Positions 1 to 64,000 are shown, counted from the stretch's first letter. The stretch: 64,000 bases of DNA from an uncultured virus (IMG/VR IMGVR_UViG_3300042349_000638) (IMGVR_UViG_3300042349_000638); one strand, 5' to 3'. A program made the numbers and translations. The notes: a model not told the origin generated them from the sequence alone.

Positions 1-730
1 TTGTTTGTGTAGCAAATCCAGCAGTTACTGCGTAAGTTGCTGATGTTGCTGATGTTGCTGATGTAGAAAGACCTGCAACAGTCGCATAACTGGATGTTGT
101 AGAGAATCCAGTTGATGCTGCATAAGAAACACTACCAACTAATGTTGTTGCTGTTAAAATACCAGTAACAATTGCACCACCAGCAGTTGTTTGAAATTTC
201 TTTACATTATCATGATAAAGTTCTACTGAACCATTTCCATTAAAAATTGCTGAGTTTTCTCCGCTAGGTGTTATAATATTAACGCTAGTATTACTGATTA
301 AATATAAATTTGCAGCAGCATTTGTAATATAACTATTATTATTTGCTCCGTTATGGAAAATTTGAAGATCATTTCCATCACCAAAGTATAAAGTATCATT
401 ATCACCAAAATAAGCGTGATTTTGGAAGGTTGAAACGCCAACTACCCTTAAATTTTGTGCAGTGGCAATACCAGTGACATTTACATTAACTGATGTGATT
501 ATTCCAGTAGCATTTAAATTCCGTAATGTATTAGTATTTGAAGAAACAATAGATTGTGCTGTTAAAATACCAGTAACATTAACATTACCAACAACTTCAA
601 CTTTTGCATTTGGAATAGTAGTTCCAATACCAATATTTTGTCCCTCTTGACTTTTAATATTGATATGTTTACTGGTATCTAATACCTCAATAAGATTTGC
701 TATTTGCGATAACTCTCTATTATTAGTCAT
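1..730 (-). CDS. Tail fibre-like protein, partial (runs off window start)
   Basis: ATG at 730 gives an open frame MTNNRELSQIANLIEV...NIGIGTTIPNAK...FGDGNDLQIFHNG...VELYHDNVKKFQTT, typical fibre beta-repeat motifs. Late promoter-like ATAAATA at 755-761. Not in the ORF track because it is truncated. Confidence 0.75.
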   Translation of the reverse strand, partial: MTNNRELSQIANLIEVLDTSKHINIKSQEGQNIGIGTTIPNAKVEVVGNVNVTGILTAQSIVSSNTNTLRNLNATGIITSVNVNVTGIATAQNLRVVGVSTFQNHAYFGDNDTLYFGDGNDLQIFHNGANNNSYITNAAANLYLISNTSVNIITPSGENSAIFNGNGSVELYHDNVKKFQTTAGGAIVTGILTATTLVGSVSYAASTGFSTTSSYATVAGLSTSATSATSATYAVTAGFATQT

Positions 731-772
731 TCTGCTGAGGGTTTCTTATAGATTTATTTATTAGATGGTAAA

Positions 773-1828
773 TTAACTTAAACGTGCAGTGACAAATGAG
801 GTTACTTGATCTGTCAACTTATTTGTTGTTGCTCCTAAAGATAAAGCATTTGCATCTGGATTGATTGCGATAGGTGGATCATTTACATCACCAAGATAGA
901 AATTTAAATCTTCATGAGCATATATTTCTGCAGTTGCAACATCAGTACTATTCAAATATAGAGCAAATGTAGAATTAGATTTAATTTCAGATGGAAGTGC
1001 ATCGTAAAATGTTCTTGCGCGTTCAAATCTATCTGTTGCTCCTCTAGTGACAACCAAAAAAGGACAAAATGCCGAAGAAGCACTTCTAAAGGGAGATGCT
1101 GCTTGATAAAAAATCAAACAATTTTGTCTTCCTGTTGTTGAATTTGGATAATCTGTAGTATATGTTGTTCCTCCAATTGGTATTGGTGGAATTGCAAAAG
1201 CGTTTGCATATACAATTTGAGATTTAATATTAGATCCACCTACATCAGTGTTAGTATCCCGAATAATTGTTTCAATATCATATCCATCAGTATCTAAAGA
1301 AATGCATCCTTTAATAGCAGATCTCAAAGCATTTCTCTGTGCAGTTGTAGTATATGCACTATTAATATAAGTTGTATTTGTGCATAATAGTGAAACTAAA
1401 TGTGCTCCAGCACTATGCCCAGCAGCAACAATTTTGTTTGGATTTCCTCCAAAACGATTAACATTTTCAAAAGTCCACCTCAAAGCAGTAACCACATCAT
1501 TTATATGATTTGGATGACGTACTCTATTTGTCGCCCAAGTTCCAATATTTGTAGATGGTATTGGGCTTAATCTATAATTTACCGTTACAAAAATATAACC
1601 CAAAGAATTGAAAAATCTCGCTTTAGAATATGTTGATGATCCTTTATCACCAACTGTCCATGCTCCACCATGAACCCAGAAAATGACAGGTCTATTTCCA
1701 TAAATTCCTTCATTTAGATGATATACATCTAGATTTAATAAATTTTGAGTAACTCCAGAAATAGTATTATGAGATATATTTAATATCGGAGAATTATCCT
1801 CAGATAAAAACAATCCTTGAATTGACAT
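773..1828 (-). CDS. Alpha/beta-hydrolase (carboxylesterase/lipase, HSL/BD-FAE-like)
   Basis: Oxyanion motif WVHGGAW, VNYRLSP, nucleophile elbow GHSAG, candidate catalytic His in AHEDLN. Its start overlaps the upstream stop (TAATG at 1828). Confidence 0.85.
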   Translation of the reverse strand: MSIQGLFLSEDNSPILNISHNTISGVTQNLLNLDVYHLNEGIYGNRPVIFWVHGGAWTVGDKGSSTYSKARFFNSLGYIFVTVNYRLSPIPSTNIGTWATNRVRHPNHINDVVTALRWTFENVNRFGGNPNKIVAAGHSAGAHLVSLLCTNTTYINSAYTTTAQRNALRSAIKGCISLDTDGYDIETIIRDTNTDVGGSNIKSQIVYANAFAIPPIPIGGTTYTTDYPNSTTGRQNCLIFYQAASPFRSASSAFCPFLVVTRGATDRFERARTFYDALPSEIKSNSTFALYLNSTDVATAEIYAHEDLNFYLGDVNDPPIAINPDANALSLGATTNKLTDQVTSFVTARLS

Positions 1829-4332
1829 TAGGTAACTCCCGCACCAGTAAGAGCAAAACTATTCGTCCCAACGCATAAAATAGTTGCCAGAGCATATGAA
1901 TTTAATCCTCTTGGTCCTGTATCGCCAATAGCAGCTCTTCTTAAGGTTACGCCAGCAGATGGAGTTAGCATTTGAACAGAAGCACTATTGTTGTATATGG
2001 TTACAATATCTCCTGTTGCAAATATGCCCTGAGGAATTGTGACTCCTCCAGTGCTAATTGCAACATGTTTTCCAACATCTGATTTTACAAGAACATAAGC
2101 AGATGCACGAGCATTCTGAGGTAATGTTCTAAGATCTCCCTTAGAATCTGCAAGAGTTGCTGCAGTCACAATTCCTGAGAATTGTGCATCTCCACTGTTA
2201 TAAATGACAGTTTGTGGAGATGCAACAGTTGGACCAACTTCAATCTTTCCAGTATTGAATTGATTTGACTGATAATCAACATACCATCTGTTTGTTCCAC
2301 TTGTTCTTAGGTAGATACCTCCAGAAACTCCAGTGTTGTTTGAAACAATCTGACCATTTGATGGATCAATTAATGTGCCAGCAGTTGATCCCAGTCCAAG
2401 ACCAACTTCTCCAACTCTAACCACATCATAAAAAGTTGAAATTCCTATAATACTTAGGGATCCGCCAACAGATAATCTTGCTGCTGGAGTTGTTGTTCCT
2501 ACTCCAACAAATCCATTATTAGTTGTTCTTATAATAGTCCCTGCTGCTCCAACATTTAAAGTTGTCGCAGTTGCAATTCCTGCGGAAAGATTTGTTGTAG
2601 ATGTGTGAGTTGCAGTTAAAGAAGTAGTAGTTGAGAAAGAACTTGTAAAATCAGTGCTAGTGAAACTAGTAATGATACCAGAAGACGCTGTTAATGAAGT
2701 AACTATTCCAGTCGCAATATTTAATGTTGTAATAGTTCCTACACCAGAAACTGATAAGTTAGTAAATTCACCTCTTCCACTTACAGTAAGTTCTGATGTT
2801 GCATTTGTAGTACCAATTCCAACCTTAGAAGTTGTATTAATTCCTGTTGCTGTTGGATTCCAATATAAAGGTTCTGATAGTAGCGCATTAACTATAACTT
2901 GACCGTATGAGGTGCTGATAGAAACATTAGTACCTGCTACGAGTGTTGTTACGATACCAGTGATACTTGATCCTTCACCTCTAAATGAAGTTGCTGTCAA
3001 AGCGCCACTAACATAAGCATTTCCACTTACTGTAAGTGTAGCTACTGGAATATTTGTACCGACACTTACAGATGATGTAGTATGAATGCCAGTTGATGTT
3101 GGATACCACTTAGATGGATATGCCCATGAAAGATTTCCATCTCCATCCGATGTTAAAGCATCATATTGAGATCCATTATTAGTTGGTAAACGTAAAGTAT
3201 AGTTATCAGATCCATCTGGAGCAAGTAGAGAAATTACATGTGGATCTTCACCAGCATAGTATGAGTAAAAATTAATCTTGGTACTTTCATTTGATTGATT
3301 CAAATGCAAATTAATACTAGTGGTATTAATTCCAATATAAGTATATCCAAGTCCTACGCTAATTCTTCCCGAAGTTGTAACTCCAATAACTTTAAGACCA
3401 CCATCTACATGCAACTTTTCTTCAGCTGCATTTGTACCTATGCCGACATAAAAAGAATTGTTTCCATACAACCAAGCAGTGTTTCCAGCACCAATCACAA
3501 GTTGATGTGATCCTTCTAAAATAGGAGGAGTTTTAAGAACAGAATCTGGATTAACGTCAAATACATCACCATCTGCTCCAGTTGGTCCGATCATAACATT
3601 ATATGATCCAGTTAATCCAGGATTAGATGGATTATATCCTACTCCATTTCCAATGAATATATTATTATTAGAGTCTGCATATGAGTTACCAGCATATGCT
3701 CCTACAAAAACATTATCACTGGAACCTAGATTTGTAAAACTTGATCCAGTCTCTTCTCCTATGAATACGTTTCTTCTTGCAGTACTGTCTAAAGAAAATC
3801 CAGATCTCTTACCAAAAATTATATTTCCCTTATTGCCTCTATATCCTAATGTTAAACCAGTATTAATATTTTCTCCACCTATTGTAATATAACCACGATA
3901 ATCATAATCACTATCAGCCGCAGTGGTGAATGTCACCATTCCTGTATTGTTTATACCTCCATTAACATAAAGAGCAGTGCCACCATATCCAATTGTGCCA
4001 ACTTCTAATTTAAATCTTGGATTGGTTGTTCCTATACCAACATCAGATAATCTATAGATTCCAGATTCAACTTCAGTCCAAATTGCATTTACATCTACGG
4101 TAACTCTATTTGAGGTATATGCAACTCCTAGATAATTTCCAAAATTTATTGATGTTATTCCAGTTCCAACAACAGTGCCATTATCTTCTACTGTTAGTGG
4201 CACTGTATTTTGTACCAAAATTACAGAAGAACTAAAACCAACCCACTGAACTCCATTCCAGATAAAAGAAGAACCATCTGGGGTAGTATAAACTTCATCT
4301 AGTGCTGGAGAATTTGGAAAATTTAGTGCCAC
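1828..4332 (-). CDS. Tail fibre protein
   Basis: 834 aa with repeated VGIGTTN motifs and N-x-F-I-G repeats. Its C-terminal ~105-aa domain is shared with 54666-55748. Confidence 0.75.
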   Translation of the reverse strand: MALNFPNSPALDEVYTTPDGSSFIWNGVQWVGFSSSVILVQNTVPLTVEDNGTVVGTGITSINFGNYLGVAYTSNRVTVDVNAIWTEVESGIYRLSDVGIGTTNPRFKLEVGTIGYGGTALYVNGGINNTGMVTFTTAADSDYDYRGYITIGGENINTGLTLGYRGNKGNIIFGKRSGFSLDSTARRNVFIGEETGSSFTNLGSSDNVFVGAYAGNSYADSNNNIFIGNGVGYNPSNPGLTGSYNVMIGPTGADGDVFDVNPDSVLKTPPILEGSHQLVIGAGNTAWLYGNNSFYVGIGTNAAEEKLHVDGGLKVIGVTTSGRISVGLGYTYIGINTTSINLHLNQSNESTKINFYSYYAGEDPHVISLLAPDGSDNYTLRLPTNNGSQYDALTSDGDGNLSWAYPSKWYPTSTGIHTTSSVSVGTNIPVATLTVSGNAYVSGALTATSFRGEGSSITGIVTTLVAGTNVSISTSYGQVIVNALLSEPLYWNPTATGINTTSKVGIGTTNATSELTVSGRGEFTNLSVSGVGTITTLNIATGIVTSLTASSGIITSFTSTDFTSSFSTTTSLTATHTSTTNLSAGIATATTLNVGAAGTIIRTTNNGFVGVGTTTPAARLSVGGSLSIIGISTFYDVVRVGEVGLGLGSTAGTLIDPSNGQIVSNNTGVSGGIYLRTSGTNRWYVDYQSNQFNTGKIEVGPTVASPQTVIYNSGDAQFSGIVTAATLADSKGDLRTLPQNARASAYVLVKSDVGKHVAISTGGVTIPQGIFATGDIVTIYNNSASVQMLTPSAGVTLRRAAIGDTGPRGLNSYALATILCVGTNSFALTGAGVT

Positions 4333-4366
4333 TTTATTCGCCCTTTATTAGTTATTTATTGAAAGA

Positions 4367-7150
4367 TTAGACCGCAACAGTACTTAAATTACCAGAGTCA
4401 TTGACAATGAGACGATATTGAGTTCCTCCTGGAGAAGTGAGAATTATTCCAGTTGAGGTATTAACACCAACTTTAACGTCACCAATAACAGTAAGAGCAC
4501 TTGTCGCATTTGTGGTTCCAATACCAACATTTGCTGTTGTGCCAATTCCAGTTGCTGAAGGTTCCCAGTAATTCGTAATACTAATAGTAGCAATTCCTGA
4601 AGTTACAAGAACATCGGCATTACCCTCAAAGTTAATTGTTGTCGCTGTTCCTACTGGAAATTTACTTTGCTGAAGACTTACTCCTCCAGTAACTCCAGTT
4701 AAACCAGAACCATCTCCATAGAATGTGGATGCTTTTACATTACCAACAACATCAAGAGTTACTGTTGGCTGAGTAGAACCAATACCAATAGATCCATTAA
4801 CTGTGGATGTAAGTATTGTCCCTCCTGTTCCAACATTAATAACATTGTTAAATGTAGAAATTCCTGAAACTCTTAACTGAGTTACTGAGGATATTCCTCC
4901 AACAACTGAGGTTGCTATTCCAGAAGTTGCAGCATAAGTTGCTTGTGTTGCGATTCCAGCAGTTCCTGCATAAGTAGCAATTCCAGCGGTTCCTGCATAA
5001 GTAGCAATACCAGCAGTTGTTGAATAGGTAGCAATACCAGCAGTTCCTGCATAAGTAGCAATTCCAGCAGTTGTTGAATAGGTAGCAATACCAGCGGTTA
5101 CTGAATAAGTTGCTTGAGTTGCTATTCCTGCAGTTGTTGCGTAAGTTGCAATGCCTGCTATACTAGTGTATATAACATTAATATCAGTATTAATTCCAAT
5201 TGTAGCAATACCTGCAATAGAAGTACTAATACTTACATTTCCAGTGAAATTAATATTTGAAATTGCTTGAGTAAGTGGAACACCATTGTTTGAAACAGTA
5301 ACAGTGTTTGATTGAACTCCACCATTTGGAGAAAAATCTACCCACTGTGAACTATCATCATCAACATAATATATAAATCCTCTTCCTAGCATTGAAGAGT
5401 ACCAAAGATCTCCGCTAAATGGTGAAGATGGTGCAGTATCTGAAATTGATACGTTGGAACCTCCACCACCGCCACCTCCTCCAGATGCATTAATAACAAC
5501 TCTTCCAGTTGATCCACTAATAGTAATATTAGTTCCAGCAATAATAGAGGTTACAATACCAGAAAGCGCATTTCCACTTCCAGTATAGACTGGAGAATAG
5601 ATACTATTTGCTGCTGTTATTATACCAGCAGAAACTGTTGTTGCAGTAACTACACCAGTGATTGCCGCATTTGGAACAGATAGTAATCCATAAGAAAGTC
5701 TTTGTTCACCATTAATTTGATATGATCTATTAGACGAAAGACCAATATTTACATTAGATGTCCAAGCATTATTAGTATAATCCCATAAGAATTGTTTATT
5801 TGTATCACCATAGAGAATTATTCCTCCACCATCTGCTCCAATATCATTTGGAGTTGAAGTAGTTCCGAGACCTACGATTTTATCGGTAACTTGTAGGTTT
5901 ACAGAACTAGTTTCTGTTCTGGTTCCATCTACATATAAATTACCAAGAATTCTTACTGCAGTTCCACCGACTGAAATAAGCCCTGGAGCATTGATTAAAG
6001 AACTGTCAATAACAATATTACCAGCACCAATTCCTCCAGATGCTGTTAAACTTCCACCAATACTTATATTTGAAGTTGCTTCAATTCCACCACGAACATA
6101 TAATTGAGTTGTAGTATCTCCAAATGATCCAACTTCGAGTTGATACTGTGGATTTGTAGTTCCTATTCCAACATTTGCAGTTGTTCCAATTCCTACTGAT
6201 GGAGTATTAATCCACCCAGTATCAAGTGCCGCTGCTGTGATATTCGTTAATCCAGAACCATCGCCAATAAATTGATTAGCAGTTACTACTCCAGTTGCAC
6301 TAATTCCCCCATTAACATATAGAGAAATTTGTGTAGATGAAGTTCCAACTGTTGCAATACCAAGCGTAGTGAATCCAGAAATTGATGCGTTTCCAACTAC
6401 TGTTAATCTATTGGGAGAATTAGTAGTTCCTATTCCAATATTAGAAGTTGTGTGGATTCCAGTTGCGGTTTGTTGCCAATAAGATTCTCCACCTCCTCCA
6501 CCAGCACTATAGACAGTTACTCCATATCCAGTAGTTGTAACTCCTACCGTTGGTCCGACAAAATTAATAGAGGTTACAAGTCCAGCAATACCTTTTAAAG
6601 TATTATTTTCATATACTGTAATTCCACCAATAGTTGCTCCACCAGTTGAAGTTCCTACTGTATCGGAAGTATATCCAATAATTTCAACAATGTCATCTAC
6701 AAATGCAGGATCGTTTAATCTTACCTTTACTCCAGGAATATATGTGTAACTATTCTCCGTTAATTTTACACCATTAACGTATACATCAATGAAAGCAGCA
6801 ACTGATGTGTAATCAAAATCAATTTGATCTTCAGTTGCTGTATAAACAACAGAGGTTCTTAGGTCTGGAAGAGATGCCCACTCTATTCCACCAGTACCAG
6901 TTGCTCTTAAATATTGATATGCTTGACCAGAAGTGTTGGCAATACTAACAGATCCTGTAAGAACAAGAGAATTGATAGTTGTGACGCCACTTACACTTAT
7001 GTGTGTTGCTGCAATGCCACCATTGACATGCAACAAATGAGTTGGAAGACTTGTGCCAATTCCAACTCTATTAGTATCTGCGTTTGCAAGAATGAGACTT
7101 GTATCTACCTCAAGACCATTCTTTACGACGAAATTCTTATTTACGCCCAT
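4367..7150 (-). CDS. Tail fibre protein
   Basis: 927 aa, Gly/Thr-rich, with many NVGIGTTN motifs and AGIATY repeats. N-terminus NKNFVVKNGLEV is typical of cyanomyophage fibres. Confidence 0.75.
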   Translation of the reverse strand: MGVNKNFVVKNGLEVDTSLILANADTNRVGIGTSLPTHLLHVNGGIAATHISVSGVTTINSLVLTGSVSIANTSGQAYQYLRATGTGGIEWASLPDLRTSVVYTATEDQIDFDYTSVAAFIDVYVNGVKLTENSYTYIPGVKVRLNDPAFVDDIVEIIGYTSDTVGTSTGGATIGGITVYENNTLKGIAGLVTSINFVGPTVGVTTTGYGVTVYSAGGGGGESYWQQTATGIHTTSNIGIGTTNSPNRLTVVGNASISGFTTLGIATVGTSSTQISLYVNGGISATGVVTANQFIGDGSGLTNITAAALDTGWINTPSVGIGTTANVGIGTTNPQYQLEVGSFGDTTTQLYVRGGIEATSNISIGGSLTASGGIGAGNIVIDSSLINAPGLISVGGTAVRILGNLYVDGTRTETSSVNLQVTDKIVGLGTTSTPNDIGADGGGIILYGDTNKQFLWDYTNNAWTSNVNIGLSSNRSYQINGEQRLSYGLLSVPNAAITGVVTATTVSAGIITAANSIYSPVYTGSGNALSGIVTSIIAGTNITISGSTGRVVINASGGGGGGGGSNVSISDTAPSSPFSGDLWYSSMLGRGFIYYVDDDSSQWVDFSPNGGVQSNTVTVSNNGVPLTQAISNINFTGNVSISTSIAGIATIGINTDINVIYTSIAGIATYATTAGIATQATYSVTAGIATYSTTAGIATYAGTAGIATYSTTAGIATYAGTAGIATYAGTAGIATQATYAATSGIATSVVGGISSVTQLRVSGISTFNNVINVGTGGTILTSTVNGSIGIGSTQPTVTLDVVGNVKASTFYGDGSGLTGVTGGVSLQQSKFPVGTATTINFEGNADVLVTSGIATISITNYWEPSATGIGTTANVGIGTTNATSALTVIGDVKVGVNTSTGIILTSPGGTQYRLIVNDSGNLSTVAV

Positions 7151-7193
7151 TGATACTCCTGAGGTTCACTGTCCCCTCGTAACTTCTTATTAT

Positions 7194-7568
7194 TTATGCA
7201 GTTGGAGGTTCTGGAAAAACTACTTCTTCAGGTGAAGAAAAAGTAGTTGTAATATCTCTCAATTCTTGACGATATGTTTTCCATGATGTTGGAATGTTAG
7301 TTCCACATTCTTTTGCTTTTAATACAACCCAGTCGCAATTTGTAAGAAGTTGATCTCTCTCTTTTCTAACTTCTGCCCATGCAAGATCTAAATCTTCAAC
7401 TGGAGCAACAAATTCGCCATTAATATATGACCACCCCATTCCAACACCCGCAACTGTTGATGTTTCAACATCGACCCAGTTTGGATAATTCTTTGCATGT
7501 GATGGTTCAGCAGCTGTCATATTGACAACTACTTCGTTTTCTACAATTGCATAAATTTTGATTGCCAT
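7194..7568 (-). CDS. Tail fibre assembly chaperone-like protein
   Basis: C-terminal W-x-x-VR-x-ERD-x-LL-x-x-x-DW...W-x-x-YRQ-x-LRDIT motif of phage tail-assembly chaperones. Lies directly downstream of a fibre gene. Confidence 0.75.
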   Translation of the reverse strand: MAIKIYAIVENEVVVNMTAAEPSHAKNYPNWVDVETSTVAGVGMGWSYINGEFVAPVEDLDLAWAEVRKERDQLLTNCDWVVLKAKECGTNIPTSWKTYRQELRDITTTFSSPEEVVFPEPPTA

Positions 7569-7604
7569 TTTTTTAATGCTCCTTTTTAGATTTATATAAA
7601 ATTA

Positions 7605-9398
7605 TTACCATGCCCAAACACGGACAACACCATTTCCACCAGCGCCAGAAGGAGATCCTGGAACAGTATTTCCCCCTCCTCCACCACCAGGAAATCCTCC
7701 GTTAGTTGGAAGAGTGGAACTATTTCCACCATTTCCGCCCGCACCCATAGATGAAGCATAAAGACCACCTAAAGGTCCACCTCTTCTTAGAGAAGTTCCT
7801 CCAATTCCTGCGTTTGCTGCTCCTCCCGCTCCAGGTCCAATTACGGAACTTCCTCCACGAGAAGATACTGATGCGGTGCCTCCACCAGCTCCAGCTGCTG
7901 AAGAATAACCATGACAACCTGTGTTTACTGCTGCTGAAGGTGCTGTGATATAAAAATCTCCAGCATATTGAAGATTTCCATCGCCACCATAACCACCTCC
8001 AAAATTAGTATTTCTAGCTCCGCCACCACCACCAGCTCTTACAAAGTTATCTGCTGCAACTTCAAAAGAACTTGGTCCACCATCTTGACCAGTAGTTGTT
8101 GTAGAATTTGTTCCTCCTAGTCCTACAATTACAGAGGAAACATCTGGCAAATCTTTTGCTCTGAATAATCGTTCAACTACACCTCCAGCTCCTCCTCCAG
8201 AACAGGTAGATCTTGAATTTCCCGCTCCTCCTCCACCAACACACTGAACATATATCCAATTTGCTCTAAATGGAAGCGATGCTTGATTGAATGTACCAGA
8301 AGAAGTAAATTCTTGCAGATAAGTTTGAACGGTGCTAGCAACACCAACTAGACCAGAACCGTTTCCATAAAATGTTGTTGCTGTAATAACACCTGTAATA
8401 TTTGCACTTGCGCCAATTCTAATATGTTGACTTGTTTCTAAGTCTCCATTTACATATTCTGTTGTTCCTTTAAGACCTGGATATCCAACTTCTAATACAT
8501 AATTTGGAATAGTTGTTGAACCAATTCCAACCTTACCATCTGCAGTTGCAGTGATAACTGTTCCTCCAGATCCAACCGTAATTTTTGGAACTTGAACGTC
8601 AGTGTAAGCATTAAGAATACCTACGTTTAACTGATCAGTATCTGGGGAATAATTTAAATTAGTATCTGTTCTTAATTCTTCTGCTCCAGTTGCTCCATTT
8701 ACAAAAGTAATGTAGTGTGCTCCAGAGTCAGTACTTGCACCAACAATAGTTGCAGTTGTTGCGTTACTCGCTGTTCCAGTTAAACTGCCAACAAATCCGC
8801 CAGTGGCAGTAACTACGCCACTAATATTCGCATTTCCTTGTACTGTTAATTTCCATGGAGAATTGGTTGTTCCAATTCCAACATTAGCAGTCGTATGAAC
8901 ACCTGTTGCTGTTTGTTGGAAGTAATTTTGCTCATCAAATGCACTAATAGTTACAATTCCAGATCCTGCTGATGTTCCAGATGAAACAATGGTGATATTT
9001 GTTCCAGCAACAATTTGAGTTACAATTCCAGTAAGAGATCTACCATCTCCTCTATAAGAGAGAGCAGTGACAATACCAGTTGCTCTTAATCCTTGAGCAT
9101 TAACTGTAACTCCAGATCCAACCTGAAGCTGAGAATCGATGGTTGTGACTCCAACAATTCTCAGATTATTTGGGATATATGTTACAGCAACACCAGCATT
9201 TTGTAAATATCGACCATCTCCATAATAAGTAACAATTCCAGATAAAGAATCAGATGTTGCTGTTATAAAACCAGCAGTTACTTTTACCGTACCTAAAGTT
9301 GTTACTCCAGTTACCCCAGAAACTACGAGACCTTGATCAAAGGTTGGAGATGAACTTCCAGATTTACTTCTGATTGTATTAACCTGAATTATAGACAT
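7605..9398 (-). CDS. Tail fibre with C-terminal glycine-rich adhesin-like domain
   Basis: N-terminal fibre motifs, then QEFTSSGTF...CVGGGGAG...GGNGVVRVW Gly-rich domain. Confidence 0.75.
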   Translation of the reverse strand: MSIIQVNTIRSKSGSSSPTFDQGLVVSGVTGVTTLGTVKVTAGFITATSDSLSGIVTYYGDGRYLQNAGVAVTYIPNNLRIVGVTTIDSQLQVGSGVTVNAQGLRATGIVTALSYRGDGRSLTGIVTQIVAGTNITIVSSGTSAGSGIVTISAFDEQNYFQQTATGVHTTANVGIGTTNSPWKLTVQGNANISGVVTATGGFVGSLTGTASNATTATIVGASTDSGAHYITFVNGATGAEELRTDTNLNYSPDTDQLNVGILNAYTDVQVPKITVGSGGTVITATADGKVGIGSTTIPNYVLEVGYPGLKGTTEYVNGDLETSQHIRIGASANITGVITATTFYGNGSGLVGVASTVQTYLQEFTSSGTFNQASLPFRANWIYVQCVGGGGAGNSRSTCSGGGAGGVVERLFRAKDLPDVSSVIVGLGGTNSTTTTGQDGGPSSFEVAADNFVRAGGGGGARNTNFGGGYGGDGNLQYAGDFYITAPSAAVNTGCHGYSSAAGAGGGTASVSSRGGSSVIGPGAGGAANAGIGGTSLRRGGPLGGLYASSMGAGGNGGNSSTLPTNGGFPGGGGGGNTVPGSPSGAGGNGVVRVWAW

Positions 9399-9436
9399 AG
9401 TATTGTGTAGTAATCTGTTTTTTTACTCTTATGGTT

Positions 9437-9444
9437 TATTTATA
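9437..9444 (-). promoter_or_regulatory. T4-type late promoter
   Basis: Exact TATAAATA on the minus strand, ~40 nt upstream of the 9398 start. Similar (A/C)TAAATA boxes precede many structural genes (755, 4353, 7191, 14697, 20122, 26206, 34273, 51937, 62097, 63166). Confidence 0.75.
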
Positions 9445-9461
9445 GTAGAATAACAAAAGAA

Positions 9462-12400
9462 TTATGCTTGTGTTTCAATCCAAGTAATACGACCAGATAC
9501 CAAGAATGGAGATGAACCTCTAATCAATGCGGTATCGATAGGTTTAACTGCAAGAGTTAATACATCTGGACCATCTGGATAAAGTCCATCACCACCAAGT
9601 ACAGAGTTTCCAAGTGTTGCAACTCCATCAAGACCTACAGTTGTTCCGTTCAGTCCTCTCTTGAGAGTAACTCCTTCAAGTGAAGCTCCACCTTGAGCTC
9701 TGAATGAATAGACAACCTGACCACTAGAATAAGTGTCTCCAACTTCATGTTGACAATATTGACTTAAACTTGGGGAACCAACTTCTTCCCATTCATCACT
9801 AGAAAGTTTAGCATTAACGATGAGAGAAACTTCGCAATCGTGAGTTGTAAGAACATTTGCTTCTTTAAGTAGAATTTGCATTCTATTAATAATTTCTCTA
9901 AAACCAACCTTTCCTGTTGTTGAATTGTCCGCAGAAGGAGCAAGTCTGATTGAAACCAGAGGAATAAATTCCTTGAGAGTTTCAGCAGTTCCAGAGAATG
10001 CATAGAAAGCAAAGTTAGTAGTTCTAGTTACTAACGCTTCCTTATCCATAAAGATTCTATAATCGTCTCTTTGGCGGTTGGTAATAGTAGCTTGCTCAAT
10101 TTCAATTGCTGTAATACGAGTTCCTGCTTCAAAGATACCTGTAGTTGAACCTGTGATTTCTTCACCAACAACTAGAGTTTGTCCCTCTGTTCTATTAATA
10201 AATGTAACTACAGTTGAACCTACGCTTGTCTGACCAGTTGGAACTACACCATTGTAGTTTGCAATACCACCATTAGTGAATGGAAGAACCTTAGAGTCTG
10301 CACTGAAGTGATAAACTCTATCTTGGTCAAACTTGCCATCCATGATGACAGATACGCCCCAGTGATATAGTGATGGTGAGAAGAATGGGTCATCTAAGGT
10401 TTCAACTTCATATCTGACAGGTAAGTTACCAGATCTAAAGTATGCTTCAGTGAATTGGTTATTATGTATAAACTCATGACAATACTTAATTTCACCCTCT
10501 TGAGTCTTCATACCAAATCTGATAGTTCCAGCGCCATACCAGGAATAATCCATGTAAAGCATTTGAATTCTATTTGTATCAATCTGATATCCACTGATAC
10601 CAGTTCCATCCATTCTATCAATATTCCATTCACTTTGAGGTACAATAGTATCAATAACTTTACTTGCGGTTACTCCACTGAGAGTCTTAGATCTATATGC
10701 TGGTTGTACATACATTAGATCGTCATCTAAGATCTTAATAACCTTATATGTTTGACCTCTAAGAATAATTCTATCAAACTCTCTAAGTTGGGTAGTAAGT
10801 CTTGCACGACTTCCTCTAATCAGATACTCTCCTTTTTCGCAAGTAAAGGAACCAGCAAGTTGTTGAGTATTTGATCTTCTTACAACAGATAGAATGTCTC
10901 CATCAAACTGGAAGAAGAATCCATTTTGATCATCAAACATACCAGCTTTAAGGTATGCGTCTCTCCAATTTACTACGTTAAATACAGGGAATCCTTCAAA
11001 CTTAGGATCTTTTAATGGTGTAGGAGTTCCTATTCTAATATTAAAATCATCAATAACTTCTTCAATTGCATACTCACCATTCAATTCTACTGGATAAGTT
11101 GCATTTAGAATTTGGAACTTCTGATCATCGTCAAATGGCGCTTCAGTTGAAATACCATGTGGCCATTTTGTTGTGACAATCAAGTTAGTTGAAACTCCAA
11201 CTTCTCCTTGAATTTGAACTTTTTCAATATCATATGTTGGGTTGAAGTTCAATGCCATTGAGCACTGAATACCCTTTCCTGCTTGATAGCGGAAATACTT
11301 TCTTGTTTGCCTAATCAATTGAGAATTAGGAACAAGACCTGCAACAAGTTGTACAGCACCGTCAAATGGTCTATGAATTACTTTACTGTCACTGACTGCA
11401 TACAATCTACTAGGAATGAAGTAATTTGCACTTTCATTGGAGAATGATGGTTCATCCTCAAGTTTAATAACAGTATTACTCTTTACTTGAACAATCTTAG
11501 ATTCAAAATAAGTTCCTGGTCCAACGTTTGTACCAACTCCAGATCTATTCTTATAGATTCTGAAAGTATCGCCAGCAGAGAAATCAGTATAGAAATTGGT
11601 ATTCTTTCCAGTTACTGTTTCCGACTCAGTATTAATTCCAATTGTACCAGGACCTTGAATAAATCCTTTAATACTTCTAGAAATGAATGAATGAGTAAGT
11701 GTTGAACCCAAAGAAGTATATACAATCAGATCACTATTATCAACATCATTAAATCTATTGATCGCAAGTTCTTGGTTTGTTGATAAACCAATATGATTTG
11801 AATCAAGAGTTCTTACAAAATAATCAGCATTGTCAGTTAGACCACCAATAACAGCGGATCCATTTGAAGTGTATCTGATTTTAGTTCCATCTGCAAGTTT
11901 ATGATCAATAATTCTAAGCCAATTGGAATTAATTCCAACTCTGGTAGTATCTCCACCAGACATTGTATTGATGACTTCTGGAACTTCTACGGTACTATAA
12001 AGTGTAAATGCATTTTCAGCATATCCTGTTGAAGTAGTTTCAACATCTTTTACTACATACGTATCGTCAGCAGCTCCATCGGTATCAATAGTGATAGAAT
12101 GTGTTCCAATTCCACCTTGACTTGTAAATGATGTAATTCCACAAATCTTAACTGAAGCGGATGTTACACGCTTGTTAAAGACATTAAGACGATTCTTAGT
12201 TGTTGGTACAGCAACTGTAATATAAGTTAATGGATTTCTTCTACGTACTTTATATCTTCTCCAGTAGTACCACCAATACCTTCTTCTCCATCTTCTTCTC
12301 CATCTTCTACTATAGTAGTAATAATAAAAATATGCAGTAGAAATTCCTACAATCTGGTGAATACCTTGAATGAGAACGTTTTCAGCAGCAGTTCCTTCAT

Positions 12401-14660
12401 ATCCACTGACTTGAGCATACCCATAACGGAATAGACCTGCTGTGTGAGCAGCGCCAGTAATACAAGTAATTGTTGCAGTTGCTCTTAATCCTCCCGAATA
12501 ATTCCAGGAATAAATGTCAAGACTTTCTTGTTCACGAGCAACTCTGAATCGATCATTTGAGATTAGACCATCATCAGTTTTTGCATAGAAATAATTATCA
12601 GCTGTTAATCCTCCTATAGGAGTTCCAGTGGTTGTATTATATCTAAGTCTTTGATTGTTTGTTAGTTCAGCTCTAGGTGGATTAGTAATTCGAATTGTAA
12701 ATGCATTTGGTCCAATTAAAGAAGATGTAAATCTATGATAACCATTAAGAGTTCTAAATGAATCATTTGGATTCTGAATATTCAGAACTAATTTGTTTCT
12801 TAGTCTTGCATCTCTATAATTATAGAGTTCATACCAATTATCTCCAATATCACTCTTAACATTTCTAATCAAATAATCTGTGTTATTTGCTAATCCAGAT
12901 GGAGTTCCACGAGTTCCTGTATTAGTTGTATAGCGAACAGTTTGAGCAGTTCTATAACCTTCTGTGCTAAATCCTACATCCTGAGGAAGATAGATTGAAT
13001 GCTGCAGTGGGTGATCAACAACCCGAGATGCCGCAACAAGTCTATCGTCATTCATGTAATAGGTAAGGTAGTATCCATAATACCAGTAGTAATACCAATA
13101 CCAACCCCACCACCAGTACCTATAATATCTTGCTCCAGGTACTCTAATCTGATACTCATTTAAGATGCCAGTAACTTTATATGTTCTGTATAGATCAGTC
13201 GACCAATTTCCTCTTGTAGTAGTAACACCAATATTTCCAGTATTCCACTTACTAAAGAAGCAAATATTATCACCGTATTGCAATCCGTGTGGTTTTGCAA
13301 ACGTAATGGTTCCTCTTCTATCTACACGGGTGATTCTACCACCATTTGCTTTAATTAAACGGTGAGTTCCAAAATCATTAGTTCCTCTAGTTGTTGGAGT
13401 TATTGCTGGATCATTAAAATCTCCAGCAACTCTAAACGAAACGAAAGTATATCCAGAACCAACTTGTACATCACTGACTTTTAGTGGATGATAACTGGAA
13501 ATTCCTGGTCCAGGAAAACTGTTTCCTCTGGGCGTATAGAACATAACGACGTCATCATTTTCAACAAGAATATTCTTGCCGTTTCCATACTGCTCATCCT
13601 TATAGATATAAATTCTTCCAGCATTTGCTTCACCATTAATCTTCCAGTTTGCTCTTGGAACATTCCATTCTTGACTTCCAATCCAGTTATCCTCAATATA
13701 AGGAAGATTTGCAAGATAAACTGAAGAAATTGGAGTAATTGCAACTCCAGGACCTGGAGATGGAATTGTTGATTGGTAATATGTTTCGTTTTGGGTTTCA
13801 ACGTTTGTAGGACTTTGGAAATTATATTTTTTTGTTGCTCTACTTTTCTTGAGGAAGAGTTTTGTTCCCTCTACAATACCAGGAATATTATCTGTTGTAA
13901 CTCTAAACGTTGACGCAGCGCCAGTGCTTGTCTGAATATCTAGAACTTCAATTGTTGATCCAGTATAGAAAGATCCTGGGAAAATAAGAGTAAACTCTGT
14001 GTCTAACTGAAGAGTTTTATTGGATCTAAATGGAATCTTAACAGCAAATGTTGTGTCATCAGGAACATCTCTAATAATAAAGATACCTTCATACTTTGGA
14101 TCTTTAAGACCTTGAATGTCTACTACAGAACCAATTTTTAAATTATGAGGTTCTGGGGTCTGTACTACGATATAATCGTTACCATCATCTACTTTTACAG
14201 TAAGAGCTTCAATATTTTCTTCTGGAATACCTGAAGTATATGAAGTTGGGATATTATTAACTAACTTAACAGTTTCCCATTTAGTAGTTTGAGTTCCATA
14301 TTCAAAATCAGTATCAATTAGGGATTGTGGCTCAGATACTCTTAATTTTCCAACAGGATCAAGTAAATGCTTAGTTGGGATTATTTCAATATCTTCTTTT
14401 TCATAATAAATTTGGAATGAATCCGTAGATGCCATTCCAACAGTATTATATGATAAATCAAACGTTGTTTGATTTAGTGGAGCATTGTAATTTACTCTGA
14501 CTGTAGTATCAGGATCTGCAAAGCTGTATACCGCAACGTTTCTGGTTGAGTTTACAATGGATAATAATTTTGGAAGAGGCACATATCCTTTTGCTGTAAT
14601 AATACCAACAGAAGGAGTAAAACCAATTATTTGATTACCATAAATTAATTGTCTTGCCAT
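9462..14660 (-). CDS. Giant virion structural protein (paralogue of 46804-51684)
   Basis: 1732 aa. Shares SLIDTDFEYG-x-Q-x-TKWET, HRPFDG, RQTR-x-YFRYQ-x-GKG, MDYSWYGAG and the terminal W-x-E-x-QA with the 1626-aa protein. Lies in the fibre cluster behind a late promoter. Confidence 0.7.
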   Translation of the reverse strand: MARQLIYGNQIIGFTPSVGIITAKGYVPLPKLLSIVNSTRNVAVYSFADPDTTVRVNYNAPLNQTTFDLSYNTVGMASTDSFQIYYEKEDIEIIPTKHLLDPVGKLRVSEPQSLIDTDFEYGTQTTKWETVKLVNNIPTSYTSGIPEENIEALTVKVDDGNDYIVVQTPEPHNLKIGSVVDIQGLKDPKYEGIFIIRDVPDDTTFAVKIPFRSNKTLQLDTEFTLIFPGSFYTGSTIEVLDIQTSTGAASTFRVTTDNIPGIVEGTKLFLKKSRATKKYNFQSPTNVETQNETYYQSTIPSPGPGVAITPISSVYLANLPYIEDNWIGSQEWNVPRANWKINGEANAGRIYIYKDEQYGNGKNILVENDDVVMFYTPRGNSFPGPGISSYHPLKVSDVQVGSGYTFVSFRVAGDFNDPAITPTTRGTNDFGTHRLIKANGGRITRVDRRGTITFAKPHGLQYGDNICFFSKWNTGNIGVTTTRGNWSTDLYRTYKVTGILNEYQIRVPGARYYRYWWWGWYWYYYWYYGYYLTYYMNDDRLVAASRVVDHPLQHSIYLPQDVGFSTEGYRTAQTVRYTTNTGTRGTPSGLANNTDYLIRNVKSDIGDNWYELYNYRDARLRNKLVLNIQNPNDSFRTLNGYHRFTSSLIGPNAFTIRITNPPRAELTNNQRLRYNTTTGTPIGGLTADNYFYAKTDDGLISNDRFRVAREQESLDIYSWNYSGGLRATATITCITGAAHTAGLFRYGYAQVSGYEGTAAENVLIQGIHQIVGISTAYFYYYYYSRRWRRRWRRRYWWYYWRRYKVRRRNPLTYITVAVPTTKNRLNVFNKRVTSASVKICGITSFTSQGGIGTHSITIDTDGAADDTYVVKDVETTSTGYAENAFTLYSTVEVPEVINTMSGGDTTRVGINSNWLRIIDHKLADGTKIRYTSNGSAVIGGLTDNADYFVRTLDSNHIGLSTNQELAINRFNDVDNSDLIVYTSLGSTLTHSFISRSIKGFIQGPGTIGINTESETVTGKNTNFYTDFSAGDTFRIYKNRSGVGTNVGPGTYFESKIVQVKSNTVIKLEDEPSFSNESANYFIPSRLYAVSDSKVIHRPFDGAVQLVAGLVPNSQLIRQTRKYFRYQAGKGIQCSMALNFNPTYDIEKVQIQGEVGVSTNLIVTTKWPHGISTEAPFDDDQKFQILNATYPVELNGEYAIEEVIDDFNIRIGTPTPLKDPKFEGFPVFNVVNWRDAYLKAGMFDDQNGFFFQFDGDILSVVRRSNTQQLAGSFTCEKGEYLIRGSRARLTTQLREFDRIILRGQTYKVIKILDDDLMYVQPAYRSKTLSGVTASKVIDTIVPQSEWNIDRMDGTGISGYQIDTNRIQMLYMDYSWYGAGTIRFGMKTQEGEIKYCHEFIHNNQFTEAYFRSGNLPVRYEVETLDDPFFSPSLYHWGVSVIMDGKFDQDRVYHFSADSKVLPFTNGGIANYNGVVPTGQTSVGSTVVTFINRTEGQTLVVGEEITGSTTGIFEAGTRITAIEIEQATITNRQRDDYRIFMDKEALVTRTTNFAFYAFSGTAETLKEFIPLVSIRLAPSADNSTTGKVGFREIINRMQILLKEANVLTTHDCEVSLIVNAKLSSDEWEEVGSPSLSQYCQHEVGDTYSSGQVVYSFRAQGGASLEGVTLKRGLNGTTVGLDGVATLGNSVLGGDGLYPDGPDVLTLAVKPIDTALIRGSSPFLVSGRITWIETQA

Positions 14661-14707
14661 CGAATCCCCTTATGCTTCTCTTTAATTAATCTGTATTATT
14701 TAGTAAA

Positions 14708-17700
14708 TCAAATACCAAAGATAATTGAAATTCCGTTGACAAAATTTCTAATACTTTGATTTCTAATATAAAGATTTGTTTGCATGGTTGCAATACCAGT
14801 CACAGCAAGATGCTCTGTAGTTAAAACACCATCAACATCTATATTTTTTAAGAATCTAATGTCTTCAGCGAAAGTTGAGTATCCAACAATTCTATCAACA
14901 TAGATATCCGAGAAAGTTGCAACACCAACTACAGAAAAGTCTCCGCCAATATTAACTGATTTTTCAATTCCAACACCACCTTTGATAACAATAGATCCTG
15001 AAGAAATTCCACTGGATTCTGTTGTATTTGCAAATGTTGTTATTCCATTTATTAAAGTTCTTCCTTGAACATATAAAGCAGTGCCACTAATTGCTACAGT
15101 TGTACCAATACCAACACTAGATGTTGTAACAAGACCTACTCCACTAATGTCTCTCTTCCAAACGTCGGATACGTTGAATAGTCCCGATCCATCTCCAGTG
15201 AAAGTACCAGACCAAATACCAACAAAAGTATTTCCAACCTTAATAGCACCAAATTGTTCCCACTCGTTATCTGTAGTGTAAACCCATCCTAAATGACCTC
15301 CACTTTGGGGATTTGAATTAAATACAACATCGCCAGGAGAACCAATGTCACTAGGAGCAGAAACTCCAACTGTATATTTCTTAGATGTTAGTTGATTTCC
15401 CTGTAAGTATAGTGATACCGCTTCAATTCCCTTATCTGATGTTGAAGTTAGTCTGTTAGAGAATACTACTGGTCCATCAAATCTTGATATAATGTTTCCG
15501 TCTGGTCCACCTTCAACTTTGACTGATCTACTAATTGTAACTTCTAATGGAGATAATACATCAAAACCAATATTAATTCCTTGAATATCTAAATCTTCAC
15601 CAGTTACAGTAGGAACAGGTGCATTAAACACTTCTTCCTGACCAGTTGCTGAGTTAATCTTTTTATTTCCGATGAAGAAAGAACCTTCTCCATTCATTGC
15701 TGTATAAACAGCAACGCCACCATCCATTTTTAAAGAAGTTGCAGCAATCTCTTCTGGTCCAGATAGTTTTCTATCTTGACGATCTGGAAGAGAAGTTGAA
15801 TAGTTTCCTGGTCCAAATCCCAGATATTCAAATGTATGCCCAGATGCCCTGATGATTGAATTCCTACGTAGTTCAATTGGAACTGGATTTATTTTGAATA
15901 CTTTTGATCCGATTAAATGTCCACTCTTAAATGTTCCAAGAACACCTCTAAACACTGGAATTTCATTCTGAGTAACATTCTCTCTAATTCTAACAATTTC
16001 ATCATCAATTGCTAGATAATCTCCAATTTTTAGACCCAGATTAACTGCGTTAAAAATTACAATGTTATCAATGTCTGGACCTGTAACTTCTCCATAAAGT
16101 GTTGTAGTAATTCCAGCATAATATGGAACCATTCTGCCAGAAATATTTTCATTTTTATTAGTTACTGATCCTGCATTTGAGGTTAATGCTTCTCTATATG
16201 CGTATATTGTTCCTGTTGGAATAGTAGTTGTTTGTACACCAACATTCAATTCAAATTGAGTTTTACTAATAACTTTTTTAACAATAAAATCATCATTGTA
16301 AGATGATATAGAAGCACCACCTATTTTAACTTTATTATTGATAGCGAAACCATGCGAACCACTTGAAGTGAATGTTGCAATTCCAGTATTAACATTATAT
16401 CTGATCGATGTTATTCCTACAGATGGAGAACCTAGAAGTGCATATGCATTTAGTGTTGCAGTAACACCAATACCTGTTCCAGGATTTGCAATTTCAACAA
16501 AATGAGCTGACTCTACATCAATTGAAGTACTTGCTCCAATTGATATATTTGTGATTCTATATACGGTATTATATTGATCCAGTGTGTCAGGAATAATACC
16601 TTGAACACTTAAAACATCTCCAACATTATTGTAAATTGATGTTACACTGACGATACCGATAGTATGTCCAGTTGTTGTTGCAATTCCAACTACTGCAAGT
16701 GTATTTCCAACTCCATAAGCACTTCCTCCATCAATAATATTAACATCTAGAAGTCCTCCACTTACGCTATCGATTCTTACAATTGCAGTAGCATCACTAC
16801 CAACAACGGTTGTACCCAATCCAACAAGTCTAGCATTATAAAATACCTCACTTACTCCAATACCTGTACCATAATTTAATCCAGAGTTTGCAATGGATAC
16901 TTTTGTAATTGCATTTAATCCATGATCATGTTTTGTGGTGATTGTATGATTGTATCCTCCAACACTAGAAGCAATATTCTGAATGTCAATTCCATTTTTA
17001 GAATCAATAAAATTCTTATTAATTGTTTCTTTAGTAACGCTTCTCTGAGGATCATTTAATACTACCTGACCAATTGTAGATCGAGAAGCAAATGATCTAG
17101 ATGGAAGAGGATCTGAATCAAAATTATCTCGGTTTATTTGTGGATAAAGATTTTCAATAGGTTGACCAAACTTATATACATCAAAAGGAGATATATTTGG
17201 AGAATTTGATGCATTAGTTACTACAAGGTGATAAACACCATCCCTTTCTCCAGGTATATAACTTTGTATCTCTTGAACTCTATATACGACATAAGTCTCT
17301 TTATACTTTGTTCTTGTTAGATATGGAAGAGCAGTTGTTCTTGTTGATATATCATTCTGGAAGATTCCAGGATTGGTTGTTAATGCAACTGTAAATCTTC
17401 TTCTAGTAGAAACACTCAGTACAGTAAATTCTCCATTAAATCCAAGATCATCTGTTGCGCTTAGATTTTCAATACTTGAAATATTTTTTAAGCGAACAGT
17501 GTTACCTGCTGTCAATTTATGAGGAAGTTCTGTAGTAATTGTTGCAACTCCAGAATTCCAGGTAGCGTTAGAAATGAATCTAAAATTCCTTAATTCGTAA
17601 GTTGAATTTAATTCTTGATTATCAGTACTCAGATACTTAAGAATTTCTTCATCTGTTTCTGCTGTAGTGGTGCTGGATTCTTGAATAACATAACCATCAA

Positions 17701-20092
17701 GTGGTGGTCTTGCTAGTAAGAAACCTCTTGGAATTACATATCTTAAACGATAAATTGAATCAGAGAATGATCTAGTATCAGGTGTACGAGTAATATAAGT
17801 TCTTGCAGTAGCTTTATATGTAAGATCAGATATTGCATCTGTTATTGTATCAGTTGTTTGTGATATTTGAATGTACCATTGATTATTTGAAGAATCATAT
17901 TGAATTGGATGTCCAATATCACCAGATTTTTTATCAGATACTCTACTGATTAACTTTAACTCAGATGTTTCGTTACTGTATATTTGCGTTTCTTGTCCAA
18001 TAGTTGCTTCATTCAATGATTTAGCAAGTTTTATCTGTGTTGATCCAATTCCAGTTGCAACATCATTTGTAATTACATAATACAAATTATTATTTGTCAG
18101 ACCATCTGGAAGATGTCCAGTATCGGACATTATCCTGACGGTCTCTCCATTTTCAAAATCATGTGGTGCTTTAAATGTGATAATATTATTTGTTATTGAA
18201 TTAGATACTCCATTGATTTTTTTAGAAACAATAGAAACTTTCTCTGAAGTATTTTCATTACTTCCGCCACTCATTATAACTTTTGAGGAGTATAATTGAG
18301 ATAAACCAGACTTAGTAATATTAATATTGATTAATTCATTTCTCTTTGCTCCAATTCTATATCCATCAGAAATATAATCTGGGATAATATCTTGGTTTAA
18401 TTGATTATAAAGATATAATCTACCTGGAGTAGTTGCTGCATTAGTATTTTCTATATCAATTTGATAGAATTCAACTGAGGTCTCTCTTTCCTCATTTTCT
18501 CTTGGTGGAATTACGTGAGTAATATATCCATAATCATCTCTTCTAAATGCAAGAGGTCTAAATCCTTTGGATACAAGAGAAACAGCACCAAAGTTAGAGT
18601 TGGAGTTTGTGATTGAAAGATCACCACCAGATTCCGCAACAAAGTGATTTGCATATCCAATTGCAAATACTGATACAATTTGGATAAAAGCATTATTTGA
18701 TGCTTTGATATGGAAATTTTCTGATTCTGGTTTATATCTTGCTCTTGAATTAGAATACAAGTTAGAAACAGAAGTATTATCTAAATATGATCCTGTTTCA
18801 TCATCATAAAGAACAAATGCATTATCATCTTTTTGCAGACCAATTCCAGTGAATTGGGCGACTACCATACTTTTGAATCCACTTGCCTTGCTTCCATCAG
18901 CATGTAATCCGCACATGCCAAATACTGAACGGAGTGAAATATTAAAGATGTATGGAGATGCTGAGGTCACAGTATCACTAACAAGAACTAGAGATGCATT
19001 TGCAGTTGCATCTGCAGTTGGAGCAGCAATAAGTGGAGGATTCTGTACTTGATAACGAATTACCGATGAACTAACAACTTCACTTATAACAAATTGTCCA
19101 TTATAACCACCAGAATCAACATTTTGAATTTGAATAGGCGTATCTACATCTAGACCTGAAAGTGGTTCTTGTAATTCTACAGTAATTGTTGTGCTAGAAT
19201 CAATTGCATTTCCTGCATAAATTGAAGATATTAATGTCTCTTCTCCAGTTGATCCAACAATTCTAAATTCATCAACTTTAGTTTGAACATCAATACTTGT
19301 TGATGGATAATCTGGAAATATATTTCTTCCACTTGACTCGCCATATGCCAAACCAATTTTTTCATAATACATGTCAAGATCTGTTCTACCAGCATTAAAA
19401 TTGCTGATAAAGTCATCATTGATTTTGACATTATTAACACCATCAGCGTACTCAAATACGGTTAATTTGTGGTGAGAAAAATTTGGAACAAATAGATTAG
19501 TTGTATAGTCTTTATAAATGTTTCCATTTGGAGCACCATCAAGAATAGTGAATTGCCAAATATAGGAAGAACCAGTTAATCTAAAAATTGCAGATCTCTC
19601 GATTTCATTATTTTGAGGATCTGGAACGTATTTTGGTCTAATTCTAGTTTTTCTGAGGTCTAATCCAACAATAGATGTTCCTCTTGGAATAATTACTCCA
19701 CCATGAACACTATTAAACTTGTATAATTGATTATCTTCAGAGTTTAAATTAAAATCAGAAGTTCCACTAAATGGTGGGAAATTACTTGAGGTATCACTAT
19801 TTCTAAGTAAGAAATTGTTTGTACCATTAGGTATCCATCCAGGTCTATTATCTACAATGTGATCACCTGGATATAGGAGAATTGTTGTCTTACCAAACCT
19901 ATCATTATCCAGACCTCTTTGATAAGAAAATCTAGCTGCTTCAATTAATGCCCTTTGAATTGTTTTGAAAGGACGAGCAAGAGAATTGCCTTGATTTTCT
20001 ACACTATCTGTAGAATCTAGACTTGATGGGTCAACATATAATATTTCCCCTTTGATGTTCTTGAGAAAATTATCTAAGCGGCTTAGACCCAT
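14708..20092 (-). CDS. Large virion structural protein of T4-like cyanophages
   Basis: 1794 aa. N-terminus MGLSRLDNFLKN...PFKTIQRAL is recognisable from cyanomyophage structural proteins. Repeated PHGL-type beta modules. Late promoter at 20122-20128. Confidence 0.7.
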   Translation of the reverse strand: MGLSRLDNFLKNIKGEILYVDPSSLDSTDSVENQGNSLARPFKTIQRALIEAARFSYQRGLDNDRFGKTTILLYPGDHIVDNRPGWIPNGTNNFLLRNSDTSSNFPPFSGTSDFNLNSEDNQLYKFNSVHGGVIIPRGTSIVGLDLRKTRIRPKYVPDPQNNEIERSAIFRLTGSSYIWQFTILDGAPNGNIYKDYTTNLFVPNFSHHKLTVFEYADGVNNVKINDDFISNFNAGRTDLDMYYEKIGLAYGESSGRNIFPDYPSTSIDVQTKVDEFRIVGSTGEETLISSIYAGNAIDSSTTITVELQEPLSGLDVDTPIQIQNVDSGGYNGQFVISEVVSSSVIRYQVQNPPLIAAPTADATANASLVLVSDTVTSASPYIFNISLRSVFGMCGLHADGSKASGFKSMVVAQFTGIGLQKDDNAFVLYDDETGSYLDNTSVSNLYSNSRARYKPESENFHIKASNNAFIQIVSVFAIGYANHFVAESGGDLSITNSNSNFGAVSLVSKGFRPLAFRRDDYGYITHVIPPRENEERETSVEFYQIDIENTNAATTPGRLYLYNQLNQDIIPDYISDGYRIGAKRNELININITKSGLSQLYSSKVIMSGGSNENTSEKVSIVSKKINGVSNSITNNIITFKAPHDFENGETVRIMSDTGHLPDGLTNNNLYYVITNDVATGIGSTQIKLAKSLNEATIGQETQIYSNETSELKLISRVSDKKSGDIGHPIQYDSSNNQWYIQISQTTDTITDAISDLTYKATARTYITRTPDTRSFSDSIYRLRYVIPRGFLLARPPLDGYVIQESSTTTAETDEEILKYLSTDNQELNSTYELRNFRFISNATWNSGVATITTELPHKLTAGNTVRLKNISSIENLSATDDLGFNGEFTVLSVSTRRRFTVALTTNPGIFQNDISTRTTALPYLTRTKYKETYVVYRVQEIQSYIPGERDGVYHLVVTNASNSPNISPFDVYKFGQPIENLYPQINRDNFDSDPLPSRSFASRSTIGQVVLNDPQRSVTKETINKNFIDSKNGIDIQNIASSVGGYNHTITTKHDHGLNAITKVSIANSGLNYGTGIGVSEVFYNARLVGLGTTVVGSDATAIVRIDSVSGGLLDVNIIDGGSAYGVGNTLAVVGIATTTGHTIGIVSVTSIYNNVGDVLSVQGIIPDTLDQYNTVYRITNISIGASTSIDVESAHFVEIANPGTGIGVTATLNAYALLGSPSVGITSIRYNVNTGIATFTSSGSHGFAINNKVKIGGASISSYNDDFIVKKVISKTQFELNVGVQTTTIPTGTIYAYREALTSNAGSVTNKNENISGRMVPYYAGITTTLYGEVTGPDIDNIVIFNAVNLGLKIGDYLAIDDEIVRIRENVTQNEIPVFRGVLGTFKSGHLIGSKVFKINPVPIELRRNSIIRASGHTFEYLGFGPGNYSTSLPDRQDRKLSGPEEIAATSLKMDGGVAVYTAMNGEGSFFIGNKKINSATGQEEVFNAPVPTVTGEDLDIQGINIGFDVLSPLEVTISRSVKVEGGPDGNIISRFDGPVVFSNRLTSTSDKGIEAVSLYLQGNQLTSKKYTVGVSAPSDIGSPGDVVFNSNPQSGGHLGWVYTTDNEWEQFGAIKVGNTFVGIWSGTFTGDGSGLFNVSDVWKRDISGVGLVTTSSVGIGTTVAISGTALYVQGRTLINGITTFANTTESSGISSGSIVIKGGVGIEKSVNIGGDFSVVGVATFSDIYVDRIVGYSTFAEDIRFLKNIDVDGVLTTEHLAVTGIATMQTNLYIRNQSIRNFVNGISIIFGI

Positions 20093-20131
20093 TGTATTAA
20101 CGCTATATGTTCTGTTATGTTTATTTATTCA

Positions 20132-20159
20132 CAACAAAACCCCCGATTACTCGGAGGTT
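20132..20159 (-). terminator. Intrinsic terminator
   Basis: Minus strand CCTCCGA-GTAA-TCGGGGG (GNRA loop) followed by TTTTGTTGT. Confidence 0.75.
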
Positions 20160-20201
20160 CATGAAGTCACACGGAAGGGTCTGGTTTTTTGTATCGCTAC
20201 T
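20136..20201 (-). ncRNA. Candidate ~65-nt small RNA
   Basis: Lies between a consensus sigma70 promoter and an intrinsic terminator, with no complete ORF inside. Confidence 0.55.
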
Positions 20202-20206
20202 TATAT

Positions 20207-20235
20207 ATTATAAGATATTTAATTATTTTTGTCAA
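20207..20235 (-). promoter_or_regulatory. Consensus sigma70-type promoter
   Basis: TTGACA (20235-20230), 17-nt spacer, TATAAT (20212-20207). Confidence 0.85.
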
Positions 20236-20398
20236 GTTTACTACTTAGAAGGTATTCGACAGTATTTGCAACGTCATTCATTGCGAGTCTTAAATCTGGT
20301 CTTTGACCAGATTCTTGTTTAACTATGGGTCTTGAGTCCTCAGTTAGAGTCCACCTCCACTGCCCCATGTCTTTACAATACCACAAATTAATTTTCAT
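20219..20398 (-). CDS. Small hypothetical protein (59 aa)
   Basis: Read by hand: MKINLWYCKDMGQWRWTLTEDSRPIVKQESGQRPDLRLAMNDVANTVEYLLSSKLDKNN. Fills the gap downstream of the tRNAs and is below the ORF-track cutoff. Confidence 0.65.
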   Translation of the reverse strand: MKINLWYCKDMGQWRWTLTEDSRPIVKQESGQRPDLRLAMNDVANTVEYLLSSKLDKNN

Positions 20399-20418
20399 TT
20401 ACTTCTAATGTTAATGTA

Positions 20419-20500
20419 TGTCGATGAAAGGACTTGAACCTTCAAGGATTGCTCCACTGGAACCTAAACCCAGCGCGTATACCAATTCCGCCACATCGAC
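20419..20500 (-). tRNA. trnL: tRNA-Leu(TAG)
   Basis: GTCGATG acceptor pairs with CATCGAC. D-arm GCGGAATTGGTATACGC, anticodon arm CTGGG-TTTAGGT-TCCAG, long variable arm, T-loop GTTCAAGTC. CCA is not encoded. Confidence 0.95.
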
Positions 20501-20504
20501 AGAG

Positions 20505-20576
20505 AGCCCCCGACTGGATTTGAACCAGCGACCAACGGTTTACAAAACCGTTGCTCTACCACTGAGCTACAAGGGC
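20505..20576 (-). tRNA. trnT: tRNA-Thr(TGT)
   Basis: GCCCTTG...CGGGGGC acceptor, D-arm GCTCAGTGGTAGAGC, anticodon arm AACGG-TTTGTAA region paired with CCGTT, T-loop GTTCAAATC. CCA is not encoded. Confidence 0.95.
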
Positions 20577-20577
20577 A

Positions 20578-20856
20578 CTAATCACAAGGAAGACATTCTG
20601 GATTTTCCAGATCCAATTCGAAAAAACATGGATGACATTCTTCCATAATAAGATAACCAGAAGATTTATATAACCTTTCAGCATCATAAATTAAATTATG
20701 ATTCGCCATAGATATGATCTCTGGATCATCTGTTGCAATTTCGGGAAGTTCATCAAAAGTAAAAGGTACTTCATTAATAAAGTACATTTTTACAATCATT
20801 ATGAGGTCTTCATCAAATTTGTACCAACAGTATCTATGAGTTATTTTATGCTTCAT
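20578..20856 (-). CDS. Hypothetical protein
   Basis: 92-aa ORF co-directional with its neighbours, ending 1 nt before tRNA-Thr. Confidence 0.65.
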   Translation of the reverse strand: MKHKITHRYCWYKFDEDLIMIVKMYFINEVPFTFDELPEIATDDPEIISMANHNLIYDAERLYKSSGYLIMEECHPCFFELDLENPECLPCD

Positions 20857-20995
20857 AGTTACAATTCCTTCTATTATATGTAGAAGGTTGGGATAGTGAG
20901 TTAAAACTCACACTTTAAAAAAGTAATAAGGGCAAAAATTTGAGGAATTTTTTTTCGCCCTAAAATGGAATTAAAAGTTGATTTTCTCTGAGAAA

Positions 20996-21178
20996 TTAAA
21001 AAGGATTTGAATAAACTAGATTATCTTCATGTACCTGATTACGAACAACCTCAAGAACATTCATAAACTGATCTACAGTTTGGCAGGTCACTTGCTTTTC
21101 TGAACCTTCACTGGAGTACAGATACACTGTACGCTTGATAGGGTCTACCACGCAACGTGAGAGGTACTCGTCTTGCAT
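20996..21178 (-). CDS. Small hypothetical protein
   Basis: 60 aa, directly downstream of a sigma70-like promoter. Confidence 0.7.
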   Translation of the reverse strand: MQDEYLSRCVVDPIKRTVYLYSSEGSEKQVTCQTVDQFMNVLEVVRNQVHEDNLVYSNPF

Positions 21179-21203
21179 TTGGTCATCCGTTGATTACCTT
21201 AGT

Positions 21204-21232
21204 AATATAGCAGGTCCTATGGTCCGTGTCAA
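21204..21232 (-). promoter_or_regulatory. Sigma70-type early promoter
   Basis: TTGACA (21232-21227), 17 nt, TATATT (21209-21204). Confidence 0.75.
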
Positions 21233-22161
21233 GCCCCGTATTCCAGAATTAATCTTCCTTCATCATCACTCATTTCAGAATTAATAACATGCTCATCTTG
21301 TCTCTCTGCTACAACTATCCAAGAAATTAAATCTGTACAATTTTCATCTTCACATTCAATTTCTAAAATAGATCCAGTAATTCTTCCTTTTAATCTAGAC
21401 CAACCTTCAAGATTTTGTAAGAAAATATCTGGGTTTCTATTTAATTTTTCCCAAGTTCCTGGTGTCATTGTTTGACCACCTGGAGATACACAATCAACGT
21501 CTAGATTAACGGTTGCTTTACCAGTTGATAGTCTTACCTTATTTCTGTAAATGTTATCATATCTTGGACCCTCAATGAATGAGTGTCTTAATCTTTTAGT
21601 TTCTTCAAGTGGGTGATTGATGTCAAAAGTACCAGAACCTTTTGTAAGTGTTCCTTCAATACAACAATCTCCAAGAACAACTAAATTTTGTTCTATTAGA
21701 GTATTGCCGTTTACATAAAGTTTAGCATCCCCAGGTACTGGGCATAGTCCTCCAGGATCATCTGAATAAATTCCTGCAATAGAAACTCTATCGCTAAAGT
21801 ATGATTTTCCATATACTTGCAAACGGTAATCTGTGAGACCTGGAATTACACTTTCTCCATCTCCTCCTCCACCAATAATCTCATATTGCAGAACATAAAT
21901 TTTGTTTGCTACCTCATATCTTTTAACCCAAAGTTTATCTACAACTAACCTTTTAACATCCTTTGGACCTTCAAGGGTAGTATATCTTCTGATATATTCA
22001 TACTCATTTTCTGTAGTTCCAATACCAACTGGTTCAGTAGAACCAAGACCTACTGGTTCTGGTTGTAAAATATTAAGCGTTAATGGATATGGATCTGGTG
22101 GGAGTGGTTGTGGAGGTATTGATACAAATACGGTTCCGACTCCAGCGGGTGCTTCTGCCAT
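21229..22161 (-). CDS. Tail spike/needle-associated protein with chaperone-like C-terminal domain
   Basis: C-terminal GTFDINHP...RLRHSFIEGP...AER domain, paralogous to that of 22167-22964. Lies downstream of the gp5-like gene. Confidence 0.5.
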   Translation of the reverse strand: MAEAPAGVGTVFVSIPPQPLPPDPYPLTLNILQPEPVGLGSTEPVGIGTTENEYEYIRRYTTLEGPKDVKRLVVDKLWVKRYEVANKIYVLQYEIIGGGGDGESVIPGLTDYRLQVYGKSYFSDRVSIAGIYSDDPGGLCPVPGDAKLYVNGNTLIEQNLVVLGDCCIEGTLTKGSGTFDINHPLEETKRLRHSFIEGPRYDNIYRNKVRLSTGKATVNLDVDCVSPGGQTMTPGTWEKLNRNPDIFLQNLEGWSRLKGRITGSILEIECEDENCTDLISWIVVAERQDEHVINSEMSDDEGRLILEYGA

Positions 22162-22166
22162 GATAA

Positions 22167-22964
22167 TTATCTCCTGTCGTAGTGATATCCAGCAATCGAT
22201 CTTTGAGAATTATCTCCAGGATAATCTTCAATTGTTCCTCGATACTCTGGTATTAATTTTTCAGTGTCTGCTCTTTCAGCAAAAATATGATAGAAACAAT
22301 CAATAGGCATTCCACCATTTGATTGTAAAAATACTTTATTCTCCCCTATTCTTTTTATGATCACATTTTGATGTGACCCTATAGGAGTTAAAGATACTGT
22401 GATTGATGTTGGATCTACAAGATTTGTCCAATATTCTGGTAACTCAATTTCATTTTTATTTTTTACTCTTCCGCGAACATAAACTGCTGCTTCTGGACCT
22501 TCTACACAGGTATGAGTAAGTCTCCAACCTTCTTTTGTTGGATGAGGAATATCAAAGTTTTTCTTTTGATGTAACTTATGACCTCCACAATGAGACCATA
22601 CCTGTGCTGCTGATATGATATTGTCTCCTGCTTTTATTTGAGCACCGACTGTAAGTTGGCGGTCAACATCAACTGCTCCAAGAAATGCAGATGGTCCCAT
22701 AACACCTAAAGTATATGGACTGTTGTTTACGGATTCACAAGCTGAAATTGAGCCAGGAATAGATGGGGTTGGGGACTCTGGATTCGTCAATGGAGCGTGC
22801 ATTACACACGCTCCAACCTGAGTCCAATAAGTAGCACTTCCAAAAATCATTGGACCCTGAATATAAGCAGATCCTCTAATTTCTTTAACTCCTATTCCTA
22901 GTGGTTTTGGTTTTCCCAAACCAACTTGAAGTCTTTTTCCTACAGATACATTTGGTAATAACAT
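22167..22964 (-). CDS. Tail spike/needle-associated protein with chaperone-like C-terminal domain
   Basis: KNFDIPHP...RLTHTCVEGP...AER motif. Lies in the gp5 neighbourhood. Confidence 0.5.
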   Translation of the reverse strand: MLLPNVSVGKRLQVGLGKPKPLGIGVKEIRGSAYIQGPMIFGSATYWTQVGACVMHAPLTNPESPTPSIPGSISACESVNNSPYTLGVMGPSAFLGAVDVDRQLTVGAQIKAGDNIISAAQVWSHCGGHKLHQKKNFDIPHPTKEGWRLTHTCVEGPEAAVYVRGRVKNKNEIELPEYWTNLVDPTSITVSLTPIGSHQNVIIKRIGENKVFLQSNGGMPIDCFYHIFAERADTEKLIPEYRGTIEDYPGDNSQRSIAGYHYDRR

Positions 22965-22970
22965 ATTAAT

Positions 22971-23576
22971 TTAAGCTTGAATAGTTCCAGAATTAAGTTG
23001 AGTATTTGTTTGAATATTTGTATCCCAAAGGGAGGGTTTACTGTTTCCTCCACTACAAGCGTTATCAACTGCTGCAAATAGACCTGCAGAAAAATTCATA
23101 GATGATTTTGCTACAAGTTCACATGCACCTGATGAAAAGAATTTTACCACAGAACTGCCATTAAGTTCAACATTTTTAGATCTAAGCATAATTTTTTCAT
23201 TTGCTTCCATGGTAAGAATGCCTTGATCGTTACCACTAGCATTTTCATTTGCAAGAATATCAATATTTCTTGCTTTCATTTTTATATCACCATTGAGAGC
23301 ATTTAAAACAATGTCACCATTCAATGCTTCAATTAGGATTGCCGTTTGACCTTTTTTCTGATCATCTCCACATTTAATTTGATAAACTTTTGGGCAACGA
23401 TTTGTTGTTGTTCCAGCTCTTTTTCCTTCAGAATCAAATGTCATGTAGTGGCGATAATCATATCCACTTCTTGCCATAAAAGAAGATAGAGTTTGGTCAT
23501 TGTGAACATGTCCAAATTTTATTTCACCATTTCTAGTGCCATACCTTACTGCATCTCTTGATTCTTTTTTTGCCAT
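22971..23576 (-). CDS. Baseplate spike-related protein (gp5 C-terminal beta-helix-like)
   Basis: Short beta repeats (IEALNGDIVLNALNGDIKMKARNIDI). Probable start MAKKES at 23576, just after the gp5-like stop. Confidence 0.5.
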   Translation of the reverse strand: MAKKESRDAVRYGTRNGEIKFGHVHNDQTLSSFMARSGYDYRHYMTFDSEGKRAGTTTNRCPKVYQIKCGDDQKKGQTAILIEALNGDIVLNALNGDIKMKARNIDILANENASGNDQGILTMEANEKIMLRSKNVELNGSSVVKFFSSGACELVAKSSMNFSAGLFAAVDNACSGGNSKPSLWDTNIQTNTQLNSGTIQA

Positions 23577-23581
23577 GTTAA

Positions 23582-25957
23582 TTAGTTCTCTGGGATAAGT
23601 CTTCCAACACAATCTACGACTTGTATGATTGGAACTCCTGCTGGAACTTCCTTCACTTCGTCTACTCTATTTACACAAAAATTTGGGAGGATTTTTGCAT
23701 TGTAACCAGTGTCACTTTCAACATATATCGTTGGCCAAAAGTCAAATCCATTTCCAGGATTTATGACTCTAATCTCCTCTAAGGTTCCATTTGGACCAAA
23801 CACTGGTTCAAACTCCGCTCCATTACTGTCTGGATATATTTTTATTTTATCTGTTGGTTGATAGTTCCAACCTTTTCTTACAACTCTCGGATCACATATT
23901 GTTAAGAATACGCCATAAGTATCAGCATTTCCTTTAGGTGGAACTTCTTCTGGTTCCACTGGCAAAGGTGCAGTTATTTCCATAACATCAGTAGTCATAT
24001 CTTTAGTAATAACAGTAGTAACTCCACCAAATAAAGGAATTGGAAAGTCTATTTTACTATTCTCAGGAAGAGTTATTTCATCTCCTGGTTTTAAAATAAT
24101 TTTTTGTCCAGGAGAAAAAGGACGTTCCCAATCTTTATTTTCTCTTTTAACAATGGTTTGATTTGGTTTTGCCCACTCTCTCCCATCTCCTCCTTTACTT
24201 CCATCTGGCTTTGGCAGATATCCATCACCAGGAGTATCAATTAAAACATTAGTTAGAACAAACTGACCAGTAGGAACGCCTCCTCCAGCAGGAGCGCCAC
24301 CTCCAGCAGGAGCGCCTCCTCCAGCAGGTGCAAACTCTGCGATTGCTGCTGCTCCAGAACCTTTTCTGCAAGTATCTTGAATCATCACTTCAGGCGAATT
24401 ATTAATTCCAAAGGTACTTCCTGCATTTACAAGATCAACTGCTAATAAATCACCAGCAGCACTGACTACAGCATTTGCAGTGGCATTTTTAAGTTGTCCA
24501 AAAAAGTCAACTGTAGGTGGTCCGCATTTTTTAGAATCACCACTACATCCCTTAACACCAGAAACTATAGATGATATTGCACTTCCAATATTTACCATTG
24601 TGGCAAAATTAGCAGATGCACTACTAACTGCACTCTGAACCTGACCAATCAAACCAGAAATTTGACTTGCGAATCCAGCAGCGGCACCAAATATTGCAGT
24701 GAGATTAAACTGACTTTGCATTCCTGCTATCGTTCCAGGGCCATCCCACAAACTCCAAGTCAATAAACTCTTACAATCTTCTTCTTTTTCACATAAGAAG
24801 AATCCAACCAGTGCTTGAATAAGACCTAAAATACCACTAATTCCTCCACCAATACCCAGAAGTGCTAAAAGAGGTTGTAGTAGGTTACTGATCAGAGCAA
24901 TCAAAGGTCCCAAAATCTGACCAAGAATTGATCCAGCTACATTTTGAGCAATACATGAAGGAACGTTAACTAGTTTTTTAGATAGTGGACATACAATCCC
25001 TTTAACAATTTTTGGTATTGAATCGATAAATTTATTGAAAAGGCAACTTATCAATTCCCAGACTTTATCTTGAGTTTTCTTTAACTTAGGTCTATCTTCT
25101 TCCCAGACTTTACCATATTCCTTTTTAACTTTCTGCTGAATCAGATCTAAAGTATTTTTTCTAATTTCTTCAACAGTATTTTTTAATTTACCAGAAATAT
25201 AATCAGATGCTTTTTGACATAAAGCATCAGCTTGTCCATCAATTCCTCCAGAAATTCCACTAAGTTTTGCTGATATAGAATTCAAAGGATCTTGTAGTCT
25301 TTCAACATCTTGAATTAAATCACGAAGAAAAATTTGAATACCTTGTGTTTCATCACCTCCACATTTTCTTTTTGACGGTAAAGTTGTTTCTTTTTTTCCA
25401 TCATATTCTTGATCATCATCTATCTTAATTTTTTCTACAGTATCACTCCCAGAATTTGATTCTGTTTTTCCTCCACCACCTTTGATTCCAAATTCGGCAA
25501 CTCCATCAGATGACCTATATGGATCTTTTCCATATCCAGTTTTATTATCAAATCCCTTATTATCGTTAGCAGAACCTAGAGTTTGATTTTGAGAATCGTT
25601 TGGTAAAATACCTACAATAAGATATTCTGCACCATCAGCACCATCTTGAGCTTCAAGTTTAACCCAAGTACCTTCCTTAATATTTGCCGTCTGTGAAGCA
25701 TTTGCATGTCCACTTCCAGCAGTAACTGGCATTAAGACGCTACATACTGGCAATTTCTCATCAGGTATTTCTTTTTGGTCATGTACTCCAACGATACGAA
25801 CTCTATAACGTTGACCAAACCCAGTAATTACTCCAGGTTGTGTCCATTTTTTTCTTTCTTCATTGGTACACCAAGTTACTTCCTTCCCAATGATGCCTCT
25901 AATGACACCGCTGGTCGCAGTTCCTTGTTGTTGAGATGTTTCAACCTGAAAATACAT
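23582..25957 (-). CDS. gp5: Baseplate hub/spike protein, gp5-like N-terminal OB fold
   Basis: RYRVRIVGVH...DEKLP...VLMPVTAGSG matches the T4 gp5 OB-fold region. No lysozyme motif is evident. Confidence 0.75.
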   Translation of the reverse strand: MYFQVETSQQQGTATSGVIRGIIGKEVTWCTNEERKKWTQPGVITGFGQRYRVRIVGVHDQKEIPDEKLPVCSVLMPVTAGSGHANASQTANIKEGTWVKLEAQDGADGAEYLIVGILPNDSQNQTLGSANDNKGFDNKTGYGKDPYRSSDGVAEFGIKGGGGKTESNSGSDTVEKIKIDDDQEYDGKKETTLPSKRKCGGDETQGIQIFLRDLIQDVERLQDPLNSISAKLSGISGGIDGQADALCQKASDYISGKLKNTVEEIRKNTLDLIQQKVKKEYGKVWEEDRPKLKKTQDKVWELISCLFNKFIDSIPKIVKGIVCPLSKKLVNVPSCIAQNVAGSILGQILGPLIALISNLLQPLLALLGIGGGISGILGLIQALVGFFLCEKEEDCKSLLTWSLWDGPGTIAGMQSQFNLTAIFGAAAGFASQISGLIGQVQSAVSSASANFATMVNIGSAISSIVSGVKGCSGDSKKCGPPTVDFFGQLKNATANAVVSAAGDLLAVDLVNAGSTFGINNSPEVMIQDTCRKGSGAAAIAEFAPAGGGAPAGGGAPAGGGVPTGQFVLTNVLIDTPGDGYLPKPDGSKGGDGREWAKPNQTIVKRENKDWERPFSPGQKIILKPGDEITLPENSKIDFPIPLFGGVTTVITKDMTTDVMEITAPLPVEPEEVPPKGNADTYGVFLTICDPRVVRKGWNYQPTDKIKIYPDSNGAEFEPVFGPNGTLEEIRVINPGNGFDFWPTIYVESDTGYNAKILPNFCVNRVDEVKEVPAGVPIIQVVDCVGRLIPEN

Positions 25958-25962
25958 TTAAA

Positions 25963-26184
25963 TCAATCCTCATAAATTCTACACTCTAAAGCCTCTGGGT
26001 TTGAATCACAATATAATTCTAGAGGGGTTGGGTCATGTTCATCTCCAGGATGATTTTCTTTGTATGATTCTAAAGAAATCAATTCATCTTCAGTATGTCT
26101 ACGTGATTGTGGAGATGTCTGTGGATCATCTAATATTTTTTTATCTTGCTCAATATGTTGAGACAGTGTTCTTTTGTTGTCCAT
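25963..26184 (-). CDS. cp12: CP12 Calvin-cycle inhibitor (phage type)
   Basis: C-terminal DPTPLELYCDSNPEALECRIYED is the CP12 C-x8-C motif. The N-terminal Cys pair is absent, as in phage CP12s. Probable ATG at 26184. Confidence 0.92.
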   Translation of the reverse strand: MDNKRTLSQHIEQDKKILDDPQTSPQSRRHTEDELISLESYKENHPGDEHDPTPLELYCDSNPEALECRIYED

Positions 26185-26225
26185 ATAAGACAATAGCGTT
26201 TGTCTTATTTATTATGGATTATAAT

Positions 26226-27560
26226 CTATTTTTTACCTTCAGTGTCTCTAATTAATGTTAATGCAGTTGTATTTGCAGTATTTGTCATTTTTGATAGTCC
26301 AATTTTATGTGCTAAAGATTCAATCATGTATCTGCCACTTTTTCGTTTAGTTAGTTTTAGTGGTGCCTTTCCTCCTTTGTTTTCAGGGAAAGTAACTTCG
26401 ATAATATCACCAGCGTGAAGTTTCACATTTAATGGGATTACTATTTTTAAATTTGAAGTATTCAATTGATTATAACGCGCTCTTGCTTGACGCATAATTT
26501 CATCAGGTAATAGGTTTTGCTCTTTAGATTTCTTTTTGTCTATAGGTTTTAATTGACCAGTATCTAAAGGTCTCATATTAATTTTAAATGTCCTATTAGC
26601 AAAGTCTAATGCCTCTGCAATAATAGGAATATCTTTTCCAGCATTATTCTTTTTTAGATTTTGAGTTATTGCATCAAAAGGAGATGCTTCTTTGTATTTT
26701 GTTTTATATGGATCTACTGTTATAGATTCTGATTGAGAAAAAGTTCCACCTTTCATCATGTTCTCAATATCCATACTCTTATTGAATTGATAATCCATAA
26801 TTTTTGCATCATATCCAGGAGGAGCTGCTTCTTCAACTTTTTCATTATAAATGAATTTTGCTTTTGGAGACTCTGAAAATAATTTATCAATAGATTTAAA
26901 CTTTATAGAATCTGAGGTTTGATACAATAAGTATCCAGCAAGTTTTCCCTTCGCTCCAGAGAAATCAGGAACGCAACGTGAAGCTAACCACAAACATTGA
27001 TCGTATGGAGTTGCAGTCGCTTTATTTCCTTGAAATGTAAAATTTCCAAGTGAAGTATCAACATCAACTTTAAGAGATGTGCCTAAAGTATTTTTTAATA
27101 TATCACTTACTGAATCTGATATTAATCCTTCATATTGCTTAATTACTCTTTTCTTAGTATCTTCATTTTCAACCATGTCTGGCGACCACATATTCAAATC
27201 AACAAGAACTCCTTTAGTATCCTGTACATAATTATAATTTTTTAAAATTAAATCCAAATCTAATTTATTTTTATAACCATCCTGCAAAGATATTTTTATT
27301 TTTTCTCCAGAGGTTAACTTTGCTTTATCAACTATATTAAGGTCTCCTCCAGTGGGCCCACTTACATCAACAATTTTTGATGTTGCTCTTATTGTTGTAT
27401 CGAAAATGCTTTCAAAATATTGCAATTCTGCAAATCCACCAAGATTCTGACTATTAGAAACCTTGATTACTTCTCCGCCACCATTCGGAGTGATCGTATA
27501 TGTACTAATTACTGCTTGGCCAGTTTCAGCTGGCGTATTTGCGTACTTCTTTTCTGCCAT
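26226..27560 (-). CDS. Baseplate hub protein (gp27-like)
   Basis: Position between the tape-measure-like genes and gp5. Motifs FKSIDKL, LHAGDII, SGRYMIESLAH resemble hub/GPD-type proteins. Confidence 0.55.
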   Translation of the reverse strand: MAEKKYANTPAETGQAVISTYTITPNGGGEVIKVSNSQNLGGFAELQYFESIFDTTIRATSKIVDVSGPTGGDLNIVDKAKLTSGEKIKISLQDGYKNKLDLDLILKNYNYVQDTKGVLVDLNMWSPDMVENEDTKKRVIKQYEGLISDSVSDILKNTLGTSLKVDVDTSLGNFTFQGNKATATPYDQCLWLASRCVPDFSGAKGKLAGYLLYQTSDSIKFKSIDKLFSESPKAKFIYNEKVEEAAPPGYDAKIMDYQFNKSMDIENMMKGGTFSQSESITVDPYKTKYKEASPFDAITQNLKKNNAGKDIPIIAEALDFANRTFKINMRPLDTGQLKPIDKKKSKEQNLLPDEIMRQARARYNQLNTSNLKIVIPLNVKLHAGDIIEVTFPENKGGKAPLKLTKRKSGRYMIESLAHKIGLSKMTNTANTTALTLIRDTEGKK

Positions 27561-27562
27561 TT

Positions 27563-30500
27563 TTAGGTCTTAATATACACTGTTTTGACAGCTAACACTG
27601 AAGATCCTCCACCATAACTCTGGTATTTCTGGAGGCTATTATATTTATTAGGATCCCTTGATGGTGTATTAATAACACCTCCACCCTGTTTACCTGTCGT
27701 TTCAACGTGCATGTGAGTTGGGTGTCCATGTCCTCCTGGACCCTCTTTAGGAGCCCCCGCCCCATACATTGCTCCCCAACTATCATGAATTAGCATATTA
27801 ATGTTTTGTCCTTTTCTATTCTCATACAAAGAATTTAAGACAGAACGATATCTTGCTTTAGAATCTTCTAATGATCCCCTAAAGTCAGTAACATCAAGTG
27901 CTCTTCCTTCATAGTGTCCCCTTCCTTTATGAACACTAGAAACTGATCCTTTTCCTGGAGTATATCCAACATGCTTTGTAAAATCTGGATGCTCTGCTAC
28001 TTTGAATCCTTGTTTTAATAAAGATTTTCCAATTTCAACGATTGTTTTTCCACCTGCAGCAGTTTTTCCACCACCAGCACCTCCTCCCATAACAACAATA
28101 TCACCAAGTTGTGGAGCTTTTGCTGCACCTGGATTTTTAGCTCCATAAGCTTTAGCTGCAGGTCCTACAAACCACCCAAAAAAGTTATTGGGTGTATTGG
28201 TTGTTCTCTGAACATCTTCAGCACCTTTTTTATTACCACCTCCCATAAAATCAGTTCTTCCCCCAACAAATTTTCTTGCCTCTTCTTGATATTTTGAATT
28301 TTTTAAAGCAGCTGCTGTTCTTTGCAAATCTCCCTTAGAAATTCCTGTTGCGGCAGAAGCAGTATCAAGATCTTTAATATTATGCCATTCTGGATTTGGA
28401 ACTCCAGTTCTACCTCTTTTTGGATATTTCCAAGTTGGTTCATATTGACCTTGCCTTAGAACTATTTCTTTAATGGTTTTGCCACCATATATTCCAGACG
28501 CAACTCTATTATAAATTGATTGGGCAACGTCAGCAGATCCCTGAGGATCTGCATCCTCCATTCTTGAGATTGCAACTAATGTCCAAAAATCTGCATTTCC
28601 ACCAGTGACAGTTCCACCCTCTCCAGGAGCACCAACATCTAAAGATGCAGATTCATCTTCTTTTCCTTGAGGATCTCCATCTTTTGGGGTTGGTTCTCCT
28701 ATTTCCTTTAAACCAAGTTGTCTTCTAATAATATTTACTGCTTTTGTAACATCTCTTGATGTTGATTGTCTCAAGCTATTTTCAATAGCGTTTCTCATCT
28801 CCTCTGTAGTTACACCTTTATTCTGATCAATTCTTAAATATCTTCCTGCAGTAACACTTTTTACTTCCCCACCTTCTTCCATTCTAGTAATATCTCTAGA
28901 AACATCTGAATATAATCTATTAATAGTTTTTGATCCCTTTAAAACCCCATAAAGATTTATTAAGGAATCAGAAACTTCTTTAAAGAATCCTGTTGTAATG
29001 CTTTGACCTAATGCTAGATCAATGGCAGCTCCCATTATTCTTCCAATAAAAGGAATTTTCTTTAGAGTATATGAAAGTGATAATAATGCATCGAATGGAC
29101 TTTTCTTATTTTGGTCTGGACTCTTAGGAAAAAGTTCTTGAACCTTATTAATTCCTCCAACATCTTTACCAACTTCAACTTTTTGGGGGGATTTAATATT
29201 TCTTCTTTTTTGTAATTTTGCAGTTTGCTCATCATCCTTCTTTAGAGTTCTTCCACCTTCTCCAATAATATTGCCACCATTTGCATGAGCAGCAATCAAT
29301 CCACCATAAACTCTTCCCTGTGTCCCTGCATTATTTTTCTTATTGCCAAAGAAAATATCATAGAGTTTTCCACCTGCCCAGTCTCCAGCAAATCCTCCTA
29401 GAACAGCTCCTATAGGACCACCAAAACCAGTACCAATAGCACCAAGTATAGCAGCACCAATTCCTTTAAATGCTGCTCTTCCTAAAGGTTCTCCCATTGC
29501 GACCGAGAGACCGAAATCAATCAGACCTCCAATCAGAGGTAATCTTTTAACAAAAGGTCTAACAATTTTTAGTGCTGCTTTTGTTCCCCCTTTACCAAGA
29601 AGTGAGACCGCTCCTTTTCTAGCAAAATTTGTCGCTGAAGATCTTCCATACTTTCCGCCAAGAGATCTTACGCCATCTTTTCCAAATTTCTTTATTGCAG
29701 CATCTCTACCATATCTTTCCGCATATTTTCTAGCAGCAGCTGGATCAACTGCTCTAGTTCTTCCTGCTCTTCTACCTGTAATACCTACATCATCACCACC
29801 ACCGCCGCCAGCACCACGACCTCCTCTTCCTCCACGACCTCCTCTTCCTCTACCGCCGCGGCCTCCAAAACCTTTTGATTTTGAGAGTAGTATCGCAAGG
29901 ATAATTGCGCCATTAATAACCTTATTCAACATTCCAGAGAATTGATCAAATATTTTAAGAGATCCTTCGCCACCAACTTTTTTGATAAATCCTCTTATTT
30001 GATCAAATTTTTCATAACTAAAATCGATAAAATTAACTAATCCTTCTACAGTTTTAACAAATACTGTTCCTATAAACTTTCCAATAGAAATTATTGTTTG
30101 AAAAGCTTTATTTGCTTTATCTATATTTTCTTTTGTAAAGAATTTGAAAAATAAATTTCCAGCAATTGTCCAGAAAAAGAAGTTTAGAATTTTATCTAAG
30201 AAACTTGGTTTAGGTATAGAAATTCCACTTCCCTTTCCTTCTTGTTGTTCTTTTTTAGTTTGTTTTTCAAGATCATCTTCTCTTGTTTTTCTTCTCTTAA
30301 CTTTAGATTGTTTATCTTTTTCCGATAAGATTTTACTGTTTGTATCTATAATCTTTTTGAATGTTTTATCAATAAACTTAACGCTCTTGTCAATCGCCTT
30401 TAAGTTTGGAATTAATTTATCAAAATTAAAAGACTCTTTTGATTTTTGATTACGTAGTTTTATTGTTTTTTGTTTTACAACCAGAGGTGATTTTCTAACA

Positions 30501-30586
30501 ATGGCACTAGCACTACTTCTGTTTGCTAAAACAATACCACCACCTTTATCTGTAGATCCGAATAGTTTTTGAGAAGAGATTGCCAT
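27563..30586 (-). CDS. Tape-measure-like tail protein with cell-wall hydrolase domains
   Basis: Lys-rich helical N-terminus and amphipathic/Gly-Ala segments. Then a SleB/Hydrolase_2-like block (LVAISRME...VAQSIYNRV...QYEP) and a C-terminal H-x6-D...H-x-H block (HYEGRALD...HMHVE). Confidence 0.6.
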   Translation of the reverse strand: MAISSQKLFGSTDKGGGIVLANRSSASAIVRKSPLVVKQKTIKLRNQKSKESFNFDKLIPNLKAIDKSVKFIDKTFKKIIDTNSKILSEKDKQSKVKRRKTREDDLEKQTKKEQQEGKGSGISIPKPSFLDKILNFFFWTIAGNLFFKFFTKENIDKANKAFQTIISIGKFIGTVFVKTVEGLVNFIDFSYEKFDQIRGFIKKVGGEGSLKIFDQFSGMLNKVINGAIILAILLSKSKGFGGRGGRGRGGRGGRGGRGAGGGGGDDVGITGRRAGRTRAVDPAAARKYAERYGRDAAIKKFGKDGVRSLGGKYGRSSATNFARKGAVSLLGKGGTKAALKIVRPFVKRLPLIGGLIDFGLSVAMGEPLGRAAFKGIGAAILGAIGTGFGGPIGAVLGGFAGDWAGGKLYDIFFGNKKNNAGTQGRVYGGLIAAHANGGNIIGEGGRTLKKDDEQTAKLQKRRNIKSPQKVEVGKDVGGINKVQELFPKSPDQNKKSPFDALLSLSYTLKKIPFIGRIMGAAIDLALGQSITTGFFKEVSDSLINLYGVLKGSKTINRLYSDVSRDITRMEEGGEVKSVTAGRYLRIDQNKGVTTEEMRNAIENSLRQSTSRDVTKAVNIIRRQLGLKEIGEPTPKDGDPQGKEDESASLDVGAPGEGGTVTGGNADFWTLVAISRMEDADPQGSADVAQSIYNRVASGIYGGKTIKEIVLRQGQYEPTWKYPKRGRTGVPNPEWHNIKDLDTASAATGISKGDLQRTAAALKNSKYQEEARKFVGGRTDFMGGGNKKGAEDVQRTTNTPNNFFGWFVGPAAKAYGAKNPGAAKAPQLGDIVVMGGGAGGGKTAAGGKTIVEIGKSLLKQGFKVAEHPDFTKHVGYTPGKGSVSSVHKGRGHYEGRALDVTDFRGSLEDSKARYRSVLNSLYENRKGQNINMLIHDSWGAMYGAGAPKEGPGGHGHPTHMHVETTGKQGGGVINTPSRDPNKYNSLQKYQSYGGGSSVLAVKTVYIKT

Positions 30587-30590
30587 GATA

Positions 30591-33356
30591 TTATCCTGCT
30601 GCTCCTATCCCATAATATTTTTGTTTAATTTGCTCTCTATGATCCATTCCAAATGGACTATTAGTACTTAAGTTTTCAGATTTTGTTCCTGGAGATGGAG
30701 TCGGTGCTTTTGGTCTCATATCAAGAACTTCTGGGGGAAGATTCATCATTTTAACACCAGATCCTGTTGGTAGCGGATTTATTCCTCCATACTTTCCACT
30801 TTTCCAAGCATTTGAATTGGGATCTAAACGTGCATTTATTGATTCAACTGCATCAACCCCACCCTTGTCAACTGCATCTTTAGTTAAAGCAACAAGTTTT
30901 TCTCCAGGTTGAACTCTTATACCTCCCCCACCAGCAAACGGTAAAAATTGTCTATCCGCACCTTCTCCAGGAATATTATAACCAGTGTTTTCATTTATAT
31001 CTATAATTCCTCCACCTTGTTTTTTTGAACTTCTACCTCCTCCCATACCACCACCAGCTGGTTTGTATGCAGGTTTTGCCGCAGGTTTAGGTGGATTTGC
31101 TTTTCTCTTATCCGCTGCTGCTTTCGCAGCATTATAGTCTTTATAATATTTACCATCAGAAGATGAATAATATCTTCCAATTGCTGCAGCCCCTGCTTGT
31201 TTTGCTCTTGCTTCTGATGCTTTTTGTTGAGCATCTAATCTTCTATTTGCTTCTGGACCACCAAAAGCTCTTTGACTCCATCTTCCCATTTGTCCAAAAA
31301 ATCCACCTCTCTTATTGTATTCTTCTCCTCTAGCCCTATTCTCTTCAGAAAATCTTCTTGGCATCATATCTGGACCAACATCACTCCAAGTCAATCTATT
31401 CAATCTCTGCTGAGATTCCAAAGAGGTTAATCTAGATTTTCTAGCAGCCGCTGCGTCATTATAATTTCCATATGTCTTTTGATCAGATGATGAATAATAT
31501 TTACCCTTTGATTCTGCGTAATCCATTCTCGCAGAATTTCTAGGTCCGCCAAATAATCCTCCTGGTTTTAAGAATCCTCCTCCACTCTTATCTCTGTGAT
31601 CTTGAGCAACATAGATAACCTTATCTCCTTGTTTCATTCCATAGTATATTTTTCCAGCAAGAGTTATTTGCTTTTCATAAGATCCTCCAGGTGGAAGTTT
31701 TACCTTAACAGCATCTCTTCCTTTATACTTTGCTCCATATCCTGTGCCTATATTAGTTCCGAGTTGTGCTCCTTTAATATTAATTCCAGTACCAGATGCA
31801 AGTGCTTTTTGCACTTGTAATTGAGATTCTATTCTTTTTACTCTCTGCTCTATTGTTCTGTCTATAGTTGCAGCAGCAGATCTTGGTCCACCAGAATATG
31901 TCCTTCTAGATTCTGGAGCACCAGATCTTAAACTAACTCCAGTTTCTGGAGATTGATTCATTCCCCCAACTACTCCACCTTCATGAAACGCCTGGAGTAT
32001 TCCGCCAAATCTAGCAGCTCTTATGTTACCTGCATATTTTGGTTTATTTGCATTTGGTCCTCCATGCTGAGAGTTTAATGCGAGTAAATTCTTAGCACCC
32101 ACTGCATCAACAGTCTTCTTATTAATTACAACCTCTCCAGGTTGAGCTGCGATTAATTGAGTATCTGGACCAGCGCCAGTAATTCTAACCCCACTATTAT
32201 TTTTTACTCTACCTCCTTTTTTAAAGGAAATATCTTTTGATCCTATGAGACCACCACTTGCATATGATTTTGTTTCTCCAGTCTCAAGTCGATGAATCTG
32301 CTCATCAATTTCAGACCCCATTCCCTGAACATTTTTTTGGAACCAATTGAGATTTTCTTTTTGCTTCTTTAACTTCTCAATCTTTTCTTCAGGAGTGCCA
32401 GGTGCTTCTTCTGTTTTTCTTTCTTGCTCATCTACTGTTTTGGGGAAGAGCATTGGTATCACTGCCCCTGCACTGAATAAAGCAATTGCGGCAGTTAAAG
32501 CAGGATTAATCCTTGCTAACATAAACAGTCCTCTTATTAGAGTACCTGTAATAGTTGCGATAAATCCCCCTAAAGGTGTGGCAAATGCCAAGAATCCAGT
32601 CAATATTGCAGGCCACCAATCCTTTAAGAATCTAAAAATACTTCCTACTTTCTTTTGATTCTTTGGATCATTAAACCAATCCAACAATTTAAAGAAAGTA
32701 TTTCCAAGAAGAGTCCAAAATATAAACTTAAAGATCTTATCAAAGATACTTTCGAATGGTTTTACAACCGCACTCACCATACTCTTAAGAACTTCACCCC
32801 CGCGGGATTCCATTCCCTGTTCTTTTTCAGATCTTCTCTCATTTTCAGCACGTCTCTTATCCGCCAGTAAACCTTTATCCAAAAGTTTACTGAGAGTTTT
32901 TACTGACTGAGCAATAGAGTCTACTGACTTGCGTATAGAAGAAACTAATTTTTCAAGAGAATCTTTAGAATCTTTTTTAGGTTCTTGTTTTTTTGGTTCT
33001 TCTTTTTTATCTTCTTCCTTTTCTTTCTTAACAGCAGTTCCTGGAAGCAATTTTGGAGTATTTGGTACTTTCTTTTCTTTTAATATATTAAGATTAGTTA
33101 CAGACTTTGCACTAATCTTTTTACTCTTTGCTTTAAATCTTCCAGACTTTCCTTTTACTTTTTTAAATTCGTCTCTTAATAATTCAATCTCTTCAGTTGG
33201 GATCTTTTGTTTACCTATGACACCATATTTTACTAATGCCTCTTTGAGCAGAGTAGCATAGGTGTCATAGTCTAAGTCAAATACATCCTCAAGACCAAGC
33301 AGCCTAAGAATTCTTTCATCTATAGATTCTGTTTTTGAAGTCTTAGAGGCTGGCAT
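30591..33356 (-). CDS. Tape-measure-like tail/baseplate protein
   Basis: 921 aa, helical and basic, with FDKIFKFIFWTLLG similar to LDKILNFFFWTIAG of the neighbour, and a QPGEVVIN motif. Directly downstream of gp26/gp51. Confidence 0.55.
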   Translation of the reverse strand: MPASKTSKTESIDERILRLLGLEDVFDLDYDTYATLLKEALVKYGVIGKQKIPTEEIELLRDEFKKVKGKSGRFKAKSKKISAKSVTNLNILKEKKVPNTPKLLPGTAVKKEKEEDKKEEPKKQEPKKDSKDSLEKLVSSIRKSVDSIAQSVKTLSKLLDKGLLADKRRAENERRSEKEQGMESRGGEVLKSMVSAVVKPFESIFDKIFKFIFWTLLGNTFFKLLDWFNDPKNQKKVGSIFRFLKDWWPAILTGFLAFATPLGGFIATITGTLIRGLFMLARINPALTAAIALFSAGAVIPMLFPKTVDEQERKTEEAPGTPEEKIEKLKKQKENLNWFQKNVQGMGSEIDEQIHRLETGETKSYASGGLIGSKDISFKKGGRVKNNSGVRITGAGPDTQLIAAQPGEVVINKKTVDAVGAKNLLALNSQHGGPNANKPKYAGNIRAARFGGILQAFHEGGVVGGMNQSPETGVSLRSGAPESRRTYSGGPRSAAATIDRTIEQRVKRIESQLQVQKALASGTGINIKGAQLGTNIGTGYGAKYKGRDAVKVKLPPGGSYEKQITLAGKIYYGMKQGDKVIYVAQDHRDKSGGGFLKPGGLFGGPRNSARMDYAESKGKYYSSSDQKTYGNYNDAAAARKSRLTSLESQQRLNRLTWSDVGPDMMPRRFSEENRARGEEYNKRGGFFGQMGRWSQRAFGGPEANRRLDAQQKASEARAKQAGAAAIGRYYSSSDGKYYKDYNAAKAAADKRKANPPKPAAKPAYKPAGGGMGGGRSSKKQGGGIIDINENTGYNIPGEGADRQFLPFAGGGGIRVQPGEKLVALTKDAVDKGGVDAVESINARLDPNSNAWKSGKYGGINPLPTGSGVKMMNLPPEVLDMRPKAPTPSPGTKSENLSTNSPFGMDHREQIKQKYYGIGAAG

Positions 33357-33525
33357 TTGCGGACTGTTGTTTTCTTTCTTCTTCGTCTATATGCTGCTTG
33401 AGTAACTCAACATAAATGTCTCTTTCCCAAGGAATCAAATTTTCAATCTCAGTTAATGAATATTTATGATACTGCATTAGAGAAAAATTAAGTTTAAAAT
33501 AATTCTCAAGATCCATATGAGACAT
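33343..33525 (-). CDS. gp51: Baseplate hub assembly catalyst gp51-like (possibly the frameshift extension of gp26)
   Basis: NF-x-LMQYHKYSL-x-EIENLIPWERDIY motif. In the -1 frame relative to gp26. Confidence 0.8.
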   Translation of the reverse strand: MSHMDLENYFKLNFSLMQYHKYSLTEIENLIPWERDIYVELLKQHIDEEERKQQSANASL

Positions 33526-33527
33526 TG

Positions 33528-34247
33528 CTATGCGAAAAAACTTGAGAGTCCCTCCAGCGTTACTTCGCTTTCAACTTTTGTATTTGGATTCTTTACCTTG
33601 ACCTTGTGAGATAATTTTGGCATCGTATCAAAGAACTTTTCAACTTCTTTAAATTGACTTGAGTTCATTTGGTCCATAAAGTCAACTAGTTCTTTCTTAG
33701 TTACATCTGAAGAAGTCCAAACTTCATCTTCTGTAAAAACTTTATCAATACAATCCGCCACAAGTTCAAAAGATTTTTCCATAGTATCTCCAGCAGATGA
33801 ATCAAAATTACTCTTGATAAATTGCTCAAGTGATGGATATCTCATTTCCATCGTAATCTTATCATCAATTTTAATTTGTTTATTATGTTCTGGATCTTTA
33901 ACGACCTTAATATCATCAATATTAATTTTAACTGGAACTGAAGTATCCTCATCATCTGGACAGATGATTCCAACTTCAATATCCTCACCAACTGATTTTC
34001 CTCTAATGTTCAAAAACAAATACTCAATATCAAAAGTGGGTAAAGATTCTACTTTGATATTTTTTGTTTCTATGCAACTTTTAATTACAGTTTTAATTGC
34101 ATTTGTAATTTGTTTTGTATCTTCACTCTCAAGTGCGATTACGAGAAGTTTTTCTTCTCTAACAAGGAATGGTCGGTATTTAATCGTTTCCCCAGTTGAG
34201 GGAAGTTCCAACTCATATGTTGGCGTAGAAATCTTAGGTAAAGGCAT
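33528..34247 (-). CDS. gp26: Baseplate hub subunit/assembly protein gp26
   Basis: MPLPKI-x-TPTYELELPS...YRPFLVREEK...FDIEYLFLNIRGKSVGE...LEGLSSFF. Confidence 0.9.
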   Translation of the reverse strand: MPLPKISTPTYELELPSTGETIKYRPFLVREEKLLVIALESEDTKQITNAIKTVIKSCIETKNIKVESLPTFDIEYLFLNIRGKSVGEDIEVGIICPDDEDTSVPVKINIDDIKVVKDPEHNKQIKIDDKITMEMRYPSLEQFIKSNFDSSAGDTMEKSFELVADCIDKVFTEDEVWTSSDVTKKELVDFMDQMNSSQFKEVEKFFDTMPKLSHKVKVKNPNTKVESEVTLEGLSSFFA

Positions 34248-34284
34248 AATCTCCTAAACAATTCATATGGATTATTTATTAGGG

Positions 34285-35379
34285 TTATGCAATGTTCATT
34301 GATCCAGGTGTTTGCTGGAAATCTCCTACAGAACCAGAAAATGGTTTTGTACTTCCTGTAGGTTGTCCCAAATTCAGATCATACGCACCAGTATTATCAA
34401 CGCCAAATTGTGGGTTTTGGAATTCTTCTGCTCTACCATATGCCTGCTGCATTTCATTTCCAGTAATTTTAAATTCTGGACTACCTGGATTTTTAGGATC
34501 GGGAGATGCTGTATCTTTAGCTGTTGGGTTTACCCTAGCAAAGTATCTAGAAAAACTAAAAGAAACAGTACACTTAAGTAATTGAGATTGATCATAAGTC
34601 ACTGGCATTGAATTAATAGCAATTGGAAATGCCTCTAAAAAGACATATTCAAGAGGAGGAGTAACATCTGGTCTTCCTGTGTTTTTTTCAAACTTGGTAA
34701 TAATTAAAGTATCTGTTTTATATTTTACAGGATAGTTCATTCTATAATAATAATTATTATCAGTAAATCCTTTTGCCTGCTGTTCATTGACAATATATGT
34801 TATCCAACCTTCAAAGAATCTAATAACTGTATATCTAGTATCTACATAAAATGTAAAATCAGCTCTATCGTCATAAAGTCTTCTATATGCCATCTTCTGT
34901 GATACACCATGATAATCATTATTGACATCATGAGTGGCAAGTGTTGATCCAGGCAATGATGCTTCACTGCATGAAATTTCAATTAGATCAGAATTTATGG
35001 AGTTATAAGGAGCTCCTGCATACTGAGGTTCTTTTTGTTTCTGCCAAGAATCGACAGGAGCAGGTGGTTGAAATTTACATATAAAGTGAGATGTTGTTGC
35101 TGGTTGTAAAATCTGAGTTTTAATATCTGCAATACTTCTTGGTCTAGTTGATGCACCTTTACCTGGACCATTTCCTGATGGACCAGGATTTGTTGTTGAT
35201 CCGTCTCCAGTTTGACTTGTAGGCGTTAAATTTAATCCAGAAGAATATGCTTGCTGAGTATTTACACTTGTTGTGCTTGGAAGTGTTGCTGTTGAATTAA
35301 TTGGCGCAGCACTCGAAGTAAAATCCGTTCCACCACCAAACGCAAGAGCAGTATTATTTGAAGATGCTTTTAAAGCCAT
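34285..35379 (-). CDS. Tail-tube-fold protein (gp19/gp54-like baseplate-tube initiator)
   Basis: CSEASLPG...FTFYVD...FFEGW...AFPIAINSMPVTY...LLKCTVSFSF is a tail-tube-like pattern. Low-complexity termini. Confidence 0.7.
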   Translation of the reverse strand: MALKASSNNTALAFGGGTDFTSSAAPINSTATLPSTTSVNTQQAYSSGLNLTPTSQTGDGSTTNPGPSGNGPGKGASTRPRSIADIKTQILQPATTSHFICKFQPPAPVDSWQKQKEPQYAGAPYNSINSDLIEISCSEASLPGSTLATHDVNNDYHGVSQKMAYRRLYDDRADFTFYVDTRYTVIRFFEGWITYIVNEQQAKGFTDNNYYYRMNYPVKYKTDTLIITKFEKNTGRPDVTPPLEYVFLEAFPIAINSMPVTYDQSQLLKCTVSFSFSRYFARVNPTAKDTASPDPKNPGSPEFKITGNEMQQAYGRAEEFQNPQFGVDNTGAYDLNLGQPTGSTKPFSGSVGDFQQTPGSMNIA

Positions 35380-35380
35380 C

Positions 35381-35388
35381 TATAAATA
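35381..35388 (+). promoter_or_regulatory. T4-type late promoter for the gp4-gp53 block
   Basis: Exact TATAAATA 36 nt upstream of the gp4 start. Confidence 0.75.
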
Positions 35389-35424
35389 TTCCTAGTTTAT
35401 ATAATATGTATAAGAGATTTTGTA

Positions 35425-35877
35425 ATGCCAAAAGATAGTAAGTATCATCAGGGCAAGTTTAGACCACAAAATCCTGAGAAGTATGTTGGAAATCCAAACA
35501 ATATAATCTATAGATCTAGTTGGGAATTAAAGTTTTTAAGGTGGTGTGATAGAAATCCCAGTATTTTAAAATATGGTTCTGAAGAAATTTCAATTCCTTA
35601 TTATGATCCAGTAACAAAAAAAGTGAGAAGATATTTTCCAGATGCTTTTGTCGAAATTGTACATAAAGATGGAAGAAAGTGCAAATATTTAATTGAGATA
35701 AAACCAAAAAAACAAACAATGCCTCCCCAGAAAAAGTCACAAAAAAATAAAACATACATTAATGAAATATATACCTATGTGACAAATGAAGCAAAGTGGA
35801 AAGCTGCACAAGAATTTTGCAAAGATAATTTACTTGAGTTTAAAATAATAACAGAAGATGAATTGGGTATTATATAA
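35425..35877 (+). CDS. gp4: Head completion protein gp4
   Basis: GKFRPQNPEKY...IYRSSWE...SEEISIPY...RYFPD...IEIKP...NEAKWKAA (TnsA-like nuclease fold). Confidence 0.92.
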   Translation: MPKDSKYHQGKFRPQNPEKYVGNPNNIIYRSSWELKFLRWCDRNPSILKYGSEEISIPYYDPVTKKVRRYFPDAFVEIVHKDGRKCKYLIEIKPKKQTMPPQKKSQKNKTYINEIYTYVTNEAKWKAAQEFCKDNLLEFKIITEDELGII

Positions 35878-36227
35878 TGGCACGTAATAGAATAAGTTCA
35901 ATTAAAAAGAATTTAGATTCATTTAGCACAAAGGATGAATTAAGAAAAGAAATTCTAAATTCATTAAGTGAAACTCATGCCTTACCAGAAATTGGAAACT
36001 TCTATACTTTTTTACATATTCCAGAAAAGAAAATAATATATGATCAATATCCTCTTGTCGCAACAATTAAATTGCAAGAATGGGGATTTGAAGGATTAAA
36101 TTTTCATTCAAAAAATTATAAAAGTTATAAATGGAAGTCTATAAAGAGTAAATATCATTTGATAAGGAATAATGAAATTGATGATCTGTTAGAACTAGAA
36201 TATGGAAAACATCGTCTAAATAGATAA
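35877..36227 (+). CDS. gp2: DNA end protector gp2-like
   Basis: G-x-FYTF...YDQYPLV...GF-x-GLNFH motif. Coupled to gp4. Confidence 0.7.
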   Translation: MARNRISSIKKNLDSFSTKDELRKEILNSLSETHALPEIGNFYTFLHIPEKKIIYDQYPLVATIKLQEWGFEGLNFHSKNYKSYKWKSIKSKYHLIRNNEIDDLLELEYGKHRLNR

Positions 36228-36253
36228 AGCAATTTCCTGTCTCCAAATAATTC

Positions 36254-37555
36254 ATGGCTGGATTAGTTAACGGTCAATTTACAACAAAATCAATACCAAA
36301 AACAATTGTAGATAAAAGTGCTACTACAGGAACTAGATCTGTTTCGTATTCATATGGAACAGCTGTAAATCAGACTGATTTTAACAATAAAGTTTTGACT
36401 GGAGCAAATCCTAATCAAACAGCTATTGATGTTTATGCAACAACTGGCACAGGAAGAGCGGCACAAAGTCTTGGAAAAGTCGGAACAACAACAGTAGCAG
36501 CAAACGGATCTACTCAGTTTGCTCCAAGTGGAAATTTTAATAAATTACCAGAAGCAGTAAGAAACGATATTTCAAGCACTGCAGGACAAACTGCAGCTAA
36601 GAATGCTATCAATGGGGCTGCGGCTGATGCAAAACTTCAAAACAATTTAACAAGTAAAGCAGGATCGGCGCCTGGTTCTGCTGCTCCTGCTGCAGCTGCA
36701 GGAGCTGCTGGTGCCGCTCCAGGCGTAGCGCCTGCATCTGCAGCAAATTTGCCAGGAACTGGATTTGGTGCAGAAACTGCAAGTGGAGGTGGAGGAAGAT
36801 ATCCGCTAAGAATGAAAGATGATCAAGATTATGTAATGTTTAAAAGTGAGAAGGGTGGATCCGTAGTAATAGGTATTCAACCAACTATTCAAGATTCAAA
36901 TAGACAAAACTGGGGAGAAAGTCAATTAAATCCTTTTCAACTTGCAGGTCTTAAATCTGCAAGTAGATTAGTTGGAGCGGAAGATTATGCTAAGCAAGCT
37001 GGAGAGGAAGTTACTAAATTAATGGATGCATTTAAAGCAGCAACTGGAGACCCTATGATGAAGCAAGCTGCACAAACATTTTTTGCTGCACAGGCAATGA
37101 GTATGGATACAAATCAATTACTTGCTCGTAGTGATGTTGGTATGGGAGTTATTATGAACCCCAACTTAGAATTAGTTTATACTGGACCATCTCTAAGAAC
37201 ATTTTCTTATACGTTCAAGATGACTCCAAGAGAAGCAGATGAATCTAAAGCAATAAGAAATATTATAAACTTCTTTAAATCAAATATGGCTCCTAGAGCA
37301 TCTCAAATGTTCTTCAAAAGACCTTATTATTTTGATATTATATACAAGGGAAAAGGTGCAACAAGTCTTAATTTAATAAAAGAAAGATGTGCTTTACTAG
37401 AATGTAGCGTAAATTACACTCCAGATGGATCTTATATGACTTACGAAGAAGATGGGTCAATGACATCTTTTCAAGTTACTTTGCAATTCTCAGAGACATC
37501 TCCATTAACAGATAAAGATTATGAAGGTGTAAATGATGGACAAATTTTCTATTAA
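36254..37555 (+). CDS. gp48: Baseplate tail-tube cap gp48
   Basis: NPNLEL-x-Y-x-GPSLRTFSYTFKMTPRE...VNYTPDG...LQFSE. Ala-rich N-terminal extension. Confidence 0.85.
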   Translation: MAGLVNGQFTTKSIPKTIVDKSATTGTRSVSYSYGTAVNQTDFNNKVLTGANPNQTAIDVYATTGTGRAAQSLGKVGTTTVAANGSTQFAPSGNFNKLPEAVRNDISSTAGQTAAKNAINGAAADAKLQNNLTSKAGSAPGSAAPAAAAGAAGAAPGVAPASAANLPGTGFGAETASGGGGRYPLRMKDDQDYVMFKSEKGGSVVIGIQPTIQDSNRQNWGESQLNPFQLAGLKSASRLVGAEDYAKQAGEEVTKLMDAFKAATGDPMMKQAAQTFFAAQAMSMDTNQLLARSDVGMGVIMNPNLELVYTGPSLRTFSYTFKMTPREADESKAIRNIINFFKSNMAPRASQMFFKRPYYFDIIYKGKGATSLNLIKERCALLECSVNYTPDGSYMTYEEDGSMTSFQVTLQFSETSPLTDKDYEGVNDGQIFY

Positions 37556-37579
37556 TACTAAACTAATCAATTAACTAAA

Positions 37580-38644
37580 ATGCCAGGATATTTCGACGGA
37601 GTTCCAAATTTTGAATATGTAGATCGTAATCCAGAAAGGAAAAATATTTCTGATTATACTCCTGTGAAAAATTTATTTAAGCGTGGAAAAATAAGAGATG
37701 AAATATTTGGTGATGGGAAATATTTTGATCAGTATATTATTGAGGGAGATGAAAGACCAGATAATACAGCATTCCAGTTATATGGAGATGACACCTTAGA
37801 TTGGGTTATTTTACTTTCTAATAATATTCAAAATGTATTATCTGAGTGGCCTATGACTCAGCAAGCACTTGATGAATATCTCCTGAGTAAGTACGGAGAT
37901 TATAATACATTATATAATGGTATTCGTCATTATGAAACAAAAGAAATAAAAAATTCAAAAGATGTTGTTGTTCTTAAATCTGGAATTAGAACTAGCAATC
38001 AGTGGAAAACAAATGGTAGTTGGATAGAGACAAGCACATCTAAACTCCTAGACATTTATTCTGGAAACAGAACCAATACATCAACTACTGTAACAGTTGA
38101 AGCATATGGTACTGGATTTACTAATCTTAAAGTTGGAGATCAAGTAACTATCGCAAATGTATCTCAAGACATTTATAACGGACCTCATGTAGTAACTGAA
38201 CTTGTAGAAGTTAATCAAGTAACTGTCAATGATTATCAAGTTAAAGTTTTCTCATACGAATTGCCAACTGCACCTGAAGTACCAGAACCAAAACTGTCTT
38301 TTGTTTTAGATAATGAAGGAATACCAGTCGGAAGTCAAGTTGAGGAAATAAGAGTTACCTTATCAAATTCTCCAATACCTGGAAACGCATACTACTTCGA
38401 ATATTTTGATAAGATTCTAGAAAAATTAGTACAAGTTCCTTCTACAGAATTTTTAGTTCCAGTGACAAACTACGAACATGAAATTCGTTTAGAAGAAAGA
38501 AAAAGAATTATCTTTGCATTAAAGAGAGAATATCTTCCAGTATTATTTGATGATATTCAAACTCAGATGGAATATAAAGAAGGGGGAGATCAATATATCA
38601 ATAGTACCTTGAAACGCGGAGATAACATAAGACTATACGAATGA
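37580..38644 (+). CDS. gp53: Baseplate wedge subunit gp53
   Basis: KNLFKR...YIIEGDERPDN-x-A-x-x-LYG...DWVILLSNNI...EWP...VTNYEHE. Confidence 0.88.
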   Translation: MPGYFDGVPNFEYVDRNPERKNISDYTPVKNLFKRGKIRDEIFGDGKYFDQYIIEGDERPDNTAFQLYGDDTLDWVILLSNNIQNVLSEWPMTQQALDEYLLSKYGDYNTLYNGIRHYETKEIKNSKDVVVLKSGIRTSNQWKTNGSWIETSTSKLLDIYSGNRTNTSTTVTVEAYGTGFTNLKVGDQVTIANVSQDIYNGPHVVTELVEVNQVTVNDYQVKVFSYELPTAPEVPEPKLSFVLDNEGIPVGSQVEEIRVTLSNSPIPGNAYYFEYFDKILEKLVQVPSTEFLVPVTNYEHEIRLEERKRIIFALKREYLPVLFDDIQTQMEYKEGGDQYINSTLKRGDNIRLYE

Positions 38645-38670
38645 AAAAGGGGGCATATGCCCCCTTTCTT
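38644..38670. terminator. Bidirectional intrinsic terminator
   Basis: AAAAAGGGGGC-ATAT-GCCCCCTTTCTT between the convergent gp53 and gp32 genes. Confidence 0.85.
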
Positions 38671-38675
38671 GTAGA

Positions 38676-39632
38676 TCACATATCTACAAGTTTACTGAAG
38701 TAAGACAGTGCATCTTCTTCATCTTCGTCTACATCATTTTTAGATGTAGGTTCAGGTACAGACTTACTACGTGCATAAGAGTCTTCAAGTTCCTTCATGA
38801 CACGGCTTTCAGACGTTTCATTCTGAGAATACGCCTCATAAGATTCCTCTTCTCGTGCAACAGCAGCAACGGCGGCAGAAGCAGAACTTGATTTTTGCCC
38901 CAGAACACCCTTAAGACGTACTTCCAGTTGCTCATAAGTTTTAAATTGAGAGGGAGAAATAATTTCTTCAAGAGAGTACTCTTTTTTCCAGAGTGCTTCA
39001 AGAGCATCATCATCACTAAGAAGAGCACCAGGAGATTCAAACTCAGACTTGTCGTAGTTCCAGTAACCGTCAACCTTACGAATCTTCAGTTTAAAGTTAG
39101 CACCTTGCCAGAAGTCAAAGGGATTGATGGGAGTTTCATCTTCAAATTCGGGTTGCATCGCTGCCATGATCTTATCAAAGATCTTTTTGCCATACTTGAA
39201 GAGGAAAACTTTTCCTTCATTTTGAGGATTTACGGGATCTTTTACAACGTAAATGTTTGAGTAAAAACTCAGTTTACGCTTTTGCTTACGGACAGTCTCC
39301 TTATCTTTATCACTACCACTGTTCCACAGTTCGCGGTTGTGCTCAGAGACAGGATCTTTTTGTCCAATGGTGGTGAGAGAATTCTCAATATACCATCCAC
39401 CAGTACCTTGGAAAGCATGAGTGTAGAGTTTCACCCAAGGAAGTTCCTCATTTTCAGGTGCAGGTAGAAAACGGATAACTGCATATCCATTGCCAGTTTT
39501 ATCAAGTTCGGGTTTCCAGAGACGCTCATCAGCACCTCCACCAGAAGTGTTATTTACCTTTTCCACTTCTTTAACAAGTTTAGCAGTCAAACTGCCAAGA
39601 GAAGATTGCTTCTTAAGATTTTCGAAAGACAT
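38676..39632 (-). CDS. gp32: Single-stranded DNA-binding protein gp32
   Basis: DERLWKP-x-x-DKTGNGYAVIRFLP...WYIENS...GKVFLFKYGKKIFDKI...GANFKLK. Acidic C-terminal tail. Confidence 0.95.
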   Translation of the reverse strand: MSFENLKKQSSLGSLTAKLVKEVEKVNNTSGGGADERLWKPELDKTGNGYAVIRFLPAPENEELPWVKLYTHAFQGTGGWYIENSLTTIGQKDPVSEHNRELWNSGSDKDKETVRKQKRKLSFYSNIYVVKDPVNPQNEGKVFLFKYGKKIFDKIMAAMQPEFEDETPINPFDFWQGANFKLKIRKVDGYWNYDKSEFESPGALLSDDDALEALWKKEYSLEEIISPSQFKTYEQLEVRLKGVLGQKSSSASAAVAAVAREEESYEAYSQNETSESRVMKELEDSYARSKSVPEPTSKNDVDEDEEDALSYFSKLVDM

Positions 39633-39677
39633 TTGTGTACCTCGGATTAATTGGATTTGGCTTTTGTGTACCCCGTT

Positions 39678-39706
39678 ATTCTAGGAGTCAGACCCAGTTT
39701 TGTCAA
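39678..39706 (-). promoter_or_regulatory. Sigma70-type promoter of gp32
   Basis: TTGACA (39706-39701), 17 nt, TAGAAT (39683-39678). Confidence 0.8.
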
Positions 39707-40025
39707 TCTGTTCGCGCATGACCTGGATCAGGGAGGACATATTGTTAAAGATAACATTCATATCCACATTAGGGGGTAATCCCATCATGGTCGCTGAATG
39801 AGATATCTTTTCTTTCATTTCTTTTGCTTTTGGATCATCAGATAAACTTAATCTAGTGTATAAGATTTTTTGCTTATCTAAAAGTCTTTGCAAAAGATCA
39901 ACATGATGAATTTTTTCATCACTATTCATTCTAACAAATTCAAATACATTTTTATAAATTGCCTCTTGAAGTTCAGATATTTCTGTAAGTTCAGCGCGGA
40001 CAACCTCAGAATCGAAAAAACTCAT
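39681..40025 (-). CDS. DUF1825-like cyanobacterial/cyanophage protein
   Basis: MSFFDSEVVRAE...RLSLSDDP-x-AKEMK pattern, in the usual slot between gp59 and gp32. Confidence 0.7.
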   Translation of the reverse strand: MSFFDSEVVRAELTEISELQEAIYKNVFEFVRMNSDEKIHHVDLLQRLLDKQKILYTRLSLSDDPKAKEMKEKISHSATMMGLPPNVDMNVIFNNMSSLIQVMREQIDKTGSDS

Positions 40026-40612
40026 AAAAGAGACTCCTTTAAAATTTTTTTATAACGAAATACATCAATATTTAGAAATGGCGTGTACTTGTTTAATTTC
40101 ATAGAAACGATCTGCCATATTGGATCCTCAAGTTTTTTGTCAAAATGTTTTTTATATCCAAGAATTTTCTCAAGTATAAGCAAAGTCTCTAAAGATAAAT
40201 TACCTTGAAGGTGTTTTTTTAGAATAATAGGATGTCTGTTGTTTTCTATTTTAAAAAATTCATCAAAATTTTGACCCGAAAAAATAGATTCAACCTCTTC
40301 TTTAAAAAGATAAGAAAGAGATTGAATCTTTTTAGACCATTCTTTATGCTTTTCTTCCCCGTTTCTTATAATTTCTCCAATCCATAATGATTGAGGATCA
40401 CTACAAGAAACAAAATTAGAAACAAAAAATGCTTCTATTTCTTTATCAGTTTTTTGTCTGGATAGTTTTTCATAGAAAAATCTATCTTTTCTTTTATAAA
40501 AGGATTCTAAACTTGCTCTTGTTTTACCACAATACTTGTGATAATCGTAATTATTTTTAGTAAAATGATTTTTTAAAGATAAGTATAATTTATAACAATC
40601 AAATGGTGTCAT
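40022..40612 (-). CDS. gp59: Helicase loader gp59
   Basis: YKLYLSLKNHF...YDYHKY-x-GK...FYKRKDR-x-FYEKL. Synteny gp33-gp59-gp32. Confidence 0.88.
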   Translation of the reverse strand: MTPFDCYKLYLSLKNHFTKNNYDYHKYCGKTRASLESFYKRKDRFFYEKLSRQKTDKEIEAFFVSNFVSCSDPQSLWIGEIIRNGEEKHKEWSKKIQSLSYLFKEEVESIFSGQNFDEFFKIENNRHPIILKKHLQGNLSLETLLILEKILGYKKHFDKKLEDPIWQIVSMKLNKYTPFLNIDVFRYKKILKESLL

Positions 40613-40885
40613 TTAGAATACTAATTTTGCTCTAGATGTTTTCTTCAAAAAATTTAATTCCATTGCTTCATATTTAATTTTTTCTTTCAATGGTTTTGGA
40701 ATTAGTTTAGGAACTGATTCTAAATCAATACTATTCTTTTCACAGAAAAATACAATGGCATCAATGTAATTCATATCCTCATTATTGAGGACAAGCTTTT
40801 CAATTTCTTGTGCAAATTTAGACGGGCAAAAAAACTTGCTTTCTAATACCTTTTCTAACTCTTGTTGATTGAAATTATTCTCCAT
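40613..40885 (-). CDS. gp33: Late transcription co-activator gp33
   Basis: F-x-x-EIE...YIDAI...LKEKIKYEA-x-x-LNFL. Probable ATG at 40885. Confidence 0.88.
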   Translation of the reverse strand: MENNFNQQELEKVLESKFFCPSKFAQEIEKLVLNNEDMNYIDAIVFFCEKNSIDLESVPKLIPKPLKEKIKYEAMELNFLKKTSRAKLVF

Positions 40886-40935
40886 AAGTTCTAATAGTGT
40901 TATTTGCAAATTAATTCACCCGTAATTCTTTTACG

Positions 40936-40964
40936 ATTTTACCAGTTAAGACATATAAAGTCAA
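40936..40964 (-). promoter_or_regulatory. Sigma70-type promoter of gp33/gp59
   Basis: TTGACT (40964-40959), 17 nt, TAAAAT (40941-40936). Confidence 0.7.
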
Positions 40965-41635
40965 GAAACCTGATTTGTTTTATCAGAAACAAATTTTTTA
41001 ATATACTTTGTCAAAAGTCTAATGTGTTTTTCTTTGTCCCGCTCTTCATAAACTTCAACTTCTCCATTTTCACATGCCATAATGATTACAAATTTTTTAA
41101 CTGAAAGACCAGTTAATTCATGAAGCATACACGCATATGCACAACATTGAACAAAATACCCTTCAATCCAATCTCTTGGCTTTGGTTGTTTTGATGTTTT
41201 GAAATCAATGATTGAAAGTTCCCCATCAAATTCTGCAATACAGTCTACTGTTCCTGCGATTCCTAAGAACTTGCTATAAAGAGATCCTTCAAGAGCGTGA
41301 ATATTATTTATACGATTTAAAGCTGGCTTAGCAATTTTAAATAACATCTCAGATAAAGGTTGAACTGTAGGAAGTTCTTCATTTTTAAGATGATGTTCCA
41401 CAAGTGTGTGCATATCTGTTCCACGACTTGTTGCTTTTTTTGTAATCTTATCTGCTTCCTCTAGACCAACTCTTTTTCTCCATTTATTAAAGAATTCTTT
41501 TTTATAATTACTTGTGACTGAAGTAATAGAAACAAACTCCAGAGGAGAATTTTCCTCTGGAATCTTATAGTAACGAACTCCATCAATCAATACCCTCTCA
41601 AGAGAAGGAAGATTCAATTCAATATGATTAAACAT
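40961..41635 (-). CDS. PD-(D/E)XK exonuclease
   Basis: SITSV...RGTDMH...AGTVDCIAE...IIDFKTS...YFVQ-x-x-AY. Confidence 0.85.
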   Translation of the reverse strand: MFNHIELNLPSLERVLIDGVRYYKIPEENSPLEFVSITSVTSNYKKEFFNKWRKRVGLEEADKITKKATSRGTDMHTLVEHHLKNEELPTVQPLSEMLFKIAKPALNRINNIHALEGSLYSKFLGIAGTVDCIAEFDGELSIIDFKTSKQPKPRDWIEGYFVQCCAYACMLHELTGLSVKKFVIIMACENGEVEVYEERDKEKHIRLLTKYIKKFVSDKTNQVS

Positions 41636-42390
41636 CAGAATCCCAATTCCATTTTTGTAATAAGATATTCTTTACAGATTCCTGAGCGTACAATATCCTC
41701 AACGCCAAATTCAATAGTATCAAATGATGGCATGATATTAAGAATTCTCATGAAATCGACAATACCATTCTTCTCGTTTGTTTTGACTAAATCAGTCTGA
41801 GTGGCATCTCCACAGAACATAATTTTAGAATCTTCGCCAACTCGAGTAATAATAGAATCAAGTTCATGAAAGTTTAGATTCTGAAACTCATCTACAATAA
41901 TAATAGATTTGTCAAGAGTAGTACCTCTGATAAAAGATGTGCTCCAAAAACTAATAGTACCTTGAGTTTTTAGACTACCATAAAGCATCTCAAAAGAAGC
42001 ATCATCTGGCATATAGAACATATACTTGACCATGTTCTTGTATGGTATCTGATAGATATCAGACTTATCTTCATGACTTCCTGGAAGAAATCCAATTTCT
42101 CTAGTTGCTACTAAAGATCTTACAATATAGATCTTTTCATATGGACTATTCTCATCTAGTACATCTTGAAGAGCATTGTAGAGAGTGATAAATGTTTTAC
42201 CTGTTCCAGCGCACCCATATGCCACAATATTTTTATTGTCTGCATATGATTTAAATAAGGATTCTTGATTGTCTGTGAGAGGTTCAATATCTCTCATCAA
42301 CTCAAGATTGATTGGTTTTTTGCGCTTCATTTGTTTTGCTGTCATACCAACCCCAATAGGTTGATCAGAACCTCTCCTTCTTCTTGCCAT
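41635..42390 (-). CDS. phoH: PhoH-family ATPase
   Basis: Walker A GCAGTGKT, REIGFLPG, FIRGTT, IIVDEFQN, ITRVGE, GDATQTD, DIVRSG. Confidence 0.95.
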   Translation of the reverse strand: MARRRRGSDQPIGVGMTAKQMKRKKPINLELMRDIEPLTDNQESLFKSYADNKNIVAYGCAGTGKTFITLYNALQDVLDENSPYEKIYIVRSLVATREIGFLPGSHEDKSDIYQIPYKNMVKYMFYMPDDASFEMLYGSLKTQGTISFWSTSFIRGTTLDKSIIIVDEFQNLNFHELDSIITRVGEDSKIMFCGDATQTDLVKTNEKNGIVDFMRILNIMPSFDTIEFGVEDIVRSGICKEYLITKMELGF

Positions 42391-42398
42391 ACTTTTTT

Positions 42399-42644
42399 TT
42401 AGTTAATTGGTTTTACTTTTGATCCAGGAACTTGAGATGCCTTATGAAGAACATCATTCCAACCAGGATTTTTCTTAATCAATTTATCTTTCCATTCGCC
42501 AATTTCACCAACACTGGCACAACCTTTTGACCAATCTTTGTCCCAATCTGGATTATCTTTTCTCCATTGTTCATAGGATGCAACTGTCATTACAAGTTCT
42601 TGAGTCTCGCCAGTATTGTTATTGATAACAGGATATGTAGGCAT
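42399..42644 (-). CDS. Hypothetical protein (MPTY-type, FmdB-like N-terminus)
   Basis: 81 aa, MPTYPV...GWNDVL. Late promoter-like box at 42666-42672. Confidence 0.7.
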   Translation of the reverse strand: MPTYPVINNNTGETQELVMTVASYEQWRKDNPDWDKDWSKGCASVGEIGEWKDKLIKKNPGWNDVLHKASQVPGSKVKPIN

Positions 42645-42668
42645 AATTTTATATGATGTATGTGCTAT

Positions 42669-43355
42669 TTATTGAATTATAATGGAGGGAGGATCTACAC
42701 ACTCTGAACAACCATCACGGAACCATCCAAGTGCTTCAGATACTGCTGGAAATTGGCATGTAAAGATACACTTTGCTTCATTCGCAATATCCATGTGTTC
42801 CTTCTGTGTACCGTGTCCAGAACGCAAATCAATGTAATGTATCCATGACCTGACTGAGCCTGTCATGTAGAGTCTTGTGGGCACTGCTAAGGGCAATACA
42901 AACCTTGCACACTCCTTTGCAATTCCATCATTCAACATATCTTGATATAGTTTCATTGCTTCACCAAAATGATGCTGCATTAGAATTTGATATTTTTGAA
43001 TAACATATGGATCTACATCATCAATACTATTCTGGCGATTCTTAGTATCTTGGCGACGTAGTTCGGGAACTGGAATGCTTCCCAGTAAAGAACTATCAGC
43101 ATACCGCTGTGAAAATTCTTGATATGTAAATGAACGGTGGCGCAAAATTTGAGCTGCCAGACCACGAGTAGTATTAATCTCAAGAGTCATTGTTGCCTGC
43201 TCAAAAATACTCCAGTGCTGATGCTGAATGCAATACTTAAGCAGTCCAGAAAATTTTTCATTATCCTGATTAGCAGGGTTACTTACCCGAGCACAATATG
43301 CCATATGTTTTTCTGCATCTGGCGTTACAGAAATAAGTTTAACGCTTTGGTTCAT
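42669..43355 (-). CDS. thyX: Flavin-dependent thymidylate synthase
   Basis: ARVSNP, HWSIFE, RHRSFTYQEFSQRY, KECARFVLP, TQKEH. Probable ATG at 43355. Confidence 0.95.
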   Translation of the reverse strand: MNQSVKLISVTPDAEKHMAYCARVSNPANQDNEKFSGLLKYCIQHQHWSIFEQATMTLEINTTRGLAAQILRHRSFTYQEFSQRYADSSLLGSIPVPELRRQDTKNRQNSIDDVDPYVIQKYQILMQHHFGEAMKLYQDMLNDGIAKECARFVLPLAVPTRLYMTGSVRSWIHYIDLRSGHGTQKEHMDIANEAKCIFTCQFPAVSEALGWFRDGCSECVDPPSIIIQ

Positions 43356-43540
43356 TCTTTTTCCTCCCAATACTCTCTTTCTTTTTTGCGTAGTTTTTTC
43401 AATTCCTTCATCATTTCCTTAATCTCTTGATATGCAACTTCGGGAGACATCTTATCTGACACTTCAAGTCCAACAATATATTGAACTTTATCTCCAAACC
43501 TAGCAAGTGCTCTTTCAAAAGCAGTTAAATCTTCATACAT
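43352..43540 (-). CDS. Hypothetical protein
   Basis: 62-aa helical ORF, translationally coupled on both sides. Confidence 0.7.
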   Translation of the reverse strand: MYEDLTAFERALARFGDKVQYIVGLEVSDKMSPEVAYQEIKEMMKELKKLRKKEREYWEEKE

Positions 43541-43707
43541 TAGATTTCCTCAGATGGATCATAATACTCAACATCATCATCAACATAGGGAGTAATTTCT
43601 TCATACTCATAAAGTGAATCAAGATTAGAACCTTCGAGTTCTTCTTTTAAGGCATTAAGATTTGATTCAATTTCTTCAATTAGTTCAAATACTTTCTTTG
43701 TATTCAT
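43540..43707 (-). CDS. Small acidic hypothetical protein (55 aa)
   Basis: Read by hand: MNTKKVFELIEEIESNLNALKEELEG...YYDPSEEI. Its stop overlaps the next ATG (TAATG), and it follows the promoter at 43731-43759. Confidence 0.7.
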   Translation of the reverse strand: MNTKKVFELIEEIESNLNALKEELEGSNLDSLYEYEEITPYVDDDVEYYDPSEEI

Positions 43708-43730
43708 CTTGAATTAAATAGTCCCAATAT

Positions 43731-43759
43731 ATTCTACACAAAAAAAGAGGGGGAGTCAA
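43731..43759 (-). promoter_or_regulatory. Sigma70-type promoter overlapping a terminator
   Basis: TTGACT (43759-43754), 17 nt, TAGAAT (43736-43731). Confidence 0.7.
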
Positions 43760-43770
43760 TCCCCCCTCTG
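43740..43770 (-). terminator. Intrinsic terminator
   Basis: Minus strand AGAGGGGGGA-TTGAC-TCCCCCTCT followed by a run of T. Confidence 0.8.
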
Positions 43771-43862
43771 ATTTAAATATTTTTTCAAACCATTGCACTA
43801 GATGAATACGATTGGTCTATTGTCCTTGTCTGTATCATCATAGTGATAATGGTAATCTTGCA

Positions 43863-43961
43863 TTACTTATTTCCAATAAGTTGTGCAAGTGATGCCTGGT
43901 GACGACGATTCTCCTTTTGTTTCTGCTCTTTGATGAGTTGAAGTACGTTGAGTTTTTTCAT
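43863..43961 (-). CDS. Small basic protein (32 aa)
   Basis: MKKLNVLQLIKEQKQKENRRHQASLAQLIGNK. TGATG overlap with the upstream ORF, SD-like GGAGG upstream. Confidence 0.6.
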   Translation of the reverse strand: MKKLNVLQLIKEQKQKENRRHQASLAQLIGNK

Positions 43962-44098
43962 CACTTATGACCCTCCTTAGTGTACTTAACTCCGCGATAA
44001 ACTTCGTTGTACTGTTGAGGTTGCTGCATCATTTGCTGTTGATACTCAAGACGCTTTTGCGTATCGTATTCAACACCGCGATATACTACTTTAGACAT
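43961..44098 (-). CDS. DUF4278-like small protein (45 aa)
   Basis: MSKVVYRGVEYDTQKRLEYQQQMMQQPQQYNEVYRGVKYTKEGHK, with two YRGV-x-Y motifs. Preceded by GGAGG and a glutamine riboswitch. Confidence 0.8.
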   Translation of the reverse strand: MSKVVYRGVEYDTQKRLEYQQQMMQQPQQYNEVYRGVKYTKEGHK

Positions 44099-44128
44099 TA
44101 GGATTTCCTCCAGAATGAGATGATTAGT

Positions 44129-44224
44129 CCCGTTCCTTCGGGCGGTTTGCGTTTGCTATTTGCAAATAGCAAATGAACGTTCCGTTCCGCCGTCCTACTT
44201 GCGTCCAGTTTCCTGGATGAACGT
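44129..44224 (-). ncRNA. Tandem glutamine riboswitch (glnA-motif-like)
   Basis: Two units of CGTTCA-[hairpin]-CGCAA...GGAACGG. P2 hairpins are TCCAG-GAAA-CTGGA and TTTGCTATT-TGCA-AATAGCAAA. Upstream of a DUF4278-like ORF. Confidence 0.85.
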
Positions 44225-44230
44225 AAGGTC

Positions 44231-44259
44231 ATTATAGACCCATTACAATATCTATTCAA
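44231..44259 (-). promoter_or_regulatory. Sigma70-type promoter of the riboswitch unit
   Basis: TTGAAT (44259-44254), 17 nt, TATAAT (44236-44231). The predicted start lies at the first aptamer. Confidence 0.8.
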
Positions 44260-44266
44260 GTAAATT

Positions 44267-44282
44267 TGTAAATTACGATACA
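44267..44282. promoter_or_regulatory. Putative NtcA binding site
   Basis: TGTA-AATTACGA-TACA matches the consensus TGTA-N8-TACA. Confidence 0.65.
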
Positions 44283-44286
44283 AATA

Positions 44287-44613
44287 TTATCTTTCGATAT
44301 AACTTAAAGTATGACTCTGAGCATAAAGTTGTTGAATGATAATATCACAACCAATTTTAGGATTGCAATCTCCACAAGTATAAACATCCACAGCTGCCTT
44401 ACCATCCTCAGGCCAGGTGTGGATGCTAATATGACTCTCTGAAAGTAAGCAAAGTACGGTAACACCCTGAGGGTCAAATTTTTTAGATATTGTTTGTACT
44501 ACGGTAGCGCCACTTGCTACTGCTGCATTTTCCAGTAGATCTATAAGACAACGTTCATCGTCTAAAAGGACAAATGAACATCCGTACAGATTTAACAAGT
44601 AGTGCTTTCCCAT
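44287..44613 (-). CDS. speD: S-adenosylmethionine decarboxylase proenzyme
   Basis: MGKH...F-x-PQGVT...LSESHISIHTWPE...AAVDVYTCG, including the ES autocleavage motif. Confidence 0.95.
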   Translation of the reverse strand: MGKHYLLNLYGCSFVLLDDERCLIDLLENAAVASGATVVQTISKKFDPQGVTVLCLLSESHISIHTWPEDGKAAVDVYTCGDCNPKIGCDIIIQQLYAQSHTLSYIER

Positions 44614-44614
44614 C

Positions 44615-44836
44615 TTACTCTTCTATTTTTTCGTCAGTTGATTGTTGATTTTCTTCATCAGTTTCTTCTAAAAGTTCAGAAACTATTTTTTCATTTCCTT
44701 CCATGACCTTTAATGTGTACATGGGAGACTTCATATATTTTTTAATTTTTTTATACTTTTTTAAAAGTTTTTTAACTTCATCAGTATAGATAGTAACTTT
44801 TGCTTTGCTGCTATCACTTTCAAATCCTTGAGTCAT
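44615..44836 (-). CDS. Hypothetical protein
   Basis: 73-aa ORF tightly packed in the operon. Confidence 0.65.
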   Translation of the reverse strand: MTQGFESDSSKAKVTIYTDEVKKLLKKYKKIKKYMKSPMYTLKVMEGNEKIVSELLEETDEENQQSTDEKIEE

Positions 44837-45168
44837 TTTCTTTTCTTTTTATTTGGCGCTTTATATCCCCAAAGTTTGGGACTTACTCTTCCATAACCAA
44901 AGTCAATTTTTTTAATTGCTCCTGGTCCATACTTATCATAATACATATCAAAAATTCGAACCCTTGTTCCCCTCGTCAAATCAACATGATCAGTTTCTCC
45001 GATAGTATACCAAACCAAATATGCATCGTTAGGAAAAGAAGTATCTTTTGCTTTTTCTAGAGTTGTTTTTTCTAGTAAAATTTCACATCCATAATCTGAG
45101 GAAAGAACGTTTTTTTCTTCTTTTCCATATTCTGTCATATTTTTCTCCGTATCTACTGCGGATATCAT
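44833..45168 (-). CDS. Hypothetical protein
   Basis: Probable start at the ATGA overlap (45168). Motifs IFDMYYDKYG and GYGRVSPKLWG. Confidence 0.7.
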   Translation of the reverse strand: MISAVDTEKNMTEYGKEEKNVLSSDYGCEILLEKTTLEKAKDTSFPNDAYLVWYTIGETDHVDLTRGTRVRIFDMYYDKYGPGAIKKIDFGYGRVSPKLWGYKAPNKKKRK

Positions 45169-45767
45169 GAACGACCACCCCAAGTGATATCGGGATATGC
45201 CTCTTTTACATTATCAATTGATAATTTATATTTATCAGTCAATCGTTTGTCCTTTACAAGACACATAATTTCTGCTTCAAGGGGATGAAGTCCTTGTAGC
45301 ATGTTAATAAACATTGTCTCTTTTCGAATCTGAGACAATTCATTATTACCACCATTAACAAAAATATAAAAGTTTTTACATTCGTTTCTAATGGAAGTCT
45401 TGGACGTTTCTTCTACAAATTCTTCTGTGCCATAATATCCATTTGATTTTAATCCAGCATTTTTTGCTTTACTATCAATCAAATCAGTTAAGTTTCCACC
45501 AACAGATGTTTGACCATCTACATTTGCATAAGGAACTGCGCCCTCAGGAACTGCACTAGTGATACTAGGATCAAAGTTCCAAATTAAAAGAGTCACAAGA
45601 CCATCATTTCGGTACTCTTTTAGAATTTCAACTTTCTTTGCATTAGATCTTTGTTTTGAAACAAGATCTAAAATCTCGTGTTGAAATGGATTTGGTTGAA
45701 GTTTTTGAATAGGAGTTTCAGTCTTCCTCTTCGTCGTCGTCTTCGTTGTACTCATAGTCATTCTCAA
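45165..45767 (-). CDS. Conserved T4-like phage hypothetical protein
   Basis: LIWNFDP...PEG-x-VPY...RKETMFINMLQGLHPLEAE. The start may be at 45755 or 45761. Confidence 0.75.
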   Translation of the reverse strand: MRMTMSTTKTTTKRKTETPIQKLQPNPFQHEILDLVSKQRSNAKKVEILKEYRNDGLVTLLIWNFDPSITSAVPEGAVPYANVDGQTSVGGNLTDLIDSKAKNAGLKSNGYYGTEEFVEETSKTSIRNECKNFYIFVNGGNNELSQIRKETMFINMLQGLHPLEAEIMCLVKDKRLTDKYKLSIDNVKEAYPDITWGGRS

Positions 45768-45948
45768 ATCGTACTGCTAAAATTTCATCTGGTATTACAT
45801 TTCCATTTTCGTCAAACATTTCTGGATGAGTATATGCAACGTAATTTTTTTCATAAAAATGCTGTTTTGCCATCCACCCAAACATTCCTCCCACAAAGAA
45901 AAACATGATAGAAATTAAAGTGGTAATGGTAAGCGTTACTGCTAACAT
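45718..45948 (-). CDS. Small membrane protein
   Basis: N-terminal hydrophobic helix, HPEMFDENGN motif, acidic tail. SD GGAGG upstream. Confidence 0.7.
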   Translation of the reverse strand: MLAVTLTITTLISIMFFFVGGMFGWMAKQHFYEKNYVAYTHPEMFDENGNVIPDEILAVRFENDYEYNEDDDEEED

Positions 45949-45970
45949 TTTTAAACCTCCACAAAGAGAG

Positions 45971-46108
45971 TTACTTTTTTACAATATTAAAAGAAATTTC
46001 AAAATGAAAATGTATCTCCCTTTTGAGGAGAGATATCATCTTACCAAACGCAAGTTGAAACGTTCTCGGCTTTGATGGTTCCTCCTCCTTATTATATTGA
46101 CGTAACAT
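45971..46108 (-). CDS. Small hypothetical protein
   Basis: 3' part of track ORF 45971-46201. The ATG at 46108 follows a CTAAATA box at 46144-46150. Start uncertain. Confidence 0.5.
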   Translation of the reverse strand: MLRQYNKEEEPSKPRTFQLAFGKMISLLKREIHFHFEISFNIVKK

Positions 46109-46142
46109 TAATTCAAATCCTCTATTGATATGAGGATCTGAA

Positions 46143-46502
46143 CTATTTAGACTGTTTTTTGCGTCTTCCTGGTCGTTTATCATAGTTGTATCTTTGTGCA
46201 TCCTCTAAGATACCGTGAAGATAGTCTCTTATTTTTCTTGCTTGTGGTTTTGGAATATGACCATATGCTTCTCTAAGTTGCTTATGATCATTATCCGCCC
46301 CACCTTCAATGTAAGAACTAAGGTCTGTTATAAGACTTGTAATATTTAAAGCTGTTGGACTTACAATAAATTCCTCAACTTCAATTCTTTTAGTTCCTCT
46401 TATCTTGAGATAGTCATAAAATTTTAAAACAAACTGACCATTGAATGCAAAATCAATAGCCTTTTCTACATCAAAATAGACTTCTCGGATAGTGCTGTTC
46501 AT
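46143..46502 (-). CDS. Hypothetical protein
   Basis: 119 aa with LREAYGHIPKPQARKI. Abuts the glutaredoxin stop. Confidence 0.75.
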   Translation of the reverse strand: MNSTIREVYFDVEKAIDFAFNGQFVLKFYDYLKIRGTKRIEVEEFIVSPTALNITSLITDLSSYIEGGADNDHKQLREAYGHIPKPQARKIRDYLHGILEDAQRYNYDKRPGRRKKQSK

Positions 46503-46742
46503 TTAGATAATTTTATTTTCTTGAAGGTACTTGATAGTATCGACACATCCGCCAAGATGTTCTTGATCATTCAAAATAACCTGAGGAAAAGTAGATCCCT
46601 CTCCAAATTCAGCATAAAATTGCTGAGGAGTGAAATCATCATGAAGATCATAAATCTTATGCTCAAGGTCAGACAACTCTAGCACCTGAGCAATCTTTTG
46701 GCAATAGGGGCATCCTTGCTTAGAATAAACTGTGAATCTCAT
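46503..46742 (-). CDS. nrdC: Glutaredoxin
   Basis: VYSK-x-GCPYC...TFPQV...LGGC. Probable ATG at 46742. Confidence 0.9.
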   Translation of the reverse strand: MRFTVYSKQGCPYCQKIAQVLELSDLEHKIYDLHDDFTPQQFYAEFGEGSTFPQVILNDQEHLGGCVDTIKYLQENKII

Positions 46743-46774
46743 AAAATTATGTAAAGAAATATACCTATATTTAG

Positions 46775-46803
46775 AGTATAGTCTTTTACGCATCAAAAGT
46801 CAA
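46775..46803 (-). promoter_or_regulatory. Sigma70-type promoter of the glutaredoxin operon
   Basis: TTGACT (46803-46798), 17 nt, TATACT (46780-46775), followed immediately by a late-type CTAAATA. Confidence 0.7.
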
Positions 46804-49800
46804 TTATGCTTGACTTTCCTTCCAAGATAATCTTGCTGAAATAGACATTGGGGTATTAACAGTAATACCAGTAGTGTTTAGTGGCGCAGCAGCAATTGTA
46901 AGAACATCTGGACCATTTGGATAAACACCATCTCCACCAAGAATACAATTTCCTAAAGAAAGCAGCGATGAAATATCAGCAGTAAAAGCATTTGGAGTTC
47001 TTCTTCCAGTCGAATCTGGAGGGTTTCCAGTTGCTCTGAATGAAAATACTTGAGTTCCTCCACTAACAATATCAAATGAGTTATGAGAAATGACTTGACT
47101 TAGACTTGGAATTCCTTGACCTTGCCAAGTAACACTATCAACTTGACCATTTAAGATTAGACGAATTTCAACGTCATGTGTTGTTAACACTCCCAGAGAA
47201 TCAAGTGCAAGTTGCATTCTATTAATAATGTCTCTCTCTCCCAATAATCCCGTAATTCCACCATCTACAGAAGGTGCAAGTCTAAGTGAGATTAATGGAA
47301 TGACATCAGGAACTGGGATTACACCTCCAAAAGTATGACTAATATTAGATGCAGTTTGGTTTGCAATAAAGTTTGTAGATGCAGTTGGTCCAGACGGTGC
47401 GGAACTAAAGAAGAAATCGACGTATGCTTGTCCCCCTCCCGCAGAAATTATACGATAAACATATGCAGTTCCTTTTGCTGCAATTGCAGTACTAGTAATT
47501 TCTGTACCAAAAGAAACGTTTCCTATACTTGCAAATCCACTAGCGTCAGTCAAGAATCTGTGTATGTATCTTTCACCAAATCCTGTAACATTTGTTGGCG
47601 TTATGGCATATGCAAATGAAGATCTAAATGTATGAGTTCCCGTTCCTGCTGAAGTAAAATCAATATAAGCATTTGCTTGTGCATTCACAAGTGTAGTTGC
47701 AAGTCTAAAGGTATTACCATCTCTTCTTACGACATAATAATAATTTGCACTTGTAAGTCCGCCAATTACAGTTCCTCCAGTATTAATATACTGAACTAAT
47801 GCACCAGTACTAAGTCCATGATTGTTTATTGTTACATAATCATTTCCTGGACCAAAAAATACGTTTGAAGTATTTCTTGCAGTAAATGTTGTAATTCCAG
47901 TAGAAGTAGTACCATCGGCACGTACATAGGTATAATTTCCTGCTGTTCCAATACCAGTTGCTGTAGATCCAGAGAATGTCAAAAATGGAGCAGAGGCTGT
48001 AAACAGATAAGCATCATCATCTTCAAATTTACCGTCCATCTGTACGGTTGTTCCCCAGTGAGCAAGTGATGGTGCAAAGACTGGAGTTCCAACATTCAAA
48101 ATCTCATACCTTGCAGGAAGGTTACCAGATCTCATAAATGCTTCATTTTTTTTGTTATTGTGCTTATATTGATGTACGTAAATAACTTCACCTTCTTGAT
48201 CTTTAAATCCAAAACGTATTTTTCCAGCGCCATACCAAGAATAATCCATGTATGCCATCTGTATTCTAGTTACATCAAGAACATAACCAGTTTCTCCAGT
48301 TCCATCGCAAGGATCAATAGACCAATTTATTTGTGCCGTTTTAGTATCAACTGTCTTAGATGTAATAACATTGCTATTCGTTGTTCCTCTGTATGCTGGT
48401 TGAACATACAATGTAGTATTATTTGGAATATTAACTATTTTATAACTTTGACCACGTATAACGATTCGGTCTCCAACTTCCAGTTGTTGTAAAAATCTTG
48501 TGCCAGATCCAATTATTTCATTTGAATTATAAGTTACACTAATTGTCCCCCCTAACTGACCTGTACTATCTCTTCTAACGGCATAAAGTTGGTCTCCATC
48601 ATATTCATAGAACATTCCATTTTGGAAATCATACATTCCAGCTCTAAGTTTAGATCCTCCCCAACCTTGTACGACCAATTGAGGGAATCCCCCAACAATT
48701 GATTGTGAAGGAGCGGTATCCATATAGTACTCAAAAGTATTTGAGTCAATAACAGACTTTACAATAAATTGCCCATTATAAGGATTTGGACCATTTGTAA
48801 CTTCAGCATCTCTAATAGTAATACTTTGTGATGTAGTCAATCCATGTGGATAACGTGTTACTGCAGTTGCTGTTGTACTAATACCAGAAATAGTTGAAAT
48901 ATCAAGAGGAGGATTAAAGTTAATAGCGAACTGCGACGCCAAACCTTTACCTGATTGATAACGGAAATATCTACGAGTTTGTCTTACAATTTGAGAATCT
49001 GCATTAAATCCAGCATTTATTTCAACTCCACCATCAAAAGGTCTATGTACACTAAATGAATTAGACTTCACATAAATTGAAGTTGGCTTTAAGAAATATG
49101 TATTACTAACTGAAGTAGATGGGAGAGTACCATTGACTTGTATCTTAGTATCACTAAGAACACCATAAACTGTTCCTTCAAAGACAGTTGTACTACTGAC
49201 TCCTACAACAATTGGATCTCCAGATTTGAATGATCGATTAAATTTAGTATCAAATCCCTCAACAAGATCAGAATCTGCAGTAATTCTAATTGTACCAACA
49301 CCAATATTTTCTCCATTTAGATTTGAAGAAGTTAAAGTATGTTGTGTACCAGATCCAGTTGAACTAAAAGTAATTGCAACTCCAGCAGTAGCATTTGCAA
49401 AAGAACTAGCGAGTCTAAGACCATCTTTTGCAATTCTGATAACATAATAAGATGATCCACTAGTAAGTCCGCCTATATTGCTTCCTCCTCCATTATTATA
49501 AAGTACTTGAGTGCCAGTTGAAAGTCTATGCGAAGGAATTTCAATAAAATTATCACCACCGACATATAATTTTGACTGAGGGTTAAATGTCGCCTCAATC
49601 TTTGGTACTGTTATATTGGAGTTTGTAAATCTAAATCCCGTTGTTCCAAGACCAACAGATGATACTGAATAAACTCCATCAAATGCGCCTGTGGTGGTAG
49701 TAAAAAATGTTTGAATTCCAACTCCAGCACTGGTGATATTAATAGCTGCTGATCCTTGTGTCTCAGATAATCTAAAACGATCATCAGTTACATCTCGCGT

Positions 49801-51684
49801 ATAATATGTTAGTCCCCCAGTCAATCCTCCAATCGTTGTACCAGATCCCACTTCATAAACAACTTCAAGATTATCACTTAAACCATGTCCTGCTATTAAA
49901 ATAGTATTTTTAATTGGATTATCAACTATTTTTTGGAATGAATGGGCAGCTCCCACTGCACCGTATCCAGTAATATCAATTCTACTACCAACTGTAGATG
50001 TTTTTAATCCAAATTGATTTGTATCTGCAACATCAATATAATACTGAGTATTGTTTGTTAGATTACTTATAGTTGTTCCTCCACCGTTATTATATGTCCA
50101 TAGTTCATCAGTAATAAATCCATGATTAGCAATGTAAAAAGTATTTCTTGAACTATTTGCTATAAGAGGAACAAAAACATTTTCGGATACTGTAGATGTA
50201 GTTGCACTAAAGTTAATTCTGGTTCCACCGCCAGATGCTAATGATAAAGTACGTGAAGTTGTACCTGCTGCTTGGAAATAATAATAAGTTACAACAGTTG
50301 ACTCATCATATAACTTTGCTGGATTTTGCGTAGTTACTAAAGTTTGCATGATATTGGTTCCAGAAGTAGGACCAACGCATAGCAAAGGTGTGTTTATATC
50401 AGTAACACTTGTATCCTCATTCCAGTTCACAGCATCTGATGTGGTATTAGTCATACTAAGGGCAGTATAACCTCTGTAGAATCCCAAAATTCCAGTTCCA
50501 GTAGCTGCAGTAATGCTGACTGCAGCACCTCCAGATGTATCTGATAATGAAAAACTATTCGTTGAGGCACTAACAATATAATAACGGTTATTTGCCGTTA
50601 GTCCAGTTGGAGCAGTGCTATTGGGAGCTACAATAAAAAGAACAACTTGCCCATTAGTAAATCCATGAGAATTGATGTTGATTGCATTAGTAGCAACATC
50701 ATCTCCACCTCTAGCAAACTTGGTGCTTAATGTACTGGTATAATCCCAAATATCTGTTTTGCGTATTCCCGTACCATTGTTTGAATTATATTGATTTGGT
50801 TCAAATGTGTTAGTTGTGACAATTGTATCAGCAACTTCAACACTTGATGCGTTAAATTCAAGAGATTGGGTTCCTAGTGTATCAACGACATAAAATTCTG
50901 TCCCAGAAGTAAATCCATGAGGATAAGGAGTTGTAACTGCAATAGTTGAAGGTGTTGCACCATCAGTAGTTACAATATCATATGCGATATCAGACCCAGT
51001 ATAAAATTTTCCAGGAACTAAGTAAGTATATGCTCCACTAATTGTTCCCGTAGAATTTGCAGTGTTTCTTGCAGAAAATGTAAATATATCAGTACCAGAA
51101 ACAGACTCAACAATATAACTACCATCTAAATTTGATTGGTTAAGTCCTCTGACATCAAAAGGAATTCCTACAATAAGTCCATGATCTATACAAGTAACTG
51201 TTAGAATTTTACTTCCAGAAGTTGATTTTATATAAGTTAAGTTTAAAGCAATATCTCCAGTACTGGAATAAAATCCAGGAATATTATTTACTAACTCTAG
51301 GGTTTCCCATTTTGTTGACTGAAGACCATATTCAAAGTCCGTATCAATAAGAGTTTGAGCTTCAGATATTCTAAATTTTGATACAGGGTCAGTATAAGTT
51401 GGAGATGGTCTAAATCTTACAGAGTCCTCTTCAATTAAGATTTGAAGGGAATCATTAGTGCTCATTGCCGAGCAATCAGCTGATAAAACAACAGTTGTTA
51501 ATTCAGTATCATTATCAAAAGTTACAGATATTGCTGTCAAATTAGGATCAGCAAAATTATAAATTATCTTATTACTTGTAACGTTAGTAATAAGAAGTAA
51601 TCTTCTTCTATGAATATTTCCTTCAATCGAAACAGTATTTGTAGATGGTGTAAAAGTGTAACGATGTAAAAGTGCTTTTGCCAT
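46804..51684 (-). CDS. Giant virion structural protein (paralogue of 9462-14660)
   Basis: 1626 aa with the same conserved blocks as the 1732-aa protein. Repeated HG(L/F)...Y...I-x-GLT...YYV modules. Confidence 0.7.
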   Translation of the reverse strand: MAKALLHRYTFTPSTNTVSIEGNIHRRRLLLITNVTSNKIIYNFADPNLTAISVTFDNDTELTTVVLSADCSAMSTNDSLQILIEEDSVRFRPSPTYTDPVSKFRISEAQTLIDTDFEYGLQSTKWETLELVNNIPGFYSSTGDIALNLTYIKSTSGSKILTVTCIDHGLIVGIPFDVRGLNQSNLDGSYIVESVSGTDIFTFSARNTANSTGTISGAYTYLVPGKFYTGSDIAYDIVTTDGATPSTIAVTTPYPHGFTSGTEFYVVDTLGTQSLEFNASSVEVADTIVTTNTFEPNQYNSNNGTGIRKTDIWDYTSTLSTKFARGGDDVATNAININSHGFTNGQVVLFIVAPNSTAPTGLTANNRYYIVSASTNSFSLSDTSGGAAVSITAATGTGILGFYRGYTALSMTNTTSDAVNWNEDTSVTDINTPLLCVGPTSGTNIMQTLVTTQNPAKLYDESTVVTYYYFQAAGTTSRTLSLASGGGTRINFSATTSTVSENVFVPLIANSSRNTFYIANHGFITDELWTYNNGGGTTISNLTNNTQYYIDVADTNQFGLKTSTVGSRIDITGYGAVGAAHSFQKIVDNPIKNTILIAGHGLSDNLEVVYEVGSGTTIGGLTGGLTYYTRDVTDDRFRLSETQGSAAINITSAGVGIQTFFTTTTGAFDGVYSVSSVGLGTTGFRFTNSNITVPKIEATFNPQSKLYVGGDNFIEIPSHRLSTGTQVLYNNGGGSNIGGLTSGSSYYVIRIAKDGLRLASSFANATAGVAITFSSTGSGTQHTLTSSNLNGENIGVGTIRITADSDLVEGFDTKFNRSFKSGDPIVVGVSSTTVFEGTVYGVLSDTKIQVNGTLPSTSVSNTYFLKPTSIYVKSNSFSVHRPFDGGVEINAGFNADSQIVRQTRRYFRYQSGKGLASQFAINFNPPLDISTISGISTTATAVTRYPHGLTTSQSITIRDAEVTNGPNPYNGQFIVKSVIDSNTFEYYMDTAPSQSIVGGFPQLVVQGWGGSKLRAGMYDFQNGMFYEYDGDQLYAVRRDSTGQLGGTISVTYNSNEIIGSGTRFLQQLEVGDRIVIRGQSYKIVNIPNNTTLYVQPAYRGTTNSNVITSKTVDTKTAQINWSIDPCDGTGETGYVLDVTRIQMAYMDYSWYGAGKIRFGFKDQEGEVIYVHQYKHNNKKNEAFMRSGNLPARYEILNVGTPVFAPSLAHWGTTVQMDGKFEDDDAYLFTASAPFLTFSGSTATGIGTAGNYTYVRADGTTSTGITTFTARNTSNVFFGPGNDYVTINNHGLSTGALVQYINTGGTVIGGLTSANYYYVVRRDGNTFRLATTLVNAQANAYIDFTSAGTGTHTFRSSFAYAITPTNVTGFGERYIHRFLTDASGFASIGNVSFGTEITSTAIAAKGTAYVYRIISAGGGQAYVDFFFSSAPSGPTASTNFIANQTASNISHTFGGVIPVPDVIPLISLRLAPSVDGGITGLLGERDIINRMQLALDSLGVLTTHDVEIRLILNGQVDSVTWQGQGIPSLSQVISHNSFDIVSGGTQVFSFRATGNPPDSTGRRTPNAFTADISSLLSLGNCILGGDGVYPNGPDVLTIAAAPLNTTGITVNTPMSISARLSWKESQA

Positions 51685-51724
51685 TTTTTAGATTTACCTC
51701 TATTTCTTAAAATCTACAAATTTA

Positions 51725-51913
51725 TCAACCACCCAAACCAATTGATAAAGCAACAGCAAATGACTCAGTTGCTAATGACGTTCCAGATACGGTGGTTCCA
51801 TCATGAGTCACTACAGTTTTCTTATCAGTATCATAAGTTATTTCACCTTCAGCACCAGTGAAAGAAGCATGTTGTGTACTAGATCCTCTTCTTATCTGTA
51901 CTTGCTTAGTCAT
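51725..51913 (-). CDS. Minimal Mtd_N-domain protein (putative adaptor)
   Basis: VQIRRG...H-x-x-FTGAEGEIT-x-DTDK...HDG-x-T-x-x-G, followed only by a hydrophobic tail FAVALSIGLGG. Confidence 0.7.
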   Translation of the reverse strand: MTKQVQIRRGSSTQHASFTGAEGEITYDTDKKTVVTHDGTTVSGTSLATESFAVALSIGLGG

Positions 51914-51973
51914 TATACTTTGGGACTACTAAAACTTATTTAGGCTTTGAATCAATAGCAATTAGTCTTGATT

Positions 51974-53737
51974 TTATCCAAAGTTTCCAATTGTTGTACC
52001 AGTACCAACGCATGTAACCTTCATATAAGAGTTTGATAATGCTGTTATTGTTGCAGTTGAACTAAAAGCAAGTAAATCTAATCTTGAGTTTGATGCTGGT
52101 TGAACTAAACCTTTAATTGTGATTCCGTGAGATGTGCCAGCAGTAAGAGATGCTGAAGTAAATATAGTTACTGGACTTACTGTTCCACCAACAACAATTG
52201 CGTTTGAAGCAGTATTGGCCTGCAACGTAGCAAACGTAAAGTTACCTGTTGACAATGATGCTTGAACCGTAACTGTGCCAGCGTTCGTAACTTTTGTAAC
52301 AAAAACAACTGCTTCTATTTCATAGATGTACCCGCCCAGTAAAGCGGGTCTATTTGTTGCACCAAAAAATGATGTTCCAGGACTTGTCGTGTCATTAATT
52401 GATAAATTATCTGGTCTGCGAATAAACTGAATCTCAGGAACTAATGCTCTTCGGTTAGCATTTGTCGTATCATCATTTGTATGATATAACAGAACTCTAT
52501 CATATTCAAAAGCACCAGATTCTGGCGTAGTAAGTAGAGTTGTAGATGCAACTGATATTTTTAATGGAGCTGAGGATGCTGCAGCAGATCCCGTTCCTTC
52601 AATATGCAATTCTGCAGTTGGATTTGTAACACTAATTCCAATATTACCACCTAAAGGTTGTAAAACTATGTTATATGTTGCTGTTGATGGAACCGTAAAT
52701 CCAGATTGTATCCACTGTGCAAAATTATTACTAGAACCATATTGACCTATTGAAAGATAATTTCCACCTTGTCCCGATAAAATAGTATGGGCATTTACGG
52801 TAATATCACTGATTGATGGATTTCCTTGTGCAACTGAATTTCCTAACCTTACCACTCCAGTTACGTCAAGTTTATATGATGGATTAGTGACACCAACTCC
52901 AAGATTACCAGAAACATAAGCACCACCAGTAACTTGAAGTGGTTGTGATACGGTTCCAGTTAAAACGTCAGATCCAATTCCAACTTCACCTGTTGAATGG
53001 ACTACAACTCTATTGGTTAGATTTGTAGATGTAGCAATACCTTCAAAAGTTCCAGAAGTTGCTGCTGTATAAGTATCAATTCTAACTTGACCACCAGCAA
53101 GTCTTATTCTATCCCACCCATTGGAAGCATCTGCATCATTTCCTTTAAATAGAAGAAGTTCCGATCTTTCTGTTCCAGTGGTCCAAACTCTTTCACCAAT
53201 ATAGGTGTGATTATAAGAACCAGGACCATCACCAGTTGTTCCATAAAATGCAATATAATTTGAAGTTGTTGAAACTCCAAGTCTCAAGTTACCATCAACT
53301 TGAAGTCTTTCTCCAGGATTTGTGGATCCTATTCCAAGATTACCAGAAACATAAGCACCACCAGTAACTTGAAGTGGTTGTGATACGGTTCCAGTTGAAG
53401 TTCCAGAACCAATAAAAACTGGTCCATTTGTAAATGTAGAGATTCCAGTTACATTAATTAATGCAAATGTAGAGACTCCAGTTACATTAATTCTTGATAC
53501 GTTCGGTAACGTTGTAACACCACTAACTATTAAAGTCGTTGCTTCAATATCTTTATTTGTAATTCTTTGAGTTGCTGCAACTCCCACAAGTTCATGACCA
53601 CCTTTAGTGGATCCATCATGAACTCTTAGAGTTTTATTTGTAGTGTCTACAGTTACTTCTGCTAAAGCGCCAGTAAATCCAACACCAGAAGTATGATCAG
53701 AGGTAGATCCTCTTCTAAATTGTACTTCTTTGACCAT
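51974..53737 (-). CDS. Tail fibre/receptor-binding protein with Mtd_N domain
   Basis: N-terminal VQFRRG...FTGALAEVTVDT...HDGSTKGG, fibre GNLGIG repeats, distinct beta-rich C-terminal domain. Confidence 0.75.
   Translation of the reverse strand: MVKEVQFRRGSTSDHTSGVGFTGALAEVTVDTTNKTLRVHDGSTKGGHELVGVAATQRITNKDIEATTLIVSGVTTLPNVSRINVTGVSTFALINVTGISTFTNGPVFIGSGTSTGTVSQPLQVTGGAYVSGNLGIGSTNPGERLQVDGNLRLGVSTTSNYIAFYGTTGDGPGSYNHTYIGERVWTTGTERSELLLFKGNDADASNGWDRIRLAGGQVRIDTYTAATSGTFEGIATSTNLTNRVVVHSTGEVGIGSDVLTGTVSQPLQVTGGAYVSGNLGVGVTNPSYKLDVTGVVRLGNSVAQGNPSISDITVNAHTILSGQGGNYLSIGQYGSSNNFAQWIQSGFTVPSTATYNIVLQPLGGNIGISVTNPTAELHIEGTGSAAASSAPLKISVASTTLLTTPESGAFEYDRVLLYHTNDDTTNANRRALVPEIQFIRRPDNLSINDTTSPGTSFFGATNRPALLGGYIYEIEAVVFVTKVTNAGTVTVQASLSTGNFTFATLQANTASNAIVVGGTVSPVTIFTSASLTAGTSHGITIKGLVQPASNSRLDLLAFSSTATITALSNSYMKVTCVGTGTTIGNFG
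52898..53396. repeat. Exact 64-nt direct repeat (52898-52961 and 53333-53396)
   Basis: TCCAAGATTACCAGAAACATAAGCACCACCAGTAACTTGAAGTGGTTGTGATACGGTTCCAGTT occurs twice and encodes TGTVSQPLQVTGGAYVSGNLG. Confidence 0.9.
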
Positions 53738-53818
53738 TTATATTCTCCAATTCATTATATTCAATAGACCTTGTTAAAATTTTTATCTATCAAAATATAC
53801 TTTAAGTTATTTATTTTA

Positions 53819-54664
53819 CTATACATCTGCAGTATTGGTTGAAGGATACAATCTACTTGGTCCCCATATAATTCTCACTGCTCCCTGAGCTCCAGCACCT
53901 GCCGTAGAAGCATCAGATCCACCGCCACCACCACCATAAGCGCCGCCATTAGATAAAGTTGGTTTTGTACCGCCAGATCCAGCGTTACCACCCTCTGTTG
54001 ATGTTGCGGTTGCTGCGCCACTGGTTCCTTCTCCAAGAATTCCTACGCCGCCACCACCGTAACCCTGCGCTGTACCGCCACCGCCGCCGCCACCTGCTGC
54101 TCCTCCCGTTCCAGCGCCGCCCTGAGCATTGTTTGTTGCTCCATTTCCACCATTTCCAGAATATCCTCCAGCGCCTCCACCTGCACCATTATATGAAGTA
54201 CTGTTGTTACCACCAGTTCCACCATCACCACCACCGACTGTTCCACTTACTGGCCCAGCGCCAACCGTTGTTCCAGTTCCTCCAGCTCCACCAGTCGTCT
54301 GAGTACCGCCGCCGCCACCATTTGCCTGAACTAAAACAGTACCAGATCTTAAAATATTAGAAAGGACGCCTGCGATACCACTAGCAGTTCCAGCAGCTGC
54401 AGTACCACCAGATCCAACATTTATAGTTAAAGTTTCGCCAGGTGTAACTGCAAGGTTCACAATATAACGTAAACCGCCGCCGCCACCACCAGCTACCTCA
54501 GTACCAGATGTTGCGTTTCTAGCTCCTCCTCCTCCACCGCCAACACAAACTGCAGATATTACAAATACATCTTGAGGAACAACAAAACTAGTTTGTCCAG
54601 GAGTAGTAAATAACTGCTGTCCAGCAGGCATTCTTTGATGAAAAAATGATTGTTGTATTGTCAT
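53819..54664 (-). CDS. Glycine-rich adhesin-like protein
   Basis: QQLFTTPG...CVGGGGGG...GAQGAVRIIWG with polyglycine tracts. Starts 1 nt after the upstream fibre stop. Confidence 0.7.
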   Translation of the reverse strand: MTIQQSFFHQRMPAGQQLFTTPGQTSFVVPQDVFVISAVCVGGGGGGARNATSGTEVAGGGGGGLRYIVNLAVTPGETLTINVGSGGTAAAGTASGIAGVLSNILRSGTVLVQANGGGGGTQTTGGAGGTGTTVGAGPVSGTVGGGDGGTGGNNSTSYNGAGGGAGGYSGNGGNGATNNAQGGAGTGGAAGGGGGGGTAQGYGGGGVGILGEGTSGAATATSTEGGNAGSGGTKPTLSNGGAYGGGGGGSDASTAGAGAQGAVRIIWGPSRLYPSTNTADV

Positions 54665-54665
54665 A

Positions 54666-55748
54666 TTAAGTTAAACCAGCTCCAGAAATTATAAATACGG
54701 GATTGGCACCTCCAGTGACACAAAGAAGTGTGCAGATACCATATTGAGCAAGCGTTCTAGTGCCCGTAGTTGCTGTAGCAGCAAGTCTTAAAGTTACGTT
54801 TGTACCTTGAGTTATTGTTTGAGATGATCCAGAGTCGTTATATACAGTTACAACATCTCCAACAGAAAAAATACTAGCATTAACTGTAACTCCTCCAGTT
54901 GTTATATCAATATGTTTTCCAGCATCTGATGCTGCCAGTATATAAGCACCTGTTTGAGCATTTTGAGGAATTGCTCTTACATCACCCTTACTATCATTAA
55001 CAGTTGATGAAGTAGTAACTCCAACAACGGTTAGATTTCTTGCAGTAGAGAATCCAGTAACAGCTAGAGTAGTAGTAGTAACAATACCTGTAGCGGATAT
55101 ACCACCAGTAAAGTTTCCATTACCAGCGACGTCGAGTTTTGATATCGGATTTGTTGTTCCTACACCAACATTACCTCCCAAATATTTTAATGTTAAAACA
55201 TCTAGTGTAGCGCCATCATTTCTAGATCTATAAAATAGATCACTAGATCCTGTAGATACTGATCCGAAAGCCCAATCAAATAGTCCATTTGTTTGAAAGT
55301 CGAATGCATTTGTTCCTGAAGCATCAGGTCTATTTACACGAACTCTTGCTGTTTGTCCCGATACTTGAATATGATTAGTAGCACCATTAATGCTTAAGAG
55401 ATGATCTGGATTTGTGGTTCCTATGCCAAGATTACCACTTATATAACCACCACCAACAACTTGAAAATCTTGATCTGCAGTACCTGTTGAAGTTCCAGTA
55501 CCAATTAAAACTGGACCAGTAGTAAAAGTTGATACGCCACTAACGGTTACATTTGTCGCAGAAATTAAAGTTTTATTTGTAATTGCCTGCGTTGCTGCAA
55601 TACCTACAAGTTCTTTTCCGCCAACAGTTGTTCCATCATGAACCACTGCAATATCTTTATCAGTATTAATCGTTATTTCCCCTTCGGCACCTGTAAAAGC
55701 GGCATGTTCTGCAGTAGTACCTCTCCTAAATTTTACACCCTTTACCAT
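54666..55748 (-). CDS. Tail fibre with Mtd_N domain
   Basis: N-terminal VKFRRGTTAEHAAFTGAEGEIT...HDGTTVGG. C-terminal domain shared with 1828-4332. Confidence 0.75.
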   Translation of the reverse strand: MVKGVKFRRGTTAEHAAFTGAEGEITINTDKDIAVVHDGTTVGGKELVGIAATQAITNKTLISATNVTVSGVSTFTTGPVLIGTGTSTGTADQDFQVVGGGYISGNLGIGTTNPDHLLSINGATNHIQVSGQTARVRVNRPDASGTNAFDFQTNGLFDWAFGSVSTGSSDLFYRSRNDGATLDVLTLKYLGGNVGVGTTNPISKLDVAGNGNFTGGISATGIVTTTTLAVTGFSTARNLTVVGVTTSSTVNDSKGDVRAIPQNAQTGAYILAASDAGKHIDITTGGVTVNASIFSVGDVVTVYNDSGSSQTITQGTNVTLRLAATATTGTRTLAQYGICTLLCVTGGANPVFIISGAGLT

Positions 55749-55792
55749 TAATCCAGTACCAGATTACTTTTAGTTATTTATTATATGATTTA

Positions 55793-58700
55793 TTATATGA
55801 TAGTTACAAAGACGTATGGTTGCCTATAAACAATGTATGTACCAACTCCAACTCCATTTATTTCAATTAATCCACCACCAATCTCAGTTGTAGGAGTATA
55901 AGATTCTCGTCCATTACCAACGATTGCAATTGTACCAGTTGCTTTATAGTTTGGTCTAAACTTATCAATAGCAGTTTCATTAATTGAAACTATTCCAGAT
56001 CCAGTTATATTTGGAACATAGACTTGTATGTTCTGAGTTATTCCTCCAGAGAATAAAATAGATCCAGACCCAATTTCTCTAAAGGTATTCTTCTCTACCT
56101 TAGATCCAGAGAACTCAAAGAGAACTGTATTTTCTGGTGGATTTGCACCAAAGACCTCGGCAGATCCTCCAATTGCAGAGAATGATCCAGAACCAATTTC
56201 TGTAGCTGGAGTAAAGGATTGTGTAGAAGATCCAGAGAATGTGGCTGATCCAGATCCACTATAAATGAATACTGGTCTATTAAGAGAATCTCCGTTGACC
56301 TGGACAGATCCAGATCCAATTTCCCTAAAGGTACTCTTCTCTACCTTAGTACCAGAAACCTCAAAGAGAACTGTATTTTCTGGTGGATTTGCACCTATGG
56401 ATTCTACAGAACCAACAATTGCAGAGAATGATCCAGAACCAAGTTCTCTAAAGGTATTCTTCTCTACCTTAGTACCAGATACTTGGAATAGAACTGTAGA
56501 ATCTGGAGGATTGATCAGTGTAGATTCTGCTGCTCCAGTAATTGCAGAAAGTGTTCCAGATCCTTTATATGAAGGTAATGATTTTTGGATTGCATTACCT
56601 GTTACTGATAATGTGCCAGTTCCTTGATGAGCATAAGTTGCCTTCAGATTACTATAAGATCCACTAATTTCAAAGAGAACTGTAGAATCTGGTGGATTGA
56701 CTAAGGTAGACTCTGCAGATCCAGAGAACGCAGAGAATGATCCAGAACCAATTTCTGTTGTAGGAATGAACGATTGTGGAGCAGATCCAGAGAATGTGGC
56801 CGATCCCTCTCCAACATGTATCGCTAGTGCTTCAAGAGCAATTATTGCCTCTCCAGAGAACTCAGCGGATCCAGAACCAATTTCGCTAAATGTATTCTTC
56901 TCTACCTTAGATCCAGAGAACTCAAAGAGAACTGTGGAATCTGGAGGATTAACACCTGTTGCTTCCGCTGATCCAGAGAACGCAGAGAATGATCCAGAAC
57001 CAATTTCTGCTGTAGGAATAAATGCCTGAGGAGCAGATCCAGAGAATGTGGATGATCCTCTGCCAGCAAATCCAGGATTCTTTCTTGCCGTTCCTTCTCC
57101 AGAGAACTCAGCAGATCCAGAACCAATTTCGCTAAATGTATTCTTCTCTACCTTAGATCCAGAGAACTCAAAGAGAACTGTGGAATCTGGAGGATTAACA
57201 CCTGTTGCTTCCGCTGATCCTCCAATTGTAGAGAATGATCCAGAACCAATTTCTGTAGCTGGAGTAAAGGATTGTGTAGAAGATCCAGAGAATGTGGATG
57301 ATCCAGATCCAATTTCAACAAATCTATTCTGAAGATTTGTAGCACTTCCAGAAATTGTAACAAATCCAGTACCAATTTCTCTAAAGGTATTCTTCTCTAC
57401 CTTAGTACCAGAAACATTAAAGAGAAGTGTAGAGTCTGGTGGATTAACCAGTGCAGATTCTGCTGCACCTGTAATTGCAGAGAGAGTACCAGAACCAAGT
57501 TCTCTAAAGGAATTCTTCTCTACCTTAGTACCAGAGAACTCAGCGGATCCAGAACCAACCCATTCTGGAGTACTCAGAATAATTGTAGTACCACTAAATG
57601 TAGCAGATCCAGAACCAATTTCTCTAAAGGTATTCTTTTCTACCTTAGTACCAGAAACATTAAAGAGAACTGTAGAATCTGGTGGATTGACACCTATTGC
57701 TTCCGCTGATCCAGAGAACGCAGAGAATGATCCAGAACCAATTTCTGTAGCTGGAGTAAAGGATTGTGGAGCAGATCCAGAGAATGTGACTGATCCAGAT
57801 CCAGTTATGTATGGAACATATACTTGAACATCCTGAGTAATAGATCCAGATACCTGGATAGTTCCATAAGGATATGTTGTCTCATTAAATGGAGAGCTTA
57901 AAGTTCCATAATCTTCATAACCGACTTGATCACTGAGTAATCCATAATCATCGTAATCTTGTACAACGCTTATAATGCCATGATCATCATATCCATCAAA
58001 TATAAATATCGCTCTCTCATTATAAGAATAAGTGTTCTTCTCTACCTTAGTACCAGAGAACTCAAAGAGAACTGTAGAATCTGGTGGATTGACTAATCTA
58101 GATTCTGCTGATCCACTAATTGCAGAGAAAGATCCAGATCCAATTTCAGTAGATGGTATGAATGATTGTGAAGCAGATCCAGAGAAGGTAAGGACAACTG
58201 TAGAATCTGGTGGGTTGACTCCTGTTTCTTCAGCAGCACCTGTGATTGCAGAGAAAGATCCAGAACCAATTTCCCTTAAGGAACTCTTCTCTACCTTAGT
58301 TCCAGAGAAGGTAAGGACAACTGTAGAATCTGGAGGATTGACGCCAACAACCTCAGCAGCACCTGTAATTGCAGAGAATAATCCAGATCCAAGTTCCCTA
58401 AAGGTATTTTTCTCTACCTTAGTTCCAGAGAAATCTCCAGATCCCTCTGCTTTATGAACATAAAGTAATTTTGGTTCATATAATGCAGATCCAGATATTT
58501 CAACAGTACCAAAAGGATATGCATCTGCAGTATTAAAAATATAACGATAATCTTCAACTCCTGTTGTCAATTCAGAATCAATAATAAATCCATAATCAAC
58601 AAATACTGTCGCAGTAGATCCTATACTTCCATAGTCATCTGGAGTTTGTGCAAGTATTATTGATCTCTCATTATAAGAATAGGTATTCTTCTCTACTTTA

Positions 58701-60580
58701 GTACCAGAGAACTCAAAGAGAACTGTAGAATCTGGAGGATTGACGCCAGCAACCTCAGCAGCACCTGTGATTGCAGAGAATGATCCAGATCCAAGTTCTC
58801 TAAAGGTATTTTTCTCTACCTTAGTTCCAGAGAATATAGCAAGACCTGAAGTTGGAGGATTGACTCCAGTTTCTTCTGCAGCACCTGTGATTGCAGAGAA
58901 AGATCCAGATCCAAGTTCTCTAAAGGTATTCTTTTCTACCTTAGTACCAGAGAATATAGCAAGACCTGAAGTTGGAGGATTGACTCCTGTTTCTTCAGCG
59001 GCACCTGTGATTGCAGAGAGAGTACCAGATCCAAGTTCTCTAAAGGTATTTTTCTCTACCTTAGTACCAGAGAACTCAGCGGAGCCCTCTGCTTTATGAA
59101 TAAATTGAGTTAAGAATTCTGTAACTGCAGATCCAGATACCTGGATAGTTCCATAAGGATATGTTGTTTCATTAAATGGAGGATTTACAGATCCATAATC
59201 CTCATAAACGACTTGATCCGTAAGTAATCCATAATCATCATAATCTTGAATAACACTTATAACACCATGATCATCGTATCCATCAAATATAAATATTGCT
59301 CTTTCATTATAAGAATAGGTATTCTTCTCTACTTTAGTACCAGAGAACTCAAAGAGAACTGTAGAATCTGGTGGGTTTGCTCCAACAACTTCAGCAGCAC
59401 CTGTAATTGCAGAGAATGATCCAGAACCAATTTCCCTAAAGGAACTCTTCTCTACCTTAGTACCAAAGATTTCAAATAGTAAATTTTGATCTGGAGGATT
59501 GACTCCAGTTTCTTCCGCTGATCCAGAGAAGGTAGAGAAAGATCCAGATCCAAGTTCTCTAAAGGTATTCTTTTCTACCTTAGTACCAGAGAATATAGCA
59601 AGACCTGAAGTTGGAGGATTGACACCAGCAACCTCAGCAGCACCTGTAATTGCAGAGAATGATCCAGAACCAATTTCCCTAAAGGTATTCTTTTCAACTT
59701 TGATTCCAGAAAACTCAGCAGATCCAGAACCTACATGGATAAATTGAGTTAAGAATTCTGTAACTGCAGATCCAGATACCTGGATAGTTCCATAAGGATA
59801 GGTTGTCTCATTAAATGGAGAGCTTAAAGTTCCATAGTCTTCATAAACAACTTGATCAGTAAGTAAACCATAATCATCATAATCTTGTACAACGTTTATG
59901 AAACCATAATCATCGTATCCATCGAAGACAAATATCGCTCTCTCATTATAAGAATAAGTGTTCTTCTCTACTTTAGTACCAGAGAACTCAAAGAGAACTG
60001 TAGAATCTGGTGGGTTTGCTCCAACAACTTCTGCAGATCCAGAGAACGCAGAGAATGATCCAGATCCAATTTCCCTAAAGGAACTCTTCTCTACCTTAGT
60101 ACCAGAAAAATCTCCAGATCCCTCTGCTTTATGAATATAAAGTAATTTTGGTTCATATAATGCAGATCCAGAGAACTCAATAGTTCCGTAAGGATATGCA
60201 TCTCCAGTATAGTAAATATAACGATAGTCTAAAGCTTCAGTCTGATTATCTGCAATAGATCCATAATCAATAAAGGATGTTACAGTAGATCCTATGCTTC
60301 CATAGTCATCTGGCGACTGTGAAAGAATTATAGATCTTTCATTATAAGAATATGTCCGTTCTTCTAACGCATTATCAAGATCAAATATGAATTTGCGCTG
60401 ATCTTGATAATCTAAAAGTTCTTGTTGAGGTGTAAGTATAGATCCATAATCTTCTCGTTCTGTATCGGGAGAAGATACTAGACCTAAATTTACAGATTCT
60501 GTTGAAGATTGTGTTACTAAACCCCAATCTTCTTGAATATAATATTCAGGATATGAAAACGTCTTCAGGTTAAATGTCAT
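55793..60580 (-). CDS. Large repetitive virion protein (putative fibre scaffold)
   Basis: 1595 aa built from ~20/40-aa repeats (FSGTKVEKNTFRE(I/L)GSG; SA(I/F)xG(A/S)AE...NPP) interrupted by six acidic D-Y-G clusters. The DNA repeats are near-identical, with a 120-nt period at 58800-59070. Confidence 0.75.
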   Translation of the reverse strand: MTFNLKTFSYPEYYIQEDWGLVTQSSTESVNLGLVSSPDTEREDYGSILTPQQELLDYQDQRKFIFDLDNALEERTYSYNERSIILSQSPDDYGSIGSTVTSFIDYGSIADNQTEALDYRYIYYTGDAYPYGTIEFSGSALYEPKLLYIHKAEGSGDFSGTKVEKSSFREIGSGSFSAFSGSAEVVGANPPDSTVLFEFSGTKVEKNTYSYNERAIFVFDGYDDYGFINVVQDYDDYGLLTDQVVYEDYGTLSSPFNETTYPYGTIQVSGSAVTEFLTQFIHVGSGSAEFSGIKVEKNTFREIGSGSFSAITGAAEVAGVNPPTSGLAIFSGTKVEKNTFRELGSGSFSTFSGSAEETGVNPPDQNLLFEIFGTKVEKSSFREIGSGSFSAITGAAEVVGANPPDSTVLFEFSGTKVEKNTYSYNERAIFIFDGYDDHGVISVIQDYDDYGLLTDQVVYEDYGSVNPPFNETTYPYGTIQVSGSAVTEFLTQFIHKAEGSAEFSGTKVEKNTFRELGSGTLSAITGAAEETGVNPPTSGLAIFSGTKVEKNTFRELGSGSFSAITGAAEETGVNPPTSGLAIFSGTKVEKNTFRELGSGSFSAITGAAEVAGVNPPDSTVLFEFSGTKVEKNTYSYNERSIILAQTPDDYGSIGSTATVFVDYGFIIDSELTTGVEDYRYIFNTADAYPFGTVEISGSALYEPKLLYVHKAEGSGDFSGTKVEKNTFRELGSGLFSAITGAAEVVGVNPPDSTVVLTFSGTKVEKSSLREIGSGSFSAITGAAEETGVNPPDSTVVLTFSGSASQSFIPSTEIGSGSFSAISGSAESRLVNPPDSTVLFEFSGTKVEKNTYSYNERAIFIFDGYDDHGIISVVQDYDDYGLLSDQVGYEDYGTLSSPFNETTYPYGTIQVSGSITQDVQVYVPYITGSGSVTFSGSAPQSFTPATEIGSGSFSAFSGSAEAIGVNPPDSTVLFNVSGTKVEKNTFREIGSGSATFSGTTIILSTPEWVGSGSAEFSGTKVEKNSFRELGSGTLSAITGAAESALVNPPDSTLLFNVSGTKVEKNTFREIGTGFVTISGSATNLQNRFVEIGSGSSTFSGSSTQSFTPATEIGSGSFSTIGGSAEATGVNPPDSTVLFEFSGSKVEKNTFSEIGSGSAEFSGEGTARKNPGFAGRGSSTFSGSAPQAFIPTAEIGSGSFSAFSGSAEATGVNPPDSTVLFEFSGSKVEKNTFSEIGSGSAEFSGEAIIALEALAIHVGEGSATFSGSAPQSFIPTTEIGSGSFSAFSGSAESTLVNPPDSTVLFEISGSYSNLKATYAHQGTGTLSVTGNAIQKSLPSYKGSGTLSAITGAAESTLINPPDSTVLFQVSGTKVEKNTFRELGSGSFSAIVGSVESIGANPPENTVLFEVSGTKVEKSTFREIGSGSVQVNGDSLNRPVFIYSGSGSATFSGSSTQSFTPATEIGSGSFSAIGGSAEVFGANPPENTVLFEFSGSKVEKNTFREIGSGSILFSGGITQNIQVYVPNITGSGIVSINETAIDKFRPNYKATGTIAIVGNGRESYTPTTEIGGGLIEINGVGVGTYIVYRQPYVFVTII

Positions 60581-60930
60581 CGTACTTTACCTGAAGCTAG
60601 ATATGGAGATACTATTCTTTCAAGTCCATTTTCTATTTCAAATACTGTACCAAATCCAATCCAGGTCAAAATAATCCCAAAGAAGACTATAGAATCTTCA
60701 TTGAGATCTTCTATGCGAATAAAAATTGTAGTAAAGTTGTTTTTAGATGATCCCTTTATCTTAAAAGATTCTGTTTTTCCAGTAGAACAATACGAAAAAG
60801 AATTTGGAAGAGGTTTATCTTCCTCTTCATCTTCTAAATCATTATCTTTTTTTACGGGAATACTGCCACAATCTATGATTTCTGTTGGCAAATCAACTAT
60901 ACTGCCATAATCATCGGGAAAATTTTGCAC
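60577..60930 (-). CDS. Hypothetical protein with DYG-like motifs
   Basis: DDYGSIV...IDCGSI. GTG start; its stop overlaps the start of the 1595-aa gene. Confidence 0.55.
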   Translation of the reverse strand: MQNFPDDYGSIVDLPTEIIDCGSIPVKKDNDLEDEEEDKPLPNSFSYCSTGKTESFKIKGSSKNNFTTIFIRIEDLNEDSIVFFGIILTWIGFGTVFEIENGLERIVSPYLASGKVR

Positions 60931-60946
60931 TCTCTACCCTCCATAT

Positions 60947-60982
60947 GAAAATAGGGATTGCCCCCAAGAGCAATCCCCAAAA
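60947..60982 (-). terminator. Probable intrinsic terminator
   Basis: GGGATTGC-N8-GCAATCCC hairpin with TATTTT on the minus side, ~30 nt after the 61010 stop. Confidence 0.6.
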
Positions 60983-61009
60983 ACTAATCATATAATCTAT
61001 AAGTATATA

Positions 61010-62056
61010 TCACTCAAGAGTTACGTTAAGAGTAACTTTAATTTCATCACCAGGGTTCTGAATTCTGTAAGGACCATTTGTAAATCTTTCAGCGTAGAAT
61101 ACACTATTCAGAAGAGTTGCAGTTCCAGTACCATGAATAGCAGGAGTTGTAAAGAACTCTCTAAGTCCATTTACGCTATGAACAGTATAGGTAGATGAAG
61201 TAATACCCCAGTTTGCGCCAGTGGTTGTTCCTGACTGATTACCTTGAATAAAGATTACATCTCCTGCAGCCAATCCATGGTTTACAGATGTGCTGACCTT
61301 TGAGAAGTTAAATCTAACAGTTGATCCAGTAGCAACCTGAATGTTAGCAAGTAGAGGACTATCAAGATAAACATATCCAGTCGCTCTGTCGACTCCAACA
61401 ACCTGTGCGGTAGTAGCAATACCTACAGTGTTACCAGTAATTGCAAGGTGAGTCATTGCCATTCCGACAGTAACTTCATCAACACCACCACTATTGATTT
61501 GAACGTAACGGTTTCCAATAACTCCAGTTACATCAGTTTTAGTAATAGCTGTTCCAGTACCAACAGTTGCGGCATCTTGAACACCAAGTAGAGTAACAGG
61601 CATATTATTTGCTCTTGCAAGATAATATCCGTAGATGTAATCTGCGTTTGTATTCAGAGCAACGTCACCACTAAAGGTAAATGTTTGCTCTGGATATGTT
61701 GCAGTCACTGTAGTTCCACCAGTACCAGTTCTTCTAAGAACCCAGCGTGATCCATTTAATAGGATACCATAATTTGATGTATAAGACTGATCACTTCTAT
61801 TGTTTATGCAACTTGGATATCCAGTTACAGGTGCGGTTCCATAACCACATGAAGCAGCAGCTGCACCACCAGCATATGGTTCATAATATTTGGTTCTGCT
61901 TGGTTCATCACCATCAGCAGGTGTAGTATTACTAGAATATAGTTTAAGAATTAAATTTCTTGGAGAAGTCTCAGAAAGGGTTGGCACATGATTATTTGCG
62001 CCAATCAGATATCTAAGTGATTCTACTTCACCAATAGCTGGTACTAACAGTGCCAT
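61010..62056 (-). CDS. Virion structural protein
   Basis: MALLVP-x-x-GE...LILKLY-x-x-N-x-TP...TYPEQTFTF...YAERF-x-x-GPY...GDEIKVTLNVTLE. Late promoter at 62097-62103. Confidence 0.65.
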   Translation of the reverse strand: MALLVPAIGEVESLRYLIGANNHVPTLSETSPRNLILKLYSSNTTPADGDEPSRTKYYEPYAGGAAAASCGYGTAPVTGYPSCINNRSDQSYTSNYGILLNGSRWVLRRTGTGGTTVTATYPEQTFTFSGDVALNTNADYIYGYYLARANNMPVTLLGVQDAATVGTGTAITKTDVTGVIGNRYVQINSGGVDEVTVGMAMTHLAITGNTVGIATTAQVVGVDRATGYVYLDSPLLANIQVATGSTVRFNFSKVSTSVNHGLAAGDVIFIQGNQSGTTTGANWGITSSTYTVHSVNGLREFFTTPAIHGTGTATLLNSVFYAERFTNGPYRIQNPGDEIKVTLNVTLE

Positions 62057-62102
62057 CTAAAAATCTCCCTCGTTGGCTTTCGTGTTTAACTAAAGTTATT
62101 TA

Positions 62103-62807
62103 TCATAATTTCAATTTAAAGGATATTAGGAATTGCGTAATATCCACAGAATAATTTACCACAAATTTTATAATATCCCCAGATAATATTGTAGTATTCC
62201 ATCCAGTTAACGTATCATCAAATCCCTTATTTGTATTAGATATTGTAGGATAATTGCCAGAAACAATCGACGTAAAGGTAGGATAACTGGAATAATTTGA
62301 TTTTTGAATATCAAGTTGAAGATTTCCAGGAGTTTCTGCAAATATCTTCCAAGAATCAATTATACCATTCACATCAACTGTTAATAATCCTTTTTCACCT
62401 GGCGTCATATTTTGATTTCCGCTATCAACAATAAAATTGACAGTTCTAGTCAGATCAGCAGTTGTTACTAAAGCAATTACAAATATATCATCCGTTACAA
62501 GTGGAGGATTTGTAAAAATGATAGAACTTCCAGAAACAACAAAATCTTCTGAAGGTTCTAAGAAATAATTATTTTTCCCAACTAATAGTTGCTGATCATT
62601 GATTGGAGTATATGGTGTTCCATCATCATATAAAGAAAATGTCCTACCAATGCCATTAAATCCTGAAGAAATATCGTCAAGAATAATATTATTATACTGT
62701 ATTGATTTTGACGGAACTTCAAAGTTAACATCAACTCCATATTTTGGAGGAGTTGATACCGTAACTCTTTTCCTATTATGAGAAATGGTTACATCGTATT
62801 TTGTCAT
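62103..62807 (-). CDS. Putative virion structural protein
   Basis: LDDISSGFNG...F-x-L module plus a C-terminal beta domain. In a late-promoter operon. Confidence 0.55.
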   Translation of the reverse strand: MTKYDVTISHNRKRVTVSTPPKYGVDVNFEVPSKSIQYNNIILDDISSGFNGIGRTFSLYDDGTPYTPINDQQLLVGKNNYFLEPSEDFVVSGSSIIFTNPPLVTDDIFVIALVTTADLTRTVNFIVDSGNQNMTPGEKGLLTVDVNGIIDSWKIFAETPGNLQLDIQKSNYSSYPTFTSIVSGNYPTISNTNKGFDDTLTGWNTTILSGDIIKFVVNYSVDITQFLISFKLKL

Positions 62808-63139
62808 AGAGTAACTCCTGGATTAACTAAGATATTACCCTGTATTACTCTAGTTTTAAATCCAGTACCAGATGTCAATAAAACGTCATACATATGCCTA
62901 CCTTCTTTTAAGGTCTCAGTCACAGAACTTGCCATTGATACTGTAATTTCACCAGCAATTCTATCCACAAAAGTAACATCAAATGGATAGGAAGTTGTTG
63001 ATCTTGGATGTTTTTTTAAAAAACATTCAGCAGTATAATCAGTCAAGTTTAAAGGAGTACCATCATCATTTCTGATGGTAAAATCAACGTCAAAGTCTGA
63101 ACCTTGCTCAAGCACTAGATTTATATTAATTGCAGACAT
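62804..63139 (-). CDS. Putative virion structural protein (Ig-like/BppU-like)
   Basis: NLVLEQGSDF...PLNLTDYT...EGRHMYDVLLT...RVIQG-x-x-x-VNPGVT. Confidence 0.6.
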   Translation of the reverse strand: MSAININLVLEQGSDFDVDFTIRNDDGTPLNLTDYTAECFLKKHPRSTTSYPFDVTFVDRIAGEITVSMASSVTETLKEGRHMYDVLLTSGTGFKTRVIQGNILVNPGVTL

Positions 63140-63171
63140 TAACCTTTTTTACTATTCTTATATCTTATTTA

Positions 63172-63543
63172 TTAAGTAGCATTGTTCCTTCTGCTGCCAT
63201 AAGAATACAAATTTTTTGGTTTTTCTGGTTCCATCCATTCTAATATTTTTTGATATCTACCTAGATCAAAAAAATACTGAGAGTTGTACCATACTTCCCA
63301 TGAAGTGTGTCCTTTGTCATGGTTGCAAGTTCGGCAACAACAGACAACATTTTTAGTTTCATCTGGACCTCCTTTTGATTGAGGAACAACATGGTCCAGA
63401 GTTAAATTTTCAGTGGAACCACAATATGCACATTCGTGATTCCACCTTTCTTTTATACTTCGCCTCCACATTCGTTTTGCTTCTGATGAACTTGTAGTTT
63501 GAAGATTGTACAAGTACTGTCTCGGAGAAGCGAAGAGTTCCAT
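63172..63543 (-). CDS. HNH endonuclease (McrA-like)
   Basis: CAYCG...LTLDHVVPQSKGG...NVVCCCRTCNHDKG. Confidence 0.9.
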   Translation of the reverse strand: MELFASPRQYLYNLQTTSSSEAKRMWRRSIKERWNHECAYCGSTENLTLDHVVPQSKGGPDETKNVVCCCRTCNHDKGHTSWEVWYNSQYFFDLGRYQKILEWMEPEKPKNLYSYGSRRNNAT

Positions 63544-63577
63544 AAGATCTTGCGTCTTATGAGTATTTATTTACTTT

Positions 63578-63859
63578 TCAAAATAAAAGAGGTTCCGATT
63601 GTCCTTCGGGTAACCATACTTGCTGCTGAAGATCTATGGGTGGAAGTTCTTCTTTTGCAGAAGGTAAACCTTGCTGTCCTGGAAGTTGCTTATCTGTGGT
63701 TGATGTTACAGTGATCACTTGATCCATAATGAATTTTTGTTTTCTATAAGATCTTTTATCTGGATCAAATTCAAACATCATTCTAGCATCCATTTCTTCA
63801 CCACAGTGAGCAATCACTCTACCTGTAGTTTTTTCTATTACTACCCAATAATCATACAT
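63578..63859 (-). CDS. Hypothetical protein
   Basis: Probable start MYDYWVV at 63859, overlapping the end of the upstream ORF. Confidence 0.6.
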   Translation of the reverse strand: MYDYWVVIEKTTGRVIAHCGEEMDARMMFEFDPDKRSYRKQKFIMDQVITVTSTTDKQLPGQQGLPSAKEELPPIDLQQQVWLPEGQSEPLLF

Positions 63860-64000
63860 GATGCTGTTTAAGTTCTGGATTTGGTTGAGAAGGAACAACA
63901 GGATTCCTCGATTTGTTTTTAATTACAATAAAAGCATCATTTTGATAGGACACCGTTCCAAATGGTTTTGCCCACTTAGGATTTGCATCTGGGTTTGTAG
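63852..64000 (-). CDS. Hypothetical protein, 3' end only
   Basis: Open frame ...TNPDANPKWAKPFGTVSYQNDAFIVIKNKSRNPVVPSQPNPELKQHHV-stop entering from the window edge. Confidence 0.5.
   Translation of the reverse strand, partial: TNPDANPKWAKPFGTVSYQNDAFIVIKNKSRNPVVPSQPNPELKQHHV

Follow-up and report, generated by a model that had tools for sequence, protein, structure and literature searches.

This locus raises the question of why a giant repeat protein bearing clusters of D-Y-G motifs should be encoded directly next to three proteins that open with an Mtd_N domain, and whether these clusters are the sites at which such heads are fastened to the virion. As far as the relevant parts of the published accounts go, the ends of the tail fibres bear Mtd, two trimers to each fibre (PMC2408619), and the Mtd beta-prism "presumably attaches" to a fibre protein (PMC10743442), the fastening of Mtd and of other Mtd_N-headed receptor-binding proteins to the virion being described there as presumed only. 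The window, by which is meant the whole stretch of 64,000 nucleotides of uncultured virus DNA that was analysed, would represent a block of genes for tail fibre and baseplate in a T4-like cyanophage (Kyanoviridae-like), and its initial annotation had proposed that each D-Y-G triplet is a socket for one trimeric Mtd_N plug.

The giant protein B (1595 aa; 55793-60580, minus strand) was confirmed to be a rod of GSG..FSG repeats of 20/40 aa, with D-Y-G triplet modules among its first 930 residues. All six clusters of D-Y-G-like triplets were recovered at the places given by the initial annotation, with the motifs of a cluster 12-15 aa apart (about 11-16 in the annotation). Cluster 1, at the N-terminus (60365-60580), carries EDWGLV, VNLGLV and EDYGSI at residues 18, 31 and 44 of B (60443-60529). 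It is followed by module 2 (type A, 60122-60391) with DDYGSI, IDYGSI and LDYRYI at residues 92, 105 and 118 (60221-60307), module 3 (type B, 59726-59995) with DDYGFI, DDYGLL and EDYGTL at residues 224, 236 and 248 (59831-59911), and module 4 (type B, 59087-59356) with DDHGVI, DDYGLL and EDYGSV at residues 437, 449 and 461 (59192-59272). Module 5 (type A, 58445-58720) holds DDYGSI, VDYGFI and EDYRYI at residues 649, 662 and 677 (58544-58636), and module 6 (type B, 57800-58069) holds DDHGII, DDYGLL and EDYGTL at residues 866, 878 and 890 (57905-57985), all on the minus strand. The suggested recurrence of module types, in which 2 resembles 5 and modules 3, 4 and 6 are alike, was borne out by pairwise identities: modules 2 and 5 are 71% identical, and module 3 is 87% identical to module 4 and 78% to module 6 but only 39-48% identical to modules 2 and 5. 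When the residues of B were shuffled 5000 times, 4981 shuffles contained no triplet and 19 contained one, as against six in the real protein; because the shuffle ignores the fact that the modules are duplicates of one another, conservation among homologues is the stronger argument.

B closes with a conserved C-terminal tail (...YVFVTII; 55796-55816, minus strand), a candidate alternative attachment site, and a tail of the ...(P)R.YV.II type closes nearly all complete giants. Profile comparison matched B to phrog_11522, the giant repeat proteins of cyanomyoviruses, over 8 stretches (E 1.7e-101). A PDB sequence search with B gave no match, NCBIfam returned nothing relevant for the window proteins A-G (a chi-subunit match was treated as spurious), and a Pfam match of B to DUF1866 was rejected as spurious, having 28 bits and no significant stretch. 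Look-alikes of B residues 180-520 in the ESM Atlas reached a best score of 0.82 and brought no families. The AlphaFold2 monomer model of module 3 with its flanks (57-row alignment) had a pLDDT of 55, a pTM of 0.15 and no secondary structure, too poor to judge the fold, and that of B's C-terminal 300 residues (35 rows) had a pLDDT of 41, too poor to use; neither decides between a monomeric and a trimeric B.

Within the window, motif modules are carried only by B and by the upstream ORF A (117 aa; 60577-60930, minus strand), and Mtd_N only by proteins C, E and F. The two further DYG-like motifs attributed to A were found as DDYGSI at residue 7 and IDCGSI at residue 20. Residues 15-116 of A match positions 46-150 of phrog_11522 (E 7.5e-4), and equivalent small ORFs, with one module match each, precede the giant in related loci; A is the counterpart of a split-off N-terminal piece of the giant. 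Further upstream lies a conserved 348-aa neighbour (61010-62056, minus strand; phrog_10467, E 4.7e-101), which served as the anchor of the locus survey and has 558 relatives in IMG/VR and 17 phage records, the latter covering the same cyanomyovirus species as hold Mtd_N.

On the other side of B, the three Mtd_N heads scored 46.3 (C), 47.5 (E) and 58.8 (F) bits against the Pfam PF18454 cut-off of 26.3, and all are N-terminal. C (360 aa; 54666-55748, minus strand; phrog_9648, tail protein) starts 45 nt past the end of B and consists of the head (residues 5-41; Pfam E 4.1e-12), a shaft and a distal domain. D, a 281-aa glycine-rich protein (53819-54664, minus strand; PF21722 Gly_rich_2, E 1.1e-6; phrog_4474), separates C from E (587 aa; 51974-53737, minus strand), which has its head at residues 5-44 (Pfam E 1.7e-12) and a shaft related to that of C. 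F (62 aa; 51725-51913, minus strand) is a head (residues 5-41) with a short hydrophobic tail and gives the best Pfam match of the three (E 4.8e-16); this head-only protein may be a connector, and small Mtd_N-only proteins like it were also found at other loci. The description of the three as carrying unrelated payloads held for the distal parts of C and E, which differ, but C and E share a shaft (36% identity over about 290 aligned positions of head and shaft, E 4e-39) and F has no payload. The noted likeness to the N-terminus of Bordetella phage Mtd was upheld by a profile of 26 heads, which matched 1yu0 (E 4e-22), 1yu4 and 2iou (to E 8e-21) over residues 1-56; the solved structures matched at a credible E-value were those of Mtd only, listed as Mtd alone.

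Homologues of B numbered 286, with 254 cluster representatives at E<=0.001. Among the matches listed, 108 of 120 homologues hold 1-23 modules, 622 instances in total, with the consensus TYsYN.SS..eDYGsI..eDYGlI..DYG.I..yPFG..ISG.A, in which D, Y and G are conserved at 73-92% at each of the three sites. The 369 full-length modules contain no strict motif in 11 cases, one in 77, two in 142, three in 138 and four in 1, with a modal spacing of 13, and per 1000 aa there are 22.5 motifs within modules as against 2.7 elsewhere. These alignments point to the triplet module as the feature that defines a phage family. Among the 33 complete giants of related loci, 21 show a strict motif within their first 60 residues, and in some others it is the small ORF upstream that carries it. 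L021, though a complete giant, lacks any strict motif, yet an Mtd_N gene comes next. A search for related loci with B alone or with five of the window's modules gave just 3-4 loci, and a scan of contigs gave 3. The nearest record (G001) yielded no Mtd_N, and a near-identity DNA search in phage records matched only 2%, to S-SRM01. S-CAM1 and S-CAM3 have homologues of B in the same gene order as the window, and their whole genomes hold several clusters each but one Mtd_N, directly past the giant.

The adjacency expected between giants and Mtd_N genes was found when loci were anchored on the 348-aa upstream gene: an Mtd_N ORF lies 36-56 nt downstream at 32 of 35 complete giants, and the three exceptions are uninformative, there being no giant at L055, a contig that apparently ends just past the giant at L068, and a frameshifted giant with a contig end at L074. 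In the phage collection, all six cyanomyovirus species with the 348-aa neighbour also hold Mtd_N (the giant was read in five, S-SSM6a being left out). Some of the Mtd_N genes following giants exceed 1900 aa. The anticipated correlation between the number of clusters and the number of Mtd_N genes, however, was absent: modules range from 0 to 11 in the loci and up to 23 among homologues, with mostly one Mtd_N gene, a count per visible locus, as the Mtd_N gene usually runs off the locus end.

A second line of evidence came from 83 Mtd_N-anchored loci, 80 of which have an upstream ORF. The upstream protein ends in [DEN][YWFL]G.[IVLM], within its last 8 residues, at 48 of these 80, in a giant-type tail at 21 and otherwise at 11 (31, 16 and 11 of 58 after removal of duplicates). 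As background, 635 other ORFs showed the terminal motif in 6 cases; one of these, in L095, does precede an Mtd_N match, and the other five are small connectors in Mtd_N-holding loci. Of 7 named phage contexts, 6 likewise have the terminal motif before the Mtd_N gene. The tails concerned include BPP-1 Bbp9 (..ADLGGIA), S-TIP37 gp39 (..IDFGTL), HTVC008M AGE60397 (..VDLGSVA), CRP-3 gp31 (..DFDFGSI) and AH02 gp14 (..VNLGGLA); Vibrio K437b gene 0052, located before two Mtd_N genes, carries EDYGFV, EDFGMI and VDRGRL near its C-terminus with a 13-aa period. Phosso has no upstream fibre at all. Doublets or triplets within the chain, at the same 13-aa period as in the giant, close some upstream proteins (L094, L095 and K437b gene 0052). 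PF03906, the T7 tail-fibre N-domain, is present in S-TIP37 gp39 and K437b 0052, and PF09008, the P22 head-binding domain, in AH02 gp14; as this anchor also ends in the motif, AH02 resembles a tailspike split exactly at the motif joint. Since Mtd_N is common in genomes without giants, the head needs no scaffold.

Across 30 distinct terminal motif sequences, the codons used are GAC/GAT, TAC/TAT/TTC/TTT/TGG and all four Gly codons, and conservation of the motif appears to act at the protein level. The Gly codon is GGG or GGA in 22 of the 30, a bias that could partly reflect the ribosome-binding site of the next gene. By eye, no clear covariation was seen between the second motif residue (Y/F/W/L) and Mtd_N positions. 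A candidate pairing of a ..DLGG[IL]A tail with an 'RGG...REIT' head (BPP-1, AH02) was dropped, as it came from two possibly related phages. A parallel pair, a '..DGGTY' tail with an 'IKRS' head, was noticed in passing.

In the explanation proposed, receptor-binding proteins would dock through their trimeric Mtd_N beta-prism heads, with the D-Y-G motif as the peptide that these heads capture. In most phages, an adaptor or fibre anchored in the virion (the anchor being a P22-type head-binding domain, a T7 gp17-type N-domain, Bbp9 of BPP-1 or another) would carry 1-3 copies of the motif at its very C-terminal end, and the Mtd_N-headed protein would be encoded next. In the phage of the window, the motif would have been multiplied inside one giant chain, B forming a long repetitive fibre or rod in which each module of 75-90 aa presents three copies of [ED]-D-[YWF]-G-x-[IVL] about 13 residues apart, so that B and the small ORF A could hang several Mtd_N-headed proteins (C, E and F) along their length as a multivalent display. 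The sequence comparisons are judged to leave an even chance that the Mtd_N trimer binds the motif and that the giant is a multivalent docking platform. We infer that the coupling of motif and head means direct binding, that the internal triplets are used besides the terminal motifs, and that three motifs serve one trimer. The broader version is put forward tentatively, with distinctly less confidence: D-[aromatic/Leu]-G-x-[Ile/Leu/Val] would be a general, portable Mtd_N docking peptide of podoviruses, myoviruses and BPP-1, multiplied in one cyanophage lineage into in-chain triplets, each imitating the trio of C-termini at the end of a trimeric fibre, and one giant chain might then carry receptor-binding trimers in numbers from 6 (here) to over 20, as a bottle-brush adhesin without a described counterpart among phage tails. 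Of the docking interpretation as originally framed, the coupling of motif and head stood, as a matter of comparative genomics, and the tracking of Mtd_N gene number by module number did not. Counting against docking are a module number that varies from 0 to 23 while the loci mostly show a single Mtd_N gene, and the 11 of 80 Mtd_N loci with neither tail type; the giants end not in the motif but in the separately conserved ...RTYVxII tail, which could be the real joint, and co-inheritance in a cassette could by itself place the genes side by side even if contact is made elsewhere than at the modules.

An alternative, considered unlikely though to be taken seriously, gives the D-Y-G modules a structural role within the giant fibre, as trimerisation knots, for example, or as hinges or spacers between rod segments; docking of Mtd_N would then be confined to one of the giant's conserved ends, either the ...RTYVxII C-terminus or the N-terminal cluster. 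End-to-end joining is usual in fibres built of successive gene products, such as the T4 long tail fibres, and the C-terminal tail is kept by almost every giant, even where there are just 0-1 modules; the free variation in module number, unmatched to Mtd_N genes, and the absence of strict motifs from L021 agree with this as well. A purely internal structural role, however, leaves the terminal motifs on anchors unexplained: the same motif with the same 13-aa spacing ends unrelated anchors exactly where an Mtd_N gene follows, and the ...YVxII tail was not seen in the non-giant Mtd_N contexts.

The terminal motifs on T7-type and P22-type anchors before Mtd_N genes are equally unexplained if the clusters are autonomous acidic sites for a metal, Ca2+ or a host glycan, the giant itself being the adhesin and its link with Mtd_N a matter of cassette co-inheritance. 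The clusters are indeed acidic and rich in aromatics, and giant and Mtd_N gene move in one conserved cassette; Pfam, NCBIfam and PDB sequence searches of B, however, revealed no Ca-binding or lectin family, and the module model was unstructured, an argument too weak to count strongly. This reading is considered improbable. Least credible, and very improbable, is the suggestion that the terminal motif is kept for gene-level reasons, as translational coupling or as a recombination joint for swaps of receptor-binding protein genes, its likeness to the internal motif being coincidental. Of the 30 distinct motif sequences, 24 have stop and start within 3 nt of each other (23 with a gap of 0-3 nt and one with a 3-nt overlap), and the preference for GGG or GGA would fit; third codon positions are nevertheless free at D, the aromatic residue and G, the intergenic gap in giant loci is 36-56 nt, and the motif recurs internally as triplets far from start codons, conserved over 622 modules.

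Returning to docking as the preferred reading, the closest known system is BPP-1, whose Mtd has the N-terminal domain with which C, E and F open and whose bbp9, the gene just upstream of Mtd, ends in a variant of the motif. BPP-1, however, is a small podovirus with one Mtd, retroelement-diversified and with a C-type lectin tip, whereas the window has three heads on different bodies and repeats the partner motif within one chain of 1595 aa. Unlike Mtd proper, C, E and F showed no lectin domain in Pfam, and no template/variable repeat pair was found in 51700-55760, where the direct repeats are shared heads and shafts only (65-77% identity). Split pairs of anchor and receptor-binding protein (S-TIP37 gp39, K437b 0052 and AH02 gp14) would have the same joint as the window, ending in the motif before Mtd_N-headed proteins; they differ in having 1-3 terminal motifs, whereas B has no recognised anchor domain and its motifs are internal, in six clusters. 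The T7 gp17-type and P22-type anchor domains form homotrimers. Branched receptor-binding complexes of the CBA120, G7C and K1-5 type use T4 gp10-like adaptor domains, and they likewise bring several receptor-binding proteins to one phage through modular N-terminal attachment domains, but the contacts there are between folded domains, not with short peptide motifs repeated along a giant rod; no gp10-like attachment family was among the Pfam and PHROG matches of A-F. The comparison with a cellulosome survived as a concept only, namely a long chain with repeated sites and interchangeable partners, as no cohesin or dockerin Pfam family was found in A-F at E<=0.01, and the sites here are motif triplets of about 40 residues with a presumed trimer as partner.

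For the joint between fibre and receptor-binding protein, the analysis offers a five-residue partner motif that many unrelated phages carry in the expected position and that lends itself to a simple binding experiment. If the docking reading is true, it would provide a rule for pairing fibre genes with receptor-binding proteins when genomes of marine and freshwater phages are read, in which most such genes are annotated as hypothetical, and it would mean that a joint otherwise terminal can be moved inside the chain and repeated, giving a phage a polyvalent display rod.

Six clusters of three D-Y-G-like motifs apiece were found in the giant protein B (1595 aa; 55793-60580, minus strand; phrog_11522, E 1.7e-101) where the initial annotation had placed them, and cluster sequence comparison bore out the two sequence types it had described. 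A single triplet arose in 19 of 5000 residue shuffles of B and none in the remainder, never more than one being seen. The rod of B is built of GSG..FSG units of about 20 aa, often paired as 40-41-aa repeats, and the clusters sit within insertions (modules) of about 90 aa, which start with ..EKNTYSYNER and end with YP[YF]GT..SGS. Beyond residue 890, B is without clusters. AlphaFold2 monomer models of one module and of the C-terminal part of B were both of low confidence. The two further motifs attributed to ORF A (117 aa; 60577-60930) were present, with the correction that the second reads IDCGSI.

Homologues of B numbered 286 at E≤0.001 (7998 candidates scored). A profile of five window modules matched 108 of the 120 homologues among the matches listed (120 of the 286), with 1-23 modules per matched homologue and 622 instances in total. 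The module consensus is TYsYN.SS....eDYGsI.......eDYGlI.......DYG.I....yPFG..ISG.A. In 369 full-length homologue modules the strict motif occurred three times in 138, twice in 142, once in 77, four times in 1 and not at all in 11, with a modal spacing of 13 residues. A profile search of 1.84 billion cluster representatives gave 254 matches at E≤0.001; the family is modest in size and phage-borne wherever its context is known.

Every gene of the region lies on the minus strand; identities were assigned from Pfam and PHROG matches. Transcribed ahead of A and B are genes for an LtfC/BppU-like protein (111 aa; 62804-63139), a virion protein (234 aa; 62103-62807; phrog_10330) and a 348-aa protein (61010-62056; phrog_10467); B is followed by C (360 aa; 54666-55748), the glycine-rich D (281 aa; 53819-54664; PF21722), E (587 aa; 51974-53737), F (62 aa; 51725-51913) and the structural protein G (1626 aa; 46804-51684; phrog_5838). 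Because Synechococcus phages S-CAM1 and S-CAM3 (Kyanoviridae) share this gene order, with giants of 2130-2558 aa, the source of the window is a T4-like cyanophage or close kin. A stand-alone HNH nuclease (123 aa; 63172-63543) lies beside the fibre block; against the HNH regions of IscB/Cas9 models it scored E 3.7e-15, far under the model cut-offs.

C, E and F were confirmed to begin with one shared domain, Pfam finding an Mtd_N head in each, and a profile of such heads matched the solved structure of Mtd from Bordetella phage (E 4e-22). The description of their payloads as unrelated did not hold: C and E have head and shaft in common, being 36% identical across some 290 aligned positions, and F consists of a head only. 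Residues 208-231 of C gave a second, weak internal match to the local Mtd_N profile, Pfam reporting the N-terminal match only. F resembles Mtd_N-only proteins of 112-123 aa ending ..S[IV]G[IL]VFGV, and in locus L124 an Mtd_N-only protein (5001-5369) directly precedes a 1354-aa G homologue (5410-9471), as F precedes G; it could be that F connects G with a D-Y-G site. A C-terminal ..W.E[ST]QA, with the variants SWKESQA, WIETQA, IESQA and WSEAQA, is common to several very large structural proteins (46804-51684 and 9465-14660 in the window; L124, L131 and L134) and is possibly another assembly address. Glycine-rich proteins like D were also seen beside Mtd_N-headed genes in unrelated loci (L119, 4848-8179; L161, 6302-7222), in up to three tandem copies.

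The C-terminal ends of proteins encoded upstream of Mtd_N were compared in seven contexts from named phages. Bbp9 of BPP-1 ends in ..ADLGGIA, gp39 of the T7-like cyanophage S-TIP37 in ..IDFGTL, AGE60397 of Pelagibacter phage HTVC008M in ..VDLGSVA, gp31 of Roseobacter phage CRP-3 in ..DFDFGSI and gp14 of Pseudomonas phage AH02 in ..VNLGGLA; gene 0052 of Vibrio phage K437b carries EDYGFV, EDFGMI and VDRGRL with a 13-aa period near its C-terminus and is followed by two Mtd_N genes, and Sinorhizobium phage Phosso is without an upstream fibre gene. Pfam placed a T7 tail-fibre N-terminal domain in S-TIP37 gp39 and K437b 0052 and a P22 tailspike head-binding domain in AH02 gp14, which identifies all three as virion anchors. 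Since gp14 carries the latter domain, AH02 looks like a case of a split tailspike, with gp14 as anchor and tail and gp15 as head and body.

A survey anchored on Mtd_N covered 83 loci (80 from IMG/VR, 3 from genomes), of which 80 were scored, two having no upstream ORF found by the script and one no Mtd_N ORF found. The upstream protein had [DEN][YWFL]G.[IVLM] in its last 8 residues in 48 of the 80 loci (31 of 58 non-redundant), a giant-type tail in 21 (16 of 58) and neither tail type in 11 (11 of 58). As background, 6 of 635 other non-nested ORFs of these loci had the motif end; one of the six (L095) in fact abuts an Mtd_N match, and five are connector proteins of 102-103 aa from loci holding Mtd_N genes. 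Several upstream tails are in-chain multiples with the period of the giant: the L094 protein ends EDWGLV-7-EDWGQV-7-DDWGLVA, and a group of 117-120 aa ends ..DYGLITD..(15)..DYGSIA. Codon usage indicated conservation of the terminal motif at the protein level.

Bbp9 (L085, 4459-5985) also matches the motif at two internal places, residues 201 (YDFGSI) and 425 (IDYGDL), of interest given two Mtd trimers reported per fibre. Published work places Mtd at tail-fibre ends, two trimers to a fibre and 12 per phage (PMC2408619), and states that on fibres it may look hexameric (PMC3567102). A second, parallel pair was seen in IMG/VR loci L105, L133, L167, L120 and L175, in which a tail ..(I/L/V)DGGT[YF] precedes a protein starting M..(V/I)(V/I)Q(I/L)KRS......P....L..GE.A.N. 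Pfam gave no match for that head, which appears distantly related to Mtd_N. Proteins of 75-120 aa made up of a single head plus a tail or two appear to serve purely as connectors.

Adjacency of giant and Mtd_N gene was assessed in 80 IMG/VR loci anchored on the 348-aa gene: a complete ORF after the anchor was called by the script in 35, and in 32 of these an Mtd_N ORF starts 36-56 nt downstream. The three exceptions are uninformative, as L055 has another small-ORF arrangement without a giant, the L068 contig appears from locus and giant lengths to stop just past the giant, and the L074 giant is frameshifted, its true end lying 53 nt from the contig end. The frameshift in the L074 giant gene (3409-7693), which leaves the giant-type C-terminal tail on a second ORF, could be a sequencing error or real. 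The whole genomes of S-CAM1 and S-CAM3 each contain only one Mtd_N, which directly follows the giant. Seventeen records of the phage collection contain the anchor gene (S-CAM1, S-CAM3, S-SSM7, S-SSM6a, Sf-FS3, S-SCSM2R and one fragment); all these species, the fragment apart, are also among the Mtd_N matches of the collection, the only others from Synechococcus phages or Kyanoviridae being podovirus S-TIP37 and HTVC008M (a Kyanoviridae member). This shows a co-inherited cassette of giant and Mtd_N gene; adjacency alone does not single out the part of the giant that matters. Mtd_N might instead dock on a separate tail, ...RTYVxII, in which the giants terminate and which, unlike the D-Y-G motif, is conserved at their ends; the L021 giant is without any strict motif. 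The best reading of B is that of a rod for multivalent docking, close to what the initial annotation proposed, because the motif is likely the Mtd_N ligand and, in the window, only A and B carry it and only C, E and F bear the heads.

In the simplest account, D-phi-G-x-phi would be what the Mtd_N trimer grips; a trimeric anchor would present three motif tails, and a single chain that carries three motifs at 13-residue intervals could present three to one trimer. The interpretation in the initial annotation is supported in part, by strong comparative evidence for the coupling of motif and head; one socket per trimer and B as a scaffoldin are hypotheses. Cluster number did not track Mtd_N gene number across loci: the window has six clusters against three Mtd_N genes, L022 has 11 modules against at least four, in many loci holding 1-9 modules a single Mtd_N gene is seen, often exceeding 1900 aa and extending past the locus end, and S-CAM1 and S-CAM3 have several clusters against one Mtd_N protein of 152 aa.

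The literature searches found no described partner motif, and a prior description is possible. Among the papers listed there was no mention of 'Bbp9', no text joining 'major tropism determinant' with cyanophage and, for cryo-EM, no T4-like cyanophage fibre structure. Motif-based attachment would be a novel variation on how phage receptor-binding proteins are attached and, if binding is confirmed, the pairing of motif and head would become a generalisable rule for such attachment.
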